A DNA stretch of 64,000 nucleotides. Source: Escherichia coli (GTDB taxonomy: Bacteria > Pseudomonadota > Gammaproteobacteria > Enterobacterales > Enterobacteriaceae). Positions 1 through 64,000 of this stretch are shown piece by piece. The notes below the pieces were generated by a model, which was not told the DNA's origin, searched no databases, and was given only the letters and a program-made list of their open reading frames with translations. Location of the stretch: assembly GCF_013315695.1 (NCBI RefSeq), contig NZ_CP054353.1; one strand, given 5' to 3'. A program made the position numbers and the translations under genes. Every line of letters begins with the position of its first letter. The stretch's first letter is position 1.

Positions 1-1
1 A

Positions 2-2632
2 GGTTCCGGCAGGGCGATGACATGCCGCATGGTTATTGTCATCAGCGATGTAAGCGCGGTGAAGGTGTCTGTGGACACCACGACGATTATGGCAACCCAG
101 GATTACGTTGATGATAAAATCGCTGAGCATGAGCAGTCGCGCCGACATCCCGATGCCACCCTGACCCAGAAAGGCTTCACCCAACTGGACAGCTCGGTAA
201 ACAGTAGCAGTGAGGCGAAAGCTGCAACACCAAAAGCAGTAAAAACACTGAACGATACAAAGGCCCCGCTGAACAGCCCTAAGCTGACCGGAACACCGAC
301 TGCCCCCACGGCAGCAAAAGGGGTCAACAACACCCAGATAGCGACAACCGCTTACGTGATGGCAGCAATCGCTAATTTAGTGGACTCATCACCGGACGCC
401 CTGAATACGCTGAACGAGCTGGCGCAGGCGCTGGGAGATGACCCAAACTTTTCTGCCACCATGACAAAGGCACTGGCCGGAAAGCAACCCCTTGACGCCA
501 CGCTGACAGCAATAGCAGCACTGGCTACAGCAGCTGATAAACTGCCTTACTTCACCGGAAGCGACAAGGCAGCACTGACAGCGCTGACGAAAGTTGGCCG
601 GGACATTCTCGGGAAGGCATCCGTCAGTGAGGTCATTACATACCTGGGCCTCACTAACACCATCACGCAGGCATCGGGCGCACTTCAGAAAGCACAGAAC
701 GGTAAAGACATCCCGAATAAAGCAACTTTTCTGACGAACATTGGCGTTACCAGCCAGACATTCATGAAGCACAACGGAGAACTGCCCGAAGATGCGGACC
801 TGAATACCTATGGCCCGGTTGCGGCAACACTGGGAACATGGGGAAAAGCCTCATCAACCAATGCAACGATCGCTAAAAATTTCCCGGAAGAGAGCGCTGT
901 GGGGATACTGGAAGTCCTTACTGGCGGATCATTTAACGGAACGCAAAGGTACACCTGCCGCAGCGGGAATATTTATGTTCGGACCCTGACCGCCAGATGG
1001 AACGGTACAAACGGACCATGGGGAGTGTGGCGAAACGTACAGATGGCGACCAGGCCACTTAGCACAACCATTGATCTGAATACCCTGGGGAATGCAGGTG
1101 ATATCGGCATATGGAGGAACAGTAACGCCAGTATTGCTTCATTCACCAGAAACTACCCCGAAGAAGGCAATAATGCCCAGGGGATTCTCGAGCTTATGGA
1201 AGGGGGTGCGTATGGGCGAACCCAGCGCTACACGACCATTCTCGGGAACGTGTATATTCGCACCCTTACAACAACATGGGACGCGTCCGCGCCGAAATGG
1301 GGAGGGTGGCACAGAGTCGGACATCAGTCTGACGGGGCATATCGTGATGATGACCTGAACACCATGAAAACGCCGGGCATTTACAGTGTGACCAACAAGG
1401 CAAAAAACGGCCCCATGAAGAGCGGAAATGAAAATTTGCTGGGGATCCTTGAAGTCATAAGGCGACTGGATGGCAGAACCTTTGTGCAGCGTTACACCAC
1501 AGCCGGAACGGCGACACTGACCCGGGGGCGATCTTTTGAAAGAACCTTCAGCGGTGACGCCTGGACAGAATGGCGGGAAATCTATAACTCATTCAGTCTT
1601 GCCCAGAGTCTGGGGATGGGTCGTGCGGTAGCAAGACTATCCAGCCTGGACTGGCAGACCTACGACTTTGTACCTGGCAGTTTGATCACCGTTCGGCTGG
1701 ATGACATGACCAACATTCCTGACAGCATGGACTGGGGGGTTATCGATGGCAACATAATAAATATTGCCGTTGGCCCGAGTGAGGATTCAGGTTCTGGCAG
1801 GTCAGTAATGGTATGGCGCGGTACAGTAAGTAAAGCGAACTACCGTTTCTTTATGGCACGAATTGCCGGGAATCCGGGAAATCGCACGATCACAACAAGA
1901 CGAGTACCAATTATTGATGAAGCCCAGACGTGGGGGGCAAAACAGATATTCAGTTCTGGCCTTTCAGGTGAGTTATCCGGCAACGCATCAACTGCAACAA
2001 AACTTAAAACCGCTCGCAAGATTAACGGCGTTGCGTTTGATGGTTCGGCAAATATTGAAGCGTTTCCCCCCGGCGTTCCACTGCCGTGGCCATCAGATAC
2101 ACCACCTGCTGGCTATGCCATTATGCAGGGGCAAACCTTCGACAAGGCAAAATACCCGAAACTTGCCATTGCCTACCCGTCAGGAAAGCTTCCTGATATG
2201 CGGGGATGGACAATCAAGGGGAAACCCGCCAGCGGTCGGGCGGTATTATCGCAGGAGCAGGACGGTATTAAATCGCATACCCATACGGCCAGCGTGTCAA
2301 AGACCGATCTGGGTTCGAAAACGACCAGTTCATTTAATTATGGAACCAAAACAACCAGCACAGGCGGGAGACACGAGCATGATGTTCCGCTCAAGTATCA
2401 GAACGGTGGCGGTGTAAACTTTGACTGGCTGGACGGAGCATCAAACAGTGGTGTTATTGCATACGGTAAAGTACCTGCCGCCGGTGAACACACCCACACC
2501 GTGGCAATCGGGGAGCACACTCATACCGTCCCATTGGGATCACACGGGCACGGCGTGACCGTTAACGCCACAGGCAACACGGAAAACACCGTGAAAAACA
2601 TTGCGTTTAACTACATCGTGAGGCTTGCATAA
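2..2632 (+). CDS. phage tail fibre protein, P2 gpH-like (5' end cut by window edge)
   Basis: 871-aa ORF in frame from window start; collinear with remembered P2 gpH ([42 protein letters not shown] motifs); His-rich fibre C-terminus. Confidence 0.85.
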
Positions 2633-3378
2633 TGACCTTTACAATGGAAGACGAAGCCAGAATGCTTCACGTATTTCATATTCACCCGGAAACCAGCGAA
2701 CTGACTGGAGAAAGCGACGTATATATCCCACCGTATACCGGGTTGCCCGCAGGCTGTACGACGACCGAGCCGCCACATATCCCGGAAGGGTTCGTGGCGC
2801 TTTTTGATGACGTGCGCCAGCGCTGGGAGCTTGCAGAAGATCACCGGGGAAAAGTGGTGTGGAATACGGCATCCGGGGATGAGATCGCAATTACGGAAAT
2901 CGGACCGCTACCTGAAAATACAACAACGGCAGCCCCGTCAACAGCCGCAGACAAGTTTATTGATGGCGAGTGGAGAGAAGATCGCAGTCTGGCAATCAGC
3001 ATAAAAAATAACGAGATAAACGAATGGCGAAGCACCATGGAAGCCGCGAATTACGTTTTCACGTTCAATGGTCGTAGCTGGGATTACGGAAAAGAAACCC
3101 AGTCCCGGCTGGATCCATCAGTGACAGCCGCAAAGTCCGGGTTATTACCGGAGGGATTTTTCTGGACGGATGCCGATAACAACGATATCCCGGTTACCGC
3201 AGATGAATTGATCGCACTGAGCAATGCTGCATCTGCTGCAATGTTTACCAAGGGAATGGAAATACATATCCGGCAACGGGAAATGAAAAAAGCCATAGAG
3301 GAATTACAGGACCCCGGCGAAATCATGGCATACCCGGTGGGATGGAAAACAGATACCGGAGACGGTGCCGGTGAGTGA
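2632..3378 (+). CDS. tail fibre assembly protein (gpG-like)
   Basis: 248-aa ORF whose ATG overlaps the fibre stop (TAATG); position after the fibre gene as in P2 H-G. Confidence 0.6.
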   Translation: MTFTMEDEARMLHVFHIHPETSELTGESDVYIPPYTGLPAGCTTTEPPHIPEGFVALFDDVRQRWELAEDHRGKVVWNTASGDEIAITEIGPLPENTTTAAPSTAADKFIDGEWREDRSLAISIKNNEINEWRSTMEAANYVFTFNGRSWDYGKETQSRLDPSVTAAKSGLLPEGFFWTDADNNDIPVTADELIALSNAASAAMFTKGMEIHIRQREMKKAIEELQDPGEIMAYPVGWKTDTGDGAGE

Positions 3379-3383
3379 AAGTT

Positions 3384-3408
3384 AAAACGCCCGACTGACG
3401 GGCGTTTT
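3384..3408. terminator. bidirectional rho-independent terminator between convergent G and U
   Basis: hairpin AAAACGCCCG-ACTGA-CGGGCGTTTT with A/T runs on both sides. Confidence 0.5.
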
Positions 3409-3410
3409 AA

Positions 3411-3887
3411 TTATCTTACCAGCGCCAGCGCAGAACTGATGCCGGACTTAATATTATTTGTCAGATCTCCCAGAGATGAAGACTGAAGACGTTCGCGGAG
3501 ATCTTCATTCACACGCTGAAAGGTCACCGTAAACTCAATCTTCCGCGCCTTGCCATAGCGATCAAGCTCTGAACGCGTGGTATTCAGAGCGGTAATAACG
3601 TACATACCGTAAATCTGCCCGACACCATCAATCAGCGGCCATGGACGTCCAGCATACGCCTGAGTTGTCAGCGCGGTAAGTGAGACTTCACCGCCTGTAA
3701 TTTCCGGGTAGAGAAGACCGGAAAGCGTGATGGTATCGTCACCCGCGCCGATATACTGCCAGCTGGCCGAGCGATTGATTCGCTCATTCTTCACGTGGCG
3801 CCAGTTACGGGACTGCTGTATTTGTTGGTGTGGCAGCGTGCTTAACTGAAAAACAAACATGCCGTAAATCATCATCATAATCACCAC
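3411..3887 (-). CDS. phage tail protein, P2 gpU-like
   Basis: 158 aa; resembles remembered gpU (FVFQLSTLPHQ, LYPEITGG, WPLIDG, IYGMYVI); directly downstream of tape measure. Confidence 0.75.
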   Translation of the reverse strand: MVIMMMIYGMFVFQLSTLPHQQIQQSRNWRHVKNERINRSASWQYIGAGDDTITLSGLLYPEITGGEVSLTALTTQAYAGRPWPLIDGVGQIYGMYVITALNTTRSELDRYGKARKIEFTVTFQRVNEDLRERLQSSSLGDLTNNIKSGISSALALVR

Positions 3888-3889
3888 TC

Positions 3890-6748
3890 CTAATCACGAT
3901 CGCGGAAGCTGTTCATCCCGGCGGATTGTCTGCGAATTTCTTCCCGTACAGCCTCCCCCACCATTCTGGCAAGGTCGCGCGGGTTCTGCGTCGCCACGTT
4001 GTGAAGATGAACGTGGATTTCCCCACCGAACACAGACGACGGTTCAGGAGAGCGCGAAGCCTCCCGGGTAGCCGGGGAGACTGGCGCCCACTGCTTAACC
4101 TCCACGGAACGGGAAGCATCCCGGGAGACCTCCGGAGGCACAGGCGAAACCGGAGGCATAACCGGTAGTCCTGGCGCAACAGTCGGCTCATTCCACTGCC
4201 CGCGAACAGCCAGCGCACGGGGGAGGTTTTTAAACACGATATCGCCGGGACCGATACGCTTGCGGGCTTCATGAAGCATGCCCGACGTATTACCCTCGAT
4301 ACCTTTAAGCCTGCGAAGAACGGCGCTGTTACCGCTGGTTATGCCGGGGGGATTGCTGGTTTTACCGTCATTCTGTGGATTACCATTCCCGTTGTTATTA
4401 TTGCTGACAGGAGCGGCCGGAGTGGGTACCCAGGACTTCTGAACCATTTTTTTCTGAACAGGGTCCCACTCCCACATAACCGGAGCCTTTGCAACTGCCT
4501 CAGCACGATTTTTCGCCCGCTCAACTTCAGAAGGGAGCACGCCGAGTTTTTCCAGCACCCATGCCAGGCCGTCCATCAACGCCTGAAGAGGAGTAAGCGC
4601 AAGCGATATCGCCCCGCTGAGCACGCGACCAAAAGTTTCCCCGACCGAGGCACACCGTTCAAGAGATTCATGGCTGGTCTGAACAGGTGTGAGTAACCGC
4701 CTGAACCAGTCATACACCGTGGACACCGCACCCGATACCAGATCAAACAGCGGCGCAAACTGAGCAACACCTTCACGAACAGGCGCAAGGCCAGCCCACA
4801 GCGCCCGGAATGTTCCGAGCATAAAAGCCTTAACCTGTTCCCAGTGACGCCATATGAGCAGCGCTCCACCGGCAAGGGCAGCAACCACGAGACCAACAGG
4901 ACTGAGAAGACCGGCAAGCGCCCCGCCCAGCACTGAAACCGCACCGGATACCATCCCCCACAGTGCCGGAAGGCCAGACAGGCGAAGGGCAAGACCACCA
5001 ACGCCAGTTGCAACAGAGGAAAACCCGCCACCAAGAAGCGCAGAGCCAAGCTGAAGTTTTGCAAAAATACCGGTCAGCACCCCGGAGGTCAGGGACAACG
5101 CCCCAAGGGCTGTCGTGGCCGCAAGAACACCACCGGCAACAATCGCCAGAGTACGCACCAGTTGCGGATTATCCTGAACCCATCCTCTGAGCCGTTCACC
5201 CCATGATACCGCTACCTGAACAAGTTCGCGGAGGTCATCGGTGACAAGGGCAACGACATCACTGCGTATACCGGAGAAGACACCAGACAGGCGATCGGCA
5301 TCACCGCCAAGGTTATCCCGCAGAACATCACCCATACGCCGGGCGGTTCCCTGCACCTGCCCCATACGGTCAGACACCGTTGCCAGCGAGCGGAGAAAAT
5401 CCGGGATCTGATCAACGGCCAGATCTTCGATGGGTGTGCCGAACAGCGCTATCGCCGCATTGGCTCGTTCCGCAGGATCCTGAATCTTCAGCAGCCCGGC
5501 AGCCGTTCGCTGCATTGCCTCGCGAGCAGCCGCGCCTCCGCTGGCAATCGCTGACAACATTTTTTCCGCATTAAGGCCAATCAGCCCATAAGCCTCAACG
5601 CTTGCTTTGGACATATCCGAGCCACGAATACTGAATTCCTTGACGGCATCGCCGGTTTTATCCAGGGCGAATTTCCCCTGCTGCGCCATGCTGACAAGCA
5701 GCGTCATGGTTTCAGAGCCGGAGAGCCCCATATTGCGGAAATGCGTGGAATACTCATGCAGAATTTCAGGAAGTTCGCCGCGCATTTCGGCGGACATTTT
5801 CTGCATGCCTGCCGCCATCAGGTCCACGGCCTCACCTGCATTTGCAGCGAGACCGTTTTTCAGCATGATGCCGGCCGCCTGAACCTGTTCAGCCACATTA
5901 CCGCCGGTGACCTGAGCAAGATCGATTGCCTGCCGTGTCACCCTCTCTAGTTCTTCAGTCCCTACAGTACCCAGTGCGCCAAGCGTGCTTTGCGCCGCAG
6001 CTGCCGCTTCGGAAATCATCGCGATATCCGTAGCCGCACCTGACGCACGGATGTTCTGAATCATACGGCTGTAGCGCTGGCCGTCTTCTGCGCTGCCTCC
6101 ACTCTGTGCCGCAATGAGCGCACCCTGCCGTTGCTCTTCAACAACAGGTGCAACCGCACGTCCGGCGGCGTACAGACCAGCACTGCCCGCTGCCATGGCA
6201 AGCGCACCGCGCTGGCTGAGTTTACCGGCGATATCCTGAACACGATCGTAACGTTGTTGTGCCTGCGTGACGCGCGCAAGCTGAGCCTGCTGGCGCTCAA
6301 GCTGATCGTTGTATTCCTGCGTTCGCCTGATTGCTTCTTCAGTGGTGCGGTTACTTCCGTCCGCCCGTATACCGTGAGACTCCAGCTCACGACCGGCTTC
6401 CCGTAGCCGGGACTGGTGAAGGGCGTAAACGGTATTAAGACGCTCAATCTTTGCAGTCAGTGAGCGGATAGCTTCCTGCTGTTTTTCCGTCAGTGTCGTG
6501 CCAGTACGCTGGACCTCCAGGAGGCGCTGAAGTCGCCCACGCGCCTCGTTCAGGCTGTTTTCAGTCGAGGCAACCTGCTGACGGGCACGGGAAAACGCAT
6601 CACTGCTTCGCTGGAGTGACTTAAGAGCGTTCTGCGTGGAGGAAAGAGATTCGGAAAGCGCGCCGGTCATTTCCCGGGCGCGCCTGACGGGTTGGGTGAG
6701 ACGGTCGACCGCAGTGAGGGCTACACGTATCTGGAGATTATTACTCAT
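3890..6748 (-). CDS. phage tail tape measure protein, P2 gpT-like
   Basis: long helical/Gly-rich ORF; track ORF starts at GTG 6802, ATG start (MSNNLQ) at 6748 overlaps the E' stop. Confidence 0.85.
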   Translation of the reverse strand: MSNNLQIRVALTAVDRLTQPVRRAREMTGALSESLSSTQNALKSLQRSSDAFSRARQQVASTENSLNEARGRLQRLLEVQRTGTTLTEKQQEAIRSLTAKIERLNTVYALHQSRLREAGRELESHGIRADGSNRTTEEAIRRTQEYNDQLERQQAQLARVTQAQQRYDRVQDIAGKLSQRGALAMAAGSAGLYAAGRAVAPVVEEQRQGALIAAQSGGSAEDGQRYSRMIQNIRASGAATDIAMISEAAAAAQSTLGALGTVGTEELERVTRQAIDLAQVTGGNVAEQVQAAGIMLKNGLAANAGEAVDLMAAGMQKMSAEMRGELPEILHEYSTHFRNMGLSGSETMTLLVSMAQQGKFALDKTGDAVKEFSIRGSDMSKASVEAYGLIGLNAEKMLSAIASGGAAAREAMQRTAAGLLKIQDPAERANAAIALFGTPIEDLAVDQIPDFLRSLATVSDRMGQVQGTARRMGDVLRDNLGGDADRLSGVFSGIRSDVVALVTDDLRELVQVAVSWGERLRGWVQDNPQLVRTLAIVAGGVLAATTALGALSLTSGVLTGIFAKLQLGSALLGGGFSSVATGVGGLALRLSGLPALWGMVSGAVSVLGGALAGLLSPVGLVVAALAGGALLIWRHWEQVKAFMLGTFRALWAGLAPVREGVAQFAPLFDLVSGAVSTVYDWFRRLLTPVQTSHESLERCASVGETFGRVLSGAISLALTPLQALMDGLAWVLEKLGVLPSEVERAKNRAEAVAKAPVMWEWDPVQKKMVQKSWVPTPAAPVSNNNNGNGNPQNDGKTSNPPGITSGNSAVLRRLKGIEGNTSGMLHEARKRIGPGDIVFKNLPRALAVRGQWNEPTVAPGLPVMPPVSPVPPEVSRDASRSVEVKQWAPVSPATREASRSPEPSSVFGGEIHVHLHNVATQNPRDLARMVGEAVREEIRRQSAGMNSFRDRD

Positions 6749-6895
6749 CGTTATGATTCCCGGATCTGGCAGCCGCCCGCTCTCGCCAGGCAACAACCTC
6801 ACCAGGACTCATACCGAATATCTCTGCGGGCGACCAGTTAAAGACAACAGCGATATCAGCGACAAGCTCTTCGATATCGTCAAACAGGAGACGAA

Positions 6896-7288
6896 TTACA
6901 TCACACCTGTATTCGTCTTTTTCTTGCCGGGCAAGGCCTTCGGCGAGAAAAAATACGTTGCCGCCGTGGAAAGCGCCCCGAAATCCTCCGTGCGCATGGT
7001 CGACAGTTCCGCTTCAGTAAGGCGGGGCTCTGTAACACGGCTGAGATAAACGCACATCGCGTTAAAGTTCAGGCTGTACAGGTGAGCCAGAGACAGACCA
7101 CGCAGTGAACCACTCTGACGGGCACGTTCGCCAATCTTCACATGTGTAATAACCTGTTCACCACGGACAACCGGAACGGTTAACTCAATGGGCTCACCGT
7201 TATAGGCAACCTCATTACCATCAGCAACATCAAAGTTGTCGACGTTATCAGCACCGGCAACCAGTACTTCGTTTTGTTTTTTTGACAT
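6896..7288 (-). CDS. tail assembly chaperone gpE-like (zero frame); E+E' product predicted by -1 frameshift ending at 6741
   Basis: ATG with AGGAG SD; slippery heptamer T_TTT_TTC at 6947-6953; -1 frame stays open for 68 codons to a TAA overlapping the tape-measure ATG. Confidence 0.7.
   Translation of the reverse strand: MSKKQNEVLVAGADNVDNFDVADGNEVAYNGEPIELTVPVVRGEQVITHVKIGERARQSGSLRGLSLAHLYSLNFNAMCVYLSRVTEPRLTEAELSTMRTEDFGALSTAATYFFSPKALPGKKKTNTGVM
6947..6953 (-). other. programmed -1 ribosomal frameshift slippery site (T TTT TTC) for E/E'
   Basis: X_XXY_YYZ heptamer in frame with the E codons TAT-TTT-TTC; downstream -1 frame is open. Confidence 0.6.
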
Positions 7289-7333
7289 TGTGAAATTCTC
7301 CTGGCGGCCACACGACCGCCGTCAGTCAGTTAA

Positions 7334-7846
7334 TCAGCCAAGTCCCAGCATGGAGCGGGTGCGATCAGGCAGCACATCCTTGCCATCAACGCGCCAGATG
7401 AAGTTCAGCACGTCGATTTCAATAACATCGCTGTTATCAACGCTGAGCTTGTACCAGGTGCATTTCATCGCGTAGGTGTGTTCGGTATCTTCACCCTGTT
7501 TGGCCTCGCCCTTGTCGATTTCGACAATGCGACCACGGGCTTCAATATCGACGTACTCAATCCCTTCTTCGGAATAGTATTCACCCGAGAAGCGCACGCG
7601 TACCGCATCAATGCCAGCGGCATATTTGGCAAAGATGTGACGATCCATACCGCCAACCGCAAAGGAGAGATCCAGCGCACCATCATCAAGACCGAGATCC
7701 ACCGCCGCAGAGCCTGGCATACCCGCACCACGATATGCTTCCGTCTTGCGGGTCAGTTTCGGTGGGGTGAAGGAGGTCACCTTACCCAGTTTGTTGTCAC
7801 CGTCCACAAAGACGGTAAACACACGAAGTTTTTTTGGTACGGCCAT
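7334..7846 (-). CDS. phage tail tube protein, P2 gpFII-like
   Basis: 170 aa; resembles remembered P2 FII (PKLTRK..YRGAGM motif). Confidence 0.85.
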   Translation of the reverse strand: MAVPKKLRVFTVFVDGDNKLGKVTSFTPPKLTRKTEAYRGAGMPGSAAVDLGLDDGALDLSFAVGGMDRHIFAKYAAGIDAVRVRFSGEYYSEEGIEYVDIEARGRIVEIDKGEAKQGEDTEHTYAMKCTWYKLSVDNSDVIEIDVLNFIWRVDGKDVLPDRTRSMLGLG

Positions 7847-9051
7847 CAGCTACCTCCCAGAGATGCAAAAGCAGAGCCAAAGAACTCGTCGGTAAACGTC
7901 TGATAGAGTTCCATGCATTCCATCGGTGGTACGGGCGTGTATTTGTAGCGAATGCGCACAATGCCCTGACGAAGACTGGTCGTGTTGTTGTCGACAATAT
8001 CGAACCAGCATTCCGCCCCAATGAGTTTTCCGGCCGTGACCAGGGAATCCAGTTTCGCCTTGATGGCACTTACTGCATCTTTCGCATTGGAAGGTGTCAG
8101 AGGCGAATCCACCACCTGAAGCTGCGCCTCTGCGATACTGTCAGCCAGTTGTTGCGCCGTGCGGGTGTACACCTCAAAGATATACTCCGCTGTTTCCGGC
8201 GTACGGTTCCCCCAGAAACGGAAGGAGCCGTCACCCTGGTGAATAATCGTGGTCACCTCACTGCTGTTCAGCGTGTTGGCATCGCTGTTTTCATCCTGAA
8301 GCGACCAGGAAACCGACGCAGAGATCCCGAGAACATTCTTCACAGGGATGTTTGAAAGAGAGCGATGCCAGCCCTGTTCGTGGTCGATTCGGGCACGAAG
8401 ACCGCACGCATACGCCGCAGCCGGGAAAGTTTCACTTTTACCGGACACGGGGTTGAACGCCGTGAAATCAGGCCACAGGAGCATGATTTCACGCCCGGAA
8501 ATCTTTTTGCGGAATGCAATGGCATCGGACGGTTTTGTGCATGCCGGACAGCCGGAATACGCAAAAGCTCGCATTTTGCCCGCAATCGTCACCAGTGCCG
8601 CCGTAACGGCATCGGACTCAAGACCGGGCGCTGCCAGGATACGCGGACGACAGCCAATCCCCTCCATCTGTTCAGCGACCAGAAGGGCCTGCATCCCCGT
8701 GTAACTGCCATCAGACTCCACAGTACCAATAACAAGCTGGTCCTGTGTCTTCTGGTCTTCCGCCTCCTTCGCTTCGGCAACACGCACGACGATAACGCGC
8801 GTGCTGACCTGATCGGAGATAGCCTTAAGGGATTTGTAGAGCGTCCCCTTTGTGCCAGCCTTACCCAGAACATTATTGACTCGTGTTAACAGCACCGGCG
8901 TGTCAAGCGGGAACTGCTCTTCGTCAGCATCATCTGCAACAGCAATAAGCCCAATGACGCTGGAATCAACGTCATTAATTGCCGTCACCAGATCGGTGTT
9001 TTCCCTGACGCGCACACCGTGAAATCGTGTTTCAGCCATACGATTCACCAT
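7846..9051 (-). CDS. phage tail sheath protein, P2 gpFI-like
   Basis: 401 aa; strong similarity to remembered P2 FI (LRAFAY, EQGWH..LSN, FWGNRT, YKYTPVPP motifs); start 9051 or 9039. Confidence 0.9.
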   Translation of the reverse strand: MVNRMAETRFHGVRVRENTDLVTAINDVDSSVIGLIAVADDADEEQFPLDTPVLLTRVNNVLGKAGTKGTLYKSLKAISDQVSTRVIVVRVAEAKEAEDQKTQDQLVIGTVESDGSYTGMQALLVAEQMEGIGCRPRILAAPGLESDAVTAALVTIAGKMRAFAYSGCPACTKPSDAIAFRKKISGREIMLLWPDFTAFNPVSGKSETFPAAAYACGLRARIDHEQGWHRSLSNIPVKNVLGISASVSWSLQDENSDANTLNSSEVTTIIHQGDGSFRFWGNRTPETAEYIFEVYTRTAQQLADSIAEAQLQVVDSPLTPSNAKDAVSAIKAKLDSLVTAGKLIGAECWFDIVDNNTTSLRQGIVRIRYKYTPVPPMECMELYQTFTDEFFGSAFASLGGS

Positions 9052-9191
9052 CAGTTGTGTTTATGTTCGCCGGAATCATCCATGACTGGCGCGCAGATCT
9101 CACGCGTTGGGGGGTGTGAGGGGGTTCTTACAACAGAACCGAACGGAAACGACCGGAACTGCGTGGGATGATACGTATACGGGAGGGCTGC

Positions 9192-10337
9192 ATGAACATC
9201 ACTGAATCACTGACACTTCACATCAACAGTGCACTGGATACCGCAGAAGACACAGTGCGGGTACCGGATTTCAGTATCACACTGGAAGGGCGGGATGCCA
9301 GCCTGAAAAACATCACGCAGCGCATCATGCGTCTCACCATGACAGACAACAGGGGATTTGAGGCCGACAGGGTGACACTGGAAATCGACGACGCTGACGG
9401 TGAGGTGGTTCTTCCGGAACGCGGCACCCGATTATCGCTGACCATGGGATGGAAAGGGGGAAGCCTGACAAACAAAGGGACGTTTGTTGTGGATGAAGTG
9501 GCGCACGACGGACCACCGGATAAGCTCACCATCTCCGCGAACAGCGCGGATTTTCGCGAAGAGTTTAACGTGAAACGCGAAGTCTCCTGGCATGACGTGA
9601 CGGTGGAGCGCGTGGTGTCTGCCATTGCCCACCGTTACGGACTGAAGGCACAAATCAGCGAGATGTTGATGGATATTGAAATCGACCATGCAGACCAGAC
9701 AGAGGAAAGTGATATGTCATTCCTCACTCGCATGGCCGACATGCTGGGTGCAATAGCCACCGTAAAAAACGGGTGTCTGCTGTTCATTCTGCCGGGAGGC
9801 GGCGTCACCGCCAGCGGTCGCGCCCTCCCCTCATTCGCCCTGACCCGCTCTGACGGAGACGGCCACCGCTTTCGCATTGCTGACAGAAACGCCTATACCG
9901 GAGTGAAGGCCCACTGGCTGGATTTAAAGTTCGGTCAGAAGAAGGCCGTGAACGTGAAAAAGCGAAACGCGCAAACCACGAAGAAGCCGGAGAAAAGCAG
10001 TGCGCGGGAAGGTGGTTACATGGAAGGCGCAGAGGGTAACGTGTATGTACTGAGAAAAACCTACCCGAACGAAGAAGCCGCGCGTCGTGCAGCTGCCGCA
10101 CGCTGGCAGCAACTTCAGCGGGGCGCAGCGGAATTCAGTATCACGCTGGCGCGCGGACGTGCTGACCTGTATCCGGAGATGCACGGCACGGTATCCGGAT
10201 TCAAGAGCGACATTGACAACCAGGACTGGATTATTTCGCGCATTGAGCACGTCATCGACGACAGCGGCTTCACCACCAGACTGGAGCTGGAAGCAAAAAT
10301 CGCAGACTGGATAGCAGAGAGTAACACGACTGGCTAG
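9192..10337 (+). CDS. phage late control/tail protein gpD-like
   Basis: ATG at 9192 with GGGAGGG SD; length and position before ogr as in P2. Confidence 0.8.
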   Translation: MNITESLTLHINSALDTAEDTVRVPDFSITLEGRDASLKNITQRIMRLTMTDNRGFEADRVTLEIDDADGEVVLPERGTRLSLTMGWKGGSLTNKGTFVVDEVAHDGPPDKLTISANSADFREEFNVKREVSWHDVTVERVVSAIAHRYGLKAQISEMLMDIEIDHADQTEESDMSFLTRMADMLGAIATVKNGCLLFILPGGGVTASGRALPSFALTRSDGDGHRFRIADRNAYTGVKAHWLDLKFGQKKAVNVKKRNAQTTKKPEKSSAREGGYMEGAEGNVYVLRKTYPNEEAARRAAAARWQQLQRGAAEFSITLARGRADLYPEMHGTVSGFKSDIDNQDWIISRIEHVIDDSGFTTRLELEAKIADWIAESNTTG

Positions 10338-10378
10338 AATGAGCGCGAGCCCACCCCGTTTCAGCCAGGGGGACCATC

Positions 10379-10681
10379 ATGCATCCTTGCCCATACTGCG
10401 GAGCAAGCACCCGCACCAGAACAAGCCGCAACGCCAACGACACAGGAACAATCAGGGAGAAATACTATCAGTGCAACAACATTGAATGCAGCGCAACCTT
10501 TGTGACGCACGAGTTTGTCGTGAGAACCGTATGCCGTCCGCAACCCACCGAAGAACGGGGAATCATCCCCACAGACGCTTTCAAATCATGCCACCGGGGA
10601 AGGGAACAACTCAGCCTCCCCCTGGGCGATTGCTCCTCCCAGTCAAAAACTGTACATTACGCGCGGGTGCCTTTCGGCTGA
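10379..10681 (+). CDS. ogr: Ogr/Delta-family zinc-finger late-gene activator
   Basis: N-terminal CPYCG..RTSR...YYQCNNIECSATF zinc-finger pattern typical of P2 Ogr; ORF is longer than the 72 aa of P2 Ogr. Confidence 0.75.
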   Translation: MHPCPYCGASTRTRTSRNANDTGTIREKYYQCNNIECSATFVTHEFVVRTVCRPQPTEERGIIPTDAFKSCHRGREQLSLPLGDCSSQSKTVHYARVPFG

Positions 10682-11193
10682 CGGCTGGAAGGATTACCTG
10701 AAGGCCGGATGTGGAAAGGCCCCGAGTCAAACATATTGTTTAACCCGAGGCCCTAACCATCCAACCGTGACAAGTGGAAGGTTAGCGCCTCTTTGAAAAA
10801 GGAGCAAGCGCTATGCCGCAAAAAACGATCATCGTGAGCATTTTATGCTTAACCATGTTGTTGACCGTCTGGATGATACACCGTTCGCCGTGTGAATTCA
10901 GACTTAACATCATGTGGTCAGAATTTGCGGCGTTCTTGCAGTGTAAACCGTAAGAAACCGCAGCGGGGGTGAAAGCCCCCGCTATCCGGTTGTTAAAGGT
11001 TCAGTCGAAAGTCGCACCCTTGCATGCAAGTCACAAAGAAAAAACAAAGCCCGTAGCGTAAAAACTGCGGGCTTTTTTGTTTCAAAGATGGACGTTATAT
11101 GGACACCTGAAAATAAATTCCTTTTATTTTCAATTAATTAACATAATGCAAAAAGCGCCCGCAGGCGCTTTTTAGATTCAGAAAAATTGGGTA

Positions 11194-12507
<1,314 letters not shown>

Positions 12508-12576
12508 TTAAATGGGAGATGTGGCCACAGCCTGCGACCACAGGGATACAGTAACAACATTACCGCAACGATAACA

Positions 12577-13920
12577 TTAACGGTAGCGTTTTATGGGGCT
12601 ATTTTGATCCTGTTCAGCCAGCCAGGCGAGCTTTTCGCCAATCTTGCCTTCAAGGCCCCTGTTTGTCGGGAAATAATAGCGTGTTTGTGCTATTTCCGGC
12701 GGGAAATAAACCTCACCGGCAGCATAAGCGTTTGCTTCATCATGAGCGTAACGATATTCCTGCCCGTAGCCCATTTCCTTCATTAATTTCGTCGGCGCAT
12801 TACGCAAATGAACCGGCACGTCATAATCCGGACGTTCGCGAGCATCGGCCAGCGCGGCTTTAAACGCGGTGTAGACAGCGTTGCTTTTTGGCGCGCAGGC
12901 GAGGTAAACAATCGCCTGAGCAATGGCGCGTTCACCTTCCGCCGGGCCAACGCGAGTAAAGCAATCCCAGGCCGCAATTGCCACCTGCATCGCTCGTGGA
13001 TCAGCATTACCCACATCTTCCGACGCTATCGCCAGACAGCGACGCGCGACATATAACGGATCGCCTCCGGCAGTAATAATTCGCGCATACCAGTACAGCG
13101 CCGCATCGGGTGCGCTACCACGTACCGACTTATGCAGTGCGGAAATGAGATCGTAAAAGCGATCGCCTTTGTTATCAAAGCGGGCGCTACGTTCACCGGC
13201 GATTTCGGTCAGTAATTCAGGTTTCAGGACCCGCTTACCGCTATCATCGACTTCGGCCATATCCGCCATCATTTCCAGCGTATTTAACGCCCGGCGCGCG
13301 TCGCCATTCACCAGTTCAGCAATGGCGCGTCGTGTTTCATCTGGCAGAACAATATCCTGACCACCATAGCCACGGGTCTTGTCTTCCATCGCCTGAGTTA
13401 GTACTTGCTCAATATCCTTTGTACTGAGGGATTTCAGCAGATAGACACGGGCACGGGAAAGCAGTGCCGAATTAAGCTCAAATGACGGGTTTTCAGTGGT
13501 TGCGCCAATAAAAGTGATGGTGCCGTCTTCAATATGTGGCAGAAATGCATCCTGCTGGCTTTTGTTGAAACGGTGAACTTCGTCAACAAAAAGAATAGTG
13601 CGGCGACCTGCATTGCGGTTTTGCCGAGCGCGCTCAATCGCCTCGCGAATCTCTTTCACGCCAGAGGTGACAGCAGAAATACGTTCCACATCAGCGTTCG
13701 CATAGCGGGCAATCACTTCAGCGAGGGTTGTTTTGCCGGTACCCGGTGGCCCCCAGAGGATCATAGAATGCAAATGCCCGGCTTCGATAGCGCGCGGCAA
13801 CGGCTTCCCCGCAGCCAGCAAATGTTGCTGGCCGATATACTGTGCTAAATTTTCTGGCCGCATACGCGCGGCCAGAGGTTGAAAAGTATTATCCGAAAAA
13901 TCGAGCGACAGATTGCTCAC
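12577..13920 (-). CDS. rarA: replication-associated recombination protein A (AAA+ ATPase)
   Basis: 447 aa, Walker [10 protein letters not shown]; synteny serS-rarA-lolA. Confidence 0.95.
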
Positions 13921-13930
13921 TCAGGTGCCT

Positions 13931-14542
13931 CTACTTACGTTGATCATCTACCGTGACGCCTTGCGGCGGGGTGAAGGTAAATTTCGCTGCATCCACAGCC
14001 CCATTTTGCTGGGATTTCAGCTGATAACTGCTGCGCTGATCGTCCTGCTCCACCGCGCTAAACTGATGGATTGTGCCATCACGTCCCACGTTAATGGTGA
14101 ACTGCTTCAGATTGCCATTGCTGGCTTTCGGCGTCAGGACAAAGTCATCGCCATTCTGTTTGATATTGTACTGCTGCCAGTCGCTGGACTGGTTGCGGGC
14201 AATCAGCATAAACGGCGTATTACCGGTGGCATCTTTCAGCCAGGTTGCCGTAGCTTGCTCAACGAACGGGTTATAGAACCACAGTGTTTTACCGTCAGAA
14301 ACCAGAATGCTTTCGTCAGGTTGAGTCATATGCCAGTTGAATAAGTTTGGACGTTTCACCCACAGATCGCCCTGACCTTCCTGCACCGCCGCGCCGCTAC
14401 CGTCAGTCACTTTTTGTGTGAAGCTGGCGTGGAAGCTGCTGACTTTATCCAGGCGGCTTTTCAGATCGCTTGCGGCATCAGCCCAAACGCTGCTTGCTAC
14501 TAAGCTTGAGAGTAATGCACAGGTGATAGCAATTTTTTTCAT
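13931..14542 (-). CDS. lolA: outer-membrane lipoprotein carrier protein LolA
   Basis: matches E. coli LolA with signal peptide [21 protein letters not shown]. Confidence 0.95.
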
Positions 14543-14700
14543 CATTATTCCTCAAATTACGTCACTCCCGACCGGGAGCTCCCTCTACTCTCTATTCCAG
14601 GCTAATAATCAGCTTGAGGAAAGAAGAAAATACTGAATTTTCAGTTGATAGAGTGCCGGATGCGACGCTACCGCGCCTTTTCCGGCATACGATGCATTAA

Positions 14701-17700
14701 TTAGTCAAACGGCGGTGGGGCCAGCACTTCACGATTACCGTTGTGCCCCTGTTCGCTGACAATCCCCTGCGCTTCCATCTGTTCGATAATACGCGCTGCA
14801 CGGTTATAACCAATGCGGAACTGACGCTGTACGCCAGAAATTGATGCTTTGCGTTTTTCAGTGACAAACTGCACCGCCTGATCGAACAACGGATCCAGTT
14901 CTTCAGCGCCATCGAAACCGCCCGCGCCACCTTCGCTTTCACTGTCGGAGGTGATGCCATCAACATACTGTGGGCGGCCACGCGCTTTCCAGTCCTGCAC
15001 CACGGCATGAACTTCCTGATCGCGAACAAAAGCACCATGAACACGTACCGGCAACGTGGAGTTCGGCCCAGAGTAAAGCATATCCCCCATACCCAGCAGT
15101 GATTCCGCGCCAGCCTGATCAAGAATGGTACGTGAGTCAATCTTACTGGATACGGTAAAGGCGATACGGGTCGGAATATTCGCTTTAATCAGACCAGTAA
15201 TAACATCAACCGATGGACGCTGCGTTGCCAGTACGAGGTGGATACCCGCGGCACGGGCTTTTTGCGCCAGACGTGCTATCAGCTCTTCCACTTTTTTACC
15301 TACCGTCATCATCAGGTCGGCAAATTCGTCCACCAACACCACAATGTACGGTTCTTTTTTCAGCACCGGATGCTGGGCATCCATACTGTCACCCGGCTTC
15401 CAGTACGGGTCTGGAATCGGACGCATCATCCTATCGGCTTCAGCAATTTTTTCGTTATAACCCGCCAGATTACGCACACCCAGCGCAGACATCAGTTTAT
15501 AACGACGCTCCATCTCGTTAACACACCAGCGCAGCGCGTTGGCGGCATCTTTCATATCAGTAACGACTTCCGTTAACAGATGCGGAATGCCTTCATAAAC
15601 CGAAAGCTCCAGCATTTTCGGGTCGATCATGATGAAACGAACATCTTCTGGCTGTGCTTTATAAAGCATGCTCAGGATCATCGCGTTCACACCGACAGAC
15701 TTACCGGAACCGGTAGTCCCCGCAACCAACAAGTGCGGCATTTTTGCCAGATCGGCAACCACCGGCTCACCGGCGATATCTTTACCCAGCACCACGGTTA
15801 ATGGCGACGGATTATCGCGGAATTTGGCGTTATCCAAAACTTCGCGCAGATAAACGGTTTGTCGTTTTTTATTCGGTAACTCCAGACCTACATAGGGTTT
15901 GCCAGGAATAACTTCAACGACACGCACCGCCACCGTCGAAAGTGAACGGGCAAGGTCCCGTGACAAGTTAGAAATGCGCGCCGCTTTTACGCCAGGTGCC
16001 AGGTTAAGTTCAAAGCGAGTGATAACTGGCCCCGGAGAGTAATTGACGACATCGGCTTTAATACGGAAATCAGCCAGACGCGCTTCCACCAGACGCGCCA
16101 TTTGTTCAAGCGCAAAGGTATCTACCGGCTCCACTTCGCTCGGCGGAGGTGTCAACAAATCCAGAGAAGGCAGCGGCGTCGTCGGTTTATGCAACGGACG
16201 GCTGTCGCCATTACGCATCAACAGCGGATGAAGCAGGGTATCCTGCGGCTGTGGCGCAACTGGCTGTTGTGGCTGCTGATACTGCGGCTGCGGCGCAACT
16301 GGCTGTTGTGGCTGCTGATATTGCTGCTGCGGCGCAACCGGTTGTTGTGGCTGCTGATACTGCGGCTGCGGCGCAACTGGCTGTTGCGGCTGCTGATATT
16401 GCGGCTGTGGTGCAACCGGCTGTTGCGGCTGCTGATATTGCTGCTGCGGTGCAACCGGCTGTTGCGGCTGCTGATATTGCTGCTGCGGTGCAACCGGCTG
16501 TTGCGGCTGCTGATACTGCGGCTGCGGCGCAACTGGTTGCTGCGGCTGCTGATACTGTTGCTGCGGTGCAATCGGTTGTTGCGGCTGCTGTACAGGTTCA
16601 ACAATTGGCGTAAACAGCGGTTCGTGTGGACCATCATCCAGCAATGCTTTCATTGGCGAAAATTCAAAATCATCCAGAGTGAACGGATTCGCCCCAGCCG
16701 GTTGTTCGCCGGAATAACGTTGTTGTTGAGTTTGAGCAAACTGACGAGCCAGTTCAGCCTCTGCCGCAGCATCTGCATCTTCTGCGTTCACGGGCACATC
16801 ATGTTGATACTGTTCGCCGTAGCGTTGCTGCTGTGTCTGGGCGAATTGACGCGCCAGTTCATCCTGCTGCATCGCATCGATTTCATCATCGTTATACTGA
16901 TCGCCAGAATCATACTGATTGCGCTGGGCTTCACGGGCTTTTTCTTCTGCCGCACGCTGTGAGGGCAGCTTAATACCGTAAGACGCCAGTTCACGACGAG
17001 TTGGCACGCGGATGCGTTTCGGTCGTGGCAACTGGGGGCCAATCCCCTCTTTGACCTGTGGACGCGGTCCACCGCTATTTGCCAGACTGAAGACTGGCGC
17101 GGCAACGGTTGCGGCAGCCCCCGTCGCCAGTGTCGCTTTTTTCACGCCAGATGCCAGCGGAGAAACGGCGGCAGCGGCTTCCACTGGAGGTACTGCTGCA
17201 ACAGAAGGTGCTTTTAGCGAAGATTTGATCGGTTCTGGTTCTTTAACAGGTTCTGGAATCGGTTGATACCAGGCCGCAAGTTGTTCACGTTCACGGGCAC
17301 GCTTCTCTTCCACTTCTTCAAAATAGTAAAGCGGCGGACGCGCGGGTTTTGTCTCTTCTACAACGGGTTCAGGCTCCACAACAGGCTGCTGTTCAACGGG
17401 TTGCGGCTGTTGGTACAACGGCTCCTGAGCGGCTGGCTGCTGATAAGTTTGCTCCGTCTGGTATGTAGACTGTGGAGCAAAAGTGGATTGCTGCTCTTCG
17501 GCTTGCCAGGCGTTACCTGCCACCGATTGTTCTGGCGCAGGGGCGTAATACGGCTGTTGCGCAGACTGTTCCGGCGCAGGAGCGTAGTAAGGTTGTTGCG
17601 CAGATTGTTCAGCTGCAGGTGCATAATACGGCTGCTGTGGCTGTACTGGTTGTTGCAGCGGCTCATTATATTGCACTGCAGGCTGCGCATATTGTGGCTG

Positions 17701-18849
17701 CTGTGGGTAACCTTCCGGTGCAGGAGCAATAACCGGCTCTCCCGTTTGTGGCCCCGGTACAGGCTGCCAGGCTACTGTAGGTTGTGCAGGTGGAACATCA
17801 ACAGAGGCAACAGGCGGCGTCTGAGTCACAGGTTCAACCGGCGCAGCCCAGCTTTGTGTCGCCGTGGTAGCAGCAGCTGCTACAGCAACAGGTTCGGTAA
17901 TTGGCGCACCGTTTAATAATGGATCGTACTCGTCATATTCTGGCTGCGTTGCACGATTGCCCGAAAAGAGGACGTCGTCAGGGTCGGCAGCCACACCGCG
18001 TGCAGTGTAGGTAATCTCTTCGTCATCATCCATCCGCTTACCGGAGAACAACGCAGCGTCTGTTTGCCGCCCCATCGGATTAATGAATTTTTCCGCCAAC
18101 CGTTTACGACGCGCTAGCGCGCCGCGAAGAATACGGGCACGGCGTGATTCATGCTGTTTGCCGTGACTTTCATCTTCTTCATATTCTTCGTCGTCTTCAT
18201 ACTCATCTTCATCGACCCAGGTATCATCGCGACGGGTACGATTACTGGCGAAGGTAAGAATATTTAAAATCCAGCCGCCGAGTTTTTCAGCAATGGTCAC
18301 CCATGACCAACCGGTGAACAGCGTCAGGCCCGCTGCCCAAACGCAGAGCAGTGCAATAGTTCCCCCGCTACTGTGTAGCAGTGGTTGTAGCGTAGTGCTC
18401 AGTAAGCTGCCAATGACGCCACCGGAGGCAAAATACCAGATATCGTCAGCGTTGATTGCCGCCAGACCACAGGAGGTAAGGATGAGCGCCAAAACGCCAA
18501 TGATGCGTAGCGAAACGGCAAAATAATCAATGTATTCGTCGCTGGACTGATGACGCCAGGCAAACCAACAACCGCCGACAATAATGACGGGAATGGTGTA
18601 AGCCATCACGCCAAAAATAAAGAACAGCGTATCTGCCAGCCATGCACCGGGCATCCCACCTAAATTATGGATAGGTTCATGCCAGGCCGTTTGCGACCAG
18701 CTGGGGTCCGAAGGGTTAAAGCTTAGTAAGGCAGCCATCAACCAGACGGCAAACAGGACAATAAGGATCAGCAACGCCTCCAGAAGGCGGCGGCCGCTAC
18801 TTAACTTTGTCAATGTGACTTCTTTGTCTTCAGTGTATTCCTGGCTCAA
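14701..18849 (-). CDS. ftsK: DNA translocase FtsK
   Basis: 1382 aa; N-terminal membrane domain, long PQ-rich linker, C-terminal motor and gamma domain. Confidence 0.95.
16240..16600. repeat. in-frame tandem 39-nt repeats in the ftsK linker (PQQPVAPQ(P/Q)QYQQ x ~9)
   Basis: repeated CTGTTGTGGCTGCTGATACTGCGGCTGCGGCGCAACTGG units on the + strand. Confidence 0.8.
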
Positions 18850-18983
18850 GAAAGGCTCTCCAGGTTACAGGCTTTTCCTGCCCGATGCTAAAACGGACAA
18901 CAGTACCAGGTTACCCCAGTACTGTTGCTGTATGGATTAACAGGAGTGTAATCAAAATACGCCGATTTTGCACCTGTTCCGTG

Positions 18984-19478
18984 TTAGCGCGTCTTAATAA
19001 CCAGACGATTACTCTGCTTGACTTCTTCCATAACAACGTATGTCCGTGTGTCATTGACGCCAGGCAGACGCAGCAGGGTTTCCCCCAGCAACTTACGGTA
19101 AGCTGACATATCCGGCACGCGTGTTTTCAACAGGTAGTCGAAATCACCGGACACTAAATGACACTCCTGAATTTCTTCAAGTTTTTGTACAGCGGTATTG
19201 AATTGTTCAAACACATCCGGTGCGCCACGATTCAGAGTAATCTCAACGAATACCAGAAGTGATGCATCCAGATAATGGGGGTTCAGCAGCGCCGTATAGC
19301 CCTGAATAAACCCTTGTCTTTCCAGCCGACGCACACGCTCAAGGCACGGCGTTGGGGAAAGTCCCACACGTTTAGAAAGCTCGACGTTAGAAATACGCCC
19401 ATCCTTTTGCAACTCATTAAGAATGTTACGATCGATACGGTCGAGATCTTTGCCAGGGCGCTTCTTGCTATCTACCAT
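18984..19478 (-). CDS. lrp: leucine-responsive regulatory protein
   Basis: 164 aa from ATG 19478 (MVDSKKRPGKDLDRIDRNILNELQKDGRISN); track ORF starts upstream. Confidence 0.95.
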   Translation of the reverse strand: MVDSKKRPGKDLDRIDRNILNELQKDGRISNVELSKRVGLSPTPCLERVRRLERQGFIQGYTALLNPHYLDASLLVFVEITLNRGAPDVFEQFNTAVQKLEEIQECHLVSGDFDYLLKTRVPDMSAYRKLLGETLLRLPGVNDTRTYVVMEEVKQSNRLVIKTR

Positions 19479-19905
19479 TATTATTGTCTCTCTGTATTCC
19501 TTCCCTACTCCTGTCTGACCCTGAAACATCACTGTTCAGAGTCGCTACCCGTCACGATAGACCGAAATCATGAAGATTCACGGCGCGCAATGCCTGGGTC
19601 TACGGTGAGAAGACCGTTGCCTTGTGGCAGCTATCGACATCACGAATGGCGTCTGTCCACGCCATACGTAGATTTCACTAGCACGGTAAACATGGTATTT
19701 ACATGCATGATTATGCGCATATAAGAATACTGTTTTTTTTCTTCCTAGAATGTTTTCGCAAAACACCAGGGGATTGTCAAAGCAAAACATCGATTTTTAG
19801 TACAACATGCCAGATATTCATTAACAGGGGCGTTTATTCATCATTTAATCGGCTTATAAAGCGGGAAATTTAAGTAGCAGAGGTGATAATGACGGGAGAA
19901 TTTGA

Positions 19906-20988
<1,083 letters not shown>

Positions 20989-21110
20989 TTTTACAAATCA
21001 GTAACAAAAGTAAAGAAGGCGACACCATGCGACTATGGGTCGCCTTTATTTTTTCCTCGTTGTAACATTGCTCTGCAAATAATTCTGATAACTCACCTGC
21101 TAAGCGTGCA

Positions 21111-22877
21111 ATGAATAAATCCCGTCAAAAAGAGTTAACCCGCTGGTTAAAACAGCAAAGCGTCATCTCCCAACGTTGGCTGAATATTTCTCGTCTGCTG
21201 GGCTTTGTGAGCGGCATATTGATCATTGCCCAGGCCTGGTTCATGGCGCGAATTCTGCAACATATGATTATGGAGAATATTCCCCGTGAAGCCCTGCTGC
21301 TTCCCTTTACGTTACTGGTTCTGACCTTTGTACTGCGCGCATGGGTGGTCTGGTTACGCGAACGGGTGGGTTATCACGCCGGGCAGCATATCCGCTTTGC
21401 CATCCGCCGTCAGGTTCTCGACCGTCTGCAACAAGCAGGGCCAGCGTGGATTCAGGGTAAACCGGCGGGGAGCTGGGCGACGCTGGTACTCGAGCAAATT
21501 GACGATATGCATGATTACTATGCACGCTACCTGCCGCAAATGGCGCTGGCAGTGTCGGTGCCGTTGCTGATTGTGGTGGCTATCTTCCCCTCTAACTGGG
21601 CTGCGGCGCTCATTCTGCTGGGCACTGCTCCGTTAATTCCGTTGTTTATGGCGCTGGTTGGAATGGGGGCTGCCGATGCTAACCGACGTAACTTTCTCGC
21701 TCTTGCTCGCTTAAGTGGGCATTTTCTCGATCGCCTGCGCGGCATGGAAACATTGCGTATTTTTGGTCGTGGTGAAGCTGAAATTGAAAGTATTCGTTCT
21801 GCTTCGGAAGATTTCCGCCAACGGACAATGGAAGTGCTACGGCTGGCGTTTTTATCCTCCGGCATTCTCGAATTTTTTACCTCGCTGTCAATTGCTCTGG
21901 TGGCGGTCTACTTTGGTTTTTCCTACCTCGGCGAGCTGGATTTTGGTCACTACGATACTGGCGTGACGCTGGCTGCGGGTTTTCTGGCCCTGATCCTTGC
22001 GCCAGAGTTTTTCCAGCCATTACGCGATCTCGGTACGTTTTATCATGCTAAAGCCCAGGCTGTTGGTGCAGCTGACAGTTTGAAAACGTTTATGGAAACC
22101 CCGCTCGCCCATCCGCAGCGCGGTGAGGCGGAATTAGCATCGACCGAGCCGGTGACCATTGAAGCCGAGGATCTGTTTATCACGTCGCCGGAAGGTAAAA
22201 CGCTGGCCGGACCGCTGAATTTTACTTTGCCAGCAGGCCAACGAGCAGTGTTGGTTGGTCGCAGCGGTTCAGGTAAAAGTTCACTGTTGAACGCGCTTTC
22301 TGGTTTTCTCTCATATCAGGGATCGCTACGAATCAACGGGATAGAATTACGCGATTTATCACCGGAATCATGGCGTAAGCATCTCTCCTGGGTTGGGCAA
22401 AACCCACAATTACCGGCAGCAACACTACGGGATAACGTACTACTGGCACGACCTGATGCCAGCGAACACGAGTTACAAACAGCGCTGGATAACGCTTGGG
22501 TCAGTGAGTTTCTACCGCTCCTGCCACAAGGCGTTGATACGCCTGTTGGCGACCAGGCTGCCCGCCTTTCCGTGGGGCAGGCACAGCGCGTGGCGGTGGC
22601 CCGTGCGTTACTAAATCCCTGTTCGCTATTACTGTTGGATGAACCCGCTGCCAGCCTTGATGCTCACAGTGAACAGCGCGTAATGGAGGCGCTGAATGCC
22701 GCCTCTCTGCGCCAGACAACGTTAATGGTCACCCACCAGTTAGAAGATCTTGCTGACTGGGATGTCATTTGGGTAATGCAGGATGGTCAGATTATTGAGC
22801 AAGGACGTTACGCGGAATTAAGCGTGGCTGGTGGTCCTTTCGCCACATTGCTGGCCCATCGTCAGGAGGAGATTTAA
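21111..22877 (+). CDS. cydD: cysteine/glutathione ABC exporter subunit CydD
   Basis: 588 aa matching E. coli CydD. Confidence 0.95.
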   Translation: MNKSRQKELTRWLKQQSVISQRWLNISRLLGFVSGILIIAQAWFMARILQHMIMENIPREALLLPFTLLVLTFVLRAWVVWLRERVGYHAGQHIRFAIRRQVLDRLQQAGPAWIQGKPAGSWATLVLEQIDDMHDYYARYLPQMALAVSVPLLIVVAIFPSNWAAALILLGTAPLIPLFMALVGMGAADANRRNFLALARLSGHFLDRLRGMETLRIFGRGEAEIESIRSASEDFRQRTMEVLRLAFLSSGILEFFTSLSIALVAVYFGFSYLGELDFGHYDTGVTLAAGFLALILAPEFFQPLRDLGTFYHAKAQAVGAADSLKTFMETPLAHPQRGEAELASTEPVTIEAEDLFITSPEGKTLAGPLNFTLPAGQRAVLVGRSGSGKSSLLNALSGFLSYQGSLRINGIELRDLSPESWRKHLSWVGQNPQLPAATLRDNVLLARPDASEHELQTALDNAWVSEFLPLLPQGVDTPVGDQAARLSVGQAQRVAVARALLNPCSLLLLDEPAASLDAHSEQRVMEALNAASLRQTTLMVTHQLEDLADWDVIWVMQDGQIIEQGRYAELSVAGGPFATLLAHRQEEI

Positions 22878-24599
22878 ATGCGCGCTTTGCTACCCTATCT
22901 GGCACTGTATAAACGTCATAAATGGATGTTAAGTCTTGGTATTGTGCTGGCAATTGTCACGCTGCTCGCCAGTATCGGTCTGTTGACACTTTCCGGCTGG
23001 TTCCTCTCCGCCTCAGCGGTAGCGGGGGTTGCCGGACTGTACAGCTTCAACTATATGCTACCCGCTGCGGGCGTGCGTGGCGCAGCAATCACCCGTACTG
23101 CCGGGCGCTATTTTGAACGTCTGGTAAGTCACGACGCGACTTTCCGCGTGTTGCAGCATCTGCGCATTTATACCTTCAGCAAATTGCTGCCCCTCTCCCC
23201 TGCCGGACTGGCGCGCTATCGTCAGGGCGAATTGCTCAACCGCGTGGTGGCGGATGTTGATACGCTCGATCATCTTTACCTGCGCGTTATCTCGCCGCTG
23301 GTGGGCGCTTTTGTGGTGATTATGGTGGTGACAATCGGGTTAAGTTTCCTTGATTTCACCCTCGCCTTTACGCTGGGCGGCATTATGTTACTGACGCTTT
23401 TCCTTATGCCACCACTGTTTTATCGTGCGGGAAAAAGCACCGGGCAAAATCTGACTCATCTTCGCGGGCAGTATCGCCAACAACTGACGGCCTGGCTGCA
23501 AGGGCAAGCTGAGCTGACCATTTTTGGTGCCAGCGATCGTTATCGCACGCAGTTAGAGAATACCGAAATTCAGTGGCTGGAAGCGCAACGTCGTCAATCT
23601 GAACTCACCGCATTGTCGCAAGCGATAATGCTGCTCATTGGCGCGTTAGCGGTGATCCTGATGCTGTGGATGGCGTCTGGCGGCGTTGGCGGCAATGCTC
23701 AACCCGGCGCGTTAATTGCCCTGTTTGTCTTCTGCGCGTTAGCCGCGTTTGAAGCACTGGCACCAGTAACGGGTGCATTTCAGCATCTGGGGCAAGTCAT
23801 TGCCTCTGCCGTACGGATCACTGACTTAACGGATCAAAAACCGGAGGTCACCTTCCCTGATACCCAAACTCGTGTTGCCGATCGCGTTTCGCTGACGTTA
23901 CGGGATGTTCAGTTCACTTATCCGGAGCAATCCCAACAGGCACTTGAAGGGATTTCTCTTCAGGTAAACGCCGGAGAACATATAGCGATTCTCGGGCGAA
24001 CCGGATGCGGCAAATCAACATTGTTACAACTGCTGACCCGCGCATGGGACCCGCAACAGGGCGAGATTTTGCTTAACGATAGCCCCATAGCCAGCCTGAA
24101 TGAAGCGACTCTACGACAGACCATCAGCGTTGTGCCACAGCGAGTGCATCTGTTTAGCGCCACGCTGCGTGATAATCTGTTACTCGCCTCACCTGGCAGT
24201 AGTGATGAGGCTCTGGCGGAGATCTTACGTCGCGTTGGTCTGGAGAAGCTGCTCGAGGATGCAGGTCTCAACAGTTGGTTAGGTGAAGGCGGACGCCAGC
24301 TCTCCGGTGGTGAACTGCGCCGTCTGGCTATCGCCCGTGCGCTGTTACATGATGCGCCGCTGGTATTGCTGGATGAACCTACAGAAGGCTTAGATGCCAC
24401 AACCGAAAGTCAGATCCTTGAATTGCTTGCAGAAATGATGTGCGAGAAAACGGTGTTAATGGTCACCCATCGACTTCGCGGACTCTCTCGTTTCCAACAA
24501 ATAATAGTGATGGACAACGGGCAAATTATTGAGCAAGGTACTCACGCAGAACTGCTTGCCAGACAGGGGCGTTATTACCAGTTTAAGCAGGGTTTGTAA
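22878..24599 (+). CDS. cydC: cysteine/glutathione ABC exporter subunit CydC
   Basis: 573 aa; adjacent to cydD; ABC motifs. Confidence 0.95.
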   Translation: MRALLPYLALYKRHKWMLSLGIVLAIVTLLASIGLLTLSGWFLSASAVAGVAGLYSFNYMLPAAGVRGAAITRTAGRYFERLVSHDATFRVLQHLRIYTFSKLLPLSPAGLARYRQGELLNRVVADVDTLDHLYLRVISPLVGAFVVIMVVTIGLSFLDFTLAFTLGGIMLLTLFLMPPLFYRAGKSTGQNLTHLRGQYRQQLTAWLQGQAELTIFGASDRYRTQLENTEIQWLEAQRRQSELTALSQAIMLLIGALAVILMLWMASGGVGGNAQPGALIALFVFCALAAFEALAPVTGAFQHLGQVIASAVRITDLTDQKPEVTFPDTQTRVADRVSLTLRDVQFTYPEQSQQALEGISLQVNAGEHIAILGRTGCGKSTLLQLLTRAWDPQQGEILLNDSPIASLNEATLRQTISVVPQRVHLFSATLRDNLLLASPGSSDEALAEILRRVGLEKLLEDAGLNSWLGEGGRQLSGGELRRLAIARALLHDAPLVLLDEPTEGLDATTESQILELLAEMMCEKTVLMVTHRLRGLSRFQQIIVMDNGQIIEQGTHAELLARQGRYYQFKQGL

Positions 24600-24640
24600 G
24601 CTATTATTGAACGATCCGACTTGCGTGGAGTTTTGCGGTC

Positions 24641-25345
24641 ATGCGCCTGGTTCAGCTTTCTCGCCATTCAATAGCCTTCCCTTCCCCGGAAGGCGCATTA
24701 CGTGAGCCTAACGGCCTGCTGGCACTGGGGGGCGATCTTAGCCCTGCGCGCCTGTTAATGGCTTATCAGCGTGGTATTTTCCCGTGGTTTTCTCCAGGCG
24801 ACCCCATCCTCTGGTGGTCGCCCGATCCTCGCGCGGTACTATGGCCTGAATCATTGCATATCAGCCGTAGTATGAAACGATTTCATAAACGCTCGCCCTA
24901 TCGTGTCACGATGAATTACGCCTTTGGTCAGGTCATTGAAGGCTGTGCCAGCGATCGCGAAGAAGGAACCTGGATCACGCGTGGCGTGGTCGAAGCCTAC
25001 CATCGTCTTCACGAACTCGGTCATGCCCACTCCATCGAAGTCTGGTGTGAAGATGAGCTTGTTGGCGGTATGTACGGTGTGGCCCAGGGAACACTATTTT
25101 GTGGCGAGTCCATGTTCAGCCGGATGGAAAATGCGTCTAAAACGGCGCTTCTGGTATTCTGTGAGGAATTTATCGGTCATGGCGGTAAACTTATCGACTG
25201 CCAGGTCCTTAACGATCACACAGCGTCGCTTGGTGCCTGCGAAATTCCCCGCCGGGATTACCTCAATTATCTCAATCAAATGCGCCTCGGACGATTGCCG
25301 AATAATTTCTGGGTACCACGGTGCTTGTTTTCACCACAAGAATGA
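24641..25345 (+). CDS. aat: leucyl/phenylalanyl-tRNA--protein transferase
   Basis: 234 aa; synteny cydC-aat-infA. Confidence 0.9.
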
Positions 25346-25625
25346 ATGTTTTCGGCACATTTCTCCCCAGAGTGTTATAATTGCGGTCGCAGAGTTGGTT
25401 ACGCTCATTACCCCGCTGCCGATAAGGAATTTTCGCGTCAGGTAACGCCTATCGTTTATCTCACCGCTCCCTTATACGTTGCGCTTTTGGTGCGGCTTAG
25501 CCGTGTGTTTTCGGAGTAATGTGCCGAACCTGTTTGTTGCGATTTAGCGCGCAAATCTTTACTTATTTACAGAACTTCGGCATTATCTTGCCGGTTCAAA
25601 TTACGGTAGTGATACCCCAGAGGAT

Positions 25626-25847
<222 letters not shown>

Positions 25848-26100
25848 TTGTTTTACCGCCTGATGGGCGAAGAGAAAGAACGAGTAAAAGGTCGGTTTAA
25901 CCGGCCTTTTTATTTTGTGATATGTAGGAAGTACTTTGGAAGTATAAGTCCATAACTTGTCTCGATGTAGATATACTGCACAACTTGTTTACAGTATGAG
26001 CAAACAATAATTATCATTAAAATTCTTCTTGACCGTTTTACTCCAACTCCCTATAGTAGCGCCCCGTTGCCCCCCATGAGGTCAGGCAGCAAAACAATTT

Positions 26101-26188
26101 GGTGAGGTGTCCGAGTGGCTGAAGGAGCACGCCTGGAAAGTGTGTATACGGCAACGTATCGGGGGTTCGAATCCCCCCCTCACCGCCA
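26101..26188 (+). tRNA. serW: tRNA-Ser (anticodon GGA)
   Basis: GGTGAGGTGTCCGAGTGG...long variable arm...GGTTCGAATCC...CACCGCCA; anticodon loop CTGGAAA. Confidence 0.9.
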
Positions 26189-26199
26189 TATTCAAAGAA

Positions 26200-26228
26200 G
26201 AGCTCGTACGAAAGTACGAGTTTTTTTT
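26200..26228 (+). terminator. rho-independent terminator after serW
   Basis: AGCTCGTACG-AAA-GTACGAG followed by T8. Confidence 0.6.
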
Positions 26229-26529
26229 CGCATTTTATCTGCCTGTACGGCAGTGAACGGTATAAAAATCGAGTTTTTCTTTCGGTTGGCTTTCTAAGCT
26301 GCCTGTACGGCAGTGAACTCAAATACTACACGTTTAGCTCGTTGTTGATAAAGAAAAATCATCTCATTTTCCTGCCGCACCCTTTTTTATTCTTACCTTC
26401 CAGCACCATTAATTATCAACAACTTACCTTCACATCCAAAAATAGGGTTTTCACCGTTCCACCCTACAAACAAAAAGTCCGTAACCTCTTTCGAGATTAC
26501 GGACTTCACCAACCTACCTAACAATTAGA

Positions 26530-28806
26530 TTAATGCGCTGCTTCCGCCTTGTGCTTTTGTGCACTCTGGAATCCGTAAGTCAGCTCATTTTTCTCTTTAT
26601 CCAGCGCAACCGTCACCTGACCGCCGTCCACCAGCGAACCAAACAACAGTTCGTTGGCGAGCGGTTTTTTCAGGTTGTCCTGGATGACACGCGCCATCGG
26701 ACGTGCGCCCATTGCCCGGTCGTAACCTTTCTCGGCCAGCCAGTTACGCGCTTCCTGGCTCACTTCCAGAGAAACACCTTTCTGATCCAGCTGAACCTGC
26801 AACTCGACGATGAATTTATCCACTACCTGATGGATCACGTCGGTGGAGAGATGATCGAACCAGATAATGTTGTCGAGACGGTTACGAAACTCCGGCGTAA
26901 AGATCTTCTTGATCTCTTCCATCGCATCGGTGCTGTTGTCCTGGTGGATAAGACCAATCGATTTACGCTCAGTTTCTCGTACCCCAGCGTTGGTGGTCAT
27001 CACCAATACCACGTTACGGAAGTCCGCTTTGCGTCCGTTGTTATCGGTCAGCGTACCGTTGTCCATCACCTGCAACAGAATATTGAACACGTCCGGATGC
27101 GCTTTCTCGATTTCGTCCAGCAGCAGTACCGCGTGCGGATGCTTGATTACCGCATCGGTCAGCAGCCCCCCCTGATCAAAACCAACGTATCCCGGAGGCG
27201 CACCAATCAGACGGCTGACGGTATGGCGTTCCATATACTCGGACATATCAAAGCGCAGAAGCTCAATGCCCAAAGCTTTCGAAAGCTGTACCGTCACCTC
27301 TGTTTTCCCGACCCCGGTAGGGCCGGCAAACAGGAACGAACCGACCGGTTTATGTTCGTGACCTAAACCTGCACGCGCCATCTTAATGGCTTCAGTCAGC
27401 GCCTCAATGGCTTTATCCTGACCGAAGACCAGCATTTTCAGGCGATCGCCGAGGTTTTTCAGGGTATCGCGGTCACTCTGAGAAACACTCTTCTCTGGAA
27501 TGCGTGCAATACGGGCCACCACGGACTCAATATCCGCCACATTAACGGTTTTCTTGCGTTTGCTGACCGGCATCAGACGCGCGCGAGCGCCCGCTTCGTC
27601 GATAACATCAATCGCTTTATCCGGCAGATGACGATCGTTAATGTATTTCACCGCCAACTCTACCGCCGCACGCACCGCTTTTGCGGTATAACGCACGTCG
27701 TGGTGCGCTTCATACTTCGGTTTCAGGCCATTGATGATTTGAACAGTTTCTTCGATCGACGGTTCAGTAATATCAATTTTCTGGAAGCGACGCGCCAGAG
27801 CACGGTCTTTCTCGAAAATGTTGCTGAACTCCTGATAGGTTGTCGAACCAATTACGCGAATTTTACCGCTGGAGAGCAGCGGTTTGATCAGGTTAGCCGC
27901 ATCGACCTGGCCACCAGACGCTGCACCCGCACCGATAATGGTGTGGATCTCATCAATAAACAGGATGCTGTTAGTGTCCTGCTCCAGCTGCTTGAGCAAC
28001 GCTTTAAAACGTTTTTCAAAGTCGCCGCGATATTTTGTGCCCGCTAACAGAGAACCGATATCGAGAGAGTAAATCGTACAGTCAGCCATCACTTCCGGCA
28101 CATCGCCCTGAACAATTCGCCAGGCAAGACCTTCCGCAATCGCGGTTTTACCGACACCAGACTCCCCCACCAGCAGCGGGTTGTTTTTACGGCGACGGCA
28201 GAGAACCTGAATAGCACGCTCCAGCTCCTTCTCACGACCAATCAGTGGGTCGATTCCGCCCACTCGCGCAAGCTGATTCAGGTTCGTCGTGAAATTCTCC
28301 ATACGTTCCTCCCCACCAGCTTGTTCTTCGCTGTTTGGCTGGCTGCCAGGATCAGAAGACTGTGTCGGCTCGTCTTTACGCGTGCCATGAGAGATAAAGT
28401 TCACCACATCGAGACGGCTGACTTCATGTTTACGCAACAGATATGCCGCCTGCGACTCCTGTTCGCTAAAGATAGCGACCAGAACGTTTGCACCGGTAAC
28501 CTCATTGCGACCGGAGGACTGGACATGGAAGACCGCACGTTGCAGTACACGCTGAAAACTCAGCGTCGGCTGTGTGTCGCGCTCCTCTTCACTGGCAGGC
28601 AGAACGGGTGTGGTTTGTTCAATAAAGGCTTCCAGTTCCTGACGGAGCGCAACCAAATCCACAGAACACGCTTCCAGCGCCTCCCGGGCAGATGGGTTAC
28701 TGAGCAGCGCCAGTAACAAGTGCTCGACGGTCATAAACTCATGACGGTGCTCGCGCGCTCTGGCGAAAGCCATATTTAAACTGAGTTCCAGTTCTTGATT
28801 GAGCAT
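26530..28806 (-). CDS. clpA: ATP-dependent Clp protease ATP-binding subunit ClpA
   Basis: 758 aa from ATG 28806 ([24 protein letters not shown]). Confidence 0.95.
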
Positions 28807-28836
28807 AGGCACCTCCCCCAATTTTTATGCCTGCAT

Positions 28837-29157
28837 TCAGGCTTTTTCTAGCGTACACAGCAATGGATGCTCATTCTCCCTCGCGTACTTGTTCACCATC
28901 GCCACTTTGGTTTCTGCAACCTCGGCGGTAAAGACTCCGCAAATGGCCTTCCCCTGGTAGTGAACAGCGAGCATCAATTGCGTTGCACGTTCTACATCAT
29001 AAGAAAAGAATTTTTGTAACACGTCAATAACAAACTCCATCGGAGTGTAATCATCATTGACTAATATCACTTTATACATAGATGGCGGTTTTAGCGCGTC
29101 GCGAACTTTTTCTTCCGCCAGTTGATCAAAGTCCAGCCAGTCGTTCGTTTTACCCAT
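28837..29157 (-). CDS. clpS: Clp protease adaptor ClpS
   Basis: 106 aa [42 protein letters not shown]. Confidence 0.95.
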
Positions 29158-29328
29158 TGTCAGTTATCATCTTCGGTTACGGTTATCGGCAGAACGCCCT
29201 GCCGCTGACAAGAGCTTATTTGCCTGACCAATCTACTCCACATGATAGATAACTATCATTTATAACATCTCATTGATTAGTCTTTATTTTTCATTGTGTT
29301 ACAAATAACAGCTCTGTCAAAAACAGCG

Positions 29329-29355
29329 AAATTAACTACACCATTAACTACACCG
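29329..29355. repeat. 27-bp direct repeat AAATTAACTACACCATT(A/G)ACTACACCG, left copy (right copy 40368-40394); candidate integrase binding or att sequence
   Basis: two copies, one mismatch, each followed by clustered CGAACAA motifs (29356-29395 and 40400-40510). Confidence 0.5.
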
Positions 29356-30293
29356 TTTCACGAACAATATCGAACAACCACGAACAAAGATCAACACGCT
29401 TTAACCGTTATCATTTTCCGGCTATCCGTTATGAAGCTGGTGGATGTTCCCCGATATGGGGATCCCCACCTACCGGAATTTTTGCCAGGTTAAATGTTAA
29501 CCTCTGCCCTGTTAACATTTTTACCAAAAAGGTAGTTAACATTTTTTGCACGCAACCAGATGAATCATAAAGAAAAAATCAACAACAACGCTTCATCAGG
29601 CAGTTAACATGTTAACTACTACGAAACGGTAATTTTTTCTCTGCGTGAGAGGGGGCGCGGTGTCCAGCTTATTCGTTGTTCGTGGCTAACCACTCCCCCC
29701 CCATGCCGGATTTTTTTTCCGGTTAACTGTTAATCAGGCTGGTGGGTTTTACATACCCTTGATCACCGTAATGATGATCCAGATCTGCACATTTCCACCA
29801 ATGGTGGAAAAGCCCACAGCAGGCCGCCCAGCCTCCACCAATGGGGTAAAAGCATCAACCGTAACGAAAGTCGTTATGGTTGCCACCGATACCCCAAATT
29901 TGGGTATCACGAGTAAGCCCCAAAATCTGGGTGTTACTCTTACCACCCAAACTACGGGTAGTTTCCGTAGTTTCATGGTCGAGTTGCAGATCTGCAACTC
30001 CCCCATTAACCACAGGCGAATTTCCGCCTTCGGTCATTCCTTAATCATCTGCGTAATCATAATGATTATTCAGCAAGCGCAATTTTGCGCTTTGCTTAAA
30101 GTTCAGCGAGTTACCGCGCCGACTTCCTCAAATTGAGGTTTCCGAAAATATCAGCGGGTTAGCGATTAAGCTGATCATTAATTAAACTGCGAAAATTTCG
30201 TAGTTTGTGACTGTCTTTCAGGCAGCTTGTTAACAGTCCTCAGAAGCGAGGGATGTAGCCACCCATTTTTGGTCCGTCGGGAATATCAACCAG

Positions 30294-30575
30294 TTACCGC
30301 CGCAACCGCTCCGGCTTCTTCCAGTGGTACGTTATTTTCTCCTTCTCCCGATACATCTCCACGCGGCGACGGTAGGCCAGCAACTCAAGAACTCTGGTTC
30401 GTATGTTGCGCATATCCACGCCATTAAGTTCTATACCATCACGGCGCATCACCTCCGCAACAACACGCGCATAATTTTCAGCGGTCACGCTGTCCGGCTG
30501 CGTGGCCTGTTCGTCAACCTGCTGGCTGATTCCGGCAACGCGGCGGATTAATCCCAGTATTTCGGCTTCTGTCAT
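30294..30575 (-). CDS. hypothetical protein (93 aa) next to the left cos site
   Basis: ATG with G-rich SD; no family recognised. Confidence 0.45.
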   Translation of the reverse strand: MTEAEILGLIRRVAGISQQVDEQATQPDSVTAENYARVVAEVMRRDGIELNGVDMRNIRTRVLELLAYRRRVEMYREKEKITYHWKKPERLRR

Positions 30576-30610
30576 TGTGCCCCCATCGTTCTGATAGTCT
30601 GGTGTCGTCG

Positions 30611-30840
30611 GGTCCTTCCTGGAATTATGGCCCGTTACGGGGCGGCGACCTCGCGGTTTTTCGCTATTTATGAGATTTTTTGAGGGGGTGGTTGTTGTTT
30701 AATTGTTTGGTATATCTAATTGATAAGTAAGGTAAAAATAAAATAAATACAACAACCTTACGATGTATTTTGATGTCATTAATGTGAAAAAATTCAATGA
30801 TATCAAATGGTTTTGTAAAAACACATGGTTGTTGTATCGC
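30611..30840 (+). other. lambda-type cos site, copy 1 (cosQ-like, cosN GGGCGGCGACCT at 30640-30651, cosB-like region pointing rightward)
   Basis: GGGTCCTTCC..GTTACG-GGGCGGCGACCT-CGCGGTTTTTCGCTATTTATGAG closely matches remembered lambda cos; three GGTTGTTGT repeats (30690, 30749 inverted, 30828) as candidate TerS sites. Confidence 0.6.
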
Positions 30841-31008
30841 GTATTTGATGGCGTAACAGAAAGTGATTTTTAACTTTACCGCTCTGTAACTACGGATTAT
30901 TCCATGCTGGCACGGAGAACGGCTACGGCATGACGCCACCCAGCCTATACAGCACAGTAAAGCCGATAAATTGTTAATCACGCGCAGCAATGCGTGTGAT
31001 TTTTGCAC

Positions 31009-31206
31009 ACTTCCGGTTAACGGGTACGATGTCCGGTTTTAGTGTCTGTTTTTTGCGCATGTCCGGTTCATAGAAAGCATGTTTTTATATTTTTCATATG
31101 GTTAACTTGCAGAGAAACCGGACATGGATCCCGGAAAATTTTCATAAATAGTGAAAACGCGCGAGGTCGCCGCCCCGTAACGGGTCCATATGCCGGAAAG
31201 GACCCG
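31009..31206 (-). other. lambda-type cos site, copy 2, inverted (cosN on the minus strand at 31164-31175, cosB-like region pointing leftward)
   Basis: minus strand reads GGGTCCTTTCCGG..CCCGTTACG-GGGCGGCGACCT-CGCGCGTTTTCACTATTTATGAAAATTTTCCGG, near-identical to remembered lambda cosQ-cosN-R3; three ATGTCCGGTT repeats (31029, 31059, 31116 inverted). Confidence 0.65.
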
Positions 31207-31208
31207 TA

Positions 31209-31233
31209 AAAAAAAGCCGGATTTCTCCGGCCT
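31209..31233 (-). terminator. rho-independent terminator ending the island capsid operon
   Basis: minus strand GGCCGGAGAAATCCGGC followed by T8, directly after the 137-aa gene stop. Confidence 0.55.
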
Positions 31234-31237
31234 TGTC

Positions 31238-31651
31238 TCAGATGGTTTTCAGTATGCGATCGATGTCGCCGTCATCGCCCTGGTTTCTGCCATCGTACGC
31301 CATGCCAGCTGATACGGCTTGCGGGCTGTGCATGTCCATAAAGTTTTCAAAGGCTGCGGTAAGCTCTGGTGCAACCTTTGGGCGCTCCTGCTCTATGGTC
31401 ATGTTCAGGATTTCACGAGCATTATCGACGCTAATACATGGCACGTTTGCCATTGCACGTAACAGCGGCTGATAGTCGTTATGTTCATGAAGCGCCATAA
31501 TCGCATCAGCGCGCGGCTTGTCCTGTTCTTCCAGTTTGTTGAGTTGATATACGGCCTCGTAGGTTGATAAACCTCTGTCAGCCATTGCCCGCGCTTCTGC
31601 TTTAAATTTACTCGCCAGCGGTAGCGCCATGATGCTTTCATTCGTTGCCAT
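31238..31651 (-). CDS. hypothetical protein (137 aa), last gene of the capsid operon
   Basis: ATG with AGGGGAA SD; no family recognised; candidate packaging-redirection factor by position only. Confidence 0.5.
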   Translation of the reverse strand: MATNESIMALPLASKFKAEARAMADRGLSTYEAVYQLNKLEEQDKPRADAIMALHEHNDYQPLLRAMANVPCISVDNAREILNMTIEQERPKVAPELTAAFENFMDMHSPQAVSAGMAYDGRNQGDDGDIDRILKTI

Positions 31652-31663
31652 CGTTTCCCCTGC

Positions 31664-31999
31664 TTATCGCGCCAGCGGCTGAACGGATACGCCAGAACCC
31701 GCAAAGGCGGCGCATTTTTTCGCGTCAGTGTCGGCGCTCTCAGGCCAGTTTACGGCGGCGATATTAAATATCCCCGTCTTGTAACACTGTGCTGATTTCT
31801 GCTTTGACGTGTCCACGGGGTACGAAGTCAGATAAACAGCCTTGCCAGATTCCTGACCATCCCACGGCTTAAACTCGCCATTGTCCGCCAGCATCAGCGG
31901 GGTAAATTCCTGAATAACGCCAGCATCAGCGGCAAAATGTACCAGCGTCGTGGATACCTGCTGACTGCCTGCAAATAACTCAATGTATGGAGTGTCCAT
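31664..31999 (-). CDS. head decoration protein, lambda gpD-like
   Basis: 111 aa; shares TPLMLD, WDG, YK(S/T)G.F, WPE, AFAG motifs with remembered lambda gpD (110 aa). Confidence 0.65.
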   Translation of the reverse strand: MDTPYIELFAGSQQVSTTLVHFAADAGVIQEFTPLMLADNGEFKPWDGQESGKAVYLTSYPVDTSKQKSAQCYKTGIFNIAAVNWPESADTDAKKCAAFAGSGVSVQPLAR

Positions 32000-32011
32000 A
32001 GAATCCCCCCG

Positions 32012-33067
32012 TTAACCAATTTTGACGGTAACAAATTTGCGAATATCTGCCGGAACCGGCTGCGGTGCGCTGTGCGTCTGCACGTACTCAATCGCCGGAT
32101 CGCCGTCCTCAATCCAGTTTTTCGGGTAAAACATGTTTTGCGTTGCGCCCGTTCTTACCGCTTCCTGTTCCAGGATCGCACCATAGGCCACCAGCCCTTT
32201 ATTGTTGGTGTTGCCCAGGACCAGCAAATCAGGCTCAAGGAAATATTTTTCTGTGCCGTCGCTGTCAGTGTATTTGCCGGAATAGACGATAAGGGCCAGA
32301 TCACCAAGATAGCCTTTAAAGCTCACCACTTCGCCCAGGTTTTTACATGCCAGCTCTGCGGCGGATTCTGAACCACGGGAGAGATCGTACAGTTCACGGA
32401 ATTTTTTAAAGCTGCGTAACATGCGCCATACATCAACGCCCATAATCATGACGTTTGCGGGGCAACCTGCCTGATCTGCGTATAGCTCAATGTCATAGAT
32501 TGGGTCGTGTATGTCTTTGTCCTGCTCTGACCATTTTTTACCGTCGGCCTGCTCTATGATGTTTTTTTCCGGTATCTTCCAGTCGATTTCATAGCGCTCT
32601 ATGCCTTCGCCCTCAATGATGTTTTTTCCGGTCGTTACCGCATTTACCGCCAGCCATTCCACGCGCGCTTTAATGGCGTTTATCTGGCGGCGCATGTTGC
32701 CAGTAATCAGGCGCATACGGCGGTAGGTAGGGTCGTTAAGCTGTGCTGGATCTTCTCCAGCCATGCGCATTATTGTTTTTAATGGATCGATTTCGTGTTT
32801 TGGCTTCATGTAGCCAGGGCGAATAATGCTTGTTTCGTACCCTTTATCGCGCTGAACCTGGCTACCCACCATAGGCGAACAAAACGCCGACATAGTGACT
32901 TCTTCAATATCCAGGTTATCTAACATGATGTCCTGTGTGTTGAATGTCGCCACGTTCGGGAAAAACAGCGCGGTAAACAGCGGACTGAATTTAAATTCCG
33001 CAATATCCTCGCGATTCAGGTACGCAAAAAGCTGGTTAGTGTTAAGTGCTATTGCTTTTACTGTCAT
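32012..33067 (-). CDS. major capsid protein, lambda gpE family
   Basis: 351 aa; collinear similarity to remembered lambda gpE (FKF.PLF..LFF, PGY(V/M)KPKHE, DP.YRR.R, YPKNW..GDPA, SAP); start overlaps the upstream stop (TAATG). Confidence 0.85.
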   Translation of the reverse strand: MTVKAIALNTNQLFAYLNREDIAEFKFSPLFTALFFPNVATFNTQDIMLDNLDIEEVTMSAFCSPMVGSQVQRDKGYETSIIRPGYMKPKHEIDPLKTIMRMAGEDPAQLNDPTYRRMRLITGNMRRQINAIKARVEWLAVNAVTTGKNIIEGEGIERYEIDWKIPEKNIIEQADGKKWSEQDKDIHDPIYDIELYADQAGCPANVMIMGVDVWRMLRSFKKFRELYDLSRGSESAAELACKNLGEVVSFKGYLGDLALIVYSGKYTDSDGTEKYFLEPDLLVLGNTNNKGLVAYGAILEQEAVRTGATQNMFYPKNWIEDGDPAIEYVQTHSAPQPVPADIRKFVTVKIG

Positions 33068-33273
33068 TATTCACCCCCGTGAACCTGATTCATACCCAGC
33101 GCCGCGCGTAAATAGGCGCGTACCTGCCAGCCTGTTGACGGCTCAACCATCGCCAGCGGATCAAGTCCTGCCGCAATGCCTGCTTTTACGTTCTGCTGGT
33201 GGCGTTCCTTGAGCGCCTTCACGATGTCGGGGCTTATGTACACCGAAACACCGCCTTTTTTCTCTTCAGCCAT
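33067..33273 (-). CDS. hypothetical protein (68 aa), first gene of the capsid operon
   Basis: ATG with AAGAGG SD; translationally coupled to the capsid gene. Confidence 0.5.
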   Translation of the reverse strand: MAEEKKGGVSVYISPDIVKALKERHQQNVKAGIAAGLDPLAMVEPSTGWQVRAYLRAALGMNQVHGGE

Positions 33274-33302
33274 AGTAAGAAATTCCTCTTTGACTTAAAA
33301 AA

Positions 33303-33357
33303 TCATAACTGGATGTTCATCCAGTTATGATTATAATCATGATTGCATTTTGTGCAA
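33303..33357 (-). promoter_or_regulatory. promoter of the island capsid operon with a 28-bp palindromic operator
   Basis: minus strand TTGCAC-N16-TATAAT immediately followed by perfect palindrome TCATAACTGGATGAACATCCAGTTATGA. Confidence 0.5.
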
Positions 33358-33527
33358 TGATATTGAGTTGCGTTGCAAATTATGAAATTATTATCCCGAT
33401 CATGTGTGTCAGTGCACCAAAAAACCTCATATGCAAAAGCCCGATAAGCCACCTCTGACCTTATCGGGCTTTTTTTGGGCGCAAAAAAGCCGGATTGCTC
33501 CGGCTGTGTGGTGTGGTTCTGGTATTC

Positions 33528-33776
33528 CTACTCTGCTAATTTGCTCAGCCCCATGTCTGCGTAAGTGCGATTTACTGCATTTCTCAGGTCTGCATAGTTC
33601 TCCGTTGGCGGCTCCGGTGGCCTCTGTGCCTTCCTGGAACATTCCAGCCGTCGCATCGTGATGTGATGCCGTTCCTTGTCTGTCTCCACCAGCATCATGA
33701 CTTCACCCCATCGCGCCGCCGCCCTCCGGTAAAATCCTTTCGCTTCGAGTTCTTCCGCTATGCGGTCATGTACCAT
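33528..33776 (-). CDS. small regulator, possibly PerC/Pch-family transcriptional activator
   Basis: 83 aa from ATG 33776 with GAGGGGG SD; LEAKGFYRRAAARWGEV resembles the PerC-family core as remembered; weak call. Confidence 0.35.
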   Translation of the reverse strand: MVHDRIAEELEAKGFYRRAAARWGEVMMLVETDKERHHITMRRLECSRKAQRPPEPPTENYADLRNAVNRTYADMGLSKLAE

Positions 33777-33786
33777 CGTCACCCCC

Positions 33787-34197
33787 TCAGAACGGAATAT
33801 CATCACCGTAAGGGTCATCGCCTCCCGCTGGTGGCTGATTACCCTGTGCGCCTGTGGTTTTGCGTCTGTTCCCGCCAGGACGTGCCGCACGGGCACTGAT
33901 TACGCTGTCTGCAATAACCTGATAACCCTGACGCGTCTCCCCGTTCTGTCCGGTCCACTGGCTTACCTGCATCGTGCCGGATACGCTGGCAACGTCGCCT
34001 TTTTGATGTTTAGCCAGGAAGTCGGCCTGCTTACCAAATGCGATGACCGATAGCCATAACGTCGCCTGTCCGTCCTGTGCCTGACTGCATGGCAGTGATA
34101 CCGCCATACGCGCCAGCGTCATCGGTGTGCCCTTGCTGGTCTGTTTTACCTGCGGGTCGTCCACCAGCCGACCGTAAGCCGCTATCTGTGCTGTCAT
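33787..34197 (-). CDS. single-stranded DNA-binding protein (SSB-like)
   Basis: 136 aa; OB-fold pattern (W..V.AFGK.A, KGD.V.V.G, W....G..R) and C-terminal acidic tail ...DDPYGDDIPF typical of SSB. Confidence 0.65.
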   Translation of the reverse strand: MTAQIAAYGRLVDDPQVKQTSKGTPMTLARMAVSLPCSQAQDGQATLWLSVIAFGKQADFLAKHQKGDVASVSGTMQVSQWTGQNGETRQGYQVIADSVISARAARPGGNRRKTTGAQGNQPPAGGDDPYGDDIPF

Positions 34198-34445
34198 GAT
34201 TCCACCTCTCCGGTTTTAACGTTGATGGTTGTTACCTGTTCCGCTTCGGCAATCTCCCGTTCTGTCAGCGTGGCAAAGTTTGCCGCCGCCGTGGTCATGA
34301 ATGCGCTTATCAGGTCGGGATGTTCCTTCGCGTATCCTTCCCGCGTGTGGCGGTCTATCGTTCTGATTGCCACCTTTAAGGTGTGCTCAGTCATGTCTAA
34401 CGCTTTATATTTTGGCTCTGTTCTGTCTCTGCGTGTTCTGGTCAT
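34194..34445 (-). CDS. hypothetical protein (83 aa)
   Basis: ATG 34445 with GAGGTGG SD; stop overlaps the SSB start (ATGA). Confidence 0.4.
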   Translation of the reverse strand: MTRTRRDRTEPKYKALDMTEHTLKVAIRTIDRHTREGYAKEHPDLISAFMTTAAANFATLTEREIAEAEQVTTINVKTGEVES

Positions 34446-34469
34446 TTGCCACCTCAATTTATATATATA

Positions 34470-34805
34470 GAAACATGTGCGGGTTATGCGGGTTATTGGG
34501 TTATCTTAGCGTGCTAACCATTTTTTATCCTTTTATATCAGTATTTTGCAAAACACCCTGTTTATTATTTGCCCACCACGTAACCCGCAAAACGCTCAAA
34601 ATAACCCGCAAACGGGGTTTTTTCTGCGGGTTACGCATGACTGTCCGGTGTTACTTCAGTTATTCGCCTGCGGGTTATAATCGTGCTTTTGCGGGTTATA
34701 AATGCCCTTTTGCGGGTTACGTGCGGGTTATTGGTTTCCTTTATATTCATGCACTTAATACACTTATACACAGGATAACCCGCATAACCCGCAATTTTTT
34801 TCCTC
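34470..34805. repeat. iteron array, candidate replication origin of the island
   Basis: at least 12 copies of GCGGGTTAT / ATAACCCGC in both orientations within ~330 bp of AT-rich DNA, directly downstream of the primase-replicase gene. Confidence 0.65.
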
Positions 34806-34815
34806 ACACAGGGGA

Positions 34816-36939
34816 TTAATCTTCATCATCAGGCTGGAACATCAGCACGTAAAAAACATGCTGCTTACCCCCAATCTTGCCCAGCGCCTTTTTTTTGTAT
34901 CGGCGATCGCTTCCCTTCTCCAGCATTCCGGCAGCATCCAGGGCACGCGCAAAATGCGCCGGATTAAATCCCTTCGCTATCTCACTCTCAAACACGTGCG
35001 GGAACGTGTAATAGCGCATCTCGTCATCTTCGTTGCGAATGCTCCCTTTTCTGTATCCGGCAAGCTCTTTAATCGGTAAATCACGCTCATCTGTATTGGG
35101 GTACGGAAGGTAGCGGCTAAACCCAAACGACGACAAAAACGCCTCAGCCTGTTCAACCATCTGTTTAAATTCCCTGTTACCCGTGCCGAACTCCTTCACC
35201 CAGGCATTAAAGTTATGCTGTATCGCGTCGCGGCATTCCTGCACGACCCAGCCAGTTACATGACCGGAAAGCACAAGCGCGGCCTCCAGTATGGCGAAAC
35301 GTTCACCCACGCGGTGGACCTGCTCGCCGTAGCTCTCCGGTATCAGGTTGCGCCACCGTTCGCGGCATTCCCTTACCGTATCCTTTGCCTCCTGCTGGTG
35401 GCCTGCCAGCCATTTAACCCACTCACGACCCGCCGCCCCGTGATTTGCTGTCCAGGCATCCTTTAACGCGTCAGCATGTTCCTTACCGTTGCTGTATTCG
35501 TGAAATTTCGTGGCTTTTTCCATCGGAACGTTAAGCAGTCGGACAAGCTGCCCCGCCTTAACTTTTATCCCCTCACTTTTGAGGAATGTCTCAACGTCCA
35601 TTTCTCCGGTGCTGATTGCCACCGTTCGCCAGTGTTTGATCTCCCTGTTGCCGCCATCCTTCGCCCCCTGCAATTTCCCTGAACCGTTAAACAGCGTATA
35701 AGCAGACGTTGACACTTCCCGCGCATTTCCGGCCTGGCCTATCTCATCCAGTGGTAAAAGCCCGTCATTATGGGCCTCGGCCTCATTGGCAATACCTAAC
35801 GCCGTGCCGTACCAGGTCAGCCGCTGCGCGTCCGGCTCTCCCCATAAACTTGATGCGATGTTCTGCGTGGTGGTCTTACCTGCCGATGACTGTTCGAAAA
35901 GATGCACCCCGAAGCCGTCAGCACCCACAAGGCCAATTAAAGGCGCTGCCAGTGACGTTGCCACACCCAGCATCATTGAGGCATTACCGCCAGCCAGCCG
36001 CGCCACACTCTCGCGCCAGCCCTCCGCCGTACCCGCCACGGAATAACCGTTAATCGCGGCGCTTTTTCCGGTAAACAGGATCGGTTTTTCAGAATCACCA
36101 ATGATCGAACCGTCCGGCATGATGTACGCGCCAAAATGCCAGCCCGTTGTTGTGCTTAACTGCCATTCCTCATGGCTTCCGCTTAACTGCATCCAGTCCG
36201 CCAGGATTGCCCTGTATTTGCCGTTGGTTGTCACGTTCAGCCCGTGATCTTTAAGTAACCGCCAGCCGTCACGGTCGCCGATACCACCACACGGGATCGC
36301 CATTGTGATGACTTCATGATTTGCTAATTTTTTCCAGCGCATGACGCGGTAATGCTCTTTACCGATCGTCCCCGTTCCCAGTAGTTCAAGCGGAGAACAT
36401 AACCACGTCTCAGGCCGGATAATTTCGCCTGACTGCTTATCCACTTTGGGCGTTACCCAGAAAACACCATCGGCGCGACTTTCAACGCGTGGCTTTAATT
36501 CGTCATCGCTATGGCTTCCGGTATCTTTTTTCTTTACCGGAAACTCAATAACCAGACCATCAGAAAGATTCTGCCGCTCACGGGCCAGATATTCGCGCCA
36601 GTTCTCCACCTCCTGACCGTGCATTCCATCAGGGTAAAAATTTGCATCCTGTACGCCTGCCGCCGCCAGCTTCTGACCAATCGCCTTGATCATTACTGGC
36701 TCAAGATGTCCGGCCCTGAATATGCGTACTGATTTTCGGCCTTCCGGCACAATTTGCAGCTTATCCAGTTCGGCAAGTTGTTGCTCTCCAAGCCAGACAG
36801 GAGGCACGTTATCGCCAGCCAGTCGCCCGTCCTGTTCCTGCCACTGTTTCGCATGTGCCCAGGCATCACTACCCGCAAAAATGATGACTTCCGTCATTTT
36901 GTCACGTGGCTGGTGTTTTAAATTTGGCGCTTTTTTCAT
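34816..36939 (-). CDS. primase/replicase (P4 alpha-like or PICI Pri-Rep-like)
   Basis: ~707 aa from ATG 36939; Walker A-like SSAGKTT; position next to the iteron ori; ATG overlaps the upstream stop. Confidence 0.75.
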   Translation of the reverse strand: MKKAPNLKHQPRDKMTEVIIFAGSDAWAHAKQWQEQDGRLAGDNVPPVWLGEQQLAELDKLQIVPEGRKSVRIFRAGHLEPVMIKAIGQKLAAAGVQDANFYPDGMHGQEVENWREYLARERQNLSDGLVIEFPVKKKDTGSHSDDELKPRVESRADGVFWVTPKVDKQSGEIIRPETWLCSPLELLGTGTIGKEHYRVMRWKKLANHEVITMAIPCGGIGDRDGWRLLKDHGLNVTTNGKYRAILADWMQLSGSHEEWQLSTTTGWHFGAYIMPDGSIIGDSEKPILFTGKSAAINGYSVAGTAEGWRESVARLAGGNASMMLGVATSLAAPLIGLVGADGFGVHLFEQSSAGKTTTQNIASSLWGEPDAQRLTWYGTALGIANEAEAHNDGLLPLDEIGQAGNAREVSTSAYTLFNGSGKLQGAKDGGNREIKHWRTVAISTGEMDVETFLKSEGIKVKAGQLVRLLNVPMEKATKFHEYSNGKEHADALKDAWTANHGAAGREWVKWLAGHQQEAKDTVRECRERWRNLIPESYGEQVHRVGERFAILEAALVLSGHVTGWVVQECRDAIQHNFNAWVKEFGTGNREFKQMVEQAEAFLSSFGFSRYLPYPNTDERDLPIKELAGYRKGSIRNEDDEMRYYTFPHVFESEIAKGFNPAHFARALDAAGMLEKGSDRRYKKKALGKIGGKQHVFYVLMFQPDDED

Positions 36940-37235
36940 TTCTGCTCTCTCCACGCGGCAATCATGTTTTTCAGTTCCTGTAGTTTTTTATCCACATCCA
37001 CACGTGACACATGGTTATTTCTGGAAGTCGGGATTTCCCGCCTGAATCTGCTAATAAAGATCTCCACGTTCAGCGAACTATGAAATGAATAGCCATCACG
37101 AATAAAATACACACGGTCAAACATCAGTTCTTTTACCGTTACTCTGTTGCCGTTCTTATCCAGATAAATAGCGCCGGGGATAATTTTGGGGTGTGCATAA
37201 CCGCTGGCAGTCAAGCCAGATAAATATGTTCTCAT
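36936..37235 (-). CDS. hypothetical protein (99 aa)
   Basis: ATG start; coupled to the primase. Confidence 0.45.
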   Translation of the reverse strand: MRTYLSGLTASGYAHPKIIPGAIYLDKNGNRVTVKELMFDRVYFIRDGYSFHSSLNVEIFISRFRREIPTSRNNHVSRVDVDKKLQELKNMIAAWREQK

Positions 37236-37241
37236 GATTAT

Positions 37242-37562
37242 TTATCCCCGATTTGAATCAGTATTCGCTTTCTTTATAGCATTTAATGCATTTGTGGCAT
37301 TTTCAATGGTGCACCGTAACGAAATATCAAACTGCCCAAGCATTGCCAGTAACAAACCGATATTACCCATATCAATGCGCATGGCCTTTTCGTCATATTC
37401 CTCATTTTCTGACGCATACCACATCAGGCTACCAATTGACGCAATACCCATTGATATATTGTCAGTAGCCCCATCCGCAGCGGAATAAACTTTTTTAGCA
37501 ATATCATGCTCACAGTTAAAATGCGGATTAATCAGGTACTGGTAATTGGTCATGTCAGGCAT
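37242..37562 (-). CDS. hypothetical protein (106 aa)
   Basis: ATG start; first gene of the leftward operon. Confidence 0.45.
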   Translation of the reverse strand: MPDMTNYQYLINPHFNCEHDIAKKVYSAADGATDNISMGIASIGSLMWYASENEEYDEKAMRIDMGNIGLLLAMLGQFDISLRCTIENATNALNAIKKANTDSNRG

Positions 37563-37839
37563 GGCACACCCCCTGACGAATACGGGCGGCGAATACCATC
37601 ACGCAGCCAGCCGGGGATTGCTGGCGTGCTTCCTGTTCGCTGCTGGCCTCAATGGTAATCACGCGCGGTTGTGCCGTGCTCAGGGCGATAAAACGCCAGA
37701 TGTATTTATTCAGGTTGTGCGAGTCCCGCCCTTGCGGGTGTGTGGTATGATTTAACATAGCTACCTCGATACTGTTGCTATCGTTGGTTGTTAGACGCCC
37801 TGCATGTGTTGCGAGCACTGCGGGGCGTTGCTCTTTCAG

Positions 37840-37885
37840 GTGTATTTCACCTTTGCTTTTTAATTTACTCACTGGTGAAATACAC
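37840..37885. promoter_or_regulatory. operator-like perfect 12-bp inverted repeat GTGTATTTCACC-N22-GGTGAAATACAC in a divergent promoter region
   Basis: lies between the divergent 106-aa gene and the small + strand gene. Confidence 0.45.
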
Positions 37886-37951
37886 TTCAAGCCTTTTTTT
37901 ATCATTTTTTTTGCGTATACTGACATACACCAATTTTTAGGAGATCCAGAA

Positions 37952-38131
37952 ATGGCAACTGGTGCAAAGAACGCAAAATCACAAATGACAACTGTCAGAA
38001 TCCCACATGAAGTAATGGATGATATTGAGCAACTTAAAGAACCTGGCGAAAGTACCGCTGGTTTTTTAGTTACTGCCGCAAAAGGCGAGATCAAACGCCG
38101 CCAGCGCCGCAAGGCCAAAGAATCAGAATAA
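37952..38131 (+). CDS. small DNA-binding protein, possibly ribbon-helix-helix (59 aa)
   Basis: ATG with AGGAGA SD; TTVRIPHEVMDDIEQL resembles an RHH beta-strand/helix; basic C-terminus. Confidence 0.4.
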   Translation: MATGAKNAKSQMTTVRIPHEVMDDIEQLKEPGESTAGFLVTAAKGEIKRRQRRKAKESE

Positions 38132-38188
38132 TCACTATCAGCGCCGTGGCGTGAGGTACTCCGGCGCATTGCTTTACAGGTCAGTACT

Positions 38189-38398
38189 ATGAGCAAAAAA
38201 CACCGATCAGCAGATGAGATTTTTGCAGAACAACGAAGATTGCTTTTGCAAAGTATCATTTCACGCCAGCAAGAGAAGGCGCGAGCTAAACAAATGCCAC
38301 CAAATACAGAACCAGCGCCTACAAGATTTGCGCTTGATGATTTTCTCGATAAACACCCCAGGGTAATGAAAGCAAACAAAAACCGCCCACCAGCCTGA
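38189..38398 (+). CDS. hypothetical protein (69 aa)
   Basis: ATG start; followed by a terminator at ~38441-38468. Confidence 0.35.
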   Translation: MSKKHRSADEIFAEQRRLLLQSIISRQQEKARAKQMPPNTEPAPTRFALDDFLDKHPRVMKANKNRPPA

Positions 38399-38440
38399 TA
38401 GCGGCTATCATCCCCGTGCTTATGTTTAGTGTTTCCAAAC

Positions 38441-38468
38441 TGGCGACCTCCCAAGGTCGCCTTTTTTT
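38441..38468 (+). terminator. rho-independent terminator after the rightward small-gene pair
   Basis: GGCGACCTCCCAAGGTCGCC followed by T8. Confidence 0.55.
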
Positions 38469-38488
38469 TATGTGCCATTGTCACCACC

Positions 38489-38698
38489 TCAAGCGGCCTT
38501 GCCTGAATTAATGCGTTCGCGGTTTTTGACCCACGCCACAACCTCAGACTTAACCCAGCCAACAGAACGACCGCCGAGACTGATACGGGAGGGGAAGCGG
38601 CCCTGCTTTTCCATCTCGTAACGAGTTGTGCGGCAAACGCCTGTTAGCTCTCTGCATTCTTTTTCGCGGATTACGCGATCTTCATTTATTTCACGCAT
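38489..38698 (-). CDS. alpA: AlpA-family transcriptional regulator / excisionase-like
   Basis: 69 aa from ATG 38698; helix-turn-helix pattern (CRELTGVCRTTRYEMEKQGRFP...GGRSVGWVKSEVVAWV) and position next to int. Confidence 0.65.
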   Translation of the reverse strand: MREINEDRVIREKECRELTGVCRTTRYEMEKQGRFPSRISLGGRSVGWVKSEVVAWVKNRERINSGKAA

Positions 38699-39107
38699 AC
38701 AAAAACCTACATAAAAATTACGTATATAAACTTTTCTCTTAGCTGTAGATATATGAGATCGGATATTACTTAGATTCTTTTTCACCTCTTAAATTAAAAA
38801 CACAACCATGCTAAAGGCTTTGTTCGCTAAGGTTCGTAGAAGCTCGTTAGTGTTTAAAATCGTGTCACGAGTTTTTAAGCGACGCAACAAAAAATGTCGT
38901 TATTTGGCATGACACCTGAATTACCTCATTAAAAACAAATAGATAAACCATCAGGTGTTGGAACAATCAAGAAACAGAGAATAAGAACTAAGAAGAAGAC
39001 ATTTCAAATTTTTTCAATACTTGACACATATAAATCGTCGATATTTGCCGATATTCGACGATTTATTTTAGAGGGCCATTTTTCGCAAGAAAAACAGCCG
39101 TAATTTG

Positions 39108-40346
39108 TCAAGAATTTTGGGAGTAAATTCGCGGGGTCATAACAACGATTTTTTCATCATTGTTCTGGAGAAGCTCGAGACGCTCAACCCATAGATTAAG
39201 AGCGTCACGTTTTGCATCGAGATAACGGGAGTGATTATAGACTCGTTGCATTCCTGGCAACTGGTGCGCGGTTAGCTGCTCCACTACATGAGGATCCACG
39301 CCTAAATCGTTCAGCATCGTTGTAAACGTGTGCCGGATGTCGTGCAACGTCCAGGGGGCTTGATTAATGCGTCTGTGTGCCGTTCTTCCGTACTCTGATA
39401 CAGATGATTGCCCTTTCAGTTCTCCGAGTAATAAGCCCGTGTGTCGGTTCTGCTCCACCAGCTTCGTTACGAACGGCAAGATCGCTTCCGGTATTGGCCT
39501 GAATATTGCTACCTTCGTTTTGCTGTGTTCTTTCGGCACAGTCCAGAGCATTTCTTTAAAATCCCATTCCTGGACCTCAGAGCGTCTTAGCTCAGTGGTA
39601 CGGCATCCGAAGACAATCAGGAGGCGAATCAGGGCGCTGTAGTACGGTGTGTAAATTTTTTCATCCAGGGCGCGTAGTAATTCCCCAAGCTCCTTGTTTG
39701 TTAGTACGCGCTCGCTTATTTCTGCTTTTTTCCCAACATCACCTACAACCATATCATCTAGAACGTTGGTAATTGCGTAGCGTCGTTTGCGGCAGTACTT
39801 AAGCGCCTGCTTGCATACCTGTAACAAAAATCCTGCTGATACCGGATTACGCATAGCAAGCTGATCAAAACAGGTCAGCCAGTGGCGTAGCTCGCATTTT
39901 TCCAGCGGCATAGCACCAATATGGCTGATTATGTGTGTATTGATCCGGCTTTTCAGAGATTCGTAATCTGTGCGCTTTTCCTTCGCGTACGATTCAAGCC
40001 AGTAAGTGAGCGCTTCCTTAACCGTAACAGGTGATAACGCTTCCTGTACGGTGTGATTAAGCTCATGGCGTGGATTTTTACCCTCAGCAAGCCAGGCGCG
40101 ACACTGCGACGCTTTTTCCCTGGCTGCTTTCAGGCTCAAATCTGGATAATTTCCCAGCCTCAGACGTTCAGGGGCTACCTTCCTGCCTGTTCCGGCCCTG
40201 TAAGTGAAATACCAGGTTAACAGGCCATTGGTTGAATGCCTTACGCTAAGGTTGCCACCATCATTAAAAAAGGTGTTTTTTGTGGTTGGTGATCCGCTTA
40301 ATTTTCGTAAAAGAGTGTCGCTAAGTCTATGAATTGCCCTGCTCAT
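39108..40346 (-). CDS. tyrosine site-specific integrase (P4-type)
   Basis: 412 aa; C-terminal catalytic motifs (R..TELRRSE, HDIRHTF, Y near the C-terminus); at the island edge. Confidence 0.9.
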   Translation of the reverse strand: MSRAIHRLSDTLLRKLSGSPTTKNTFFNDGGNLSVRHSTNGLLTWYFTYRAGTGRKVAPERLRLGNYPDLSLKAAREKASQCRAWLAEGKNPRHELNHTVQEALSPVTVKEALTYWLESYAKEKRTDYESLKSRINTHIISHIGAMPLEKCELRHWLTCFDQLAMRNPVSAGFLLQVCKQALKYCRKRRYAITNVLDDMVVGDVGKKAEISERVLTNKELGELLRALDEKIYTPYYSALIRLLIVFGCRTTELRRSEVQEWDFKEMLWTVPKEHSKTKVAIFRPIPEAILPFVTKLVEQNRHTGLLLGELKGQSSVSEYGRTAHRRINQAPWTLHDIRHTFTTMLNDLGVDPHVVEQLTAHQLPGMQRVYNHSRYLDAKRDALNLWVERLELLQNNDEKIVVMTPRIYSQNS

Positions 40347-40750
40347 GTTTCGAATTTCCGGTCATCAAAATTAACTACACCATTGACTACACCGAGCATC
40401 GTACAAGGGCGAACTGTGACGAACAAGGGCGAACAAGAAAAACGAAATTATCCTTTATAATCATAGAAATAAATGAGATACCTACACCATGACGAACACC
40501 CACGAACACTAACTGATAAATAACTATCATCTATCGTTGGCATCAGCGACATCTGTCACATTCCTGTCAATAGCGTTAACTGCTTCAAATTTTTGATTCA
40601 TACCTGCCCCCTGGCCCCTGTCAAATGCTTGACGGCTCGCCCTAATTCTCTAAATTGTATTTCTAGAGTTGGCGAGGTTTTGAACAGCCCCCTCTCTGAC
40701 CCCGGTTTATTCCATCTTACTTGTATAAGATTTGCGAAGGATGTCGAAGC

Positions 40751-40975
40751 ATGGAAAAGGGTACTGTTAAGTGGTTCAACAATGCCAAAGGGTTTGGTTT
40801 CATCTGCCCTGAAGGCGGCGGCGAAGATATTTTCGCTCATTATTCCACCATTCAGATGGATGGTTACAGAACGCTAAAAGCTGGACAATCCGTTCAGTTT
40901 GATGTCCACCAGGGGCCAAAAGGCAATCACGCCAGTGTTATTGTGCCCGTCGAAGTAGAAGCGGCAGTCGCATAG
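40751..40975 (+). CDS. cspD: cold-shock-like protein CspD
   Basis: 74 aa MEKGTVKWFNNAKGFGFICPEGGGEDIFAHYSTIQMDGYRTLKAGQSVQFDVHQGPKGNHASVIVPVEVEAAVA. Confidence 0.95.
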   Translation: MEKGTVKWFNNAKGFGFICPEGGGEDIFAHYSTIQMDGYRTLKAGQSVQFDVHQGPKGNHASVIVPVEVEAAVA

Positions 40976-41047
40976 CTCTTCTGTCTCATTGTGTACATCC
41001 TAAAGGCAAAATGCCAGCCCGATCGGCTGGCATTTTTATCTCAAAAA

Positions 41048-42994
41048 TTACTCTCGTGCCAGAGCATCTACTGGATCCAGTCGTGCCGCATTTCGTGCGG
41101 GTAACCAGCCAAATAAAATCCCGGTGACCGTCGAGCAGAGAAATGCCAGCAGCAGCGCCAACGGTGAAAAACCGATCTCCCAGCCGGGTAAGAAAAGCTG
41201 CAAGGTGAAAGCAATTAACAGTGACAGTGTTATTCCCAACGCGCCACCGACCAGGCAAACCAGTACGGCTTCGATCAGGAACTGTTGCAAAACATCACTT
41301 GCTCGCGCACCTACAGCCATGCGAATGCCAATTTCCCGCGTCCGCTCGGTCACTGACACCAGCATAATATTCATTACACCAATACCGCCCACCACCAGCG
41401 AAATCACCGCCACCAGCGTCAGAAACAGTTGTAAAGTACGTGTGGTCTTTTCAACGGTTTTCAAGACGCCGTCCATGTTCCAGGTAAAGAAATCCTTCTT
41501 ACCGTGGCGCAGTGAAAGTAAACGCGTGAGTTGCTGTTCCGCCTCGGCGCTGTCAAATCCTTCTTTCACCCTGACAGTAATGGAGTTCAGCCACGACTGG
41601 CCCATAACTCGCCCGGACATCGTGCTGTAAGGTAGCCAGACACGCAGCACTTTACTGCTACCAAACATCGACTGTTTTTCTTCCGCCACACCAATGACTC
41701 TGGCGGGCATATTGCCGACCAGAATTACCTCACCAACCACATCTGCTTTATGGGGGAAAAGCTGGCGGCGAGTATTACTGTCGAGAACCACGACCTGCGC
41801 ACGACCGTTCAGCTGCTCCTGATTAAAGGTGTTCCCTTCACTGAAGGTCATGCCATAGACATTAAAATAATCGCCGCTCACGCCATTGGCACTGGCAGCC
41901 ACATCAACATTGTTATAACGCAGGTGCAGGTTTTGCGAGACGGCAGGTGTGGCTGAGGCGACCCACGGTTGTTTTTGGATGGCGATTAAGTCATCGTACT
42001 TCAGCGCCTGCTGATATTGCGGATCGTCATCGCCAAAATCTTTCCCGGGATAGACATCAATAGTATTCGTACCAATAGAACGAATATCCGCCAGCACCAT
42101 TTGTTTGGCGGCGTCGCCCACCACGACAATGGAAACCACCGACGCAATACCGATAATAATCCCCAGCATGGTCAGTAAAGTACGCATTTTATTCGCTGCC
42201 AGCGCCCGCCATGCCATCGTCAGCGCTTCGTTAAAACCGCTGACAAATTGCCGCCAGCCAGAGGCCGTGTTGACAACAGGTTCCGTCCCGCCAGCAACAT
42301 TCACTTTTTCAATGGCGGGAGGATTGCGCACAATTTCACCGTCACGAATTTCGATCACCCGCTCGGCCTGAGCAGCGACCTGCGGATCGTGGGTAACGAT
42401 AATCACCGTATGCCCGCGATCGCGCAGCTGATGCAGGATCGCCATCACCTCTTCGCCAGAATGGCTGTCCAGTGCGCCGGTTGGTTCATCGGCAAGAATT
42501 ACCTGACCGCCGTTCATCAATGCCCGCGCGATGCTGACACGCTGTTGCTGACCACCCGAAAGCTGTGCCGGATAATACTCTGTACGGTCTTCCAGCCCCA
42601 GTCGTTGCAGCAACTCCTGGGCGCGAAGCAGCCGCTGTTTCCGCTCAAGACCAGCATAGACAGCGGGTACTTCAACGTTCTGCTCGGCGGTTAAATGCGA
42701 AAGCAAATGGTAACGCTGGAAAATAAAGCCGAAATGCTCGCGGCGCAGTTGCGCCAGCGCATCGGCGTCCAGCGTGGCAACATCCTGACCGGCGACGCGA
42801 TAGGTGCCGCTGGTGGCCTTATCCAGGCAGCCGAGAATATTCATCAGGGTCGATTTACCGGAACCCGAAGCGCCAACAATCGCTACCATCTCACCGGCAT
42901 AAATATCGAGGCTGATGCCCTTCAGCACCTCAACCTGCTCATCACCGGCAGGATAGCTGCGACGAATATCCTTTAATTCGAGCAAGGGCGTCAT
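41048..42994 (-). CDS. macB: macrolide ABC exporter ATPase/permease MacB
   Basis: 648 aa; N-terminal ABC ATPase plus C-terminal FtsX-like permease. Confidence 0.95.
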
Positions 42995-44106
42995 TGTGCA
43001 GCTCCTGGTTTGTCCTCACCAATCACCACTTCATCGCCCGCTTCCAGCCCTTTGACAATCTCAACATCGGTATCGTTACGTGCGCCAATCGTCACTTCAC
43101 GCTCCCGTGTTTCACCATTACGCAACAATTTGACTTTATAACGATTATCGCCAACCGGATCGCCTAACGCCGACAGAGGGATCGTCAGCACATTTTTCAC
43201 ATCGGTGAGCTGAATATGCACTTGCGCGGTCATATCCAGCCGCAGCAAACCATTGGGGTTGGGTACTTCAAAACGGGCGTAATAGAAAATAGCGTCGTTA
43301 ACCTTTTCCGGCGTCGGTAGCACATCCTTGATTTGCCCCTCGTAGCGCGTCAGTGGATCGCCAAGCACCGTAAACCAGGCTTTTTGCCCCGGCTTCAGGT
43401 GGATTACATCCGCTTCAGAAACCTGCGCTTTTACCAGCATGGTGCTCATATCTGCCAGCGTCAGAATGTTCGGTGCTTGTTGTGCGGCAATCACCGTCTG
43501 GCCTTGCAGAGTGGTGATTTGCGTGACTTCCCCGGCCATCGGAGCAACGATGCGGGTGTAATCGAGATTGGTTTTAGCCGTATCGAGAGAGGCCTGATTG
43601 CGCTTGATTTGCGCGTCAATGGTGCCAATTTGCGCCTGTTTCACAGCCATCTCCGTCGCGGCGGTATCGAGATCCTGCTGTGAAACCGCTTGCGTTTGTG
43701 CAAGACGTTGCTGACGGGAATACGTCACCCGCGCCAGTTTCAGCTCCGCTTCCGCCTGCTGCCGCTGCGCGCGTAGCTCCATCAGCGTTGCTTCCACCTC
43801 CTTAATCTGGTTTTCAGCCTGTTCAGGATCAATAACCCCTAAAAGCTGGTCTTTTTTTACTTTATCGCCAATCGCCACCGACAGCGTTTTCAACTGACCG
43901 CTGACCTGCGCGCCCACGTCAACCTTACGCAGCGCGTCCAGCTTTCCGGTCGCCAGCACGCTTTGCTGTAAATCACCGGGGCGCACAATCAGCGTCTGAT
44001 AAGTCGGCTCGGGTGCGTTAAGAATTCTCCATAACGTAATCAGTCCGGCGATGACTATCACCAGCGCAATAACGTAACGCTTCTTCACGGTTTTCCGCTT
44101 TTTCAT
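42991..44106 (-). CDS. macA: macrolide exporter periplasmic adaptor MacA
   Basis: 371 aa from ATG 44106 ([18 protein letters not shown]...). Confidence 0.95.
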
Positions 44107-44220
44107 AAATATTCTGAATACTCCATATGCCAATCCGGGTCATTAACTTCAACGAAATATCAACAAAACCCTAAAATTTACGTTAGTAATCACACTATTG
44201 ATGTTTGGTTAAGATACGCA

Positions 44221-45213
44221 ATGGTGAAATCGACGTCATGTATAATCATTGATTTCATGAATATGTCGCAGCTAACTGAACGGACCTTTACGCCATCTGA
44301 ATCTCTCAGCAGCCTGTCACTTTTTCTTAGTCTGGCACGTGGACAGTGTCGGCCGGGTAAATTCTGGCATCGCCGTAGTTTTCGCCAGAAATTTTTGCTG
44401 CGCTCGTTGATTATGCCGCGTTTAAGCGTTGAGTGGATGAACGAACTTTCCCACTGGCCCAATCTCAATGTGTTGTTAACGCGCCAGCCGCGACTGCCTG
44501 TGCGTCTGCATCGCCCTTACCTTGCGGCGAATCTTAGCCGTAAGCAATTGCTGGAGGCGTTACGTTACCATTATGCGTTACTCCGCGGGTGTATGTCGGC
44601 GGAAGAATTCAGCTTATATTTGAATACCCCCGGGCTGCAACTGGCGAAGCTGGAAGGCAAAAACGGCGAGCAGTTCACGCTTGAGCTGACCATGATGATC
44701 TCAATGGATAAAGAAGGTGACAGCACAATCCTGTTCCGCAACAGCGAAGGTATTCCTCTGGCAGAGATCACGTTTACTCTGTGTGAATATCAGGGGAAAA
44801 GAACAATGTTTATTGGCGGACTGCAAGGCGCAAAATGGGAAATTCCACATCAGGAAATCCAGAATGCGACGAAAGCCTGCCACGGGCTATTTCCCAAACG
44901 CCTTGTGATGGAAGCGGCCTGTCTGTTTGCCCAACGTTTGCAGGTAGAGCAGATTATTGCCGTCAGCAATGAAACGCATATTTACCGCAGCCTGCGTTAT
45001 CGCGATAAAGAAGGCAAGATCCACGCTGATTACAACGCTTTCTGGGAATCGGTTGGCGGCGTATGTGATGCTGAACGCCATTACCGCCTTCCAGCACAGA
45101 TAGCACGAAAAGAGATTGCCGAAATCGCCAGTAAAAAACGGGCTGAATACCGTCGGCGCTATGAGATGCTCGACGCTATTCAGCCACAAATGGCCACAAT
45201 GTTTCGCGGTTAA
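44221..45213 (+). CDS. ybjX: VirK/YbjX-family protein
   Basis: assigned mainly by position between macA and ybjD; start uncertain (possibly MSQLTERTF). Confidence 0.7.
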   Translation: MVKSTSCIIIDFMNMSQLTERTFTPSESLSSLSLFLSLARGQCRPGKFWHRRSFRQKFLLRSLIMPRLSVEWMNELSHWPNLNVLLTRQPRLPVRLHRPYLAANLSRKQLLEALRYHYALLRGCMSAEEFSLYLNTPGLQLAKLEGKNGEQFTLELTMMISMDKEGDSTILFRNSEGIPLAEITFTLCEYQGKRTMFIGGLQGAKWEIPHQEIQNATKACHGLFPKRLVMEAACLFAQRLQVEQIIAVSNETHIYRSLRYRDKEGKIHADYNAFWESVGGVCDAERHYRLPAQIARKEIAEIASKKRAEYRRRYEMLDAIQPQMATMFRG

Positions 45214-56780: not shown

Positions 56781-56874
56781 TGTGCTGAACTGGGCGCTCG
56801 CCCGAGGTTACGTCCCTAAAATTCAACTATGCTGAGAATTCTTAATGTGATCGGTAGCACGTTTTACGAATTAA

Positions 56875-58001
<1,127 letters not shown>

Positions 58002-58130
58002 AATTTGCGATGCGTCGCGCATTTTTGATGTAAGTTTCACGCGTTGCATAATTAATGAGATTCAGATCACATATAAAGCCATAACGGGTTCGTAAACTGT
58101 TATCCCATTACATGATTATGAGGCAACGCC

Positions 58131-60126
<1,996 letters not shown>

Positions 60127-60319
60127 TATTTTCCCTTTTCTGTTAATTATTGAGAATAATTATTACTTCACTTAATAAGCTGCGGATATAACATTCTGAA
60201 CCGCAGCTATTTGTGAATCCTTTCACAGTTTAAATTTCCCCACGCGCATAGCCTTAATATCAGCACGCAATATTTATTTAGCGTTCGCCTTAATTACTCA
60301 TAGCATTAAGGAAGATCAC

Positions 60320-61558
60320 ATGCCGCAACAAAATTATCTGGATGAACTCACTCCGGCTTTTACGCCTTTACTGGCGATTAAAGAAGCCTCTCGCTGTTTA
60401 TTATGTCATGACGCTCCCTGTAGTCAGGCTTGCCCGGCACAGACCGATCCGGGGAAATTTATTCGCTCAATCTACTTTCGTAATTTTAAAGGTGCTGCCG
60501 AGACAATTCGCGAAAATAATGCCCTCGGTGCCGTTTGTGCCAGAGTGTGCCCGACGGAGAAATTATGCCAAAGCGGTTGTACACGTGCCGGTGTTGATAC
60601 TCCCATTGATATCGGTCGCTTACAGCGTTTTGTTACTGATTTTGAACAACAAACTGGGATGGAAATTTATCAGCCCGGTACTAAAACGCTCGGCAAAGTC
60701 GCGATTATTGGCGCGGGTCCTGCCGGATTGCAGGCCAGTGTGACACTGACAAACCAGGGTTATGACGTCACGATCTATGAGAAAGAAGCACAACCCGGTG
60801 GCTGGTTGCGTAACGGCATTCCGCAATTCCGGTTACCGCAATCAGTACTGGATGCAGAAATCGCCCGTATTGAAAAAATGGGCGTGACCATTAAATGCAA
60901 TAACGAAATCGGTAACACACTCACCCTGGAGCAGCTGAAAGCGGAAAACCGCGCGGTACTGGTCACAGTGGGGTTATCGAGCGGTTCGGGGCTACCACTG
61001 TTTGAGCATAGCAACGTTGAGATTGCCGTCGACTTCTTGCAACGTGCACGACAGGCGCAAGGCGATATCAGCATTCCACAAAGCGCATTAATTATCGGCG
61101 GCGGTGATGTCACGATGGACGTAGCCAGCACGCTGAAAGTTCTCGGCTGTCAGGCAGTAACTTGCGTAGCGCGTGAAGAGTTAGATGAGTTTCCGGCAAG
61201 CGAAAAAGAGTTTGCCAGCGCCCGGGAGCTGGGCGTTTCGATCATTGATGGATTCACGCCAGTAGCCGTGGAAGGCAATAAAGTCACGTTTAAGCATGTA
61301 CGGTTACCGGGCGAACTGACGATGGCGGCAGATAAAATTATTCTCGCCGTCGGTCAGCATGCCAGACTGGATGCCTTTGCGGAGTTAGAGCCGCAGCGTA
61401 ACACCATCAAAACACAAAATTATCAGACCCGCGATCCGCAAGTCTTTGCTGCTGGCGATATTGTTGAGGGTGACAAAACCGTGGTCTATGCCGTGAAAAC
61501 CGGGAAAGAAGCCGCCGAGGCGATTCATCACTATTTAGAGGGAGCTTGCTCATGTTAA
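60320..61558 (+). CDS. preT: NAD-dependent dihydropyrimidine dehydrogenase subunit PreT
   Basis: 412 aa; Cys-rich Fe-S motifs and GAGPAG dinucleotide-binding site. Confidence 0.9.
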
Positions 61559-62787
61559 CGAAAGATCTTTCGATTACTTTTTGCGGCGTGAAGTTTCCCA
61601 ACCCGTTCTGCCTCTCTTCTTCGCCTGTAGGCAACTGCTATGAGATGTGTGCCAAAGCCTACGACACAGGCTGGGGCGGCGTGGTGTTTAAAACGATCGG
61701 CTTTTTTATCGCCAACGAAGTCTCGCCGCGTTTTGATCATCTGGTGAAAGAAGATACCGGTTTTATCGGCTTCAAAAATATGGAGCAGATTGCTGAACAT
61801 CCGTTGGAAGATAATCTGGCCGCCCTGCGTCGGCTGAAAGAAGATTATCCGGACAAAGTATTGATCGCTTCAATCATGGGCGAAAATGAGCAGCAATGGG
61901 AAGAGCTGGCGCGTCTGGTGCAAGAAGCTGGCGCGGATATGATCGAGTGTAACTTCTCCTGTCCGCAAATGACTTCTCATGCGATGGGTAGCGATGTCGG
62001 GCAAAGCCCGGAGCTGGTAGAAAAATATTGTCGGGCAGTAAAACGTGGTTCCACGCTGCCAATGCTGGCGAAGATGACGCCGAATATCGGTGATATGTGC
62101 GAAGTGGCGCTGGCGGCGAAGCGCGGCGGCGCAGATGGCATTGCGGCGATTAACACCGTTAAATCCATCACCAATATCGATCTTAATCAGAAAATCGGTA
62201 TGCCGATCGTTAACGGTAAATCGAGTATTTCCGGATATTCCGGTAAAGCGGTAAAACCGATCGCCCTGCGCTTCATTCAGCAAATGCGTACCCATCCAGA
62301 GCTGCGCGATTTCCCGATCAGCGGTATCGGCGGTATTGAAACCTGGGAAGATGCGGCAGAGTTTTTATTGCTCGGTGCAGCGACGTTGCAGGTGACCACC
62401 GGCATTATGCAGTACGGGTATCGGATAGTGGAAGATATGGCGAGCGGGTTGTCGCATTATCTCGCCGATCAAGGGTTTGATTCGTTGCAGGAGATGGTAG
62501 GTCTGGCGAATAACAATATTGTCCCGGCGGAAGATTTAGACCGCAGTTATATTGTCTATCCCCATATCAATCTTGATAAATGTGTTGGCTGTGGACGCTG
62601 TTATATTTCCTGTTACGACGGCGGTCACCAGGCGATGGAATGGAGCGAGAAAACCCGTACACCGCATTGTAATACCGAGAAATGTGTGGGTTGCCTGCTT
62701 TGTGGTCACGTCTGCCCGGTGGGTTGTATTGATCTCGGAGAAGTGAAGTTTAAGAAGGGAGAGAAAGAACACCCGGTAACGTTGTAA
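61552..62787 (+). CDS. preA: NAD-dependent dihydropyrimidine dehydrogenase subunit PreA
   Basis: from ATG 61552 ([19 protein letters not shown]...); C-terminal ferredoxin-like Cys clusters. Confidence 0.9.
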
Positions 62788-62857
62788 AATCAGAGACGCA
62801 TCCGGCATTTGGCACCGATTGCCGGATGCAGCGCATCCGGCAATACCCACATTCACA

Positions 62858-63868
62858 TCATTTCTTACGCGCGTATTTCAGTGAATCCAGCGCTACGGCG
62901 AAGATAATAATCGCCCCTTTGATGATGTACTGCCAGTATGGGTTTACGCCGATATACGTCAGGCCATAGTTGATGACGGTAAAAATAATTACCCCGGTCA
63001 CCACGCCAATCACCGTCCCCACACCGCCGCTGAACGATACGCCGCCCACCACGCACGCCGCGATAGCATCCAGTTCATACATAAAGCCGAGGTTGTTGGT
63101 GGCAGAGCCGATACGTCCGGCTTCTAACATCCCGCCGAAGGCATAGAACACACCAGACAACGCGTAGATCATCAGCAGGTTCAGGCCGACGTTGACACCA
63201 GATACTTTCGCCGCTTCCGGGTTACCGCCAATGGCAAAAATGTTCTTACCGAAGCGGGTTTTGTTCCACAACACCCAGACGAACGCCACCGCAATCAACG
63301 CGTAGAAGGTGATGTAAGAGAGACGGAAACTCCCCAGCGCGACAAAGCCCTGAGCAAAGGTAGAGAAGCCACTGTCAAAACCAGAAATTGGCGACGCCCC
63401 GACAAAGTCGTAATAGAGCGAGTTGATGCCATAGACGATGATCATCGTGCCGAGCGTGGTAATGAACGGCGTCACGTTGAGATAGGCGATAATCAGACCG
63501 TTGATCAAACCGATCACCGCACCAATGGCACAGACAATCAGAATAACCAGCGCAATCGGCATCGTCGCCATTTCCGGGAACACTTTGTTAGCGTTATCCA
63601 TGGACTGCAATAACGTCGCTGCCACCACTGCCGCCAGCCCCACCTGGCGACCTGCAGAAAGGTCGGTCCCCTGGGTGACAATTAACCCTGCCACACCGAG
63701 CGCGATAATAATACGCACCGATGACTGGGTGAGAATATTACTTAAGTTCAACAGACTTAAAAATGTTGGGTCCTGGAAAATAATAATCGCCAGCAAAACT
63801 AAAAGAACGACGTAAATACCGCCCTCTTTCAGGTAAGTAAGAAAACTTTTCTTATTTAACGCACTCAT
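62858..63868 (-). CDS. mglC: galactose/methyl-galactoside ABC transporter permease MglC
   Basis: 336 aa MSALNKKSFLTYLKEGGIYVVLLVLL... Confidence 0.95.
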   Translation of the reverse strand: MSALNKKSFLTYLKEGGIYVVLLVLLAIIIFQDPTFLSLLNLSNILTQSSVRIIIALGVAGLIVTQGTDLSAGRQVGLAAVVAATLLQSMDNANKVFPEMATMPIALVILIVCAIGAVIGLINGLIIAYLNVTPFITTLGTMIIVYGINSLYYDFVGASPISGFDSGFSTFAQGFVALGSFRLSYITFYALIAVAFVWVLWNKTRFGKNIFAIGGNPEAAKVSGVNVGLNLLMIYALSGVFYAFGGMLEAGRIGSATNNLGFMYELDAIAACVVGGVSFSGGVGTVIGVVTGVIIFTVINYGLTYIGVNPYWQYIIKGAIIIFAVALDSLKYARKK

Positions 63869-63886
63869 GGGAAGCCCCTAATCTTA

Positions 63887-64000
63887 AAGGTGCAAAGACG
63901 CAAGACGCAGAATTTCGTTTTGCGTTGTTGTTTTTGTATCGACAATTCCGGAAACGAGACCATTGCTCATGACCAGAATACGGTCTGTTATCCCTAACAA
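63887..64000 (-). CDS. mglA: galactose ABC transporter ATPase MglA (3' end only, cut by window edge)
   Basis: minus-strand translation ...[37 protein letters not shown] directly upstream of mglC. Confidence 0.85.

Follow-up and report, generated by a model that had tools for sequence, protein, structure and literature searches.

The four-gene operon at positions 31238–33273 of the window (the whole 64,000-nt stretch of Escherichia coli DNA analyzed here) is, from its sequence, almost certainly orthologous to c1498–c1501 of EcCICFT073, the conserved late (morphogenesis) operon of EcCICFT073-type PICIs. It encodes a 68-aa protein followed by predicted homologues of a phage major capsid protein, a head decoration protein and part of a scaffold. 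This is a widespread operon kept by purifying selection in a satellite-only lineage, yet published capsid and decoration deletions are without phenotype. The operon itself was already known: the capsid and decoration gene pair, the comparison with the SaPI protein Ccm and a negative result have been published, and a crystal structure is available for the capsid family. What the present analysis adds is that the 137-aa protein is a scaffold by homology, that the satellite capsid clade is monophyletic with a derived gene order, and that this island is an rpp-less variant with a phage-type cosB.

The island and its late operon

The operon lies in an 11,056-bp island inserted between clpS and cspD and bounded by 17-bp direct att repeats at 29329 and 40368. 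An integrase gene occupies one island end (39108–40346; phrog_1, 8e-68), and the island further encodes an AlpA regulator (Pfam, 2e-15), a DUF927 primase/helicase replicase (phrog_1139, 1e-189), SSB and PerC. An ORF inventory placed all island genes on the minus strand. This inventory and a PHROG scan of all island ORFs revealed no portal, protease, large terminase, lysis or tail gene, in agreement with an earlier sequence-only reading of this DNA, which had described the island as lacking portal and protease. The rpp cassette found at related loci (L001, L002, L006 and L007) is replaced here by 454 nt without a credible ORF, the first part of which is the phage-type cosB. The island is thus a classical Gram-negative PICI of the EcCICFT073 type, in which rpp, present in many members of the group and not in all, is absent.

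Comparison to EcCICFT073 shows the same architecture, consisting of int, alpA, replication genes, ssb, perC and the late operon. The same four genes are present in the same order and with the same protein lengths (68, 351, 111 and 137 aa), at 94.6% nucleotide identity and about 93–99% amino-acid identity across the operon (95% for the capsid protein), and the terminator and the cos1/cos2 arrangement are also shared. The two islands differ in insertion site (clpS/cspD here, phoQ/roxA for EcCICFT073) and in replication gene, with a DUF927 replicase here and a 584-aa “DNA primase family protein” annotated in CFT073. EcCICFT073 also carries rppA (c1503), whereas the present island has the 454-nt segment instead. 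Helper induction, replication and high-frequency transfer have been shown by experiment only for EcCICFT073 (PMC6092414). The operon is not a chance arrangement because about one in nine complete E. coli genomes (597 of 5,426) has the same 2-kb block, with at least 80% of the whole block present in 591 of the 597. Carriers include O157:H7 and uropathogenic lineages.

All four ORFs lie on the minus strand, and their coordinates match those of the sequence-only reading exactly. The 68-aa gene (33067–33273, c1498 orthologue) is first and overlaps the capsid gene (32012–33067, c1499 orthologue) by one base in the sequence TAATG. The decoration gene (31664–31999, c1500 orthologue) and the scaffold-type gene (31238–31651, c1501 orthologue) follow after gaps of 12 nt each, and a G-rich Shine-Dalgarno sequence precedes each of the four genes, which are translationally coupled. 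An intrinsic terminator on the same strand (31213–31234), composed of a 9-pair stem and a T run, closes the operon after the last stop codon. The gene coupling, the terminator and the cos context were all recognized correctly in the sequence-only reading; the overlap, the 12-nt gaps, the 9-bp stem and the downstream cosN bear them out. Rfam returned no match within or around the operon.

Upstream, a promoter/terminator scan identified a conserved region on the minus strand (33274–33388) with promoter-like hexamers, and a control function is presumed for it. It contains the palindrome ATTGCA-N5-TGCAAT at 33342–33358 and a leader with a 14-bp hairpin and a T run (33301–33332). The hairpin has a predicted energy of −19.8 kcal/mol (z −4.9), and a compensated version occurs in a related locus (L014). 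The block is kept across PICIs as far as a Salmonella element whose capsid protein is 67% identical. It has no counterpart in the phage collection, and a link to a lambdoid Q/qut-type late promoter was not established.

The packaging start site, cos1 (cosQ/cosN, minus strand, 31135–31206), is positioned directly downstream of the operon. Its lambda-type cosN, GGGCGGCGACCT at 31164–31175, is on the same strand as the operon and is the cohesive-end sequence common to lambda and phage 21. Next to it is a helper-type cosB (minus strand, 31029–31134) that contains CCGGACAT-type repeats and differs little from the cos region of the 21-like phage PhiR12; the island cos region is 94% identical over 184 nt to that of PhiR12 phages, where it lies in the Rz–Nu1 interval. 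A second, inverted cosN copy, cos2 (plus strand, 30609–30680, cosN at 30640–30651), completes a 72-nt inverted repeat that is 83% complementary. The inverted cos1/cos2 arrangement is also seen at L001, L002 and L006, and two functional cos sites have been published for EcCICFT073 (PMC6092414).

Homologues of phage head proteins

The 351-aa protein is predicted to be a gpE-family, HK97-fold major capsid protein from full-length profile and structure matches. It matches Pfam Phage_cap_E (PF03864, 3e-49) over residues 26–349 and phrog_29 (7e-107), and in the PDB it matches 3BQW (6.6e-229) and lambda gpE, 7VI9 (8e-81). It is 43% identical to lambda gpE and 45% identical to phage 21 gp7. The structure prediction recommended for this protein in the sequence-only reading is redundant because a crystal structure, PDB 3BQW, already exists for a member of its family.

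The 111-aa protein belongs by sequence to the gpD/SHP head decoration family, with matches to Pfam HDPD (PF02924, 1e-17), phrog_49 (4e-27) and the PDB entries for SHP (1TD0, 6e-13) and gpD (1C5E, 1e-9). Its identity is 37% to gpD and 43% to SHP, its N-terminal arm is PICI-specific, and it co-evolves with the island capsid protein. The gpE-like and gpD-like identities proposed from the sequence alone are therefore borne out by the Pfam matches. The proposal that the gene order is the reverse of that in lambda also held: E precedes D in the island, whereas D precedes E in lambda, phage 21/PhiR12, Vibrio phage ST2-1pr and Burkholderia phage AH2.

The sequence-only reading had stated that the island encodes no scaffold, and this is contradicted by the 137-aa protein, which by homology is a truncated Nu3/gp6-type scaffold corresponding to the C-terminal two-thirds of its relatives. 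A blastp comparison with phage 21 gp6 gave 37% identity over 83 aa (8e-10), the protein aligns with the C-terminal end of phrog_53, and a phmmer search of 1.8 billion proteins matched it to a 195-aa Nu3-like protein (7e-5). In hhalign, residues 4–122 aligned on residues 66–186 of 200 with a probability of 97.3% and an E-value of 2e-11. The protein carries two “Tri-box” helical repeats and an FExFMxxHSP...L C-terminal tail. A full-length Nu3/gp6 has about 200 aa and three repeats; the 137-aa protein lacks the first ~65 residues and the first repeat. Its model is helical over residues 1–107 with a disordered tail, and pLDDT is above 85 to about residue 90 and about 60 thereafter. Pfam, PDB-sequence and fold searches gave no match for this protein. 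Its scaffold identity appears to be new, as we found no earlier description. The suggestion that the small proteins of the operon might be scaffold-like thus held for the 137-aa protein, while a terminase-redirecting role, also suggested for it and the 68-aa protein, found no support; that role is the one played by Rpp, and this island is without rpp.

The first gene product, the 68-aa protein, matches phrog_3255 (8e-37), a family of unassigned function, and its homologues are restricted to Enterobacteriaceae and all annotated as hypothetical. NCBIfam and PDB-sequence searches were empty, and a fold search gave no significant match. The AlphaFold2 model (pLDDT 76) has helices at residues 15–34 and 47–58. 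Reading it as an Arc/CopG-like ribbon-helix-helix protein was unsupported. Equivalence to gpW, considered for the identical length of 68 aa, was likewise unsupported: blastp aligned the protein with neither lambda W nor phage 21 gp3.

Overall, the island capsid, decoration and scaffold proteins are homologous to the head protein families of lambda and phage 21 (capsid 43–46% identity, decoration 37–43%, scaffold C-terminal region 37% over those 83 aa). The arrangement is different, with the order E–D–scaffold in the island and scaffold–D–E in the phages. Nu3 and gp6 are nested in frame in the protease gene, C in lambda and gene 5 in phage 21, whereas the island scaffold gene is separate, stands alone downstream of E and D, and lacks the first repeat. 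Unlike lambda and phage 21, the island has no portal, protease, terminase or connector genes to accompany these three.

A satellite lineage under purifying selection

Among 50,697 phage records, the best capsid identity was 47.6%. PICI relatives of the capsid protein were located by exact-protein look-ups, and every homologue examined at 50–92% capsid identity belonged to a PICI that likewise has E before D. In a tree, the capsid proteins of PICIs group in a single clade whose sister is lambda and phage 21. One PICI is embedded in a helper; its capsid protein shares only 42% identity with the product of the helper E gene that this PICI interrupts. By these sequence comparisons, the proteins and their E-then-D order define a satellite-specific clade with a derived gene order. 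This suggests long residence in satellites and not recent capture from a phage; the identity values and the tree led us to reject a recent helper origin.

The operon proteins are under purifying selection. All four ORFs were intact in every copy examined, with no pseudogenes seen, and dN/dS was 0.03–0.28 across the E, D and 137-aa genes. The decoration gene had the lowest values of the four (0.03–0.12), the capsid gene gave 0.12–0.28, and the 68-aa gene gave 0.25–0.6. Some PICI clades keep E and D and have an AlpA-domain protein, or nothing, in place of the Nu3-like gene, so the Nu3-like scaffold is not an obligatory partner.

Possible roles of the operon

Published experiments on EcCICFT073 bear directly on function. 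With lambda as helper, the packaged DNA was entirely of phage size; no PICI-monomer band was seen when the native helper was used in CFT073. Deletion of c1499 or c1500 left both transfer (by phage 4) and interference unchanged, and islands in which c1499 was replaced by cat transferred well with lambda and phage 80 (PMC6092414). Specialists describe EcCICFT073-type islands as packaged as concatemers in large capsids (PMC6893505). These published data indicate full-size heads for EcCICFT073 (PMC6092414, PMC6893505). We had suspected that the c1501::tetA and c1499::cat markers confounded the published negatives and dropped this idea after mapping the published primers: tetA had been inserted right behind the stop codon of c1501, which leaves the operon uninterrupted in the tested tetA strains. 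The searchable literature yielded neither proteomic or EM evidence of island proteins in particles nor later work settling the function of the operon.

Our preferred reading, one that we rate as a serious possibility though somewhat short of probable, is that the operon is a shell kit with parts matched to each other, whose products build full-size heads on helper components or join such heads. On helper induction, transcription of the operon would start at its own conserved promoter and run through the leader. The mini-scaffold would then chaperone the island capsid protein onto the portal and protease supplied by the helper, and packaging by the helper terminase would lead to shell expansion. 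The island decoration protein would then cement the expanded shell. Heads made in this way would be of full size (T=7-like) and hold about four island copies, not small heads, and the kit would give the island partial independence from helper shell proteins. With lambda, phage 80 and CFT073 phage 4 the kit would be redundant, which would account for the lack of a laboratory phenotype. In lambda, a decoration protein attaches to the capsid lattice only once this has expanded, yet in the island the decoration gene is the most constrained of the four and its product has a PICI-specific N-terminal arm; a real lattice of island capsid and decoration proteins fits this better than a decoy. Several observations count against this reading. 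Any structural contribution is dispensable with the tested helpers, as the c1499 and c1500 deletions and the c1499::cat islands show. The island capsid protein is about 43–47% identical to helper gpE, and that it would work with a helper's portal and protease is only putative. The island also has no protease to remove its own scaffold, and the Nu3-like scaffold is absent from some of the PICI clades that have E and D. We consider it rather unlikely that island particles are built from satellite shell proteins on helper portal, protease, terminase and tail.

Capsid-forming PICIs offer a comparison for such a kit. The cf-PICI EcCIEDL933 shares the int, alpA and rep backbone and a major capsid protein of its own with the present island. 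The cf-PICIs add protease, portal, head–tail connectors, HNH, TerS and TerL, and their capsids are small; the island has shell, decoration and scaffold only. It would at most be an intermediate form relative to the cf-PICIs. If the operon does supply a shell, classical E. coli PICIs would be a semi-autonomous intermediate between thieves of whole capsids and cf-PICIs that take tails only, and the kit would matter mainly with natural helpers beyond those of the published experiments, for example the 21-like phages whose cos the island copies. Satellites that build part of their own heads would change views of helper dependence, helper range and satellite evolution, here the path from classical to capsid-forming PICIs, and would bear on engineered PICI delivery particles.

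The operon could instead act in helper-specific interference, as a second block beside Rpp in which the capsid, decoration or scaffold proteins poison or divert head assembly in particular helpers, lambda and phage 80 excepted, perhaps through sequestration of the portal or protease. Several mechanisms per satellite are common (PMC6893505), the island has no rpp, so another interference function could matter, and the scaffold fragment could compete with helper Nu3. However, when post-ori genes were expressed singly from pBAD, lambda was inhibited only by c1503 (RppA), and deletion of c1503 fully restored plaquing (PMC6739421). Deletion of c1499 or c1500 gave no relief (PMC6092414), and the tightest constraint falling on the decoration protein is hard to square with a poison. 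We regard this role as improbable.

A non-structural role, in which the proteins are decoys or triggers for capsid-sensing defence or regulators of the helper or the island, is very unlikely in our estimate. It is consistent with the absence of a transfer or interference phenotype in laboratory tests, with the frequency of defence cargo in PICIs (Abi_C in L012, for example) and with an operon that has its own conserved control region. Yet none of the four operon proteins matched a PADLOC defence model, and assembly is the more natural role for an operon that has retained an HK97-fold protein at full length, a decoration protein matched to it and a scaffold domain.

The sequence-only reading had suggested redirection of the helper to small capsids, by analogy with Ccm. 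In this scheme, the island capsid protein, with or without the truncated scaffold, would force small heads for one or two island copies, like SaPIbov5 Ccm or the alternative internal scaffold CpmB of SaPI1. In SaPIbov5, and possibly also in PmCI172, small heads accompany a satellite capsid homologue (PMC6893505), the 11-kb island is about a quarter of the lambda genome, and the scaffold is ~65 residues shorter than Nu3/gp6. SaPIbov5 Ccm is likewise an HK97-fold capsid paralogue encoded by a satellite in a cos-packaged island; it has no partner decoration or scaffold gene, and its relation to the island capsid protein is by fold alone, not sequence. PmCI172 of Pasteurella, also a Gram-negative PICI with a capsid homologue in its late zone and likened here by description, not sequence, makes small heads with a Mu-like helper. 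However, small-capsid redirection has already been proposed for and tested on EcCICFT073. With its operon intact, that island gave the phage-sized DNA and lack of a monomer band noted above, the deletions were without effect, and specialists report large capsids with concatemers. Ccm produces small isometric heads and strong interference, whereas the EcCICFT073 orthologue does neither (PMC6893505, PMC6092414). We therefore consider size redirection highly improbable.

It is hardly credible that the operon is a passenger or back-up, with redundant or decaying genes recently captured from a helper prophage: such capture is documented in some PICI late zones, with a back-up role suggested (PMC10111431), and the 94% identity between island and phage cos regions indicates that exchange with helpers occurs, but no phage capsid exceeds 48% identity to the island capsid protein, the capsid protein of the helper-embedded PICI shares only 42% with the helper gene which that PICI interrupts, and the intact genes under purifying selection belong to a single PICI clade with a derived order.

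An operon of shell genes in a phage-inducible island

ORF reading placed the four genes of the operon on the minus strand, encoding proteins of 68 aa (33273–33067), 351 aa (33067–32012), 111 aa (31999–31664) and 137 aa (31651–31238). The sequence-only reading had given exactly these positions and is confirmed in full on this observation. At TAATG the first two genes share one base, 12 nt separate the genes at each of the two remaining junctions, and a G-rich Shine-Dalgarno sequence precedes every start codon. The last stop codon is followed by a terminator hairpin with a 9-bp stem and T run (31234–31213, minus). Directly 3' of it is a lambda-type cosN with the cohesive-end sequence GGGCGGCGACCT (31175–31164, minus).

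Upstream of the 68-aa gene, a conserved block with promoter-like hexamers forms a control region (33274–33388, minus). It contains the palindrome ATTGCA-N5-TGCAAT (33342–33358) and a 14-bp leader hairpin with a T/U run (33301–33332; −19.8 kcal/mol, z −4.9). The block is kept even in a Salmonella PICI whose capsid protein is 67% identical, and nothing similar was found in the phage collection. The hairpin structure is held despite sequence changes in the Salmonella island L014 and is weak in two other related islands, L009 and L011. Conservation of this region suggests dedicated regulation, through an operator or attenuator. Two consecutive terminator-like hairpins 3' of the PerC-like gene (33505–33488 and about 33470–33440, minus) seem to shield the capsid operon from transcription coming from further upstream in the island.

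The island spans 11,056 bp between 17-bp direct repeats AAATTAACTACACCATT (29329 and 40368) and is inserted between clpS and cspD. It encodes a tyrosine integrase, AlpA (Pfam, 2e-15), a DUF927 primase/helicase, an SSB and a PerC-like regulator, along with the four-gene operon and a 93-aa protein. ORF inventory and a PHROG scan found no portal, prohead protease, large terminase, connector, tail or lysis genes in the island, in line with the earlier statement that it has no portal or protease. With this architecture, the island is a phage-inducible chromosomal island (PICI) of the classical Gram-negative type. A 335-aa ORF with a TTG start (37555–38562, minus) matches the repressor family phrog_6196 (1e-55) only over its last ~90 residues; the ORF is an over-call, and the true gene is probably only about 93 aa long. 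Rfam gave a sub-threshold match to the cspA thermoregulator (40646–41039, plus; 41.6 bits versus a gathering score of 78, E 5e-8) just beyond the island, in the region of cspD as placed by synteny with the related locus L002.

The 2-kb operon was found in 597 of 5,426 complete E. coli genomes, with at least 80% of the block present in 591. The CFT073 copy is 94.6% identical, and EcCICFT073 genes c1498, c1499, c1500 and c1501 encode 68, 351, 111 and 137 aa (PMC6092414, supplementary table). Given this identity and the equal protein lengths, the window genes are orthologues of c1498–c1501. As a feature, the operon has been described before, as part of a satellite family that is well studied. Capsid genes are noted in 21 of 29 reference Gram-negative PICIs (PMC10111431).

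Capsid, decoration and scaffold homologues

The 351-aa protein is a major capsid protein of the gpE family (Pfam PF03864, 3e-49; phrog_29, 7e-107); its identity is 43% with lambda gpE and 45% with phage 21 gp7. It matches PDB 3BQW, a 351-residue 'putative capsid protein of prophage', at 6.6e-229. Because an experimental structure of this family exists, the structure prediction proposed earlier is unneeded. The 111-aa protein is a decoration protein of the gpD/SHP family (Pfam PF02924, 1e-17; PDB 1TD0, 6e-13, and 1C5E, 1e-9), and PICI decoration proteins share an N-terminal arm unlike those of phage gpD and SHP.

Searches of Pfam, NCBIfam and PDB gave no match for the 137-aa protein. Over 83 residues it shares 37% identity with phage 21 gp6, the Nu3 equivalent, and it also matches phrog_53, a protease-scaffold family, at that family's C-terminal end. 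Among 1.84 billion representative proteins, it matched a 195-aa three-repeat Nu3-like protein (E 7e-5). Profile–profile comparison of the PICI family with Nu3/gp6 gave 97.3% probability (E 2e-11), aligning residues 4–122 to 66–186 of the 200-aa scaffold. On these alignments the protein is homologous to lambdoid scaffolding proteins, as the sequence-only reading had guessed in calling it a scaffold-like candidate. Its sequence covers the last two helical 'Tri-box' repeats and the C-terminal tail (FENFMDMHSP...DRILKTI), and the first ~65 residues are absent. The AlphaFold2 model is helical over residues 1–107, with pLDDT >85 to about residue 90 and about 60 beyond; a disordered tail comes next, and the chain ends in a short helix. 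No solved structure resembles the model, and its predicted shape is compatible with a scaffold. The 68-aa protein has unannotated homologues in Enterobacteriaceae only, and its predicted two-helix structure gave no fold match.

Lambda, phage 21/PhiR12, one Vibrio phage and one Burkholderia phage all have a protease/scaffold gene, then D, then E. Every island homologue examined has E then D, 3' of int, alpA and replication genes; in the window too E precedes D, as remarked earlier, the reverse of lambda. In most, cos and an Rpp-like (Phage_Nu1) gene come next. One metagenome contig has a single predicted 463-aa protein (P0069) with Phage_cap_E and HDPD domains, either a capsid–decoration fusion or a read-through/assembly artefact; it fits the E-then-D order.

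The capsid proteins of these islands, which were found in E. coli, Salmonella and Serratia, range in identity to that of the window from 92% to 50%. Among 50,697 phage records no capsid protein was >47.6% identical, the closest phage relative being that of PhiR12 (47.6–47.7%). In a neighbour-joining tree the island capsids form one clade, sister to lambda plus phage 21, with internal diversity greater than the lambda–phage 21 distance. The helper-embedded island L013 (L013:773–1042 and 12127–12891) splits its helper prophage's gene E, which is 96.8% identical to lambda E, and has a capsid only 42% identical to that gene. L009 and L015 are also helper-embedded, among prophage head–tail or tail genes. 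Values of dN/dS were 0.12–0.28 for the capsid, 0.03–0.12 for the decoration protein, 0.15–0.27 for the 137-aa protein and 0.25–0.6 for the 68-aa protein. PICI late zones have been explained as a 'recently captured back-up copy' (PMC10111431). The pattern of identity, clade and dN/dS argues against recent capture and for a long-standing satellite function.

The third gene varies by clade: it is Nu3-like in the window's clade, encodes an AlpA-domain protein in another and is absent from the Salmonella island L014. Since it differs in this way, E and D form the conserved core. In L012, L013, L015 and L016 the gene after the decoration gene encodes a 114–145-aa Phage_AlpA protein (for example, L012:9402–9746), and no 68-aa gene was called upstream. 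The scaffold identity of the c1501 orthologues is new here, and so is the finding that the satellite shell genes are monophyletic with a derived order.

Possible roles of the shell genes

The retention by satellites of capsid and decoration genes of their own poses a real question, if one of moderate interest. Our preferred, inferential reading, to which we give somewhat less than an even chance, is that the island's own capsid and decoration proteins (E' and D'), joined in the window's clade by the mini-scaffold, form a self-matched shell kit used on helper parts. They would assemble on helper portal and protease, a putative compatibility, into full-size heads that helper terminase would fill with island concatemers; about four 11-kb copies would fit one head. 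The lambda decoration protein has its binding site only on the expanded capsid lattice. We base this reading on three points. Of the four genes D is under the tightest constraint, and the arm with which its product contacts the capsid is lineage-specific; the scaffold fragment keeps the C-terminal part common to Nu3 and protease; and the whole shell set has stayed together in satellites. However, the scaffold is not universal among clades.

Published tests on EcCICFT073 bear on these roles. With phage 4, lambda and phage 80 alike, an island carrying cat in place of c1499 was transferred efficiently, and the authors report finding no c1499 phenotype (PMC6092414). An absent phenotype would follow from redundancy of the shell kit with the shell proteins of these phages. 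A suspected operon disruption by c1501::tetA was ruled out: published primers put tetA right behind the c1501 stop codon, which leaves the operon intact in the tests made with this marker.

Interference by the shell proteins with particular helpers is unlikely. Deletion of c1499 or c1500 neither relieved lambda interference nor changed resident-helper transfer (PMC6092414). When each gene after ori was expressed, only c1503 (RppA) blocked lambda, and its deletion restored plaquing (PMC6739421). A non-structural decoy or regulatory role is slightly less probable still. The literature search turned up no later paper that assigns a function. The main idea of the sequence-only reading was that the island proteins may redirect the helper to small capsids, like Ccm, the SaPIbov5 capsid homologue. 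This analogy was raised and tested on the orthologue, with c1499 as putative capsid and c1500 as head decoration protein: DNA packaged with lambda was all phage-sized, and CFT073 gave no PICI-monomer band (PMC6092414). Contradicted for a capsid protein 95% identical to that of the window, small-capsid redirection is not supported and we consider it improbable. Passive carriage is very improbable for genes that are intact in all copies examined.

A phage-type cos region without rpp

EcCICFT073 and most relatives have rpp (redirecting phage packaging), the gene for the packaging redirector; this island does not. The ~800-nt cassette between the inverted cos copies, cos2 (30609–30680) and cos1 (31135–31206), is replaced by 454 nt of AT-rich sequence with no credible ORF (30681–31134). 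Over 184 nt (31029–31212, minus), from just past the operon terminator through cosN to about 135 nt beyond, the cos region is 94% identical to that of 21-like Escherichia phages of the PhiR12 group, which lies between Rz and Nu1. The stretch has three CCGGACAT-type repeats and looks like a helper-type cosB. Because of this identity, the island may be packaged directly by a PhiR12-type terminase, without Rpp. The rpp-less island variant with a phage-type cosB is new here and was found in only 13 of the 5,426 complete E. coli genomes.

Follow-up and report, generated by a model that had tools for sequence, protein, structure and literature searches.

A predicted LexA box over the promoter of the capsid-homologue operon in an EcCICFT073-type PICI of Escherichia coli

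The window, i.e. the whole 64-kb stretch of DNA that was analysed, is filled by E. coli chromosome, with trxB, cydDC, aat, infA, clpA and clpS on one side and cspD and macB on the other. Between clpS and cspD an 11-kb PICI of the EcCICFT073 type is inserted, as shown by the open reading frames and the RefSeq annotation of an identical E. coli genome, from which the gene map was made. Gram-negative PICIs of this type are approximately 10-15 kb in size and carry int, alpA, a primase and origin, a late module and att repeats, without tail or lysis genes. On the minus strand, the island consists of the integrase gene, an AlpA-type regulator gene, small genes, a DUF927 primase gene, iterons, an SSB gene, a PerC-family gene, two terminators and the capsid-homologue operon, in that order. 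The assignment to the Gram-negative PICIs is based on this gene map, the flanking repeats, the iterons, and the gene order and promoter of EcCICFT073. This prototype (Fillol-Salom et al. 2018, 2019) shares the order int, alpA, primase, SSB, PerC and c1498-c1501, and its capsid-operon promoter and palindrome are identical to those of the window; an island of O157:H7 contains a close variant with the box described below. In distinction to the prototype, the island of the window is located between clpS and cspD and has no Nu1-type small-terminase/Rpp gene, which is seen in relatives. The genes and terminators referred to below are the following.

39108-40346, minus strand: integrase (island open reading frame)
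34816-36954, minus strand: DUF927 primase (island open reading frame)
33435-33505, minus strand: two terminator-like hairpins upstream of the operon (sequence reading and terminator scan)
33067-33273, minus strand: first operon gene, 68 aa, homologue of c1498, with its ATG at 33273
32012-33067, minus strand: homologue of the lambda gpE-type major capsid protein, 351 aa, homologue of c1499 (Pfam PF03864, phrog_29, RefSeq)
31664-31999, minus strand: homologue of the head decoration protein (gpD-type), 111 aa, homologue of c1500 (phrog_49, RefSeq)
31238-31651, minus strand: 137-aa protein (Nu3-like), homologue of c1501 (phrog_1999)
31213-31234, minus strand: terminator-like hairpin ending the four-gene operon (terminator scan)

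The 68-aa protein is possibly ribbon-helix-helix-like. Residues 45-119 of the 137-aa protein match positions 494-567 of phrog_53, a family of lambda-type head maturation proteases, at its C-terminal end; judged by this match, the protein resembles the C-terminal scaffold part of such a protease.

Some further elements of the island were observed. Direct repeats of 73 nt (73% identical, containing AACTACACCATTRACTACA) flank the island at 29324-29396 and 40363-40435 and probably represent attL and attR. Just 3' of the primase gene, at 34471-34800, TGCGGGTTAT repeats in both direct and inverted orientation form a cluster, which is probably the replication origin of the island (iterons). A 10-bp inverted repeat, AAATCGTCGA-N13-TCGACGATTT, is found at 39032-39064, after the stop codon of the integrase gene and before the alpA promoter region. 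Downstream of the operon, inverted repeats of 72 nt (83% complementary, 30609-30680 and 31135-31206) bracket a 454-nt segment at the site which is occupied by the Nu1-type small-terminase/Rpp gene in related islands. Pieces of this segment were found in approximately 1,600 E. coli genomes, in unannotated DNA.

The first of the two hairpins upstream of the operon consists of AGCCGGAGCAATCCGGCT and a T-run (33505-33488), the second of GCCCGATAAG...CTTATCGGGC followed by TTTT (33469-33435). Their stems are kept in relatives and the loop is variable, and islands that differ upstream become homologous from the second terminator onward. The two hairpins are predicted to act as insulators between the SSB and PerC genes and the operon. 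Published RNA-seq data of strain CFT073 show the operon as a transcription unit of its own. Upon a shift from 23 to 37 C, c1498, c1499, c1500 and c1501 changed together and decliningly, by +2.24, +2.05, +1.45 and +1.17 log2, and the upstream SSB gene c1497 stood apart with a non-significant 0.24 log2 (PMC12890032 supplement).

The promoter region contains the features below. The initial annotation had placed TTGCAC-N16-TATAAT upstream of a 28-bp palindrome, an AAGAGG ribosome-binding site and the 68-aa gene on the minus strand; all of these are present, as is a T-run after the palindrome.

33373-33387, unstranded: palindrome O2, TTTCATAATTTGCAA, a one-mismatch copy 30 bp upstream of O1, at about -64 to -50
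33343-33357, unstranded: palindrome O1, TTGCACAAAATGCAA (TTGCA-N5-TGCAA), at about -34 to -20
33352-33357, minus strand: -35-like hexamer TTGCAC, inside O1, 3/6 match to TTGACA
33330-33335, minus strand: -10 hexamer TATAAT, 6/6 consensus, 16-nt spacer after the -35-like hexamer
33301-33332, unstranded: extended inverted repeat with 15-nt arms AATCATAACTGGATG (33332-33318) and CATCCAGTTATGATT (33315-33301) and a 2-nt centre
33307-33326, unstranded: predicted LexA (SOS) box AACTGGATGAACATCCAGTT, CTG-N10-CAG (matrix score and conservation)
33297-33302, minus strand: T-run of the leader
33285-33290, minus strand: ribosome-binding site AAGAGG, separated from the ATG at 33273 by 11 nt (sequence reading)

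In 58 distinct promoter variants (loci L001-L252) the -10 hexamer was TATAAT in 51, TAAAAT in 6 and TGTAAT in one; of the -35-like hexamer TTGC is conserved, positions 5 and 6 being variable. TTGCAC-N16-TATAAT is the sole TTGNNN-N16-18-TATAAT on either strand of the 64-kb window. The promoter had been called near-consensus, which is accurate for the perfect -10 and generous for a -35 with three of six matches and a 16-nt spacer; these two features are also the reason why a consensus scanner did not list it. Taken together, the hexamers, the 16-nt spacer, the conservation of the -10, the upstream terminators and the regulation of c1498-c1501 apart from c1497 identify a conserved sigma-70-type promoter in front of the capsid-homologue operon, as had been proposed. 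The transcription start is predicted near 33323/33322. Further downstream, the T-run and AGTCAAAGAGG are conserved even in alleles without the hairpin, so the T-run is part of a conserved leader rather than a terminator tail, and the region of the ribosome-binding site, CAAAGAGG, is conserved in nearly all lineages. The promoter region has a G + C content of 29%, whereas that of the island is 48%. A search of 33000-33700 against Rfam gave no match at the gathering score, and the promoter region had no match among 50,697 phage records. In 5,426 complete E. coli genomes the wider region was matched in 946, and a 60-nt core in at least 217.

The string TCATAACTGGATGAACATCCAGTTATGA that had been reported as a perfect 28-bp palindrome is present at 33330-33303, with 13-nt arms around an AA centre that is itself not symmetric; the inverted repeat as a whole extends to the 15-nt arms listed above. 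It is operator-like and, as stated in the initial annotation, overlaps the predicted start site, while its left arm overlaps the -10. A terminator scan flags the hairpin and T-run as terminator-like, with a 14-pair stem, and a fully transcribed hairpin would have a folding energy of -19.8 kcal/mol. If TATAAT is the -10, however, only a 5-bp stem is left in the transcript. The structure differs from an intrinsic terminator in that its left arm lies over the -10, it is absent in alleles that lack the box, and it reaches only -6.1 kcal/mol in Lelliottia. The core of the palindrome, AACTGGATGAACATCCAGTT, begins 3 nt after TATAAT and spans about -3 to +17 of the predicted start. LexA-repressed promoters typically have their box in such a position.

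For a quantitative comparison, a LexA matrix was built from 18 published UV-induced E. coli boxes (PMC3009722 Table 4), each of which was scored by leave-one-out. AACTGGATGAACATCCAGTT scores 20.5 bits and beats 9 of the 18 published boxes. The corresponding probability is 7.3e-8 per position, so that 0.005 matches would be expected in 64 kb and 0.36 in a genome. No other sequence in the window scores higher. The second-best match is the ftsK/dinH LexA box, whose published sequence is found in reverse complement, as TGCTGTATGGATTAACAGGA, at 18926-18945; it served as an internal positive control. In addition, a LexA-like sequence, TGCTGGATGAACCTACAGAA (24367-24386, 14.6 bits), lies within the cydC coding region and is probably fortuitous.

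LexA-like geometry had already been recognised in the palindrome, and the CTG-N10-CAG core bears this out. LexA itself had been set aside on account of the CTGG/CCAG half-sites. This ground fails, since the ruvA box CGCTGGATATCTATCCAGCA and the cho box CACTGGATAGATAACCAGCA read CTGG-N8-CCAG (PMC3009722 Table 4); half-sites of the CTGG/CCAG type account for 9 of the 36 in that table by our count. Like the site of the window, the SOS boxes of ruvAB and cho (ydjQ) are 20-bp CTG-N10-CAG sequences of the form CTGG...CCAG, next to or over a promoter, and their matrix scores are 18.4 and 19.6 bits, respectively, compared with 20.5 bits here. Unlike these two, the site of the window is located in a mobile satellite instead of at a DNA-repair gene, its symmetry exceeds the LexA 20-mer by 6 bp on each side, and it is a predicted site.

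Conservation was assessed in 82 related loci from IMG/VR and E. coli genomes, comprising 52 distinct upstream sequences. CTGGAT/ATCCAG is invariant across the 82 loci, and CTG-N10-CAG is kept in 81. The positions flanking the box vary: TCATAA is replaced by TCAGGA, TCAGAG, TCAGAT or TCACAA, often without a matching change in the opposite arm, and 12 of 23 distinct variants have no pairing between the outer columns 11 and 32. Compensation is seen for a few changes of the outer arms (TCACAA/TTGTGA and TCAGGA/TCCTGA), and many arm changes are G-U compatible on the mRNA strand. In the ATACAG variant a stem pair is broken, yet the sequence is closer to the ACAG consensus. The following boxes are found in more diverged lineages.

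Salmonella (capsid 67% identical): box GACTGGATGAAAATCCAGTA, 20.5 bits, same position
L092 (capsid 65% identical): box TGCTGGATGTTTATCCAGTT, 22.1 bits, beginning 17 nt after the -10 instead of 3
Lelliottia (capsid 57% identical): box CACTGTTTTTTCATACAGTT, 21.1 bits, with canonical CTGT/ACAG half-sites

Across these lineages the LexA score holds at 20.5-22.1 bits, while the hairpin energy drops from -17.7 to -6.1 kcal/mol in Lelliottia; Salmonella retains the outer ATCAT/ATGAT despite an indel. The conserved feature is the fit to LexA and not the long palindrome or an RNA stem. A search of genome contigs with the capsid protein confirmed no relative. Searches of viral contigs with the Lelliottia-type capsid gave no match, and those with the L092-type and Salmonella-type capsids mostly returned the same E. 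coli contigs.

Not all alleles contain the box. It is absent in a group of E. coli loci (L084, L085, L149, L211 and L243), in Edwardsiella and in L093; in the E. coli group and Edwardsiella the remainder of the promoter is retained together with the T-run and the ribosome-binding site, so that LexA control would be dispensable for the family. The 51 promoters with a box have TATAAT or TGTAAT as the -10, and all six TAAAAT promoters are box-less, in a comparison that is not phylogenetically independent. The single exception to this association among the 58 distinct variants carries a 1-nt insertion in the spacer. The association of TATAAT with the box would fit a strong -10 that needs a repressor, and suggests two regulatory allele types, TATAAT with the box and TAAAAT without it. 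Strong LexA-like sites were also seen elsewhere in PICIs that have no box at the capsid operon (L084, 223-242; L085, 12106-12125; L087, 815-834), among them AACTGTACAAAAAAACAGTA just after the integrase gene and CACTGTTTAAATATCCAGAT upstream of a DNA methylase gene. Capsid-bearing PICIs (L086-L088, about 7402-7756) contain neither the 68-aa gene nor the O1/O2 motif; in these the position downstream of the decoration gene, which in the window belongs to the 137-aa gene, is taken by a second gene of the AlpA family (114-117 aa).

A second palindrome, TTGCATTTTGTGCAA, had been reported to overlap the -35 region and was located at 33343-33357, where it corresponds to O1. Among the 58 distinct variants O1 has no mismatches in 43 and one mismatch in 11, and O2 is identical in 48. 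The motif is present in Salmonella, in the box-less alleles and in Edwardsiella, which contains two perfect O1-type copies 32 bp apart, so that the pair predates the LexA box. It shows deeper conservation than the box and is not a LexA site. The significance of O1/O2 lies in this conservation and not in rarity, as O1-type motifs are no rarer than chance (5 found, 4.65 expected). The pair is probably bound by a satellite-specific regulator other than LexA. AlpA was considered as the binder and rejected on the weak negative evidence that the motif is absent upstream of alpA.

In CFT073 (L095, 23463-25497, EcCICFT073) the shift from 23 to 37 C raised c1498-c1501 2- to 4.7-fold. Since sulA and dinI were not induced in the same experiment (PMC12890032 supplement), this rise is not an SOS effect and another control exists: LexA repression would be either incomplete or not the sole control. 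A promoter region of 29% G + C would suit thermoregulation of the H-NS type. In O157 RNA-seq data (PMC5931665) the neighbourhood of pchE/ECs1588 proved to be a different, capsid-forming island, and the primers published for ECs1588 and ECs1388 have no match in the O157 copy of the window-type island.

Based on the comparisons described above, we consider it likely, with a probability of roughly 0.7, that host LexA has its box in the palindrome core and that this box ties the capsid-homologue operon to the SOS response. The start site, the binding of LexA and the repression are all inferred. Sigma-70 RNA polymerase would start near 33323, using TATAAT (33335-33330) and TTGCAC as a weak -35. As long as the cell is undamaged, a LexA dimer on the start site would repress the operon; upon DNA damage, activated RecA would lead to self-cleavage of LexA and free the promoter. 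The same SOS signal induces lambdoid helper prophages. A different regulator would act at O1/O2, centred at about -27 and -57, and may be a dedicated one. The initial annotation had the capsid genes probably kept off by a dedicated repressor at the long palindrome until a helper signal arrives. The notion of a helper signal holds only in so far as SOS, in inducing lambdoid helper prophages, would also lift LexA.

The dedicated repressor is unnecessary to explain the palindrome, because conservation across lineages follows the LexA motif and not the long palindrome, with a score in the middle of the range of validated boxes. In its full form this alternative makes the 28-32-bp palindrome the operator of an island- or helper-encoded repressor that reads CTGG/CCAG and more, LexA being irrelevant. 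The reach of the symmetry to 15-nt arms, past the LexA 20-mer, speaks for it, as do the compensatory outer-arm changes, the outer ATCAT/ATGAT of Salmonella, and a first gene that may encode a small ribbon-helix-helix-like DNA binder. Nevertheless, we regard it as distinctly unlikely: about half of the distinct variants lack the outer pairing of columns 11 and 32, Lelliottia and L092 keep just a 20-bp LexA-type site between different flanks, no candidate repressor co-varies with the site, none of the phage records matches the promoter region, and the LexA match alone has a P of 7e-8. Shared ancestry explains much of the identity, as most of the compared loci are 82-100% identical here, and natural box-less alleles exist. 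A palindrome without any regulatory role, present by chance or as a relic inherited in closely related islands, is nonetheless highly improbable, given that the core is invariant while directly neighbouring positions vary, that lineages with 57-67% capsid identity carry independent box sequences, and that 0.005 such matches are expected by chance per window.

The hairpin and T-run could also be seen as a leader terminator or attenuator that is bypassed by a Q-like or AlpA-like antiterminator loading at TTGCA-N5-TGCAA; in a variant of this idea, the promoter might lie further upstream, with TATAAT as its sigma-dependent pause site. The P. aeruginosa AlpA and lambda Q systems (PMC7969949, PMC9371919) resemble the window in having an element between the -35 and the -10 and a hairpin with a T-run before the first gene. 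O1 thus lies where AlpA- and Q-binding elements lie, P. aeruginosa AlpA loading at the alpB element (PMC7969949). The window island likewise encodes an AlpA-family protein, AlpA being the known activator of such islands, and the scanner call of the 14-pair stem, the stability of the full hairpin, the G-U compatible arm changes and an upstream TTCATA-N18-TATCAT match agree with antitermination as well. Unlike in those systems, however, the left arm overlaps the -10 and would not be transcribed if TATAAT is the -10, only a 5-bp stem remaining, and related alleles have a weak hairpin or none. Hairpin-less alleles still have the T-run, O1, O2 and the ribosome-binding site, and in Lelliottia the hairpin is down to -6 kcal/mol with a LexA score still at 21 bits. 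The sequence of O1 is unrelated to the AlpA-binding motif GGGACG-N5-GGTA (PMC7969949), and no copy of its motif occurs in the promoter region of alpA, which AlpA reportedly activates. As the main promoter, TTCATA-N18-TATCAT was rejected: its -10 candidate is not conserved (TTTCGT, TTGCAT or TCGTAT in relatives), in contrast to TATAAT/TAAAAT. Antitermination is therefore given little credence. A broader reading, which we think unlikely, is that the promoter integrates three inputs: LexA over the start, a satellite regulator at O1/O2 (-27 and -57), and temperature or H-NS on the 29%-GC region. Candidates for the regulator at O1/O2 would then be the ribbon-helix-helix-like protein of the first operon gene and AlpA in a Q-like role, while box-less alleles with a weakened -10 would form a second regulatory type. 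In the extreme version of this reading, O1 would load an AlpA-type antiterminator and the LexA palindrome would double as the terminator.

The LexA box as the most probable reading has a parallel in the SaPIs. SaPI operon I is described as being under LexA control (Ubeda et al. 2007, Mol Microbiol 65:41, as cited in PMC6092414 and PMC6739421), and, as predicted for the window, it is a PICI operon for capsid morphogenesis and packaging under host LexA, apart from the master switch. The Gram-negative host, the LexA motif and the promoter are all unrelated to those of SaPI operon I, and control in the window is predicted. The genes also differ: cpmA/B, terS and ppi in SaPI operon I and homologues of lambda E, D and Nu3 in the window, with no sequence homology between them. 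The likeness looks like convergence, not homology. The induction of Gram-negative PICIs has been reported to depend on AlpA and a helper phage and not on SOS (PMC6092414); that study measured alpA expression and not the capsid-operon promoter. In the open-access papers on Gram-negative PICIs that were examined, LexA was found mentioned only where the SaPI operon I paper is cited, and no description of a capsid-operon box or of LexA control was found.

The promoter-operator reading of the initial annotation was thus right in kind, the operator being most likely a standard LexA box, and the view that CTGG/CCAG half-sites exclude LexA is corrected. The O1/O2 pair marks the probable site of action of a satellite-specific regulator. 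If true, LexA control would add a direct host input to PICIs that have been described as controlled by AlpA and helper, explicitly not by SOS. The predicted box on the capsid-operon promoter is present in EcCICFT073, O157:H7 and at least 217 of the 5,426 complete E. coli genomes, and lexA alleles, mitomycin C and the natural box-less alleles would provide a handle on when and why the capsid-homologue genes are made.

Follow-up and report, generated by a model that had tools for sequence, protein, structure and literature searches.

Helper-dependent induction, replication, and high-frequency transfer have been demonstrated in the literature for two phage-inducible chromosomal islands (PICIs) of E. 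coli, EcCICFT073, the Gram-negative prototype, and EcCIEDL933. A pri-ori construct, which may include ssb, replicates by itself (PMC6092414). Gene c1497 of EcCICFT073 was labelled 'ssb' by Fillol-Salom 2018, and the ssb/perC pair has been under discussion in papers of 2012, 2018, and 2025. The idea that small satellite-borne regulators influence adhesion, motility, or LEE expression is already under study as well (PMC3378721, PMC6265319, PMC7369912, PMC11773190). Over-expression of one such regulator, PchE, lowers csgD/curli expression and adhesion and raises flagellar expression (PMC6265319, PMC7369912). SOS induction lowers pchE expression (PMC6265319), which fits poorly with a simple co-induction alongside the replication genes.

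The window analysed here is the whole 64,000-nucleotide stretch of E. coli DNA. The initial annotation had placed an SSB homologue of 136 aa and a possible PerC-like activator of 83 aa on an island in this window. We read the interval, with a probability of about 70%, as the two genes that close the early/replication operon in an EcCICFT073-type PICI of about 11 kb, one coding for a canonical SSB and the other for a PchE-type optional cargo protein.

Island identity and layout

The 'island' of the initial annotation proved to be an EcCICFT073-type PICI by its gene content, att core, and cos. It is about 11.3 kb long, is seated between clpS and cspD, and has the gene order int, alpA, RgdR-like DUF4222 gene, primase-helicase, iteron ori, 83-aa gene, ssb, perC, terminator, capsid homologue, decoration homologue, and lambda-type cos (Table 1). 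As in other PICIs of this type, there is a terminal int, an alpA gene, unidirectional transcription, a pri/rep gene followed by an iteron origin, a size within about 8-15 kb, and an att site of its own; lysis and tail genes are absent, and the helper cos site is carried as two lambda-type cosN. The origin layout agrees with the published PICI origin organisation (PMC6092414). In the primase-helicase, the HTH_56 match (E=7e-4) lies under its Pfam cut-off, and a profile search gave a weak match to SCCmec Cch1. ATGATAGTTAT, the reverse complement of ATAACTATCAT, is the published att core for cspD-clpS PICIs.

The packaging/interference module consists of counterparts of EcCICFT073 c1498-c1500 and the next gene. 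The inverted cosN pair is also found in CFT073 and IHE3034, and the stretch enclosed by the two cos sites of the window island holds no recognisable gene. E. coli N10 is 100% identical to the window across the 1.1 kb searched (33400-34500), and its island is likewise flanked by clpS and cspD. The two islands diverge at cos, where N10 has a small-terminase gene and the window a different 506-bp segment; this difference ruled out mapping N10 coordinates onto the whole window. The coordinates of EcCICFT073 in CFT073 were taken from Table S1 of PMC6092414. The region at 1.395-1.440 Mb of CFT073 was ruled out as EcCICFT073, being a lambdoid prophage at icd.

Table 1. Features of the PICI and their positions in the window
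Feature	Position	Strand	Basis or remark
Direct repeat, island end, clpS side, with ATAACTATCAT	29243..29263	.	
Two inverted lambda-type cosN (GGGCGGCGACCTCGC; 30640-30654 +, 31161-31175 -) flanking 506 bp	30640..31175	.	chance expectation 0.02
Packaging/interference module: 68-aa gene, lambda-E-type major capsid homologue (32012-33067), lambda-D-type decoration homologue (31664-31999), 137-aa gene	31238..33273	-	
Second hairpin (GCCCGATAAGG...CTTATCGGGC, then TTTT)	33427..33475	-	downstream of first terminator; kept in CFT073 and IHE3034
Intrinsic-terminator-like hairpin AGCCGGAGCAATCCGGCT, then TTTTTT	33488..33505	-	about 20 nt past perC stop
PerC-family (PchE-type, group 3) small regulator, 82 aa, short allele	33528..33776	-	Pfam PerC
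ssb stop and perC ribosome-binding site GAGGGGG (TGAGGGGGTGACGATG; TGAGGGGGTGACG, then ATG)	33777..33789	-	sequence reading
ssb, 136 aa	33787..34197	-	Pfam SSB, TIGR00621, PHROG 44, PDB SSB matches
83-aa conserved protein, PHROG 1231, first gene of the module	34194..34445	-	stop overlaps ssb start (ATGA, 34194-34197)
PICI replication origin: several TGCGGGTTAT / ATAACCCGCA iterons, both orientations, flanking an AT-rich stretch	34478..34800	.	directly 3' of primase-helicase gene
Primase-helicase / replication initiator (DUF927, Cch-type C-terminal HTH)	34816..36954	-	Pfam DUF927 E=5.5e-48
DUF4222 protein at rgdR position (ECs1581/c1493)	36936..37235	-	31-34% identity to those; no RGD motif; PMC3378721
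alpA-type regulator, PICI inducer gene	38489..38698	-	Pfam Phage_AlpA E=5.9e-16
Tyrosine integrase	39108..40346	-	Pfam Phage_integrase and Arm-DNA-bind_3
Direct repeat, island end, cspD side, partner of 29243-29263	40514..40534	.	

The 83-aa gene, ssb, and perC module

The spacing from the ssb stop to the perC ATG is 10 nt, and the perC start reads MVHDRIAEELEAKGFYRRAAARWGEV; from this arrangement ssb and perC are probably co-transcribed and translationally coupled. Neither is a chance ORF. Codon comparison with the alleles of other islands indicates purifying selection, with dN/dS of 0.04-0.15 for ssb and 0.18-0.49 for perC. The first hairpin beyond perC marks the end of the early/replication module and is common to classical PICIs and cf-PICIs. 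The whole module recurs in EcCICFT073, in Sakai Sp7 (the cf-PICI EcCIEDL933), and in another cf-PICI, and the islands that share it have differing primases and packaging modules. The 83-aa gene holds the equivalent position in CFT073, Sakai Sp7, IHE3034, and a cf-PICI. Its product matched no Pfam or NCBIfam family and has only unnamed homologues, mostly from Escherichia and Shigella and one from Citrobacter; the AF2 model is of low confidence (pLDDT 61), too poor for a fold search.

The sister island of IHE3034, at the same att site, keeps ssb and has no perC, and there a near-identical hairpin (GCCGGAGCAATCCGGC and a T run) follows within about 20 nt of the ssb stop. perC is therefore an optional cargo gene and not a core life-cycle gene. 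One may nevertheless ask whether the PerC-like protein works for the life cycle of the satellite or phage and not for the host, as an ANR-like modulator that binds a helper-phage, island, or nucleoid regulator and thereby times the downstream packaging operon or hinders the helper. Its gene is the last of the early operon; just beyond it are a promoter-like site and a 14-bp palindrome/T-run, which precede the packaging genes. Its ANR-like domain is consistent with such a role, and four of its six PHROG matches are labelled 'transcriptional activator'. PerC-family genes also adjoin replication or early genes in the temperate phage SfV, where orf40 follows the replication protein gene, and in the lytic N4-like phage Pollock, but these phage matches are weak (tblastn, E about 1e-2 to 1e-3). 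Against a life-cycle role, IHE3034-type islands without perC retain the packaging operon and the palindrome, and EcCIMP1 has a PerC-like gene without structural genes. The conservation between classical and cf-PICIs stops right past the perC terminator, so that perC moves with the replication module over both kinds of packaging module. The idea of a dedicated late activator moving with the packaging operon was downgraded for this reason, and because the IHE3034 operon does without perC; it was kept only as a rival explanation. Overall, a life-cycle role appears unlikely, and optional cargo is the preferred reading of perC.

The SSB protein

Profile searches, which had been proposed as the check on the initial annotation, placed both proteins far over the curated cut-offs, and the null outcome was not seen. 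The 136-aa protein matches Pfam SSB PF00436 with E=4.2e-17 (62.5 bits vs. a cut-off of 26), the NCBIfam model TIGR00621 ssb with 58 bits (cut-off 53.95), and PHROG 44 (SSB) with E=7e-41; among PDB entries, solved SSB structures account for 26 matches at E<=1e-3, the best at E=4e-11. The acidic ...DDIPF tail claimed for it is indeed present. The C-terminus is GGDDPYGDDIPF, with the tip ...DDPYGDDIPF after a short Gly/Pro/Gln-rich linker, and the IHE3034 allele terminates in DNIPF. EcCICFT073 c1497 is 99% identical. Window residues W48, F54, and W81 align to W54, F60, and W88 of E. coli SSB, so that three of the four aromatic residues are kept; W40 aligns to Cys, and H55 is replaced by Leu. Since equivalents of W40 and H55 are absent, the binding mode and tetramer interface may differ. 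By its sequence, the protein appears to be a canonical bacterial SSB with an OB fold and a host-like tip, and we infer that it binds ssDNA and recruits partners. It looks auxiliary to replication because the pri-ori construct, even if it may include ssb, replicates alone. Of the 5426 complete E. coli genomes searched by megablast, 1169 contain ssb-like DNA, about a fifth.

A host-like tip might also be a conflict tool, which competes for the host SSB interactome against the helper or acts as an anti-phage decoy or trigger. Interference with helpers is known for PICIs, and the tip is host-like even though the OB domain shares no more than 33% identity with E. coli SSB. No close relatives were found among 50,697 phage records (the best, at about 35%, are from metagenomic and Gram-positive phages), which points to a satellite-specific SSB lineage. 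On the other hand, ssb comes immediately behind the origin within the replication operon regardless of which interference/packaging module follows, and no defence-system context was seen around it. Deletion of c1499 or c1500 leaves interference, the known determinants of which lie elsewhere; the published Rpp interference mechanism reportedly maps downstream. A main function in conflict is thus considered very unlikely, and a replication SSB is preferred.

The PerC-like protein

Membership of the PerC family, suggested earlier from a short motif and called weak, stands, whereas the length does not: the protein has 82 aa and not 83, because the gene starts at the ATG at 33776, and RefSeq agrees. 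Identical DNA in RefSeq already has both genes named and annotated in agreement with these families. The match to Pfam PerC PF06069 (E=1.1e-35, 122.2 bits vs. a cut-off of 22.6) spans model positions 1-77 of 90, and PHROG 994 is matched with E=2e-39. The motif in question, present as LEAKGFYRRAAARWGEV, shows the strongest conservation of any part of the family: across 57 diverse members L10, R17, R18, and A19 never vary, and A7, E11, G14, R22, W23, and C46 are nearly invariant. All of these N-terminal core positions and the conserved Cys are present in the window protein, which agrees with the core pattern A-E-x-L-E-x-x-G-x-(Y/W)-R-R-A-x-x-R-W. The EcCICFT073 copy is 96% identical to it, Sakai PchE 80%, and the PerC of EPEC E2348/69 43%. 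The AF2 model has four helices (pLDDT 90.9). The sequence gave nothing meaningful against the PDB (best E=0.18), and Foldseek of the model gave no match under E of about 3, with only weak similarity of the MIT-/TPR-type helical-repeat kind.

The window allele ends ...MGLSKLAE, without the C-terminal (I/F)(W/F)R(N)Y motif, whose R and Y are at least 90% conserved in the alignment of close relatives and which is present in PchE and EPEC PerC. A simple frameshift of the 90-aa form was ruled out because in the DNA alignment the 3' end has diverged and no clean single-base indel is seen. Without this nearly invariant motif, the short allele may be impaired or altered. If the copy were decaying and inert, the missing C-terminus would mark a stage on the way to the total absence of perC from IHE3034. 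The dispensability of perC in sister islands and its distribution agree with this: perC-like DNA is present in 768 of 5426 complete E. coli genomes by megablast (about a seventh), but copies at least 95% identical are present in only about 48, and most matches listed cover only nt 1-227 of 249. However, the frame, the ribosome-binding site, and the core motif are whole, the dN/dS against CFT073 is 0.18 (from few sites), the four-helix fold is confidently modelled without the tail, and ANR proteins work at just about 55-70 residues. Decay to an inert copy is thus distinctly unlikely, and an intact, if short, PchE-type cargo gene remains the preferred reading.

Activation of LEE in the manner of PerC or PchABC is unlikely. 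Along the lines of the initial annotation, a rival reading would make the protein a true PerC/PchABC-type activator of ler/LEE or similar virulence loci and the island virulence-regulating. The strong Pfam membership and the 43% identity to EPEC PerC with a whole core motif agree with this, as does the report that some PICI PerC homologues activate LEE (Fillol-Salom 2018). However, according to Pick et al. 2025 (PMC11773190), which refers to Porter et al. 2005, the near-identical EcCICFT073 copy and the EcCIEDL933 copy (PchE) leave LEE1-lacZ unaffected, and the related EcCIMP1_025 is a LEE1 repressor (PMC11773190). Over-expression of PchE lowers adhesion, and the C-terminal motif of EPEC PerC is missing from the window allele. 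Moreover, the closest carriers named here, CFT073 (UPEC) and N10 (a cerebrospinal-fluid isolate) are not EPEC or EHEC, and UPEC lineages lack LEE (Flockhart 2012). A virulence activator of this kind therefore seems highly improbable. As for the claim that the island could act on host genes outside its own life cycle, this would follow by analogy from plasmid over-expression of PchE.

How a PchE-type protein could act is suggested by the ANR family, whose members work through protein-protein binding (PMC4983702). The NCBIfam ANR model picks up 45 of the 57 PerC-family members, with a best E=6e-12. About 50 N-terminal residues of the window protein align to the entire ANR model NF033650, at 20.4-20.5 bits against a curated cut-off of 32; since the relationship holds at the family level and lies below the cut-off for this protein, it is called 'ANR-like' and not a member of ANR. 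The profile overlap supports the protein-protein mechanism that Pick et al. 2025 had hypothesised. Since the structural search yielded nothing significant, it is by analogy with ANR that the PerC-like protein would most likely modulate transcription via other regulators and not via DNA. No report of ANR-style binding to AraC-family linkers or H-NS was found for PerC-family proteins. Against a protein-only mode, ChIP studies have reportedly placed Pch proteins at sites on the chromosome.

A broader and rather doubtful proposal is that PerC-family proteins, including the window copy, are ANR-like anti-regulators that sequester AraC/XylS-type, H-NS, or phage regulators, with an ancestral role in the early module of phages or satellites, and are not DNA-binding virulence activators. 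If so, activation by PerC/PchABC and repression by PchE/EcCIMP1_025 would be two outcomes of one partner-binding mechanism, and the 82-aa allele would represent a naturally occurring minimal form of an ANR-like anti-regulator.

A possible mechanism

The proposed sequence of events can be potentially described as follows. A helper phage would induce the island via AlpA, and the island primase-helicase would open the adjacent iteron origin. The 136-aa SSB would cover the single strands exposed at the origin, and its DDIPF tip would bring host replisome and repair partners to the satellite forks; SSB would thus be an auxiliary but strongly conserved piece of the replication module. The PerC-like product, of PchE-type group 3 and translationally coupled to ssb, would modulate transcription through regulator binding. 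Going by PchE over-expression, its expected effects would be less csgD/curli and adhesion and more flagellar expression.

The observation of an ssb/perC pair is confirmed as real, ordinary, and already known, since it is part of the well-described EcCICFT073-like kind of PICI. Its value lies in classification, as the ssb-perC end of a PICI replication module and not a new virulence regulator. With ssb-like and PchE-type perC DNA at the frequencies given above, small satellite regulators could shape adhesion, motility, or LEE expression in many lineages. Three new details may be useful: the optional perC slot directly behind ssb, the allele without the C-terminal motif, and the overlap between the PerC and ANR families.

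Comparison with known systems

Compared with E. coli chromosomal SSB, the satellite protein shares the OB fold, three of the four ssDNA-stacking aromatics, and the terminal DDIPF tip, whereas it is only 33% identical (to a reference sequence whose length is consistent with PDB 1eqq) and has 136 aa vs. 178 aa, with a far shorter disordered linker. In the SCCmec replication operon, as paper titles and abstracts describe it, a mobile element likewise combines a DUF927-type self-loading helicase (Cch/Cch2) with an ssDNA-binding protein of its own, in the form of small OB-fold partners. According to the same accounts, that system is Gram-positive, and what binds ssDNA there is either an atypical protein or half of a polymerase-SSB primase pair; the SSB of the window is canonical and has a host-like tip.

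Members of the ANR family (Aar, Cnr, and Rnr) are small all-helical proteins by CD data (PMC4983702), as is the AF2 model of the window protein. The latter has an extra fourth helix and a sub-cut-off score, however, and no AraC-type partner gene is near the window perC. EPEC PerC (pMAR2) and EHEC PchA/B/C share the Pfam family and the LE-x-KGFYRRA-x-x-RW core, but these are LEE1/ler activators in a plasmid (perABC) or lambdoid-prophage setting. PchE (ECs_1588 / OI-51, Sp7) of O157:H7 is closer, since it also follows an ssb gene (ECs_1587), belongs to group 3, and has three differences from the window protein within the first 57 residues. It differs in having 90 aa with a C-terminal EIWRNY, and its host island is a capsid-forming PICI with a complete HK97-type head module.

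The closest system is EcCICFT073 itself. Both islands share the order of the 83/85-aa gene (c1496), ssb, perC, terminator, 68-aa gene, and capsid and decoration homologues, as well as the inverted cos pair. Integration is between ycfD and phoQ in EcCICFT073 and between cspD and clpS here, and a 584-aa 'DNA primase family protein' there stands in place of the DUF927 primase. The DUF4222/RgdR proteins are 31-34% identical, and the segment between the cos sites is, in the window island, without a recognisable gene.

Structure and family assignment of the ssb-perC pair

Reading of the ORFs gives two minus-strand genes of the same orientation within 33528-34197, and the families of both products are settled by profile searches. 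The 136-aa protein matches Pfam SSB (E=4.2e-17, 62.5 bits; cut-off 26), NCBIfam TIGR00621 above its cut-off, and 26 solved SSB structures at E<=1e-3. The 82-aa protein matches Pfam PerC (E=1.1e-35, 122.2 bits; cut-off 22.6). For the pair, PHROG 44 (SSB) and PHROG 994 were matched at ~1e-40. The initial annotation had described an SSB-like protein with an acidic DDIPF tail and, rated as weak, a PerC-like neighbour, and had proposed Pfam SSB and PerC searches. Both proteins match far past the cut-offs, and the DDIPF tip is present and aligns with that of E. coli SSB; the length of 83 aa given for the PerC-like protein is corrected to 82 aa (33776 to 33528).

Since the ssb stop and the perC ATG lie ten bases apart, with a GAGGGGG ribosome-binding site, the two genes look co-transcribed and translationally coupled. 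The ssb ATG overlaps, as ATGA, the stop of an 83-aa gene 5' of it. This 83-aa protein is strongly conserved and, in phage-inducible chromosomal islands (PICIs), always encoded just 5' of ssb; its homologues are chiefly from Escherichia and Shigella, with one match in Citrobacter, it has no family in Pfam or NCBIfam, and its AlphaFold model is of low confidence (pLDDT 61). Near-identical terminator-like hairpins (AAAAAAGCCGGAT..CTCCGGC) follow perC (33483-33509) and the 137-aa packaging-module gene (31210-31236). The G+C content of the ssb-perC segment (33600-34199) is 57-60%, against 42% in the adjoining origin, and is among the highest in an island whose 300-bp windows span 33% to 60%.

Features of the island in the window, with gene order along the minus strand
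Feature	Position	Strand	Remarks
Direct repeats, island ends	29243-29263; 40514-40534		contain ATAACTATCAT
Tyrosine integrase	first gene
AlpA-family regulator	after integrase		Pfam E=6e-16
Icd-like gene	after AlpA-family regulator
DUF4222 protein	36936-37235	-	position of rgdR (ECs1581/c1493)
DUF927 primase-helicase	after DUF4222 gene
Origin	after primase-helicase		TGCGGGTTAT iterons, both orientations, each side of an AT-rich stretch
83-aa/ssb/perC module, terminators	after origin
83-aa gene	34194-34445	-	PHROG 1231; apparently translationally coupled to ssb
ssb	33787-34197	-	136 aa; C-terminal end ...GGDDPYGDDIPF
perC	ATG 33776, stop 33528	-	82 aa; N-terminal MVHDRIAEELEAKGFYRRAAARWGEV
GC-rich hairpin, T-run	33488-33505		~20 nt past perC stop
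Second hairpin	33427-33475		3' of perC
68-aa gene, lambda-E-type capsid homologue, lambda-D-type decoration homologue, 137-aa gene	after perC terminators
Inverted lambda-type cosN pair	30640-30654; 31161-31175	+; -	GGGCGGCGACCTCGC, each then lambda-like TTTTCGCTATTTATGA

The island SSB

Aligned with an E. coli SSB sequence whose length is that of PDB 1eqq, the island SSB is 33% identical. It retains residues equivalent to W54, F60 and W88 as well as the DDIPF tip, lacks counterparts of W40 and H55, and has a far shorter linker. The protein forms a satellite-specific lineage: in 50,697 phage records the closest sequences, which belong to metagenomic and Gram-positive phages, share ~35% identity with it.

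From the anatomy observed in the island we infer a scheme in which a helper phage would induce the island via AlpA, the primase-helicase would then melt the iteron origin, and the single strands would be coated by the island SSB, whose host-type tip may draw host replisome and repair partners to satellite forks. Since a cloned pri-ori segment, in a construct that may have included ssb, was enough for plasmid replication (PMC6092414), the SSB is probably an efficiency factor, not essential, and of use when phage and satellite replicate together. That it acts mainly as a conflict or decoy tool is improbable.

perC as optional cargo

The sister PICI of strain IHE3034 shares the att site and packaging operon of the window but lacks perC (6565-7402 of that locus, L008, against 33274-34197). 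The ssb allele of IHE3034 encodes 140 aa with the tail DNIPF (dS ~0.96 from the window allele), and a near-identical hairpin terminator comes no more than ~20 nt after it. Since ssb there leads directly to the terminator, perC is optional cargo and the site after ssb behaves as an optional slot. In alignment, conservation between classical and capsid-forming PICIs stops just past the perC terminator; therefore perC travels with the replication module and not with packaging. By megablast, ssb-like DNA was found in 1169 and perC-like DNA in 768 of 5426 complete E. coli genomes.

The window and CFT073 carry a short allele, in the minority, without the (I/F)(W/F)RNY motif found at the C-terminus of PchE and EPEC PerC; the majority of listed E. 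coli homologues align to nt 1-227 of 249 only. A simple frameshift at the 3' end was rejected, as the DNA alignment shows a diverged end. A decaying copy is an unlikely explanation of the short allele; in codon comparisons with other islands' alleles, dN/dS was 0.18-0.49 for perC and 0.04-0.15 for ssb, and both genes are under selection, ssb strongly.

Possible functions of the PerC-like protein

Only 254 relatives at E<=1e-3 came out of a profile search through 1.84 billion representatives. [quoted passage not shown] Its AlphaFold model, built on the relatives' alignment, is confident (pLDDT 90.9), with four helices and no significant match to any fold in the PDB. According to PMC4983702 and PMC10148876, ANR proteins work by binding H-NS and the linker of AraC-family activators. 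By analogy, the PerC-like protein, which would be made from the ssb transcript, is most likely a cargo regulator acting via protein-protein contacts.

The initial annotation had pointed to PerC/Pch-family activators of virulence loci, with the LEE ler promoter as a test, and to a possible influence of the island on host gene expression. However, in the account of Porter 2005 that Pick 2025 (PMC11773190) gives, the EcCICFT073 and EcCIEDL933 copies leave LEE1-lacZ unaffected, and EcCIMP1_025 represses LEE1 (PMC11773190). The literature thus makes LEE activation by the PICI subgroup unlikely, and a true LEE activator in the window very improbable. The observation is confirmed, and its interpretation is supported as a family assignment. 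When over-expressed, PchE represses csgD and curli, reduces adhesion and increases flagellar expression (PMC7369912, PMC6265319); these are phenotypes of over-expression. Since SOS induction lowers pchE transcription (PMC6265319), a putative pchE promoter independent of island induction is suggested.

The protein could instead serve the life cycle, for example by timing the packaging operon. PerC-family genes adjoin replication or early genes in the temperate phage SfV (L010 2210-2698; orf40, YfdN-like, directly after the replication gene) and the lytic N4-like phage Pollock (L009 2501-2743, near the terminal repeat), positions that hint at a general phage early-gene role; however, the absence of perC from IHE3034 weakens this possibility, which we hold to be unlikely. 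Two elements precede the packaging operon, whose 68-aa first gene starts at 33273: a sigma-70 promoter-like site (33386->33357) and, between it and that gene, a perfect palindrome of 14 bp, AATCATAACTGGATG-AACA-TCCAGTTATGATT, with a T-run behind it (33301-33332). The CFT073 PICI has exactly this palindrome, and IHE3034 a copy with two mismatches in one arm; capsid-forming PICIs have another hairpin and T-run directly before the capsid gene. The palindrome could be a late-operon operator, or a terminator under antitermination.

Comparison with known islands

The pair lies in an insertion of ~11.3 kb between clpS and cspD, whose end repeats carry ATAACTATCAT; reverse-complemented, this gives the published att core for PICIs at this site (Table S1 of PMC6092414). 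A second, longer direct repeat just inside the ends (29324-29396 and 40363-40435) has the core AAATTAACTACACCATT(A/G)ACTACACCG, whose reverse complement corresponds to CGGTGTAGTTAATGGTGTAGTTAATT, the published att core of a different PICI, EcCIDI14. This repeat may represent arm sites for the integrase, or the att region may be composite. The origin has the published PICI layout of iterons and AT-rich stretch (PMC6092414). The DUF4222 protein is 31-34% identical to RgdR (ECs1581/c1493), a published T3SS/motility regulator, and has PGA where RgdR carries the functionally important RGD. Both cosN sites are exact and enclose a 506-bp AT-rich segment with only a doubtful 114-aa GTG ORF, which matches no family and does not resemble the gene that CFT073 has between its cos sites. 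The same inverted pair flanks a 144-aa HTH-like gene in CFT073 and a small-terminase gene in IHE3034, whereas the cerebrospinal-fluid isolate N10 has a single cos and a small-terminase gene. Over the 1.1 kb searched (33400-34500) the window matches E. coli N10 at 100% identity, and there RefSeq labels the products 'single-stranded DNA-binding protein' and 'PerC family transcriptional regulator'.

Published work lists perC as a PICI accessory gene (Fillol-Salom 2018, PMC6092414) and PerC-family regulators as common in Gram-negative PICIs (Pick 2025, PMC11773190); therefore the ssb-perC observation is correct and already known. The PerC-like protein is 43% identical to the bona fide PerC of EPEC E2348/69 (pMAR2). 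Sakai Sp7 (OI-51, the capsid-forming PICI EcCIEDL933) carries ECs_1586, ECs_1587 (SSB) and pchE in the order of the window, and PchE shares 80% identity with the window protein, with only three differences in the first 57 residues. The island named in the initial annotation has the att core of a PICI and is built like EcCICFT073, the prototype among Gram-negative PICIs. EcCICFT073 contains the same 83-aa/ssb/perC module, in which the SSB (c1497, given as 'ssb' in Table S2 of PMC6092414) and the PerC-family protein are 99% and 96% identical to those of the window.

Follow-up and report, generated by a model that had tools for sequence, protein, structure and literature searches.

A repeat array downstream of a DUF927-type pri-rep gene is a probable replication origin of an Escherichia coli PICI

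The closest described counterparts of the locus analysed here are the replication origins of the SaPIs and of the E. coli PICIs. The SaPI Rep protein is a self-loading helicase with a C-terminal winged helix that recognises short repeats, and SaPI origins contain 6–12 repeats immediately downstream of rep, arranged around an AT-rich centre with at least two opposite-facing repeats on each side (PMC9371898). E. coli PICI origins are organised in the same way, and the rep-ori segment of EcCICFT073 maintains a temperature-sensitive plasmid in a manner that depends on both rep and ori (PMC6092414). Autonomous replication, and the binding and melting of the origin by Rep, have been demonstrated only for the SaPIs and EcCICFT073 (PMC9371898, PMC6092414). 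For EcCIEDL933, an O157:H7 island that is the prototype among the capsid-forming PICIs of E. coli, replication after induction of a helper has been reported (bioRxiv 10.1101/2022.09.08.507074). Our literature search found neither a dissection of the EcCIEDL933 origin nor one of a DUF927-type replicon in Gram-negative bacteria.

Here we describe a dense array of short repeats in the intergenic DNA behind a DUF927-type pri-rep gene, within a 64-kb stretch of E. coli chromosome that was analysed in full (the window). We assign a probability of roughly 0.85 to the reading in which an EcCI-type PICI located between clpS and cspD uses the array as its origin of vegetative replication. The feature belongs to the known class of SaPI and PICI origins, of which it is a well-formed example and not a new kind, and it leaves the current view of satellite replication unchanged.

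The island and its repeat array

The window carries clpA, clpS, cspD, and macAB, and the island lies between clpS and cspD (Table 1). Its att core, ATGATAGTTAT, is the one given for PICIs integrated between cspD and clpS (PMC6092414 Table S1, Fillol-Salom et al.). Gram-negative PICIs have been defined by a specific att site, a length of ~10–15 kb, int, alpA, and pri-rep genes that run in one direction, a lack of lysis and tail genes, and a dependence on a helper phage for induction, replication, and packaging (Fillol-Salom 2018). The island has the att site, is 11.3 kb long, carries int, alpA, and pri-rep in the same direction, and, in the ORFs submitted to family searches, showed neither a tail nor a lysis gene. 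The virion genes among the ORFs searched are limited to those for the capsid and decoration proteins plus a protease-C-terminal-like ORF (31238–31651), and the other minus-strand genes of the island include a DUF4222 gene and one for a PerC-like regulator. The gene order is that of EcCICFT073 and EcCIIHE3034, the second of which occupies the same chromosomal site. The element is a classical E. coli PICI. Together, the initiator helicase, the putative origin, and the island-encoded SSB would make up a complete and apparently intact replication module, which favours the view of the island as an active phage satellite and not as the remnant of a prophage.

Table 1. Positions in the window of the island, its genes, and the parts of the putative origin.
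Feature	Position	Strand	Basis or remark
PICI, 11.3 kb	29249..40530	-	11-bp att core at 29249-29259 and 40520-40530
int, tyrosine integrase	39108-40346	-	family search
alpA, AlpA-family regulator	38489-38785	-	Pfam PF05930, E 2e-15
pri-rep, 712-aa ORF	34816..36954	-	DUF927 gene upstream of the array
Proposed repeat-recognition domain, Pri-Rep residues ~620-712	34819..35097	-	sequence identity follows the repeat word
Whole intergenic origin region, 370 bp	34446..34815	-	pri-rep stop to start of next gene
Proximal tandem pair, TGCGGGTTAT twice, 9-bp spacing	34775..34793	-	18/18 relatives have it, each lineage with its own word
Proximal AT-rich tract, 43 bp, 33% GC	34732..34774	.	in short-form and long-form origins; candidate core-origin melting site
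Four opposite-orientation repeats (34669, 34690, 34711, 34722)	34669..34731	+	spacing 21, 21, 11 bp
Central group	34580..34634	.	34580 and 34601 (- strand, 21 bp apart) facing 34625 (+): head-to-head pair
Distal AT-rich tract, 75 bp, 35% GC	34505..34579	.	base composition
Distal tandem triple	34478..34504	+	34478 and 34487 intact; 34496-34504 decayed (TTGGGTTAT)
(TA)n palindrome TTTATATATATAGAAA at distal edge	34458..34473	.	counterpart TTTTGTATATATACAAAA conserved across word groups in long forms
orf83, small 83-aa gene	34194..34445	-	PHROG 1231; next gene after the array
ssb, island-encoded single-stranded-DNA-binding protein, DDIPF tail	33787..34197	-	TIGR00621 above cutoff; PHROG 44
capsid, lambda-E-like major capsid protein	32012-33067	-	family search
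decoration, gpD-like	31664-31999	-	family search

The 370-bp gap between pri-rep and orf83, two minus-strand genes, holds 11 copies of the full repeat word TGCGGGTTAY, seven of them starting on the plus strand (34478, 34487, 34625, 34669, 34690, 34711, and 34722) and four on the minus strand (34580, 34601, 34775, and 34784). A decayed twelfth copy in the distal triple is an intact repeat in two relatives (L001 and L007). An earlier note on this DNA had claimed at least 12 copies of GCGGGTTAT; the dense cluster stands, and the count is revised to eight exact copies, three with a final C, and one degenerate copy. Exact GCGGGTTAT occurs nine times in the window, with eight of these occurrences in 34479–34792, compared with an expectation of ~0.5 per window, and a count of nine was reached in 0 of 100 shuffles. 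The 8-mer core, GCGGGTTA, is found 11 times in the same interval (316 bp) versus four times in the remaining 63.6 kb, a rate that predicts 0.02 copies in 316 bp (Poisson P ~5e-27).

The gap has a GC content of 42%, falling to 35.5% in the spacers alone, compared with 53–56% in the flanking genes. Measured from the TAA stop codon of pri-rep (34816–34818), the first repeat is 23 nt away, a position that is the same in 18 relatives. Repeats in adjacent pairs spaced by 9 bp are found at both outer ends of the array, and the spacing of the inner copies is 11 or 21 bp. Together, the outer tandem arrays make up an inverted repeat of 26 nt with 88% complementarity, and the inner pairs with 21-bp phasing make up one of 36 nt with 81% complementarity. 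The proximal module consists of two minus-strand repeats, the 43-bp tract at 33% GC, and four plus-strand repeats, an exact fit to the organisation described for SaPI origins and E. coli PICIs (PMC9371898, PMC6092414). The word counts and the contrast in GC content bear out the earlier description of AT-rich DNA at 34458–34815 with repeats on both strands, several in adjacent pairs, directly after the stop codon, so that this observation is correct apart from the count of exact 9-mers.

Few other signals were detected in the gap. A lone near-consensus DnaA box, TTATACACA, lies inside the proximal AT-rich tract (34764–34772, one mismatch); it is partly conserved in L001 and L006, not in L007, and such boxes are not enriched over chance. 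No sigma-70-like promoter was found in 34446–34815, and the only terminator-like hairpins in the origin region are two weak ones at chance level. An Rfam scan of 33500–35500 gave no credible match to a known RNA. The single-strand folding score (z = -5.3) is a trivial outcome of the inverted repeats and provides no evidence of an RNA or single-stranded DNA structure.

Elsewhere in the island, three further sets of repeated sequences were seen. Six GTTAAC palindromes fall within 232 bp of non-coding DNA (29496–29727) in the tail of the island beside the att core, and the window as a whole contains 33 copies of this palindrome where ~12.6 are expected; the cluster might act as a cos or other packaging site, or else bind a regulator. 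A 27-bp imperfect direct repeat, AAATTAACTACACCATTRACTACACCG, lies just inside each att core (29329–29355 and 40368–40394), and its two copies are candidate arm-type sites for the integrase. Two copies of a terminator-like hairpin, AAAAAAGCCGGATT(T/G)CTCCGGC, are 89% identical (31210–31236 and 33483–33509) and bracket the capsid and decoration block at a distance of 2.3 kb from each other.

Pri-Rep and the co-variation of its C-terminal domain with the repeat word

The pri-rep ORF is intact and encodes Walker A and Walker B motifs, with its true start probably the RefSeq-style ATG at 36939, which gives a protein of 707 aa. The protein consists of an N-terminal alpha/beta domain, a DUF927 AAA+ helicase core (Pfam, residues 173–440, E 8e-48), and a C-terminal winged-helix-like domain with a weak match to the Cch HTH family (residues 637–706, E 0.0016). 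By sequence, its closest solved structure is the SaPIbov1 Rep helicase (8TCH, E 1e-13), in which the Walker A sequence TSTGKT aligns with SSAGKT of Pri-Rep, followed by a weak match to the SCCmec helicase Cch (5DGK, E 0.0045). The AlphaFold model of the last 242 residues, with a pLDDT of 67, contains a helical bundle followed by a strand, two helices, and a beta-hairpin, and its best matches in the PDB are also 8TCH and 5DGK, with low TM-scores. Pri-Rep is thus a DUF927 helicase of the SaPI Rep/Cch type, the type expected of a SaPI or PICI initiator, in which the model of the C-terminal domain is only moderately confident.

The N-terminal ~130 residues are 80–94% identical to the Pri-Rep of EcCICFT073, and the remaining ~560 residues of the two proteins are unrelated; the N-terminal segment is a shared, portable domain. 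An AlphaFold2 model has a pLDDT above 90 over residues 1–130 and looks like a generic alpha/beta fold, and comparison of the model with the PDB gave no significant fold match (best E 0.075) and no primase or Toprim signal. Residues 1–170, encoded by 36430–36939, have no match of any kind in Pfam and no sequence match in the PDB. The earlier note had called the gene a primase-replicase. The matches to 8TCH and 5DGK and the DUF927 core support the 'rep' half of that name, and the 'pri' half found no support in any search run, since the N terminus lacks a primase or Toprim match; the 'primase' label of Pri-Rep is unproven.

The repeats themselves are under purifying selection within E. coli. Comparison of the window with L001, an E. 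coli relative with an origin 85% identical, revealed differences at 0 of 88 repeat bases versus 64 of 282 spacer bases (Fisher P 6.6e-9). In two other relatives, L006 with 10 copies and L007 with 12, every copy reads GTGGGTTA instead of GCGGGTTA, and this one-base change explains 11 of 11 differences at repeat positions in L007 and 10 of 12 in L006. Such an in-step change, in which the number, orientation, and spacing of the sites are retained, would be expected of sites read by a single co-evolving protein.

To locate the part of Pri-Rep that follows the repeat word, 18 aligned Pri-Rep proteins were scored for identity segment by segment. Only the last ~95 residues track the word. Within a word group, residues 620–712 are 64–100% identical (48% for L005, the most distant member), and between groups they are at most 51% identical, except for groups whose words are one base apart (66–70%). 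The core (residues 201–600) does not cluster by word: in L005, from Escherichia albertii, where the word is TGGGACAAG, residues 201–600 are 93–95% identical to the window protein and residues 620–712 only 35–39%. Neither do DUF4222, orf83, and SSB track the word. The SSB proteins are 66–70% identical to that of the window whether or not the word is shared, and DUF4222 identity ranges from 31% to 97% inside one word group. Because these flanking genes vary independently of the word, the unit of exchange is the C-terminal domain together with the array. The two are adjacent, and linkage therefore contributes to their co-variation, although the sharp edges of the exchanged block, which runs from the domain boundary to the edge of the array, argue against linkage as the full explanation. 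With co-variation of word and C-terminal domain over five groups, Rep and origin appear to form a specific matched pair.

Conserved layout and comparison with known replicons

Of 5426 complete E. coli genomes, 194 contain the array, and a search with one genome per species identified 14 loci, spanning Escherichia albertii, Citrobacter, Serratia, Pantoea, Yersinia, Rahnella, and others, that encode proteins 58–75% identical to the window Pri-Rep. All 13 of the loci that extend beyond the stop codon have a dense array immediately past it, with a word that varies by lineage. Five word groups were distinguished: GCGGGTTA, GTGGGTTA, TGGGAYAAG, GTTGGTTCA, and YCGGTTCA. An origin carries no word but its own, except that three GTTGGTTCA origins each have a single stray YCGGTTC copy, and the rest of each locus (~6 kb) contains almost no copies of the word. 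In a phage collection, the sole entry similar to the origin was a 2.2-kb fragment, which matches a portion of it.

A single layout of sites is shared by 10 of 10 long-form loci, which represent all five word groups. Proceeding from the stop codon, it comprises a tandem pair with 9-bp spacing, an AT-rich tract of 53–64 bp, four repeats of opposite orientation spaced by 11, 21, and 21 bp, a spacer, a head-to-head pair (23–24 bp), a further copy at 21 bp, a second AT-rich tract, and a tandem triple with 9-bp spacing that ends at a conserved (TA)n palindrome. The central 23–24-bp inverted pair is kept in every long form, and the spacing of the four repeats is identical in all long-form relatives and in the E. 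coli short forms. The distance from the distal edge of the array to the next gene is not conserved, and in L006 the next ORF is far away. In Yersinia pekkanenii (L013), a second block of seven GTTGGTTCA repeats (4239–4498) lies in a disrupted pri-rep upstream of a normal origin and appears to have arisen when the origin was duplicated or rearranged.

Eight loci from three word groups have a short form, in which only the proximal module is present, and the E. coli short forms lack orf83 as well as the distal half of the origin. The best match covers less than 80% of the query in 55 of the 194 E. coli genomes, and in the nine shown among those 55 (H22–H30) only the proximal 40% is covered. Because the proximal six sites, two and four around the AT-rich tract, are the only part retained by the short-form relatives, they are probably sufficient and would constitute the minimal origin. 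The distal six sites, arranged as three, an AT-rich tract, and three, look like a roughly mirror-image second module, which might provide a further loading site so that the origin fires in both directions, or might control copy number or expression.

Compared with experimentally defined systems, the window most resembles SaPI1, SaPIbov1, and SaPI5, in which the origin also lies 3' of rep, contains opposite sets of repeats, and is paired with a homologous helicase core (PMC9371898). In the window, the array is directly 3' of pri-rep, and its 11 intact repeats and one decayed repeat form opposite sets around an AT-rich tract. The C-terminal winged helix of the hexameric SaPI Rep helicase sets origin specificity, and we liken the C-terminal domain of Pri-Rep to it. 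The window differs from the SaPIs in its Gram-negative host, in its repeats of 9–10 bp versus 5–8 bp, and in its long form with two AT-rich tracts, a fixed layout of 12 sites, and rough overall dyad symmetry. Its Pri-Rep also differs in having an extra N-terminal domain that is common to E. coli PICIs, with no separate pri gene.

EcCICFT073 shares with the window the series DUF4222, pri-rep, ori, small ORF, ssb, perC, capsid, and decoration, with ori in the same intergenic slot. In contrast, the EcCICFT073 Pri-Rep carries a 'DNA primase family' (D5/P4-like) module that is 12–24% identical over residues 201–712, and its repeat word is GGTAGAYA, with nine copies in 288 bp, rather than TGCGGGTTAY. 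There are no copies of GGTAGAYA in the window origin and none of GCGGGTTA in the origins of EcCICFT073 and EcCIIHE3034. As both the helicase module and the word differ, the two are not the same replicon, and because EcCICFT073, whose origin is the only one of an E. coli PICI to have been tested functionally, belongs to a different helicase family and uses a different word, transfer of function to the window rests on homology with the SaPIs. When the literature was searched for the repeat word, nothing but unrelated primer sequences came up, with the repeat words that Fig. 2a of PMC6092414 shows for several E. coli PICIs lying outside the comparison.

A nearly identical replicon lies in L004, a 15.5-kb capsid-forming O157:H7 island with a layout that matches EcCIEDL933. 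Its origin is 98.2% identical to that of the window, with 11 of 11 repeats in place, and its Pri-Rep shows 99% identity over the core and 100% over the C-terminal domain. However, L004 is integrated next to roxA, its DUF4222 protein is only 31% identical, and it encodes a complete set of HK97-type capsid, portal, HNH, TerS, and TerL proteins where the window has a lambda-type capsid and a decoration protein. The SCCmec helicase Cch (5DGK; PMC7581432) resembles Pri-Rep in its DUF927/MCM-like fold family and in having a C-terminal HTH of the same family, a likeness that concerns the protein alone.

Other classes of origin are less similar. Iteron plasmids with the initiators RepA, pi, and TrfA resemble the window in placing initiator repeats beside an AT-rich unwinding element and in relying on winged helices for specificity, but their initiators lack helicase activity and depend on DnaA, DnaB, and DnaC, and their repeats are direct and ~17–22 bp long (PMC4980987). 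A classical iteron plasmid origin was rejected because the window initiator is a homologue of AAA+ helicases, the 9–10-bp repeats lie on both strands, and there is one DnaA box with one mismatch. This single box and its lack of enrichment also led us to reject a DnaA-dependent origin. Replication of phage P4 from ori and crr uses the alpha protein, TGTTCACC type I origin repeats, and a distant crr. A P4-type origin was rejected, as TGTTCACC does not occur in 29249–40530 and the helicase family is also different.

Proposed mechanism and alternative explanations

The SaPI Rep homologue, the PICI context, the matching layout, and the co-variation of word and C terminus in 18 relatives agree with the proposal of the earlier note that the array has the layout of a satellite or PICI origin served by its own initiator. 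Everything expected of such an origin at the level of the sequence is present. We infer the following course of events from these comparisons. After helper-phage induction and excision of the island, Pri-Rep would bind TGCGGGTTAY through its C-terminal winged-helix-like domain. As a DUF927, MCM/Cch-like protein homologous to SaPI Rep, it is predicted to act as a self-loading hexameric helicase, and the opposite-orientation repeats that flank the AT-rich tract would place its oligomers face to face. The AT-rich DNA would then melt, allowing the helicase to load itself without DnaA or DnaC, and the host polymerase, together with the island SSB encoded just downstream, would copy the element for packaging.

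A further possibility, which we put forward tentatively, is that the long-form origin works as a fixed 12-site, two-module, roughly palindromic machine. The features that suggest it are the outer 9-bp tandem arrays, the 21-bp inner phasing, the two AT-rich tracts, the head-to-head pair, and the (TA)n palindrome. If so, two helicase hexamers would be loaded in opposite directions, as at a viral double-hexamer origin. It is part of the same speculative proposal that the word and the last ~95 residues of Pri-Rep have been swapped together at least five times with the layout unchanged, and these natural swaps of domain and word would then allow the recognition code of a family of self-loading helicases to be read. 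Another option is that the distal module is a separate switch for copy control or expression that short-form islands have lost.

An array of this kind might instead be mainly regulatory, serving as an operator or handcuffing site that controls copy number or the expression of orf83, ssb, perC, and capsid, with replication starting elsewhere or depending on the helper. The distal triple directly adjoins the ribosome-binding site of the gene that follows, the head-to-head pair resembles the operators of plasmid Rep proteins, repeats of this kind in plasmids double as control sites (PMC4980987), and the distal half, being absent from short forms, is dispensable for the function of the core. However, no sigma-70-like promoter was found, the interval before the next gene varies among relatives, and both layout and position match experimentally defined SaPI and PICI origins (PMC9371898, PMC6092414), so that we consider a mainly regulatory array unlikely. 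A control role confined to the distal half would be compatible with the array as an origin and would not replace it.

That the array is a decayed relic in a defective, non-replicating island is more doubtful. One of the 12 repeat copies is indeed degenerate, but the other 11 are perfect and under purifying selection in E. coli, the pri-rep ORF with its Walker A and B motifs is intact, as are int, alpA, and ssb, and the origin is found in 194 of 5426 genomes. It is highly improbable that the array is an accessory cos or pac site bound by a small terminase or a redirecting protein. Packaging sites often contain repeated protein-binding sites, and PICIs of this type carry cos (PMC6092414), yet the arrays of the window and the O157:H7 island are 98% identical in islands with unrelated packaging modules, and the word tracks the C terminus of the helicase and no packaging gene. 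The six GTTAAC palindromes in the tail of the island are a better candidate for a packaging signal.

The relatives form a set well suited to swaps of specificity, as they combine five words in one layout with a C-terminal domain that can be swapped and with naturally occurring short and long forms. The words TGCGGGTTAT, GTGGGTTAT, TGGGACAAG, and GTTGGTTCA could serve as cognate and alternative sites in such a comparison. The same set could be used to annotate the origins of PICIs and capsid-forming PICIs across the Enterobacterales, which are now unannotated 'intergenic' DNA. Two relatives came from a plasmid database, where L020 (NZ_CP069874.1, 15,995 bp) and L021 (NZ_CP148430.1, 12,152 bp) are deposited as closed circular 'plasmids'. 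They are complete genomes of a capsid-forming PICI and a PICI, respectively, with integrase genes and arrays of their own, and are probably excised satellite episomes rather than plasmids; their circular deposits are consistent with an episomal form.

Follow-up and report, generated by a model that had tools for sequence, protein, structure and literature searches.

What keeps a Gram-negative satellite island silent is the question raised by the locus described here. The founding paper on Gram-negative phage-inducible chromosomal islands (PICIs) left their global repressor unclear and, among regulators, knew only the activator AlpA; EcCICFT073 is activated by AlpA, and over-expression of AlpA alone induces this island (PMC6092414). 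A later survey of the zone described Bro-network genes and immunity RNAs (PMC10111431). In the literature that we searched, which covered few subscription papers, we found no description of YlcI, YnfO or DUF3950, or of RHH repressors, in PICIs or satellites.

The window, that is, the whole 64,000-nucleotide stretch of Escherichia coli DNA analysed here, had previously been interpreted without database searches. This sequence-only reading had singled out two small rightward genes with an inverted-repeat operator inside a leftward-transcribed island, and had proposed that they are either the master repressor or switch of the island, or a small addiction or anti-phage cargo module. In the following, we argue that the product of the first gene is, most likely, a DNA-binding repressor with three operators on the promoters that start the replication genes of the island. 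The second gene is a variable passenger.

Results

The island and its opposing genes

From its sequence, we identify in the window a cos PICI of the EcCICFT073 type, ~11 kb long and with a lambdoid helper. As in Gram-negative PICIs of ~10-15 kb, its int, alpA and primase genes are co-directional, and lysis and tail genes are absent. Its edges are marked by a 17-bp direct repeat at 29329 and 40368, it has two perfect lambda-type cos sites, GGGCGGCGACCT, with cosN at 30640 and 31164, and the genes of its late module have the same sizes and order as those of EcCICFT073. Both small genes, for proteins of 59 and 69 aa, are present as the sequence-only reading had placed them (Table 1), and they do run opposite to the island: int, alpA, the icd-like gene, a 106-aa ORF and the genes for DUF4222, primase, SSB, PerC and capsid all lie on the minus strand.

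This arrangement is widespread. The order pri, icd-like gene, opposite-direction RHH gene, variable slot, alpA and int recurs in 67 loci from GTDB species representatives, all of them non-E. coli, across some 30 Enterobacterales genera, and also in EcCICFT073. Within E. coli, the region is matched at least in part by ~1,060 of 5,426 complete genomes.

Table 1. Positions of the features discussed in the text, in window coordinates
Feature	Position	Strand	Basis
Icd/Kil-like 67-aa ORF, first gene of leftward operon, C-terminal part of eta-like frame	37555-37758	-	NCBIfam NF033153, E 1.8e-19
Eta-like long open frame, 307 codons, ending as Icd/Kil-like protein	37555-38478	-	ORF and cross-locus conservation
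Leader of leftward operon, hairpin arms 37795-37804/37819-37828 and 37767-37771/37779-37783	37767-37828	-	RNAalifold; no Rfam match
Operator O1 GTGTATTTCAC, left arm of inverted repeat; ~+5 to +15 of inferred leftward promoter	37840-37850	+	cross-locus comparison
Leftward promoter (inferred), resembling P4 PLE, with -35 TTGAAG (37885-37890, reverse complement), 17-nt spacer holding O2, -10 TAAATT (reverse complement of 37862-37867)	37862-37890	-	cross-locus alignment
Operator O2 GTGAAATACAC, right arm of inverted repeat; inside -35/-10 spacer of leftward promoter	37875-37885	+	cross-locus comparison
-10 TATACT (inferred) of the RHH gene's rightward promoter	37916-37921	+	cross-locus alignment
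Operator O3 CTGACATACAC, overlapping last two -10 bases of the RHH gene's own promoter and likely start site	37920-37930	+	cross-locus comparison
59-aa YlcI/YnfO-family RHH protein, candidate operator-binding repressor	ATG 37952 to stop 38131	+	NF041551 and model
Conserved 57-nt spacer, hairpin GCGCCG (38141-38146)-N15-CGGCGC (38162-38167) and ACAGG-N8-ATG	38132-38188	+	cross-locus comparison
69-aa basic protein, small variable family	ATG 38189 to stop 38398	+	ORF and profile search
Intrinsic terminator of rightward unit, GGCGACC-TCCCAA-GGTCGCC (38442-38461), then T8	38442-38469	+	sequence and conservation
alpA (P4 vis-like), convergent with small genes, directly upstream of eta-like frame	38489-38698	-	Pfam Phage_AlpA, E 5.9e-16

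A ribbon-helix-helix protein of the YlcI/YnfO family

The N-terminus of the 59-aa protein had been read as ribbon-helix-helix (RHH)-like, and its AlphaFold2 model (pLDDT 87) bears this out: it has the strand-helix-helix topology of RHH proteins, with helices at residues 19-28 and 35-58, and CopG, omega and Arc are its best structural matches. Residues 9-50 match the NCBIfam family NF041551 (YlcI/YnfO; E 9.2e-18, 64 bits, cut-off 30), to which RefSeq likewise assigns the homologs. Pfam yielded no family at threshold and no Arc/Mnt match at E <=1, PDB sequence searches with the protein and with its 46-sequence profile returned nothing meaningful, and PADLOC matched neither this protein nor its 69-aa neighbor. 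Since a tblastn search of 50,697 phage genomes found no homolog, it is not a typical phage gene. Its Shine-Dalgarno sequence (GGAG at 37940-37943) and ATG are conserved across loci. RgdR (PMC3378721), considered as a candidate for this gene, was rejected, as it is the 99-aa DUF4222 protein.

Three candidate operators on two predicted divergent promoters

The perfect inverted repeat reported upstream of the small genes is real: its arms, GTGTATTTCACC (37840-37851) and GGTGAAATACAC (37874-37885), are complementary at 12 of 12 positions across an interval of 22 nt, and extending it to 17 nt leaves 88% complementary. When the window is simulated with a first-order Markov model, perfect 12-nt inverted repeats with spacers of up to 40 nt arise 0.28 times on average, compared with 8 distinct loci in the actual window, so that the repeat is non-random. 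These loci are mostly terminator-like, and the repeat owes its significance to its conservation, as GTG-N5-CAC recurs at the same position in 64 of the 70 related regions upstream of the gene. The operators have the form of an 11-mer, GTG-N5-CAC, and only three such sites occur in the whole window. Two of them are the arms of the repeat, O1 and O2; the third, O3, had been missed by the sequence-only reading.

The three sites differ in how firmly they are anchored. O2 stays within 1 nt of position -77 relative to the ATG in those 64 of the 70 regions, O3 is fixed at -32, and O1 is found anywhere from -99 to -122, in inverted or direct orientation. Their cores are nevertheless linked: the N5 of O1 is always that of O2 in the same locus, and the N5 of O3 agrees with O2 at five of five positions in 38 loci and at four in 18 (n=64), whereas unrelated pairs agree at 1.5 positions on average. 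The first base of O3 is C, T or A rather than G in nearly all loci where the site is recognized, and G in two. The O1-O2 spacing varies across loci (22, 23, 25, 35 or 45 bp), which makes a cooperative geometry less evident and counts against the explanation that we favor below. Three features led us to reject a reading of the repeat as a hairpin, in RNA or as a cruciform: its GTG/CAC ends do not vary, direct-repeat variants exist, and the third site has no partner to pair with.

Both predicted promoters were found by cross-locus alignment only, and neither was flagged in a generic sigma-70 scan, a further point against that explanation; the rightward one was missed because it lacks a -35 element. 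In the leftward promoter, the TTGA of the -35 element is invariant in all 56 non-identical loci, and the -10 element follows at a fixed distance (T1 in 47, A2 in 42 and T6 in 41 of the 56). The rightward -10 element reads TATACT in 44 of these loci and TATAAT in 3, and is preceded by a T-rich tract in place of a -35 consensus. For the leader of the leftward operon, RNAalifold predicts 12 base pairs, 10 of which are retained through two-sided changes across 33 loci.

Operator class follows two residues of the protein

Related loci fall into 22 classes by their N5 core, and each class comes with one β-strand sequence of the 59-aa protein, for instance SQMTTVRIP with AAATA, SQQLNARFP with AATCG and SKKLEARVP with TCAGC. 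Across these phylogenetically related sequences, the adjusted mutual information (AMI, which is not a probability) between N5 class and residues 8-19 is 0.87, compared with 0.23, 0.35 and 0.31 when AlpA, Icd or Int, respectively, is taken instead. Among 52 protein columns, residue 14 shows the best association with class (0.69), followed by residue 12 (0.61), and R16 is invariant; in our own alignment, residues 12, 14 and 16 correspond to Gln9, Asn11 and Arg13 of Arc. The N5 class therefore tracks β-strand residues 12 and 14, and not AlpA, Icd or the integrase. Part of this covariation could be co-inheritance, given that the operators lie within 110 bp of the gene, but two observations speak against such an origin: the three sites of a locus share their N5, and the association centers on residues 12 and 14.

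A long frame antisense to the small genes

While the features listed by the sequence-only reading were all confirmed, it had overlooked a long, conserved open frame on the opposite strand. The ATG of this eta-like frame (38478) sits 10 nt past the TGA stop codon of alpA, its Shine-Dalgarno sequence, GAGGTGG, overlaps that stop codon, and the frame passes antisense through both small genes and their promoter region. Across loci, it is free of stops over the RHH gene in 71 of 71 cases and over the 194-nt intergenic region in 59 of 70, compared with 5.5 stops in each of the other minus-strand frames. Pfam detects no domain in its product, which appears by eye to be of low complexity. Its C-terminal part, the Icd/Kil-like protein, belongs to phrog_6196 and shows weak similarity to the C-terminus of P4 Eta/Kil (E 0.024). 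P4 offers the precedent for eta/kil and for read-through from PLL, and its eta translation prevents the termination of transcripts from the upstream promoter (PMC10111431). For the island, the conserved openness of the eta-like frame would fit such an effect.

The dN/dS ratio for sense versus antisense eta frame is 0.08 versus 0.15 over the RHH gene and 0.27 versus 0.28-0.46 over the 69-aa gene. Because the wobble positions of the two frames coincide, these values are unable to separate them, and we rejected dN/dS as proof that the small ORFs are coding. In EcCICFT073, where the equivalent eta-like frame encodes 428 aa, both small genes, of which the RHH gene bears the tag C_RS30120, are called inside it only in the current RefSeq annotation, and this recent annotation may explain why they have escaped attention.

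The second gene and its slot

The 69-aa protein is basic, with 15 K/R against 8 D/E, and its predicted structure consists of a long helix (residues 8-35) and a short one (48-55; pLDDT 80, pTM 0.40). It has no match in Pfam, NCBIfam, PADLOC or the PDB, and a Pfam search with 19 members of its family gave scattered chance matches only. The family is small (5 clusters in a word search of 5.8 billion proteins, 14 representatives in a profile search); its members measure 56-92 aa and combine a variable N-terminal half with a conserved C-terminal motif, (K/R)FALE(D/A)F(L/V)xK(Y/H)PRRLKxGKNRPPG. Upstream of the gene lies the 57-nt spacer, which is near-identical in EcCICFT073 and in two loci with an unrelated first gene (L071 and L073). 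Spacer and downstream small ORF together form a cassette, which occurs in tandem in L078 and L079.

The strong terminator described after the small genes is likewise present (8 pairs, 6 of them G-C, then T8), and it is conserved in L002, L073, L078 and L079. Since the minus strand lacks a U-run, it is expected to terminate rightward transcripts alone. Its GGCGACC was also considered as a cos remnant; this was rejected, as the true lambda-type cosN sites lie elsewhere in the island.

Discussion

A probable repressor of the replication operon

We consider it likely that the 59-aa protein is an autoregulated RHH repressor that acts on the icd/primase operon, resembles P22 Mnt/Arc and is encoded antisense within a conserved P4 eta/kil-like frame. 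We infer binding, repression and autoregulation as follows. The protein would bind the three 11-bp GTG-N5-CAC sites, probably as dimers, and read the N5 core with β-strand residues 12 and 14, with the invariant Arg16 in the same outward-facing register. Occupancy of O1 and O2 would shut off the operon for the icd/kil-like protein, DUF4222, primase and SSB in the quiescent island. The slightly degenerate O3, located on the gene's own -10 element, would confer negative autoregulation. The inferred start of this -35-less promoter lies ~48 bp downstream of the center of O2, which may also stimulate it. The 69-aa gene would be co-transcribed with the repressor, and its product most likely binds another protein in the quiescent state rather than being a toxin partner.

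The eta-like frame, presumably coupled translationally to alpA, suggests how this repression could be overcome. When a helper phage turns on alpA, leftward transcription that begins at the alpA promoter would continue through the eta-like frame into the replication genes and thereby bypass the repressed leftward promoter, just as P4 PLL transcription bypasses immunity. By colliding with repressor transcription, the same read-through would silence the 59-aa gene. By analogy with P4 and in view of the published AlpA data, AlpA-driven transcription probably bypasses the repressor. As for the proposed 'island master repressor/switch', a repressor or switch is well supported, on computational grounds, by the RHH fold, by operators on both divergent promoters and by the covariation of operators with the predicted DNA-reading residues; this support does not extend to 'master'. 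As AlpA over-expression alone induces EcCICFT073, the repressor is not the sole lock.

A broader generalization is conceivable, though less likely than not. Gram-negative PICIs, including EcCICFT073, may hold an unrecognized protein-based immunity, namely a hypervariable RHH repressor, encoded antisense in the translated eta-like frame downstream of alpA, whose operator specificities number at least 22 and depend mainly on two β-strand residues. Helper-induced, AlpA-driven transcription would both bypass the early promoter and shut off the repressor, making the locus an overlapping two-gene toggle, and the specificity classes would be immunity types that let several islands coexist in one cell without cross-repression.

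The 59-aa protein thus offers a candidate, open to experimental test, for the repressor that Gram-negative satellite islands seemed to be 'missing'. With a repressor, three sites and two specificity residues at hand, island silence, its override by AlpA and the mutual immunity of co-resident islands become testable in an established model. Furthermore, the cognate protein-operator pairs form a naturally occurring collection of small, mutually orthogonal repressors.

Alternative explanations

The addiction or anti-phage cargo module that the sequence-only reading had offered as its other possibility is not supported for the pair, and the two genes do not form a fixed pair. In a type II toxin-antitoxin system, the RHH protein would be the autoregulating antitoxin and the basic 69-aa protein the toxin; we consider this highly improbable because most loci lack the 69-aa gene and because, in L071 and L073, members of its family follow an unrelated RHH-like gene. 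The family can also precede the RHH gene or stand in tandem. Of the GTDB representative loci with mapped alpA, 22 have a slot of less than 300 bp between alpA and the RHH gene, and none of these 22 slots contains in full a rightward ORF of at least 40 aa; likewise, none of the 67 representative loci searched has a 69-aa homolog downstream. Pfam, NCBIfam and PADLOC give the protein no toxin family, its model, a single long helix with a tail, is not a toxin fold, and the operators occupy the promoter of the replication operon. It is unlikely, yet worth some weight, that the 69-aa gene and its slot are accessory cargo driven by the repressor promoter during quiescence, such as a helper-interference, superinfection-exclusion or host-modulating factor apart from the switch. 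Prophage repressor operons often carry accessory genes, for instance lambda rexAB; here, the slot varies from 109 to ~1600 bp, and the variable N-terminal half, conserved C-terminal motif and tandem cassettes form a pattern typical of arms-race genes. However, PADLOC and PHROG suggest no function, the longer slots hold leftward Bro-N, AntA or pRha-type genes and not defence genes, and both the conserved 57-nt junction and the constant place beside the repressor suggest a tie to the switch.

Other explanations concern the RHH gene itself. If the small plus-strand ORFs were not functional, their conservation would stem from the minus-strand eta-like gene, and the 11-mers would be targets of another factor, be it AlpA or a protein of replication or of the helper, or would form a nucleic-acid structure. 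The antisense frame is indeed open over the RHH gene in all 71 loci, dN/dS is alike in both frames, and the slot of strain SaT040 holds, according to PGAP, an Icd-like pseudogene and no plus-strand gene. Nevertheless, we find this reading quite improbable: it is the plus-strand product that has a confident RHH model with RHH structural matches, a conserved Shine-Dalgarno sequence and ATG, and a curated NCBIfam family that is also found in prophages outside the island context, whereas the eta product has neither a Pfam domain nor, by eye, much complexity. Moreover, the N5 class follows residues 12 and 14 of the RHH protein and none of AlpA, Icd and Int, and invariant GTG/CAC ends with an unpaired third site are unlike a hairpin. 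Alternatively, the RHH protein could mainly be an activator or timing factor, for example one that fires the leftward promoter or its own after induction. Some RHH proteins do activate transcription, such as AmrZ, or P22 Mnt on Pmnt; the RHH gene's own promoter lacks a -35 element, and O2 lies upstream of it at a position used by activators. This we regard as rather improbable, since O2 within an optimal 17-nt spacer and O1 just past the -10 element present a geometry that occludes RNA polymerase, and O3 overlaps the -10 element of the gene's own promoter.

Comparison with known systems

Stl/Rpr, the master repressors of Gram-positive PICIs (SaPIs), are larger helix-turn-helix proteins, which are inactivated by binding helper proteins, and we know of no helper-protein derepression for the 59-aa repressor. 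The likeness lies in the layout, in which a divergent regulator beside the integration module would silence the replication operon until the helper acts; for the PICI described here, the published trigger is activation by AlpA (PMC6092414). Omega of the streptococcal plasmid pSM19035 is also an RHH protein, but it recognizes contiguous 7-bp heptads rather than 11-mers located 22-45 bp apart, and its sequence family and biological setting are unrelated.

In E. coli K-12, YlcI (prophage DLP12) and YnfO (prophage Qin) belong to the same NCBIfam family as the 59-aa protein, and YlcI has the same RFP-helix pattern. Unlike the island gene, K-12 ylcI adjoins cosN, is divergent from a small-terminase homolog and has no GTG-N5-CAC upstream. 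The resemblance to Mnt/Arc, the P22 immI repressors, is structural and organizational only: the 59-aa protein has no Pfam Arc/Mnt match and belongs to the YlcI/YnfO family, and the single 17-21-bp operator site of Mnt/Arc contrasts with three GTG-N5-CAC 11-mers of flexible orientation. Furthermore, P22 is a phage, whereas the repressor gene described here lies in a satellite, antisense inside a translated frame.

Finally, the island resembles P4 in its alpA/vis gene, followed by a long, stop-coupled frame that ends in a Kil/Icd-like protein and contains an internal promoter, and then by the primase operon (PMC10111431). Among the differences, P4 Eta carries an ASH domain, whereas the eta-frame product here has no Pfam domain, and P4 lacks a convincing antisense RHH ORF, judging by eye from its 93- and 102-aa plus-strand ORFs. 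P4 immunity is based on the CI RNA acting on seqA; here, an Rfam search of positions 29000-41000 (E-value mode, E <=1) found no C4/isrK immunity RNA, its sole match being a weak cspA element adjoining cspD, and a protein repressor with its operators would stand in that place.

The repressor candidate and its neighbourhood

Two small plus-strand genes, a 59-aa ORF with GGAG eight bases 5' of its ATG and a 69-aa ORF, are present as the sequence-only reading had described them. Its strong terminator is likewise found, as an 8-pair hairpin (6 G-C) followed by eight T's, and its perfect inverted-repeat operator consists of GTGTATTTCACC and GGTGAAATACAC, fully complementary and 22 nt apart. In a Markov simulation of the window, perfect 12-nt inverted repeats whose arms lie at most 40 nt apart numbered 0.28 on average; the real window has eight such loci, mostly terminator-like. 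Taken alone, the repeat is thus evidence of modest weight; it gains weight from the comparison with other loci.

The 59-aa protein belongs to NCBIfam NF041551 (YlcI/YnfO family; 64 bits against a cut-off of 30) and matches phrog_949. No Pfam family reached its threshold, a sequence search of the PDB gave no relative, and PADLOC gave no match. Homologs with 50-98% identity are found throughout the Enterobacterales. An AlphaFold2 model built from 46 diverse homologs (pLDDT 87) comprises an extended N-terminal segment and helices 19-28 and 35-58, bearing out the proposed ribbon-helix-helix (RHH) N-terminus. In three loci (L002 5726-6031, L058, L065), a version of about 100 aa has an extra C-terminal helical extension (...GENPLVSSLDALAQVEKIGVKA...), which may be an oligomerisation domain. 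K-12 ylcI (DLP12; L081 4252-4446) adjoins cosN, divergent from the small-terminase homolog nohD, and lacks the GTG-N5-CAC sites described below; prophage members of the family thus occur in a quite different context.

A synteny scan with one genome per species gave 67 loci, spread over some 30 genera of Enterobacterales. Where flanks are present, the order is constant: primase and an icd-like gene leftward, then the RHH gene rightward, a slot whose length varies, and alpA and int leftward, with about 194 bp between the icd-like and RHH starts in most loci. The layout is identical in EcCICFT073, the model Gram-negative phage-inducible chromosomal island (PICI), where C_RS30120 (a YlcI/YnfO protein) and C_RS30800 (a hypothetical protein of 57 aa), now part of the RefSeq annotation, lie on the other strand from all remaining island genes. 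In some E. coli islands (L071 and L073, both 3764-3943), an unrelated 59-aa protein (VSTHKSERRGNPPFQFRLDP...), RHH-like by eye, occupies the RHH position and comes with TGTGTAATGTGTAATTACACA, a different palindromic operator of its own; it appears that the repressor module can be exchanged as a whole.

The surrounding chromosome is of the E. coli type (macAB, cspD, clpSA and tRNA-Ser are present), and the island, about 11 kb long, lies between clpS and yljB/cspD, a site also occupied by capsid-forming PICIs in strains SaT040, 042 and 2017.17.03CC. EcCICFT073 has been published as carrying two cos sites (cos1, cos2), which the two cosN copies of the window match, and the gene sizes and order of its late module equal those found here. 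From these two features, we classify the island by sequence as a cos-type PICI dependent on a lambdoid helper. Its DUF4222 protein is of the same family as RgdR (ECs1581/C1493), which has been published as regulating type III secretion and motility; residues 20-22 form an RGD motif in the CFT073 copy and read PGA in the window copy (35% identity).

Features of the island, in window positions
Feature	Position	Strand	Remark
Direct repeat, 17 bp	29329-29345 and 40368-40384		AAATTAACTACACCATT; island boundaries
cosN (lambda cohesive-end sequence)	30640-30651 and 31164-31175	+ and -	GGGCGGCGACCT; two perfect copies, opposite orientation; late region
E-type capsid and decoration proteins		-	
PerC-like protein		-	
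SSB		-	
Primase	34816-36954	-	
DUF4222 protein	36936-37235	-	99 aa
106-aa ORF		-	
Icd-like protein	37555-37758	-	
Eta-like stop-free frame	38478 to 37555	-	ends as the Icd-like protein
Leader of leftward operon	37767-37828	-	
O1	37840-37850		-99 to -122 from ATG across loci; inverted or direct relative to O2
O2	37875-37885		fixed at -77 from ATG
O3	37920-37930		fixed at -32 from ATG
Inverted-repeat arms	37840-37851 and 37874-37885		
Predicted leftward -35	37885-37890	-	reverse complement; cross-locus conservation
Predicted leftward -10	37862-37867	-	reverse complement; cross-locus conservation
Predicted rightward -10	37916-37921	+	TATACT; in 44/56 loci
59-aa (RHH) ORF	37952-38131	+	ATG to stop
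Spacer, 57 nt	38132-38188		
69-aa ORF	38189-38398	+	
Terminator	38442-38469	+	hairpin 38442-38461
AlpA	38489-38698	-	
Inverted repeat, 12 nt	39030-39066		ATAAATCGTCGA-N13-TCGACGATTTAT
Integrase	39108-40346	-	

Operator sites covary with the protein

Alignment of the upstream regions revealed three 11-mers of the form GTG-N5-CAC, designated O1 to O3, the first two of which make up the reported inverted repeat; no further copy occurs elsewhere in the window. O2 was found in 64 of 70 upstream regions, and the variable core (N5) of O3 agrees with the O2 core of its own locus at all five positions in 38 loci and at four in 18; between loci of different class agreement averages 1.5 positions. The first base of O3 is not G in nearly all loci where the site was recognised (it is G in two), which suggests a conserved weaker site.

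The cores fall into 22 classes with essentially one sequence of residues 10-18 per class: AAATA pairs with SQMTTVRIP (16 loci), AATCG with SQQLNARFP (11 loci), TCAGC with SKKLEARVP (8 loci) and TGGCC with SQALKARVP (one representative locus and, by reading of its sequence, EcCICFT073). When core class was compared with protein clusters at a 90% identity threshold, the adjusted mutual information (AMI) was 0.87 for residues 8-19 and 0.67 for residues 20-52, as against 0.23 for AlpA, 0.35 for Icd and 0.31 for the integrase, and a single operator class can include AlpA proteins that are only 23% identical. Column-wise association with class is highest at residues 14 (0.69) and 12 (0.61), and Arg16 is invariant. 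In our own alignment, TVRIPHEVMDDI corresponds to Arc NLRWPREVLDLV, which places residues 12, 14 and 16 at Arc's three outward-facing DNA-reading strand positions, Gln9, Asn11 and Arg13. Since the three sites of each locus share a core that changes with two particular residues, physical linkage alone does not suffice as an explanation, though the sequences are related.

Predicted promoters and leader

On the minus strand, a hexamer starting with TTGA (TTGAAG, TTGACG, TTGAGG or TTGACA) abuts O2 in all 56 non-identical loci, and a TAnnnT hexamer follows exactly 17 nt beyond (of the 56 loci, 47 have its first T, 42 its A and 41 its last T). In the leftward promoter predicted from these hexamers, the spacer is taken up by O2, with O1 at about +5 to +15, an arrangement that would occlude RNA polymerase. 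For the predicted rightward promoter, the 56 loci show a T-rich tract but no recognisable -35; O3 covers the final two bases of its -10 and the likely start site. The simplest reading of this geometry is that the leftward early promoter is repressed and the RHH gene negatively autoregulated, with O2 possibly adding positive autoregulation.

The leader of the leftward operon contains two hairpins kept across all operator classes; in 10 of their 12 predicted pairs, both bases change between loci and pairing is preserved (alignment A5). Between them lies a conserved CUCUAACCACAA, and in many loci the GGAG of the first leftward gene falls in the loop of the second hairpin. The leader matches no Rfam family. 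Another perfect inverted repeat, between the int stop and alpA, falls in the region expected to contain the alpA promoter and may be a site of helper or AlpA action.

An open frame antisense to both genes

A long minus-strand frame runs antisense to both small genes. Its ATG lies 10 nt past the alpA stop, which its Shine-Dalgarno sequence GAGGTGG overlaps, and its last 67 codons are the Icd-like protein. All 71 loci examined lack a stop in it over the RHH gene, and 59 of 70 lack one over the 194-nt intergenic region; in these segments, the other two minus frames contain 3.6 and 5.5 stops on average. The equivalent in EcCICFT073 is a 428-aa ORF with an Icd-like end and an N-terminus that is Bro-N-like by eye, and in other loci gene callers place long ORFs with ASH, AntA or pRha domains here. 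The window product has no Pfam domain and looks of low complexity by eye; openness itself seems to be what is conserved.

This organisation matches that of P4 in its long frame from the vis/alpA stop, its internal promoter and its Kil/Icd-like end. In P4, the eta frame opens at the vis stop, has the constitutive promoter PLE within it and finishes as Kil, and its translation allows read-through of transcripts from the upstream regulated promoter (PMC10111431). Unlike the window product, P4 Eta has an ASH domain, and we saw no convincing antisense RHH ORF in P4, having assessed its two plus-strand ORFs (93 and 102 aa) just by inspection. By analogy, the RHH gene and its operators would hold the position of the P4 CI immunity RNA; no C4 or isrK RNA is detectable here.

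The 69-aa gene and its cassette

For the 69-aa protein, a word-indexed search returned five clusters only, all from E. coli, and a profile search of 1.84 billion representatives returned 14 proteins, 56-92 aa long. No member occurs in any of the 67 non-E. coli loci; among loci with a mapped alpA, the slot between RHH gene and alpA is shorter than 300 bp in 22, and in none of these 22 does a rightward ORF of at least 40 aa fit inside. The N-terminal helix of the family is variable and the C-terminus conserved, (K/R)FALE(D/A)F(L/V)xK(Y/H)PRRLKxGKNRPPG. EcCICFT073 seems to carry a distant family member, its 57-aa protein, in which the shared FALEQFL motif was recognised just by eye.

Every family member is preceded by a 57-nt spacer that scarcely varies and contains the hairpin GCGCCG-N15-CGGCGC, even where the upstream 59-aa gene is unrelated (L071, L073), and spacer-ORF cassettes occur sometimes in tandem and sometimes ahead of the RHH gene. 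In nucleotides, the spacer is more conserved than either flanking gene (window, L071, L073, L076, L078 and L079). Possible roles are those of a recombination junction or of an RNA element.

The dN/dS of the 69-aa gene (0.17-0.44) is no proof of purifying selection on its frame, because wobble positions coincide with those of the antisense frame, which gives similar values. The conserved ATG, a C-terminus conserved up to the stop codon and independent gene calls nevertheless make a real gene likely. Structure prediction, proposed as a check by the sequence-only reading, was run and gave a long helix (8-35) and a short one (48-55) at a pTM of 0.40; the model suggests neither a globular fold nor a known toxin. 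We favour a protein-binding accessory of the quiescent state.

Proposed mechanism and relation to known systems

The fold, the three sites, their covariation, the conserved hexamers, the conserved open frame and the one-directional terminator were established computationally; the steps that follow are inferred. In the quiescent island, the RHH protein would be made from its own promoter and, bound to O1 and O2, keep the operon of icd/kil, DUF4222, primase and SSB silent, with O3 limiting its own level. A helper phage would then switch on alpA, as published for EcCICFT073. Transcription from the alpA promoter would pass the terminator hairpin, which has no U-run in that direction, and translation of the eta-like frame would keep it going, so that the replication genes would be reached regardless of the repressor. 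The same transcription would meet the repressor gene head-on and silence it, whereupon the leftward promoter would open too. Published work found that AlpA over-expression alone induces EcCICFT073, which agrees with this mechanism. Of the proposed role as island master repressor or switch, we thus infer that of an immunity repressor and drop that of sole master switch.

An incomplete literature search returned no description of a function for YlcI/YnfO proteins or of an RHH repressor in Gram-negative PICIs. The closest system in mode of working is Mnt/Arc of P22, and the position is that of P4 CI, but the RHH protein and its system belong to neither family. They would join an RHH repressor-operator switch to a P4-type nested early region, both of known kind; two features are unusual, the large number of specificity classes and the position of the gene antisense within a frame conserved as open.
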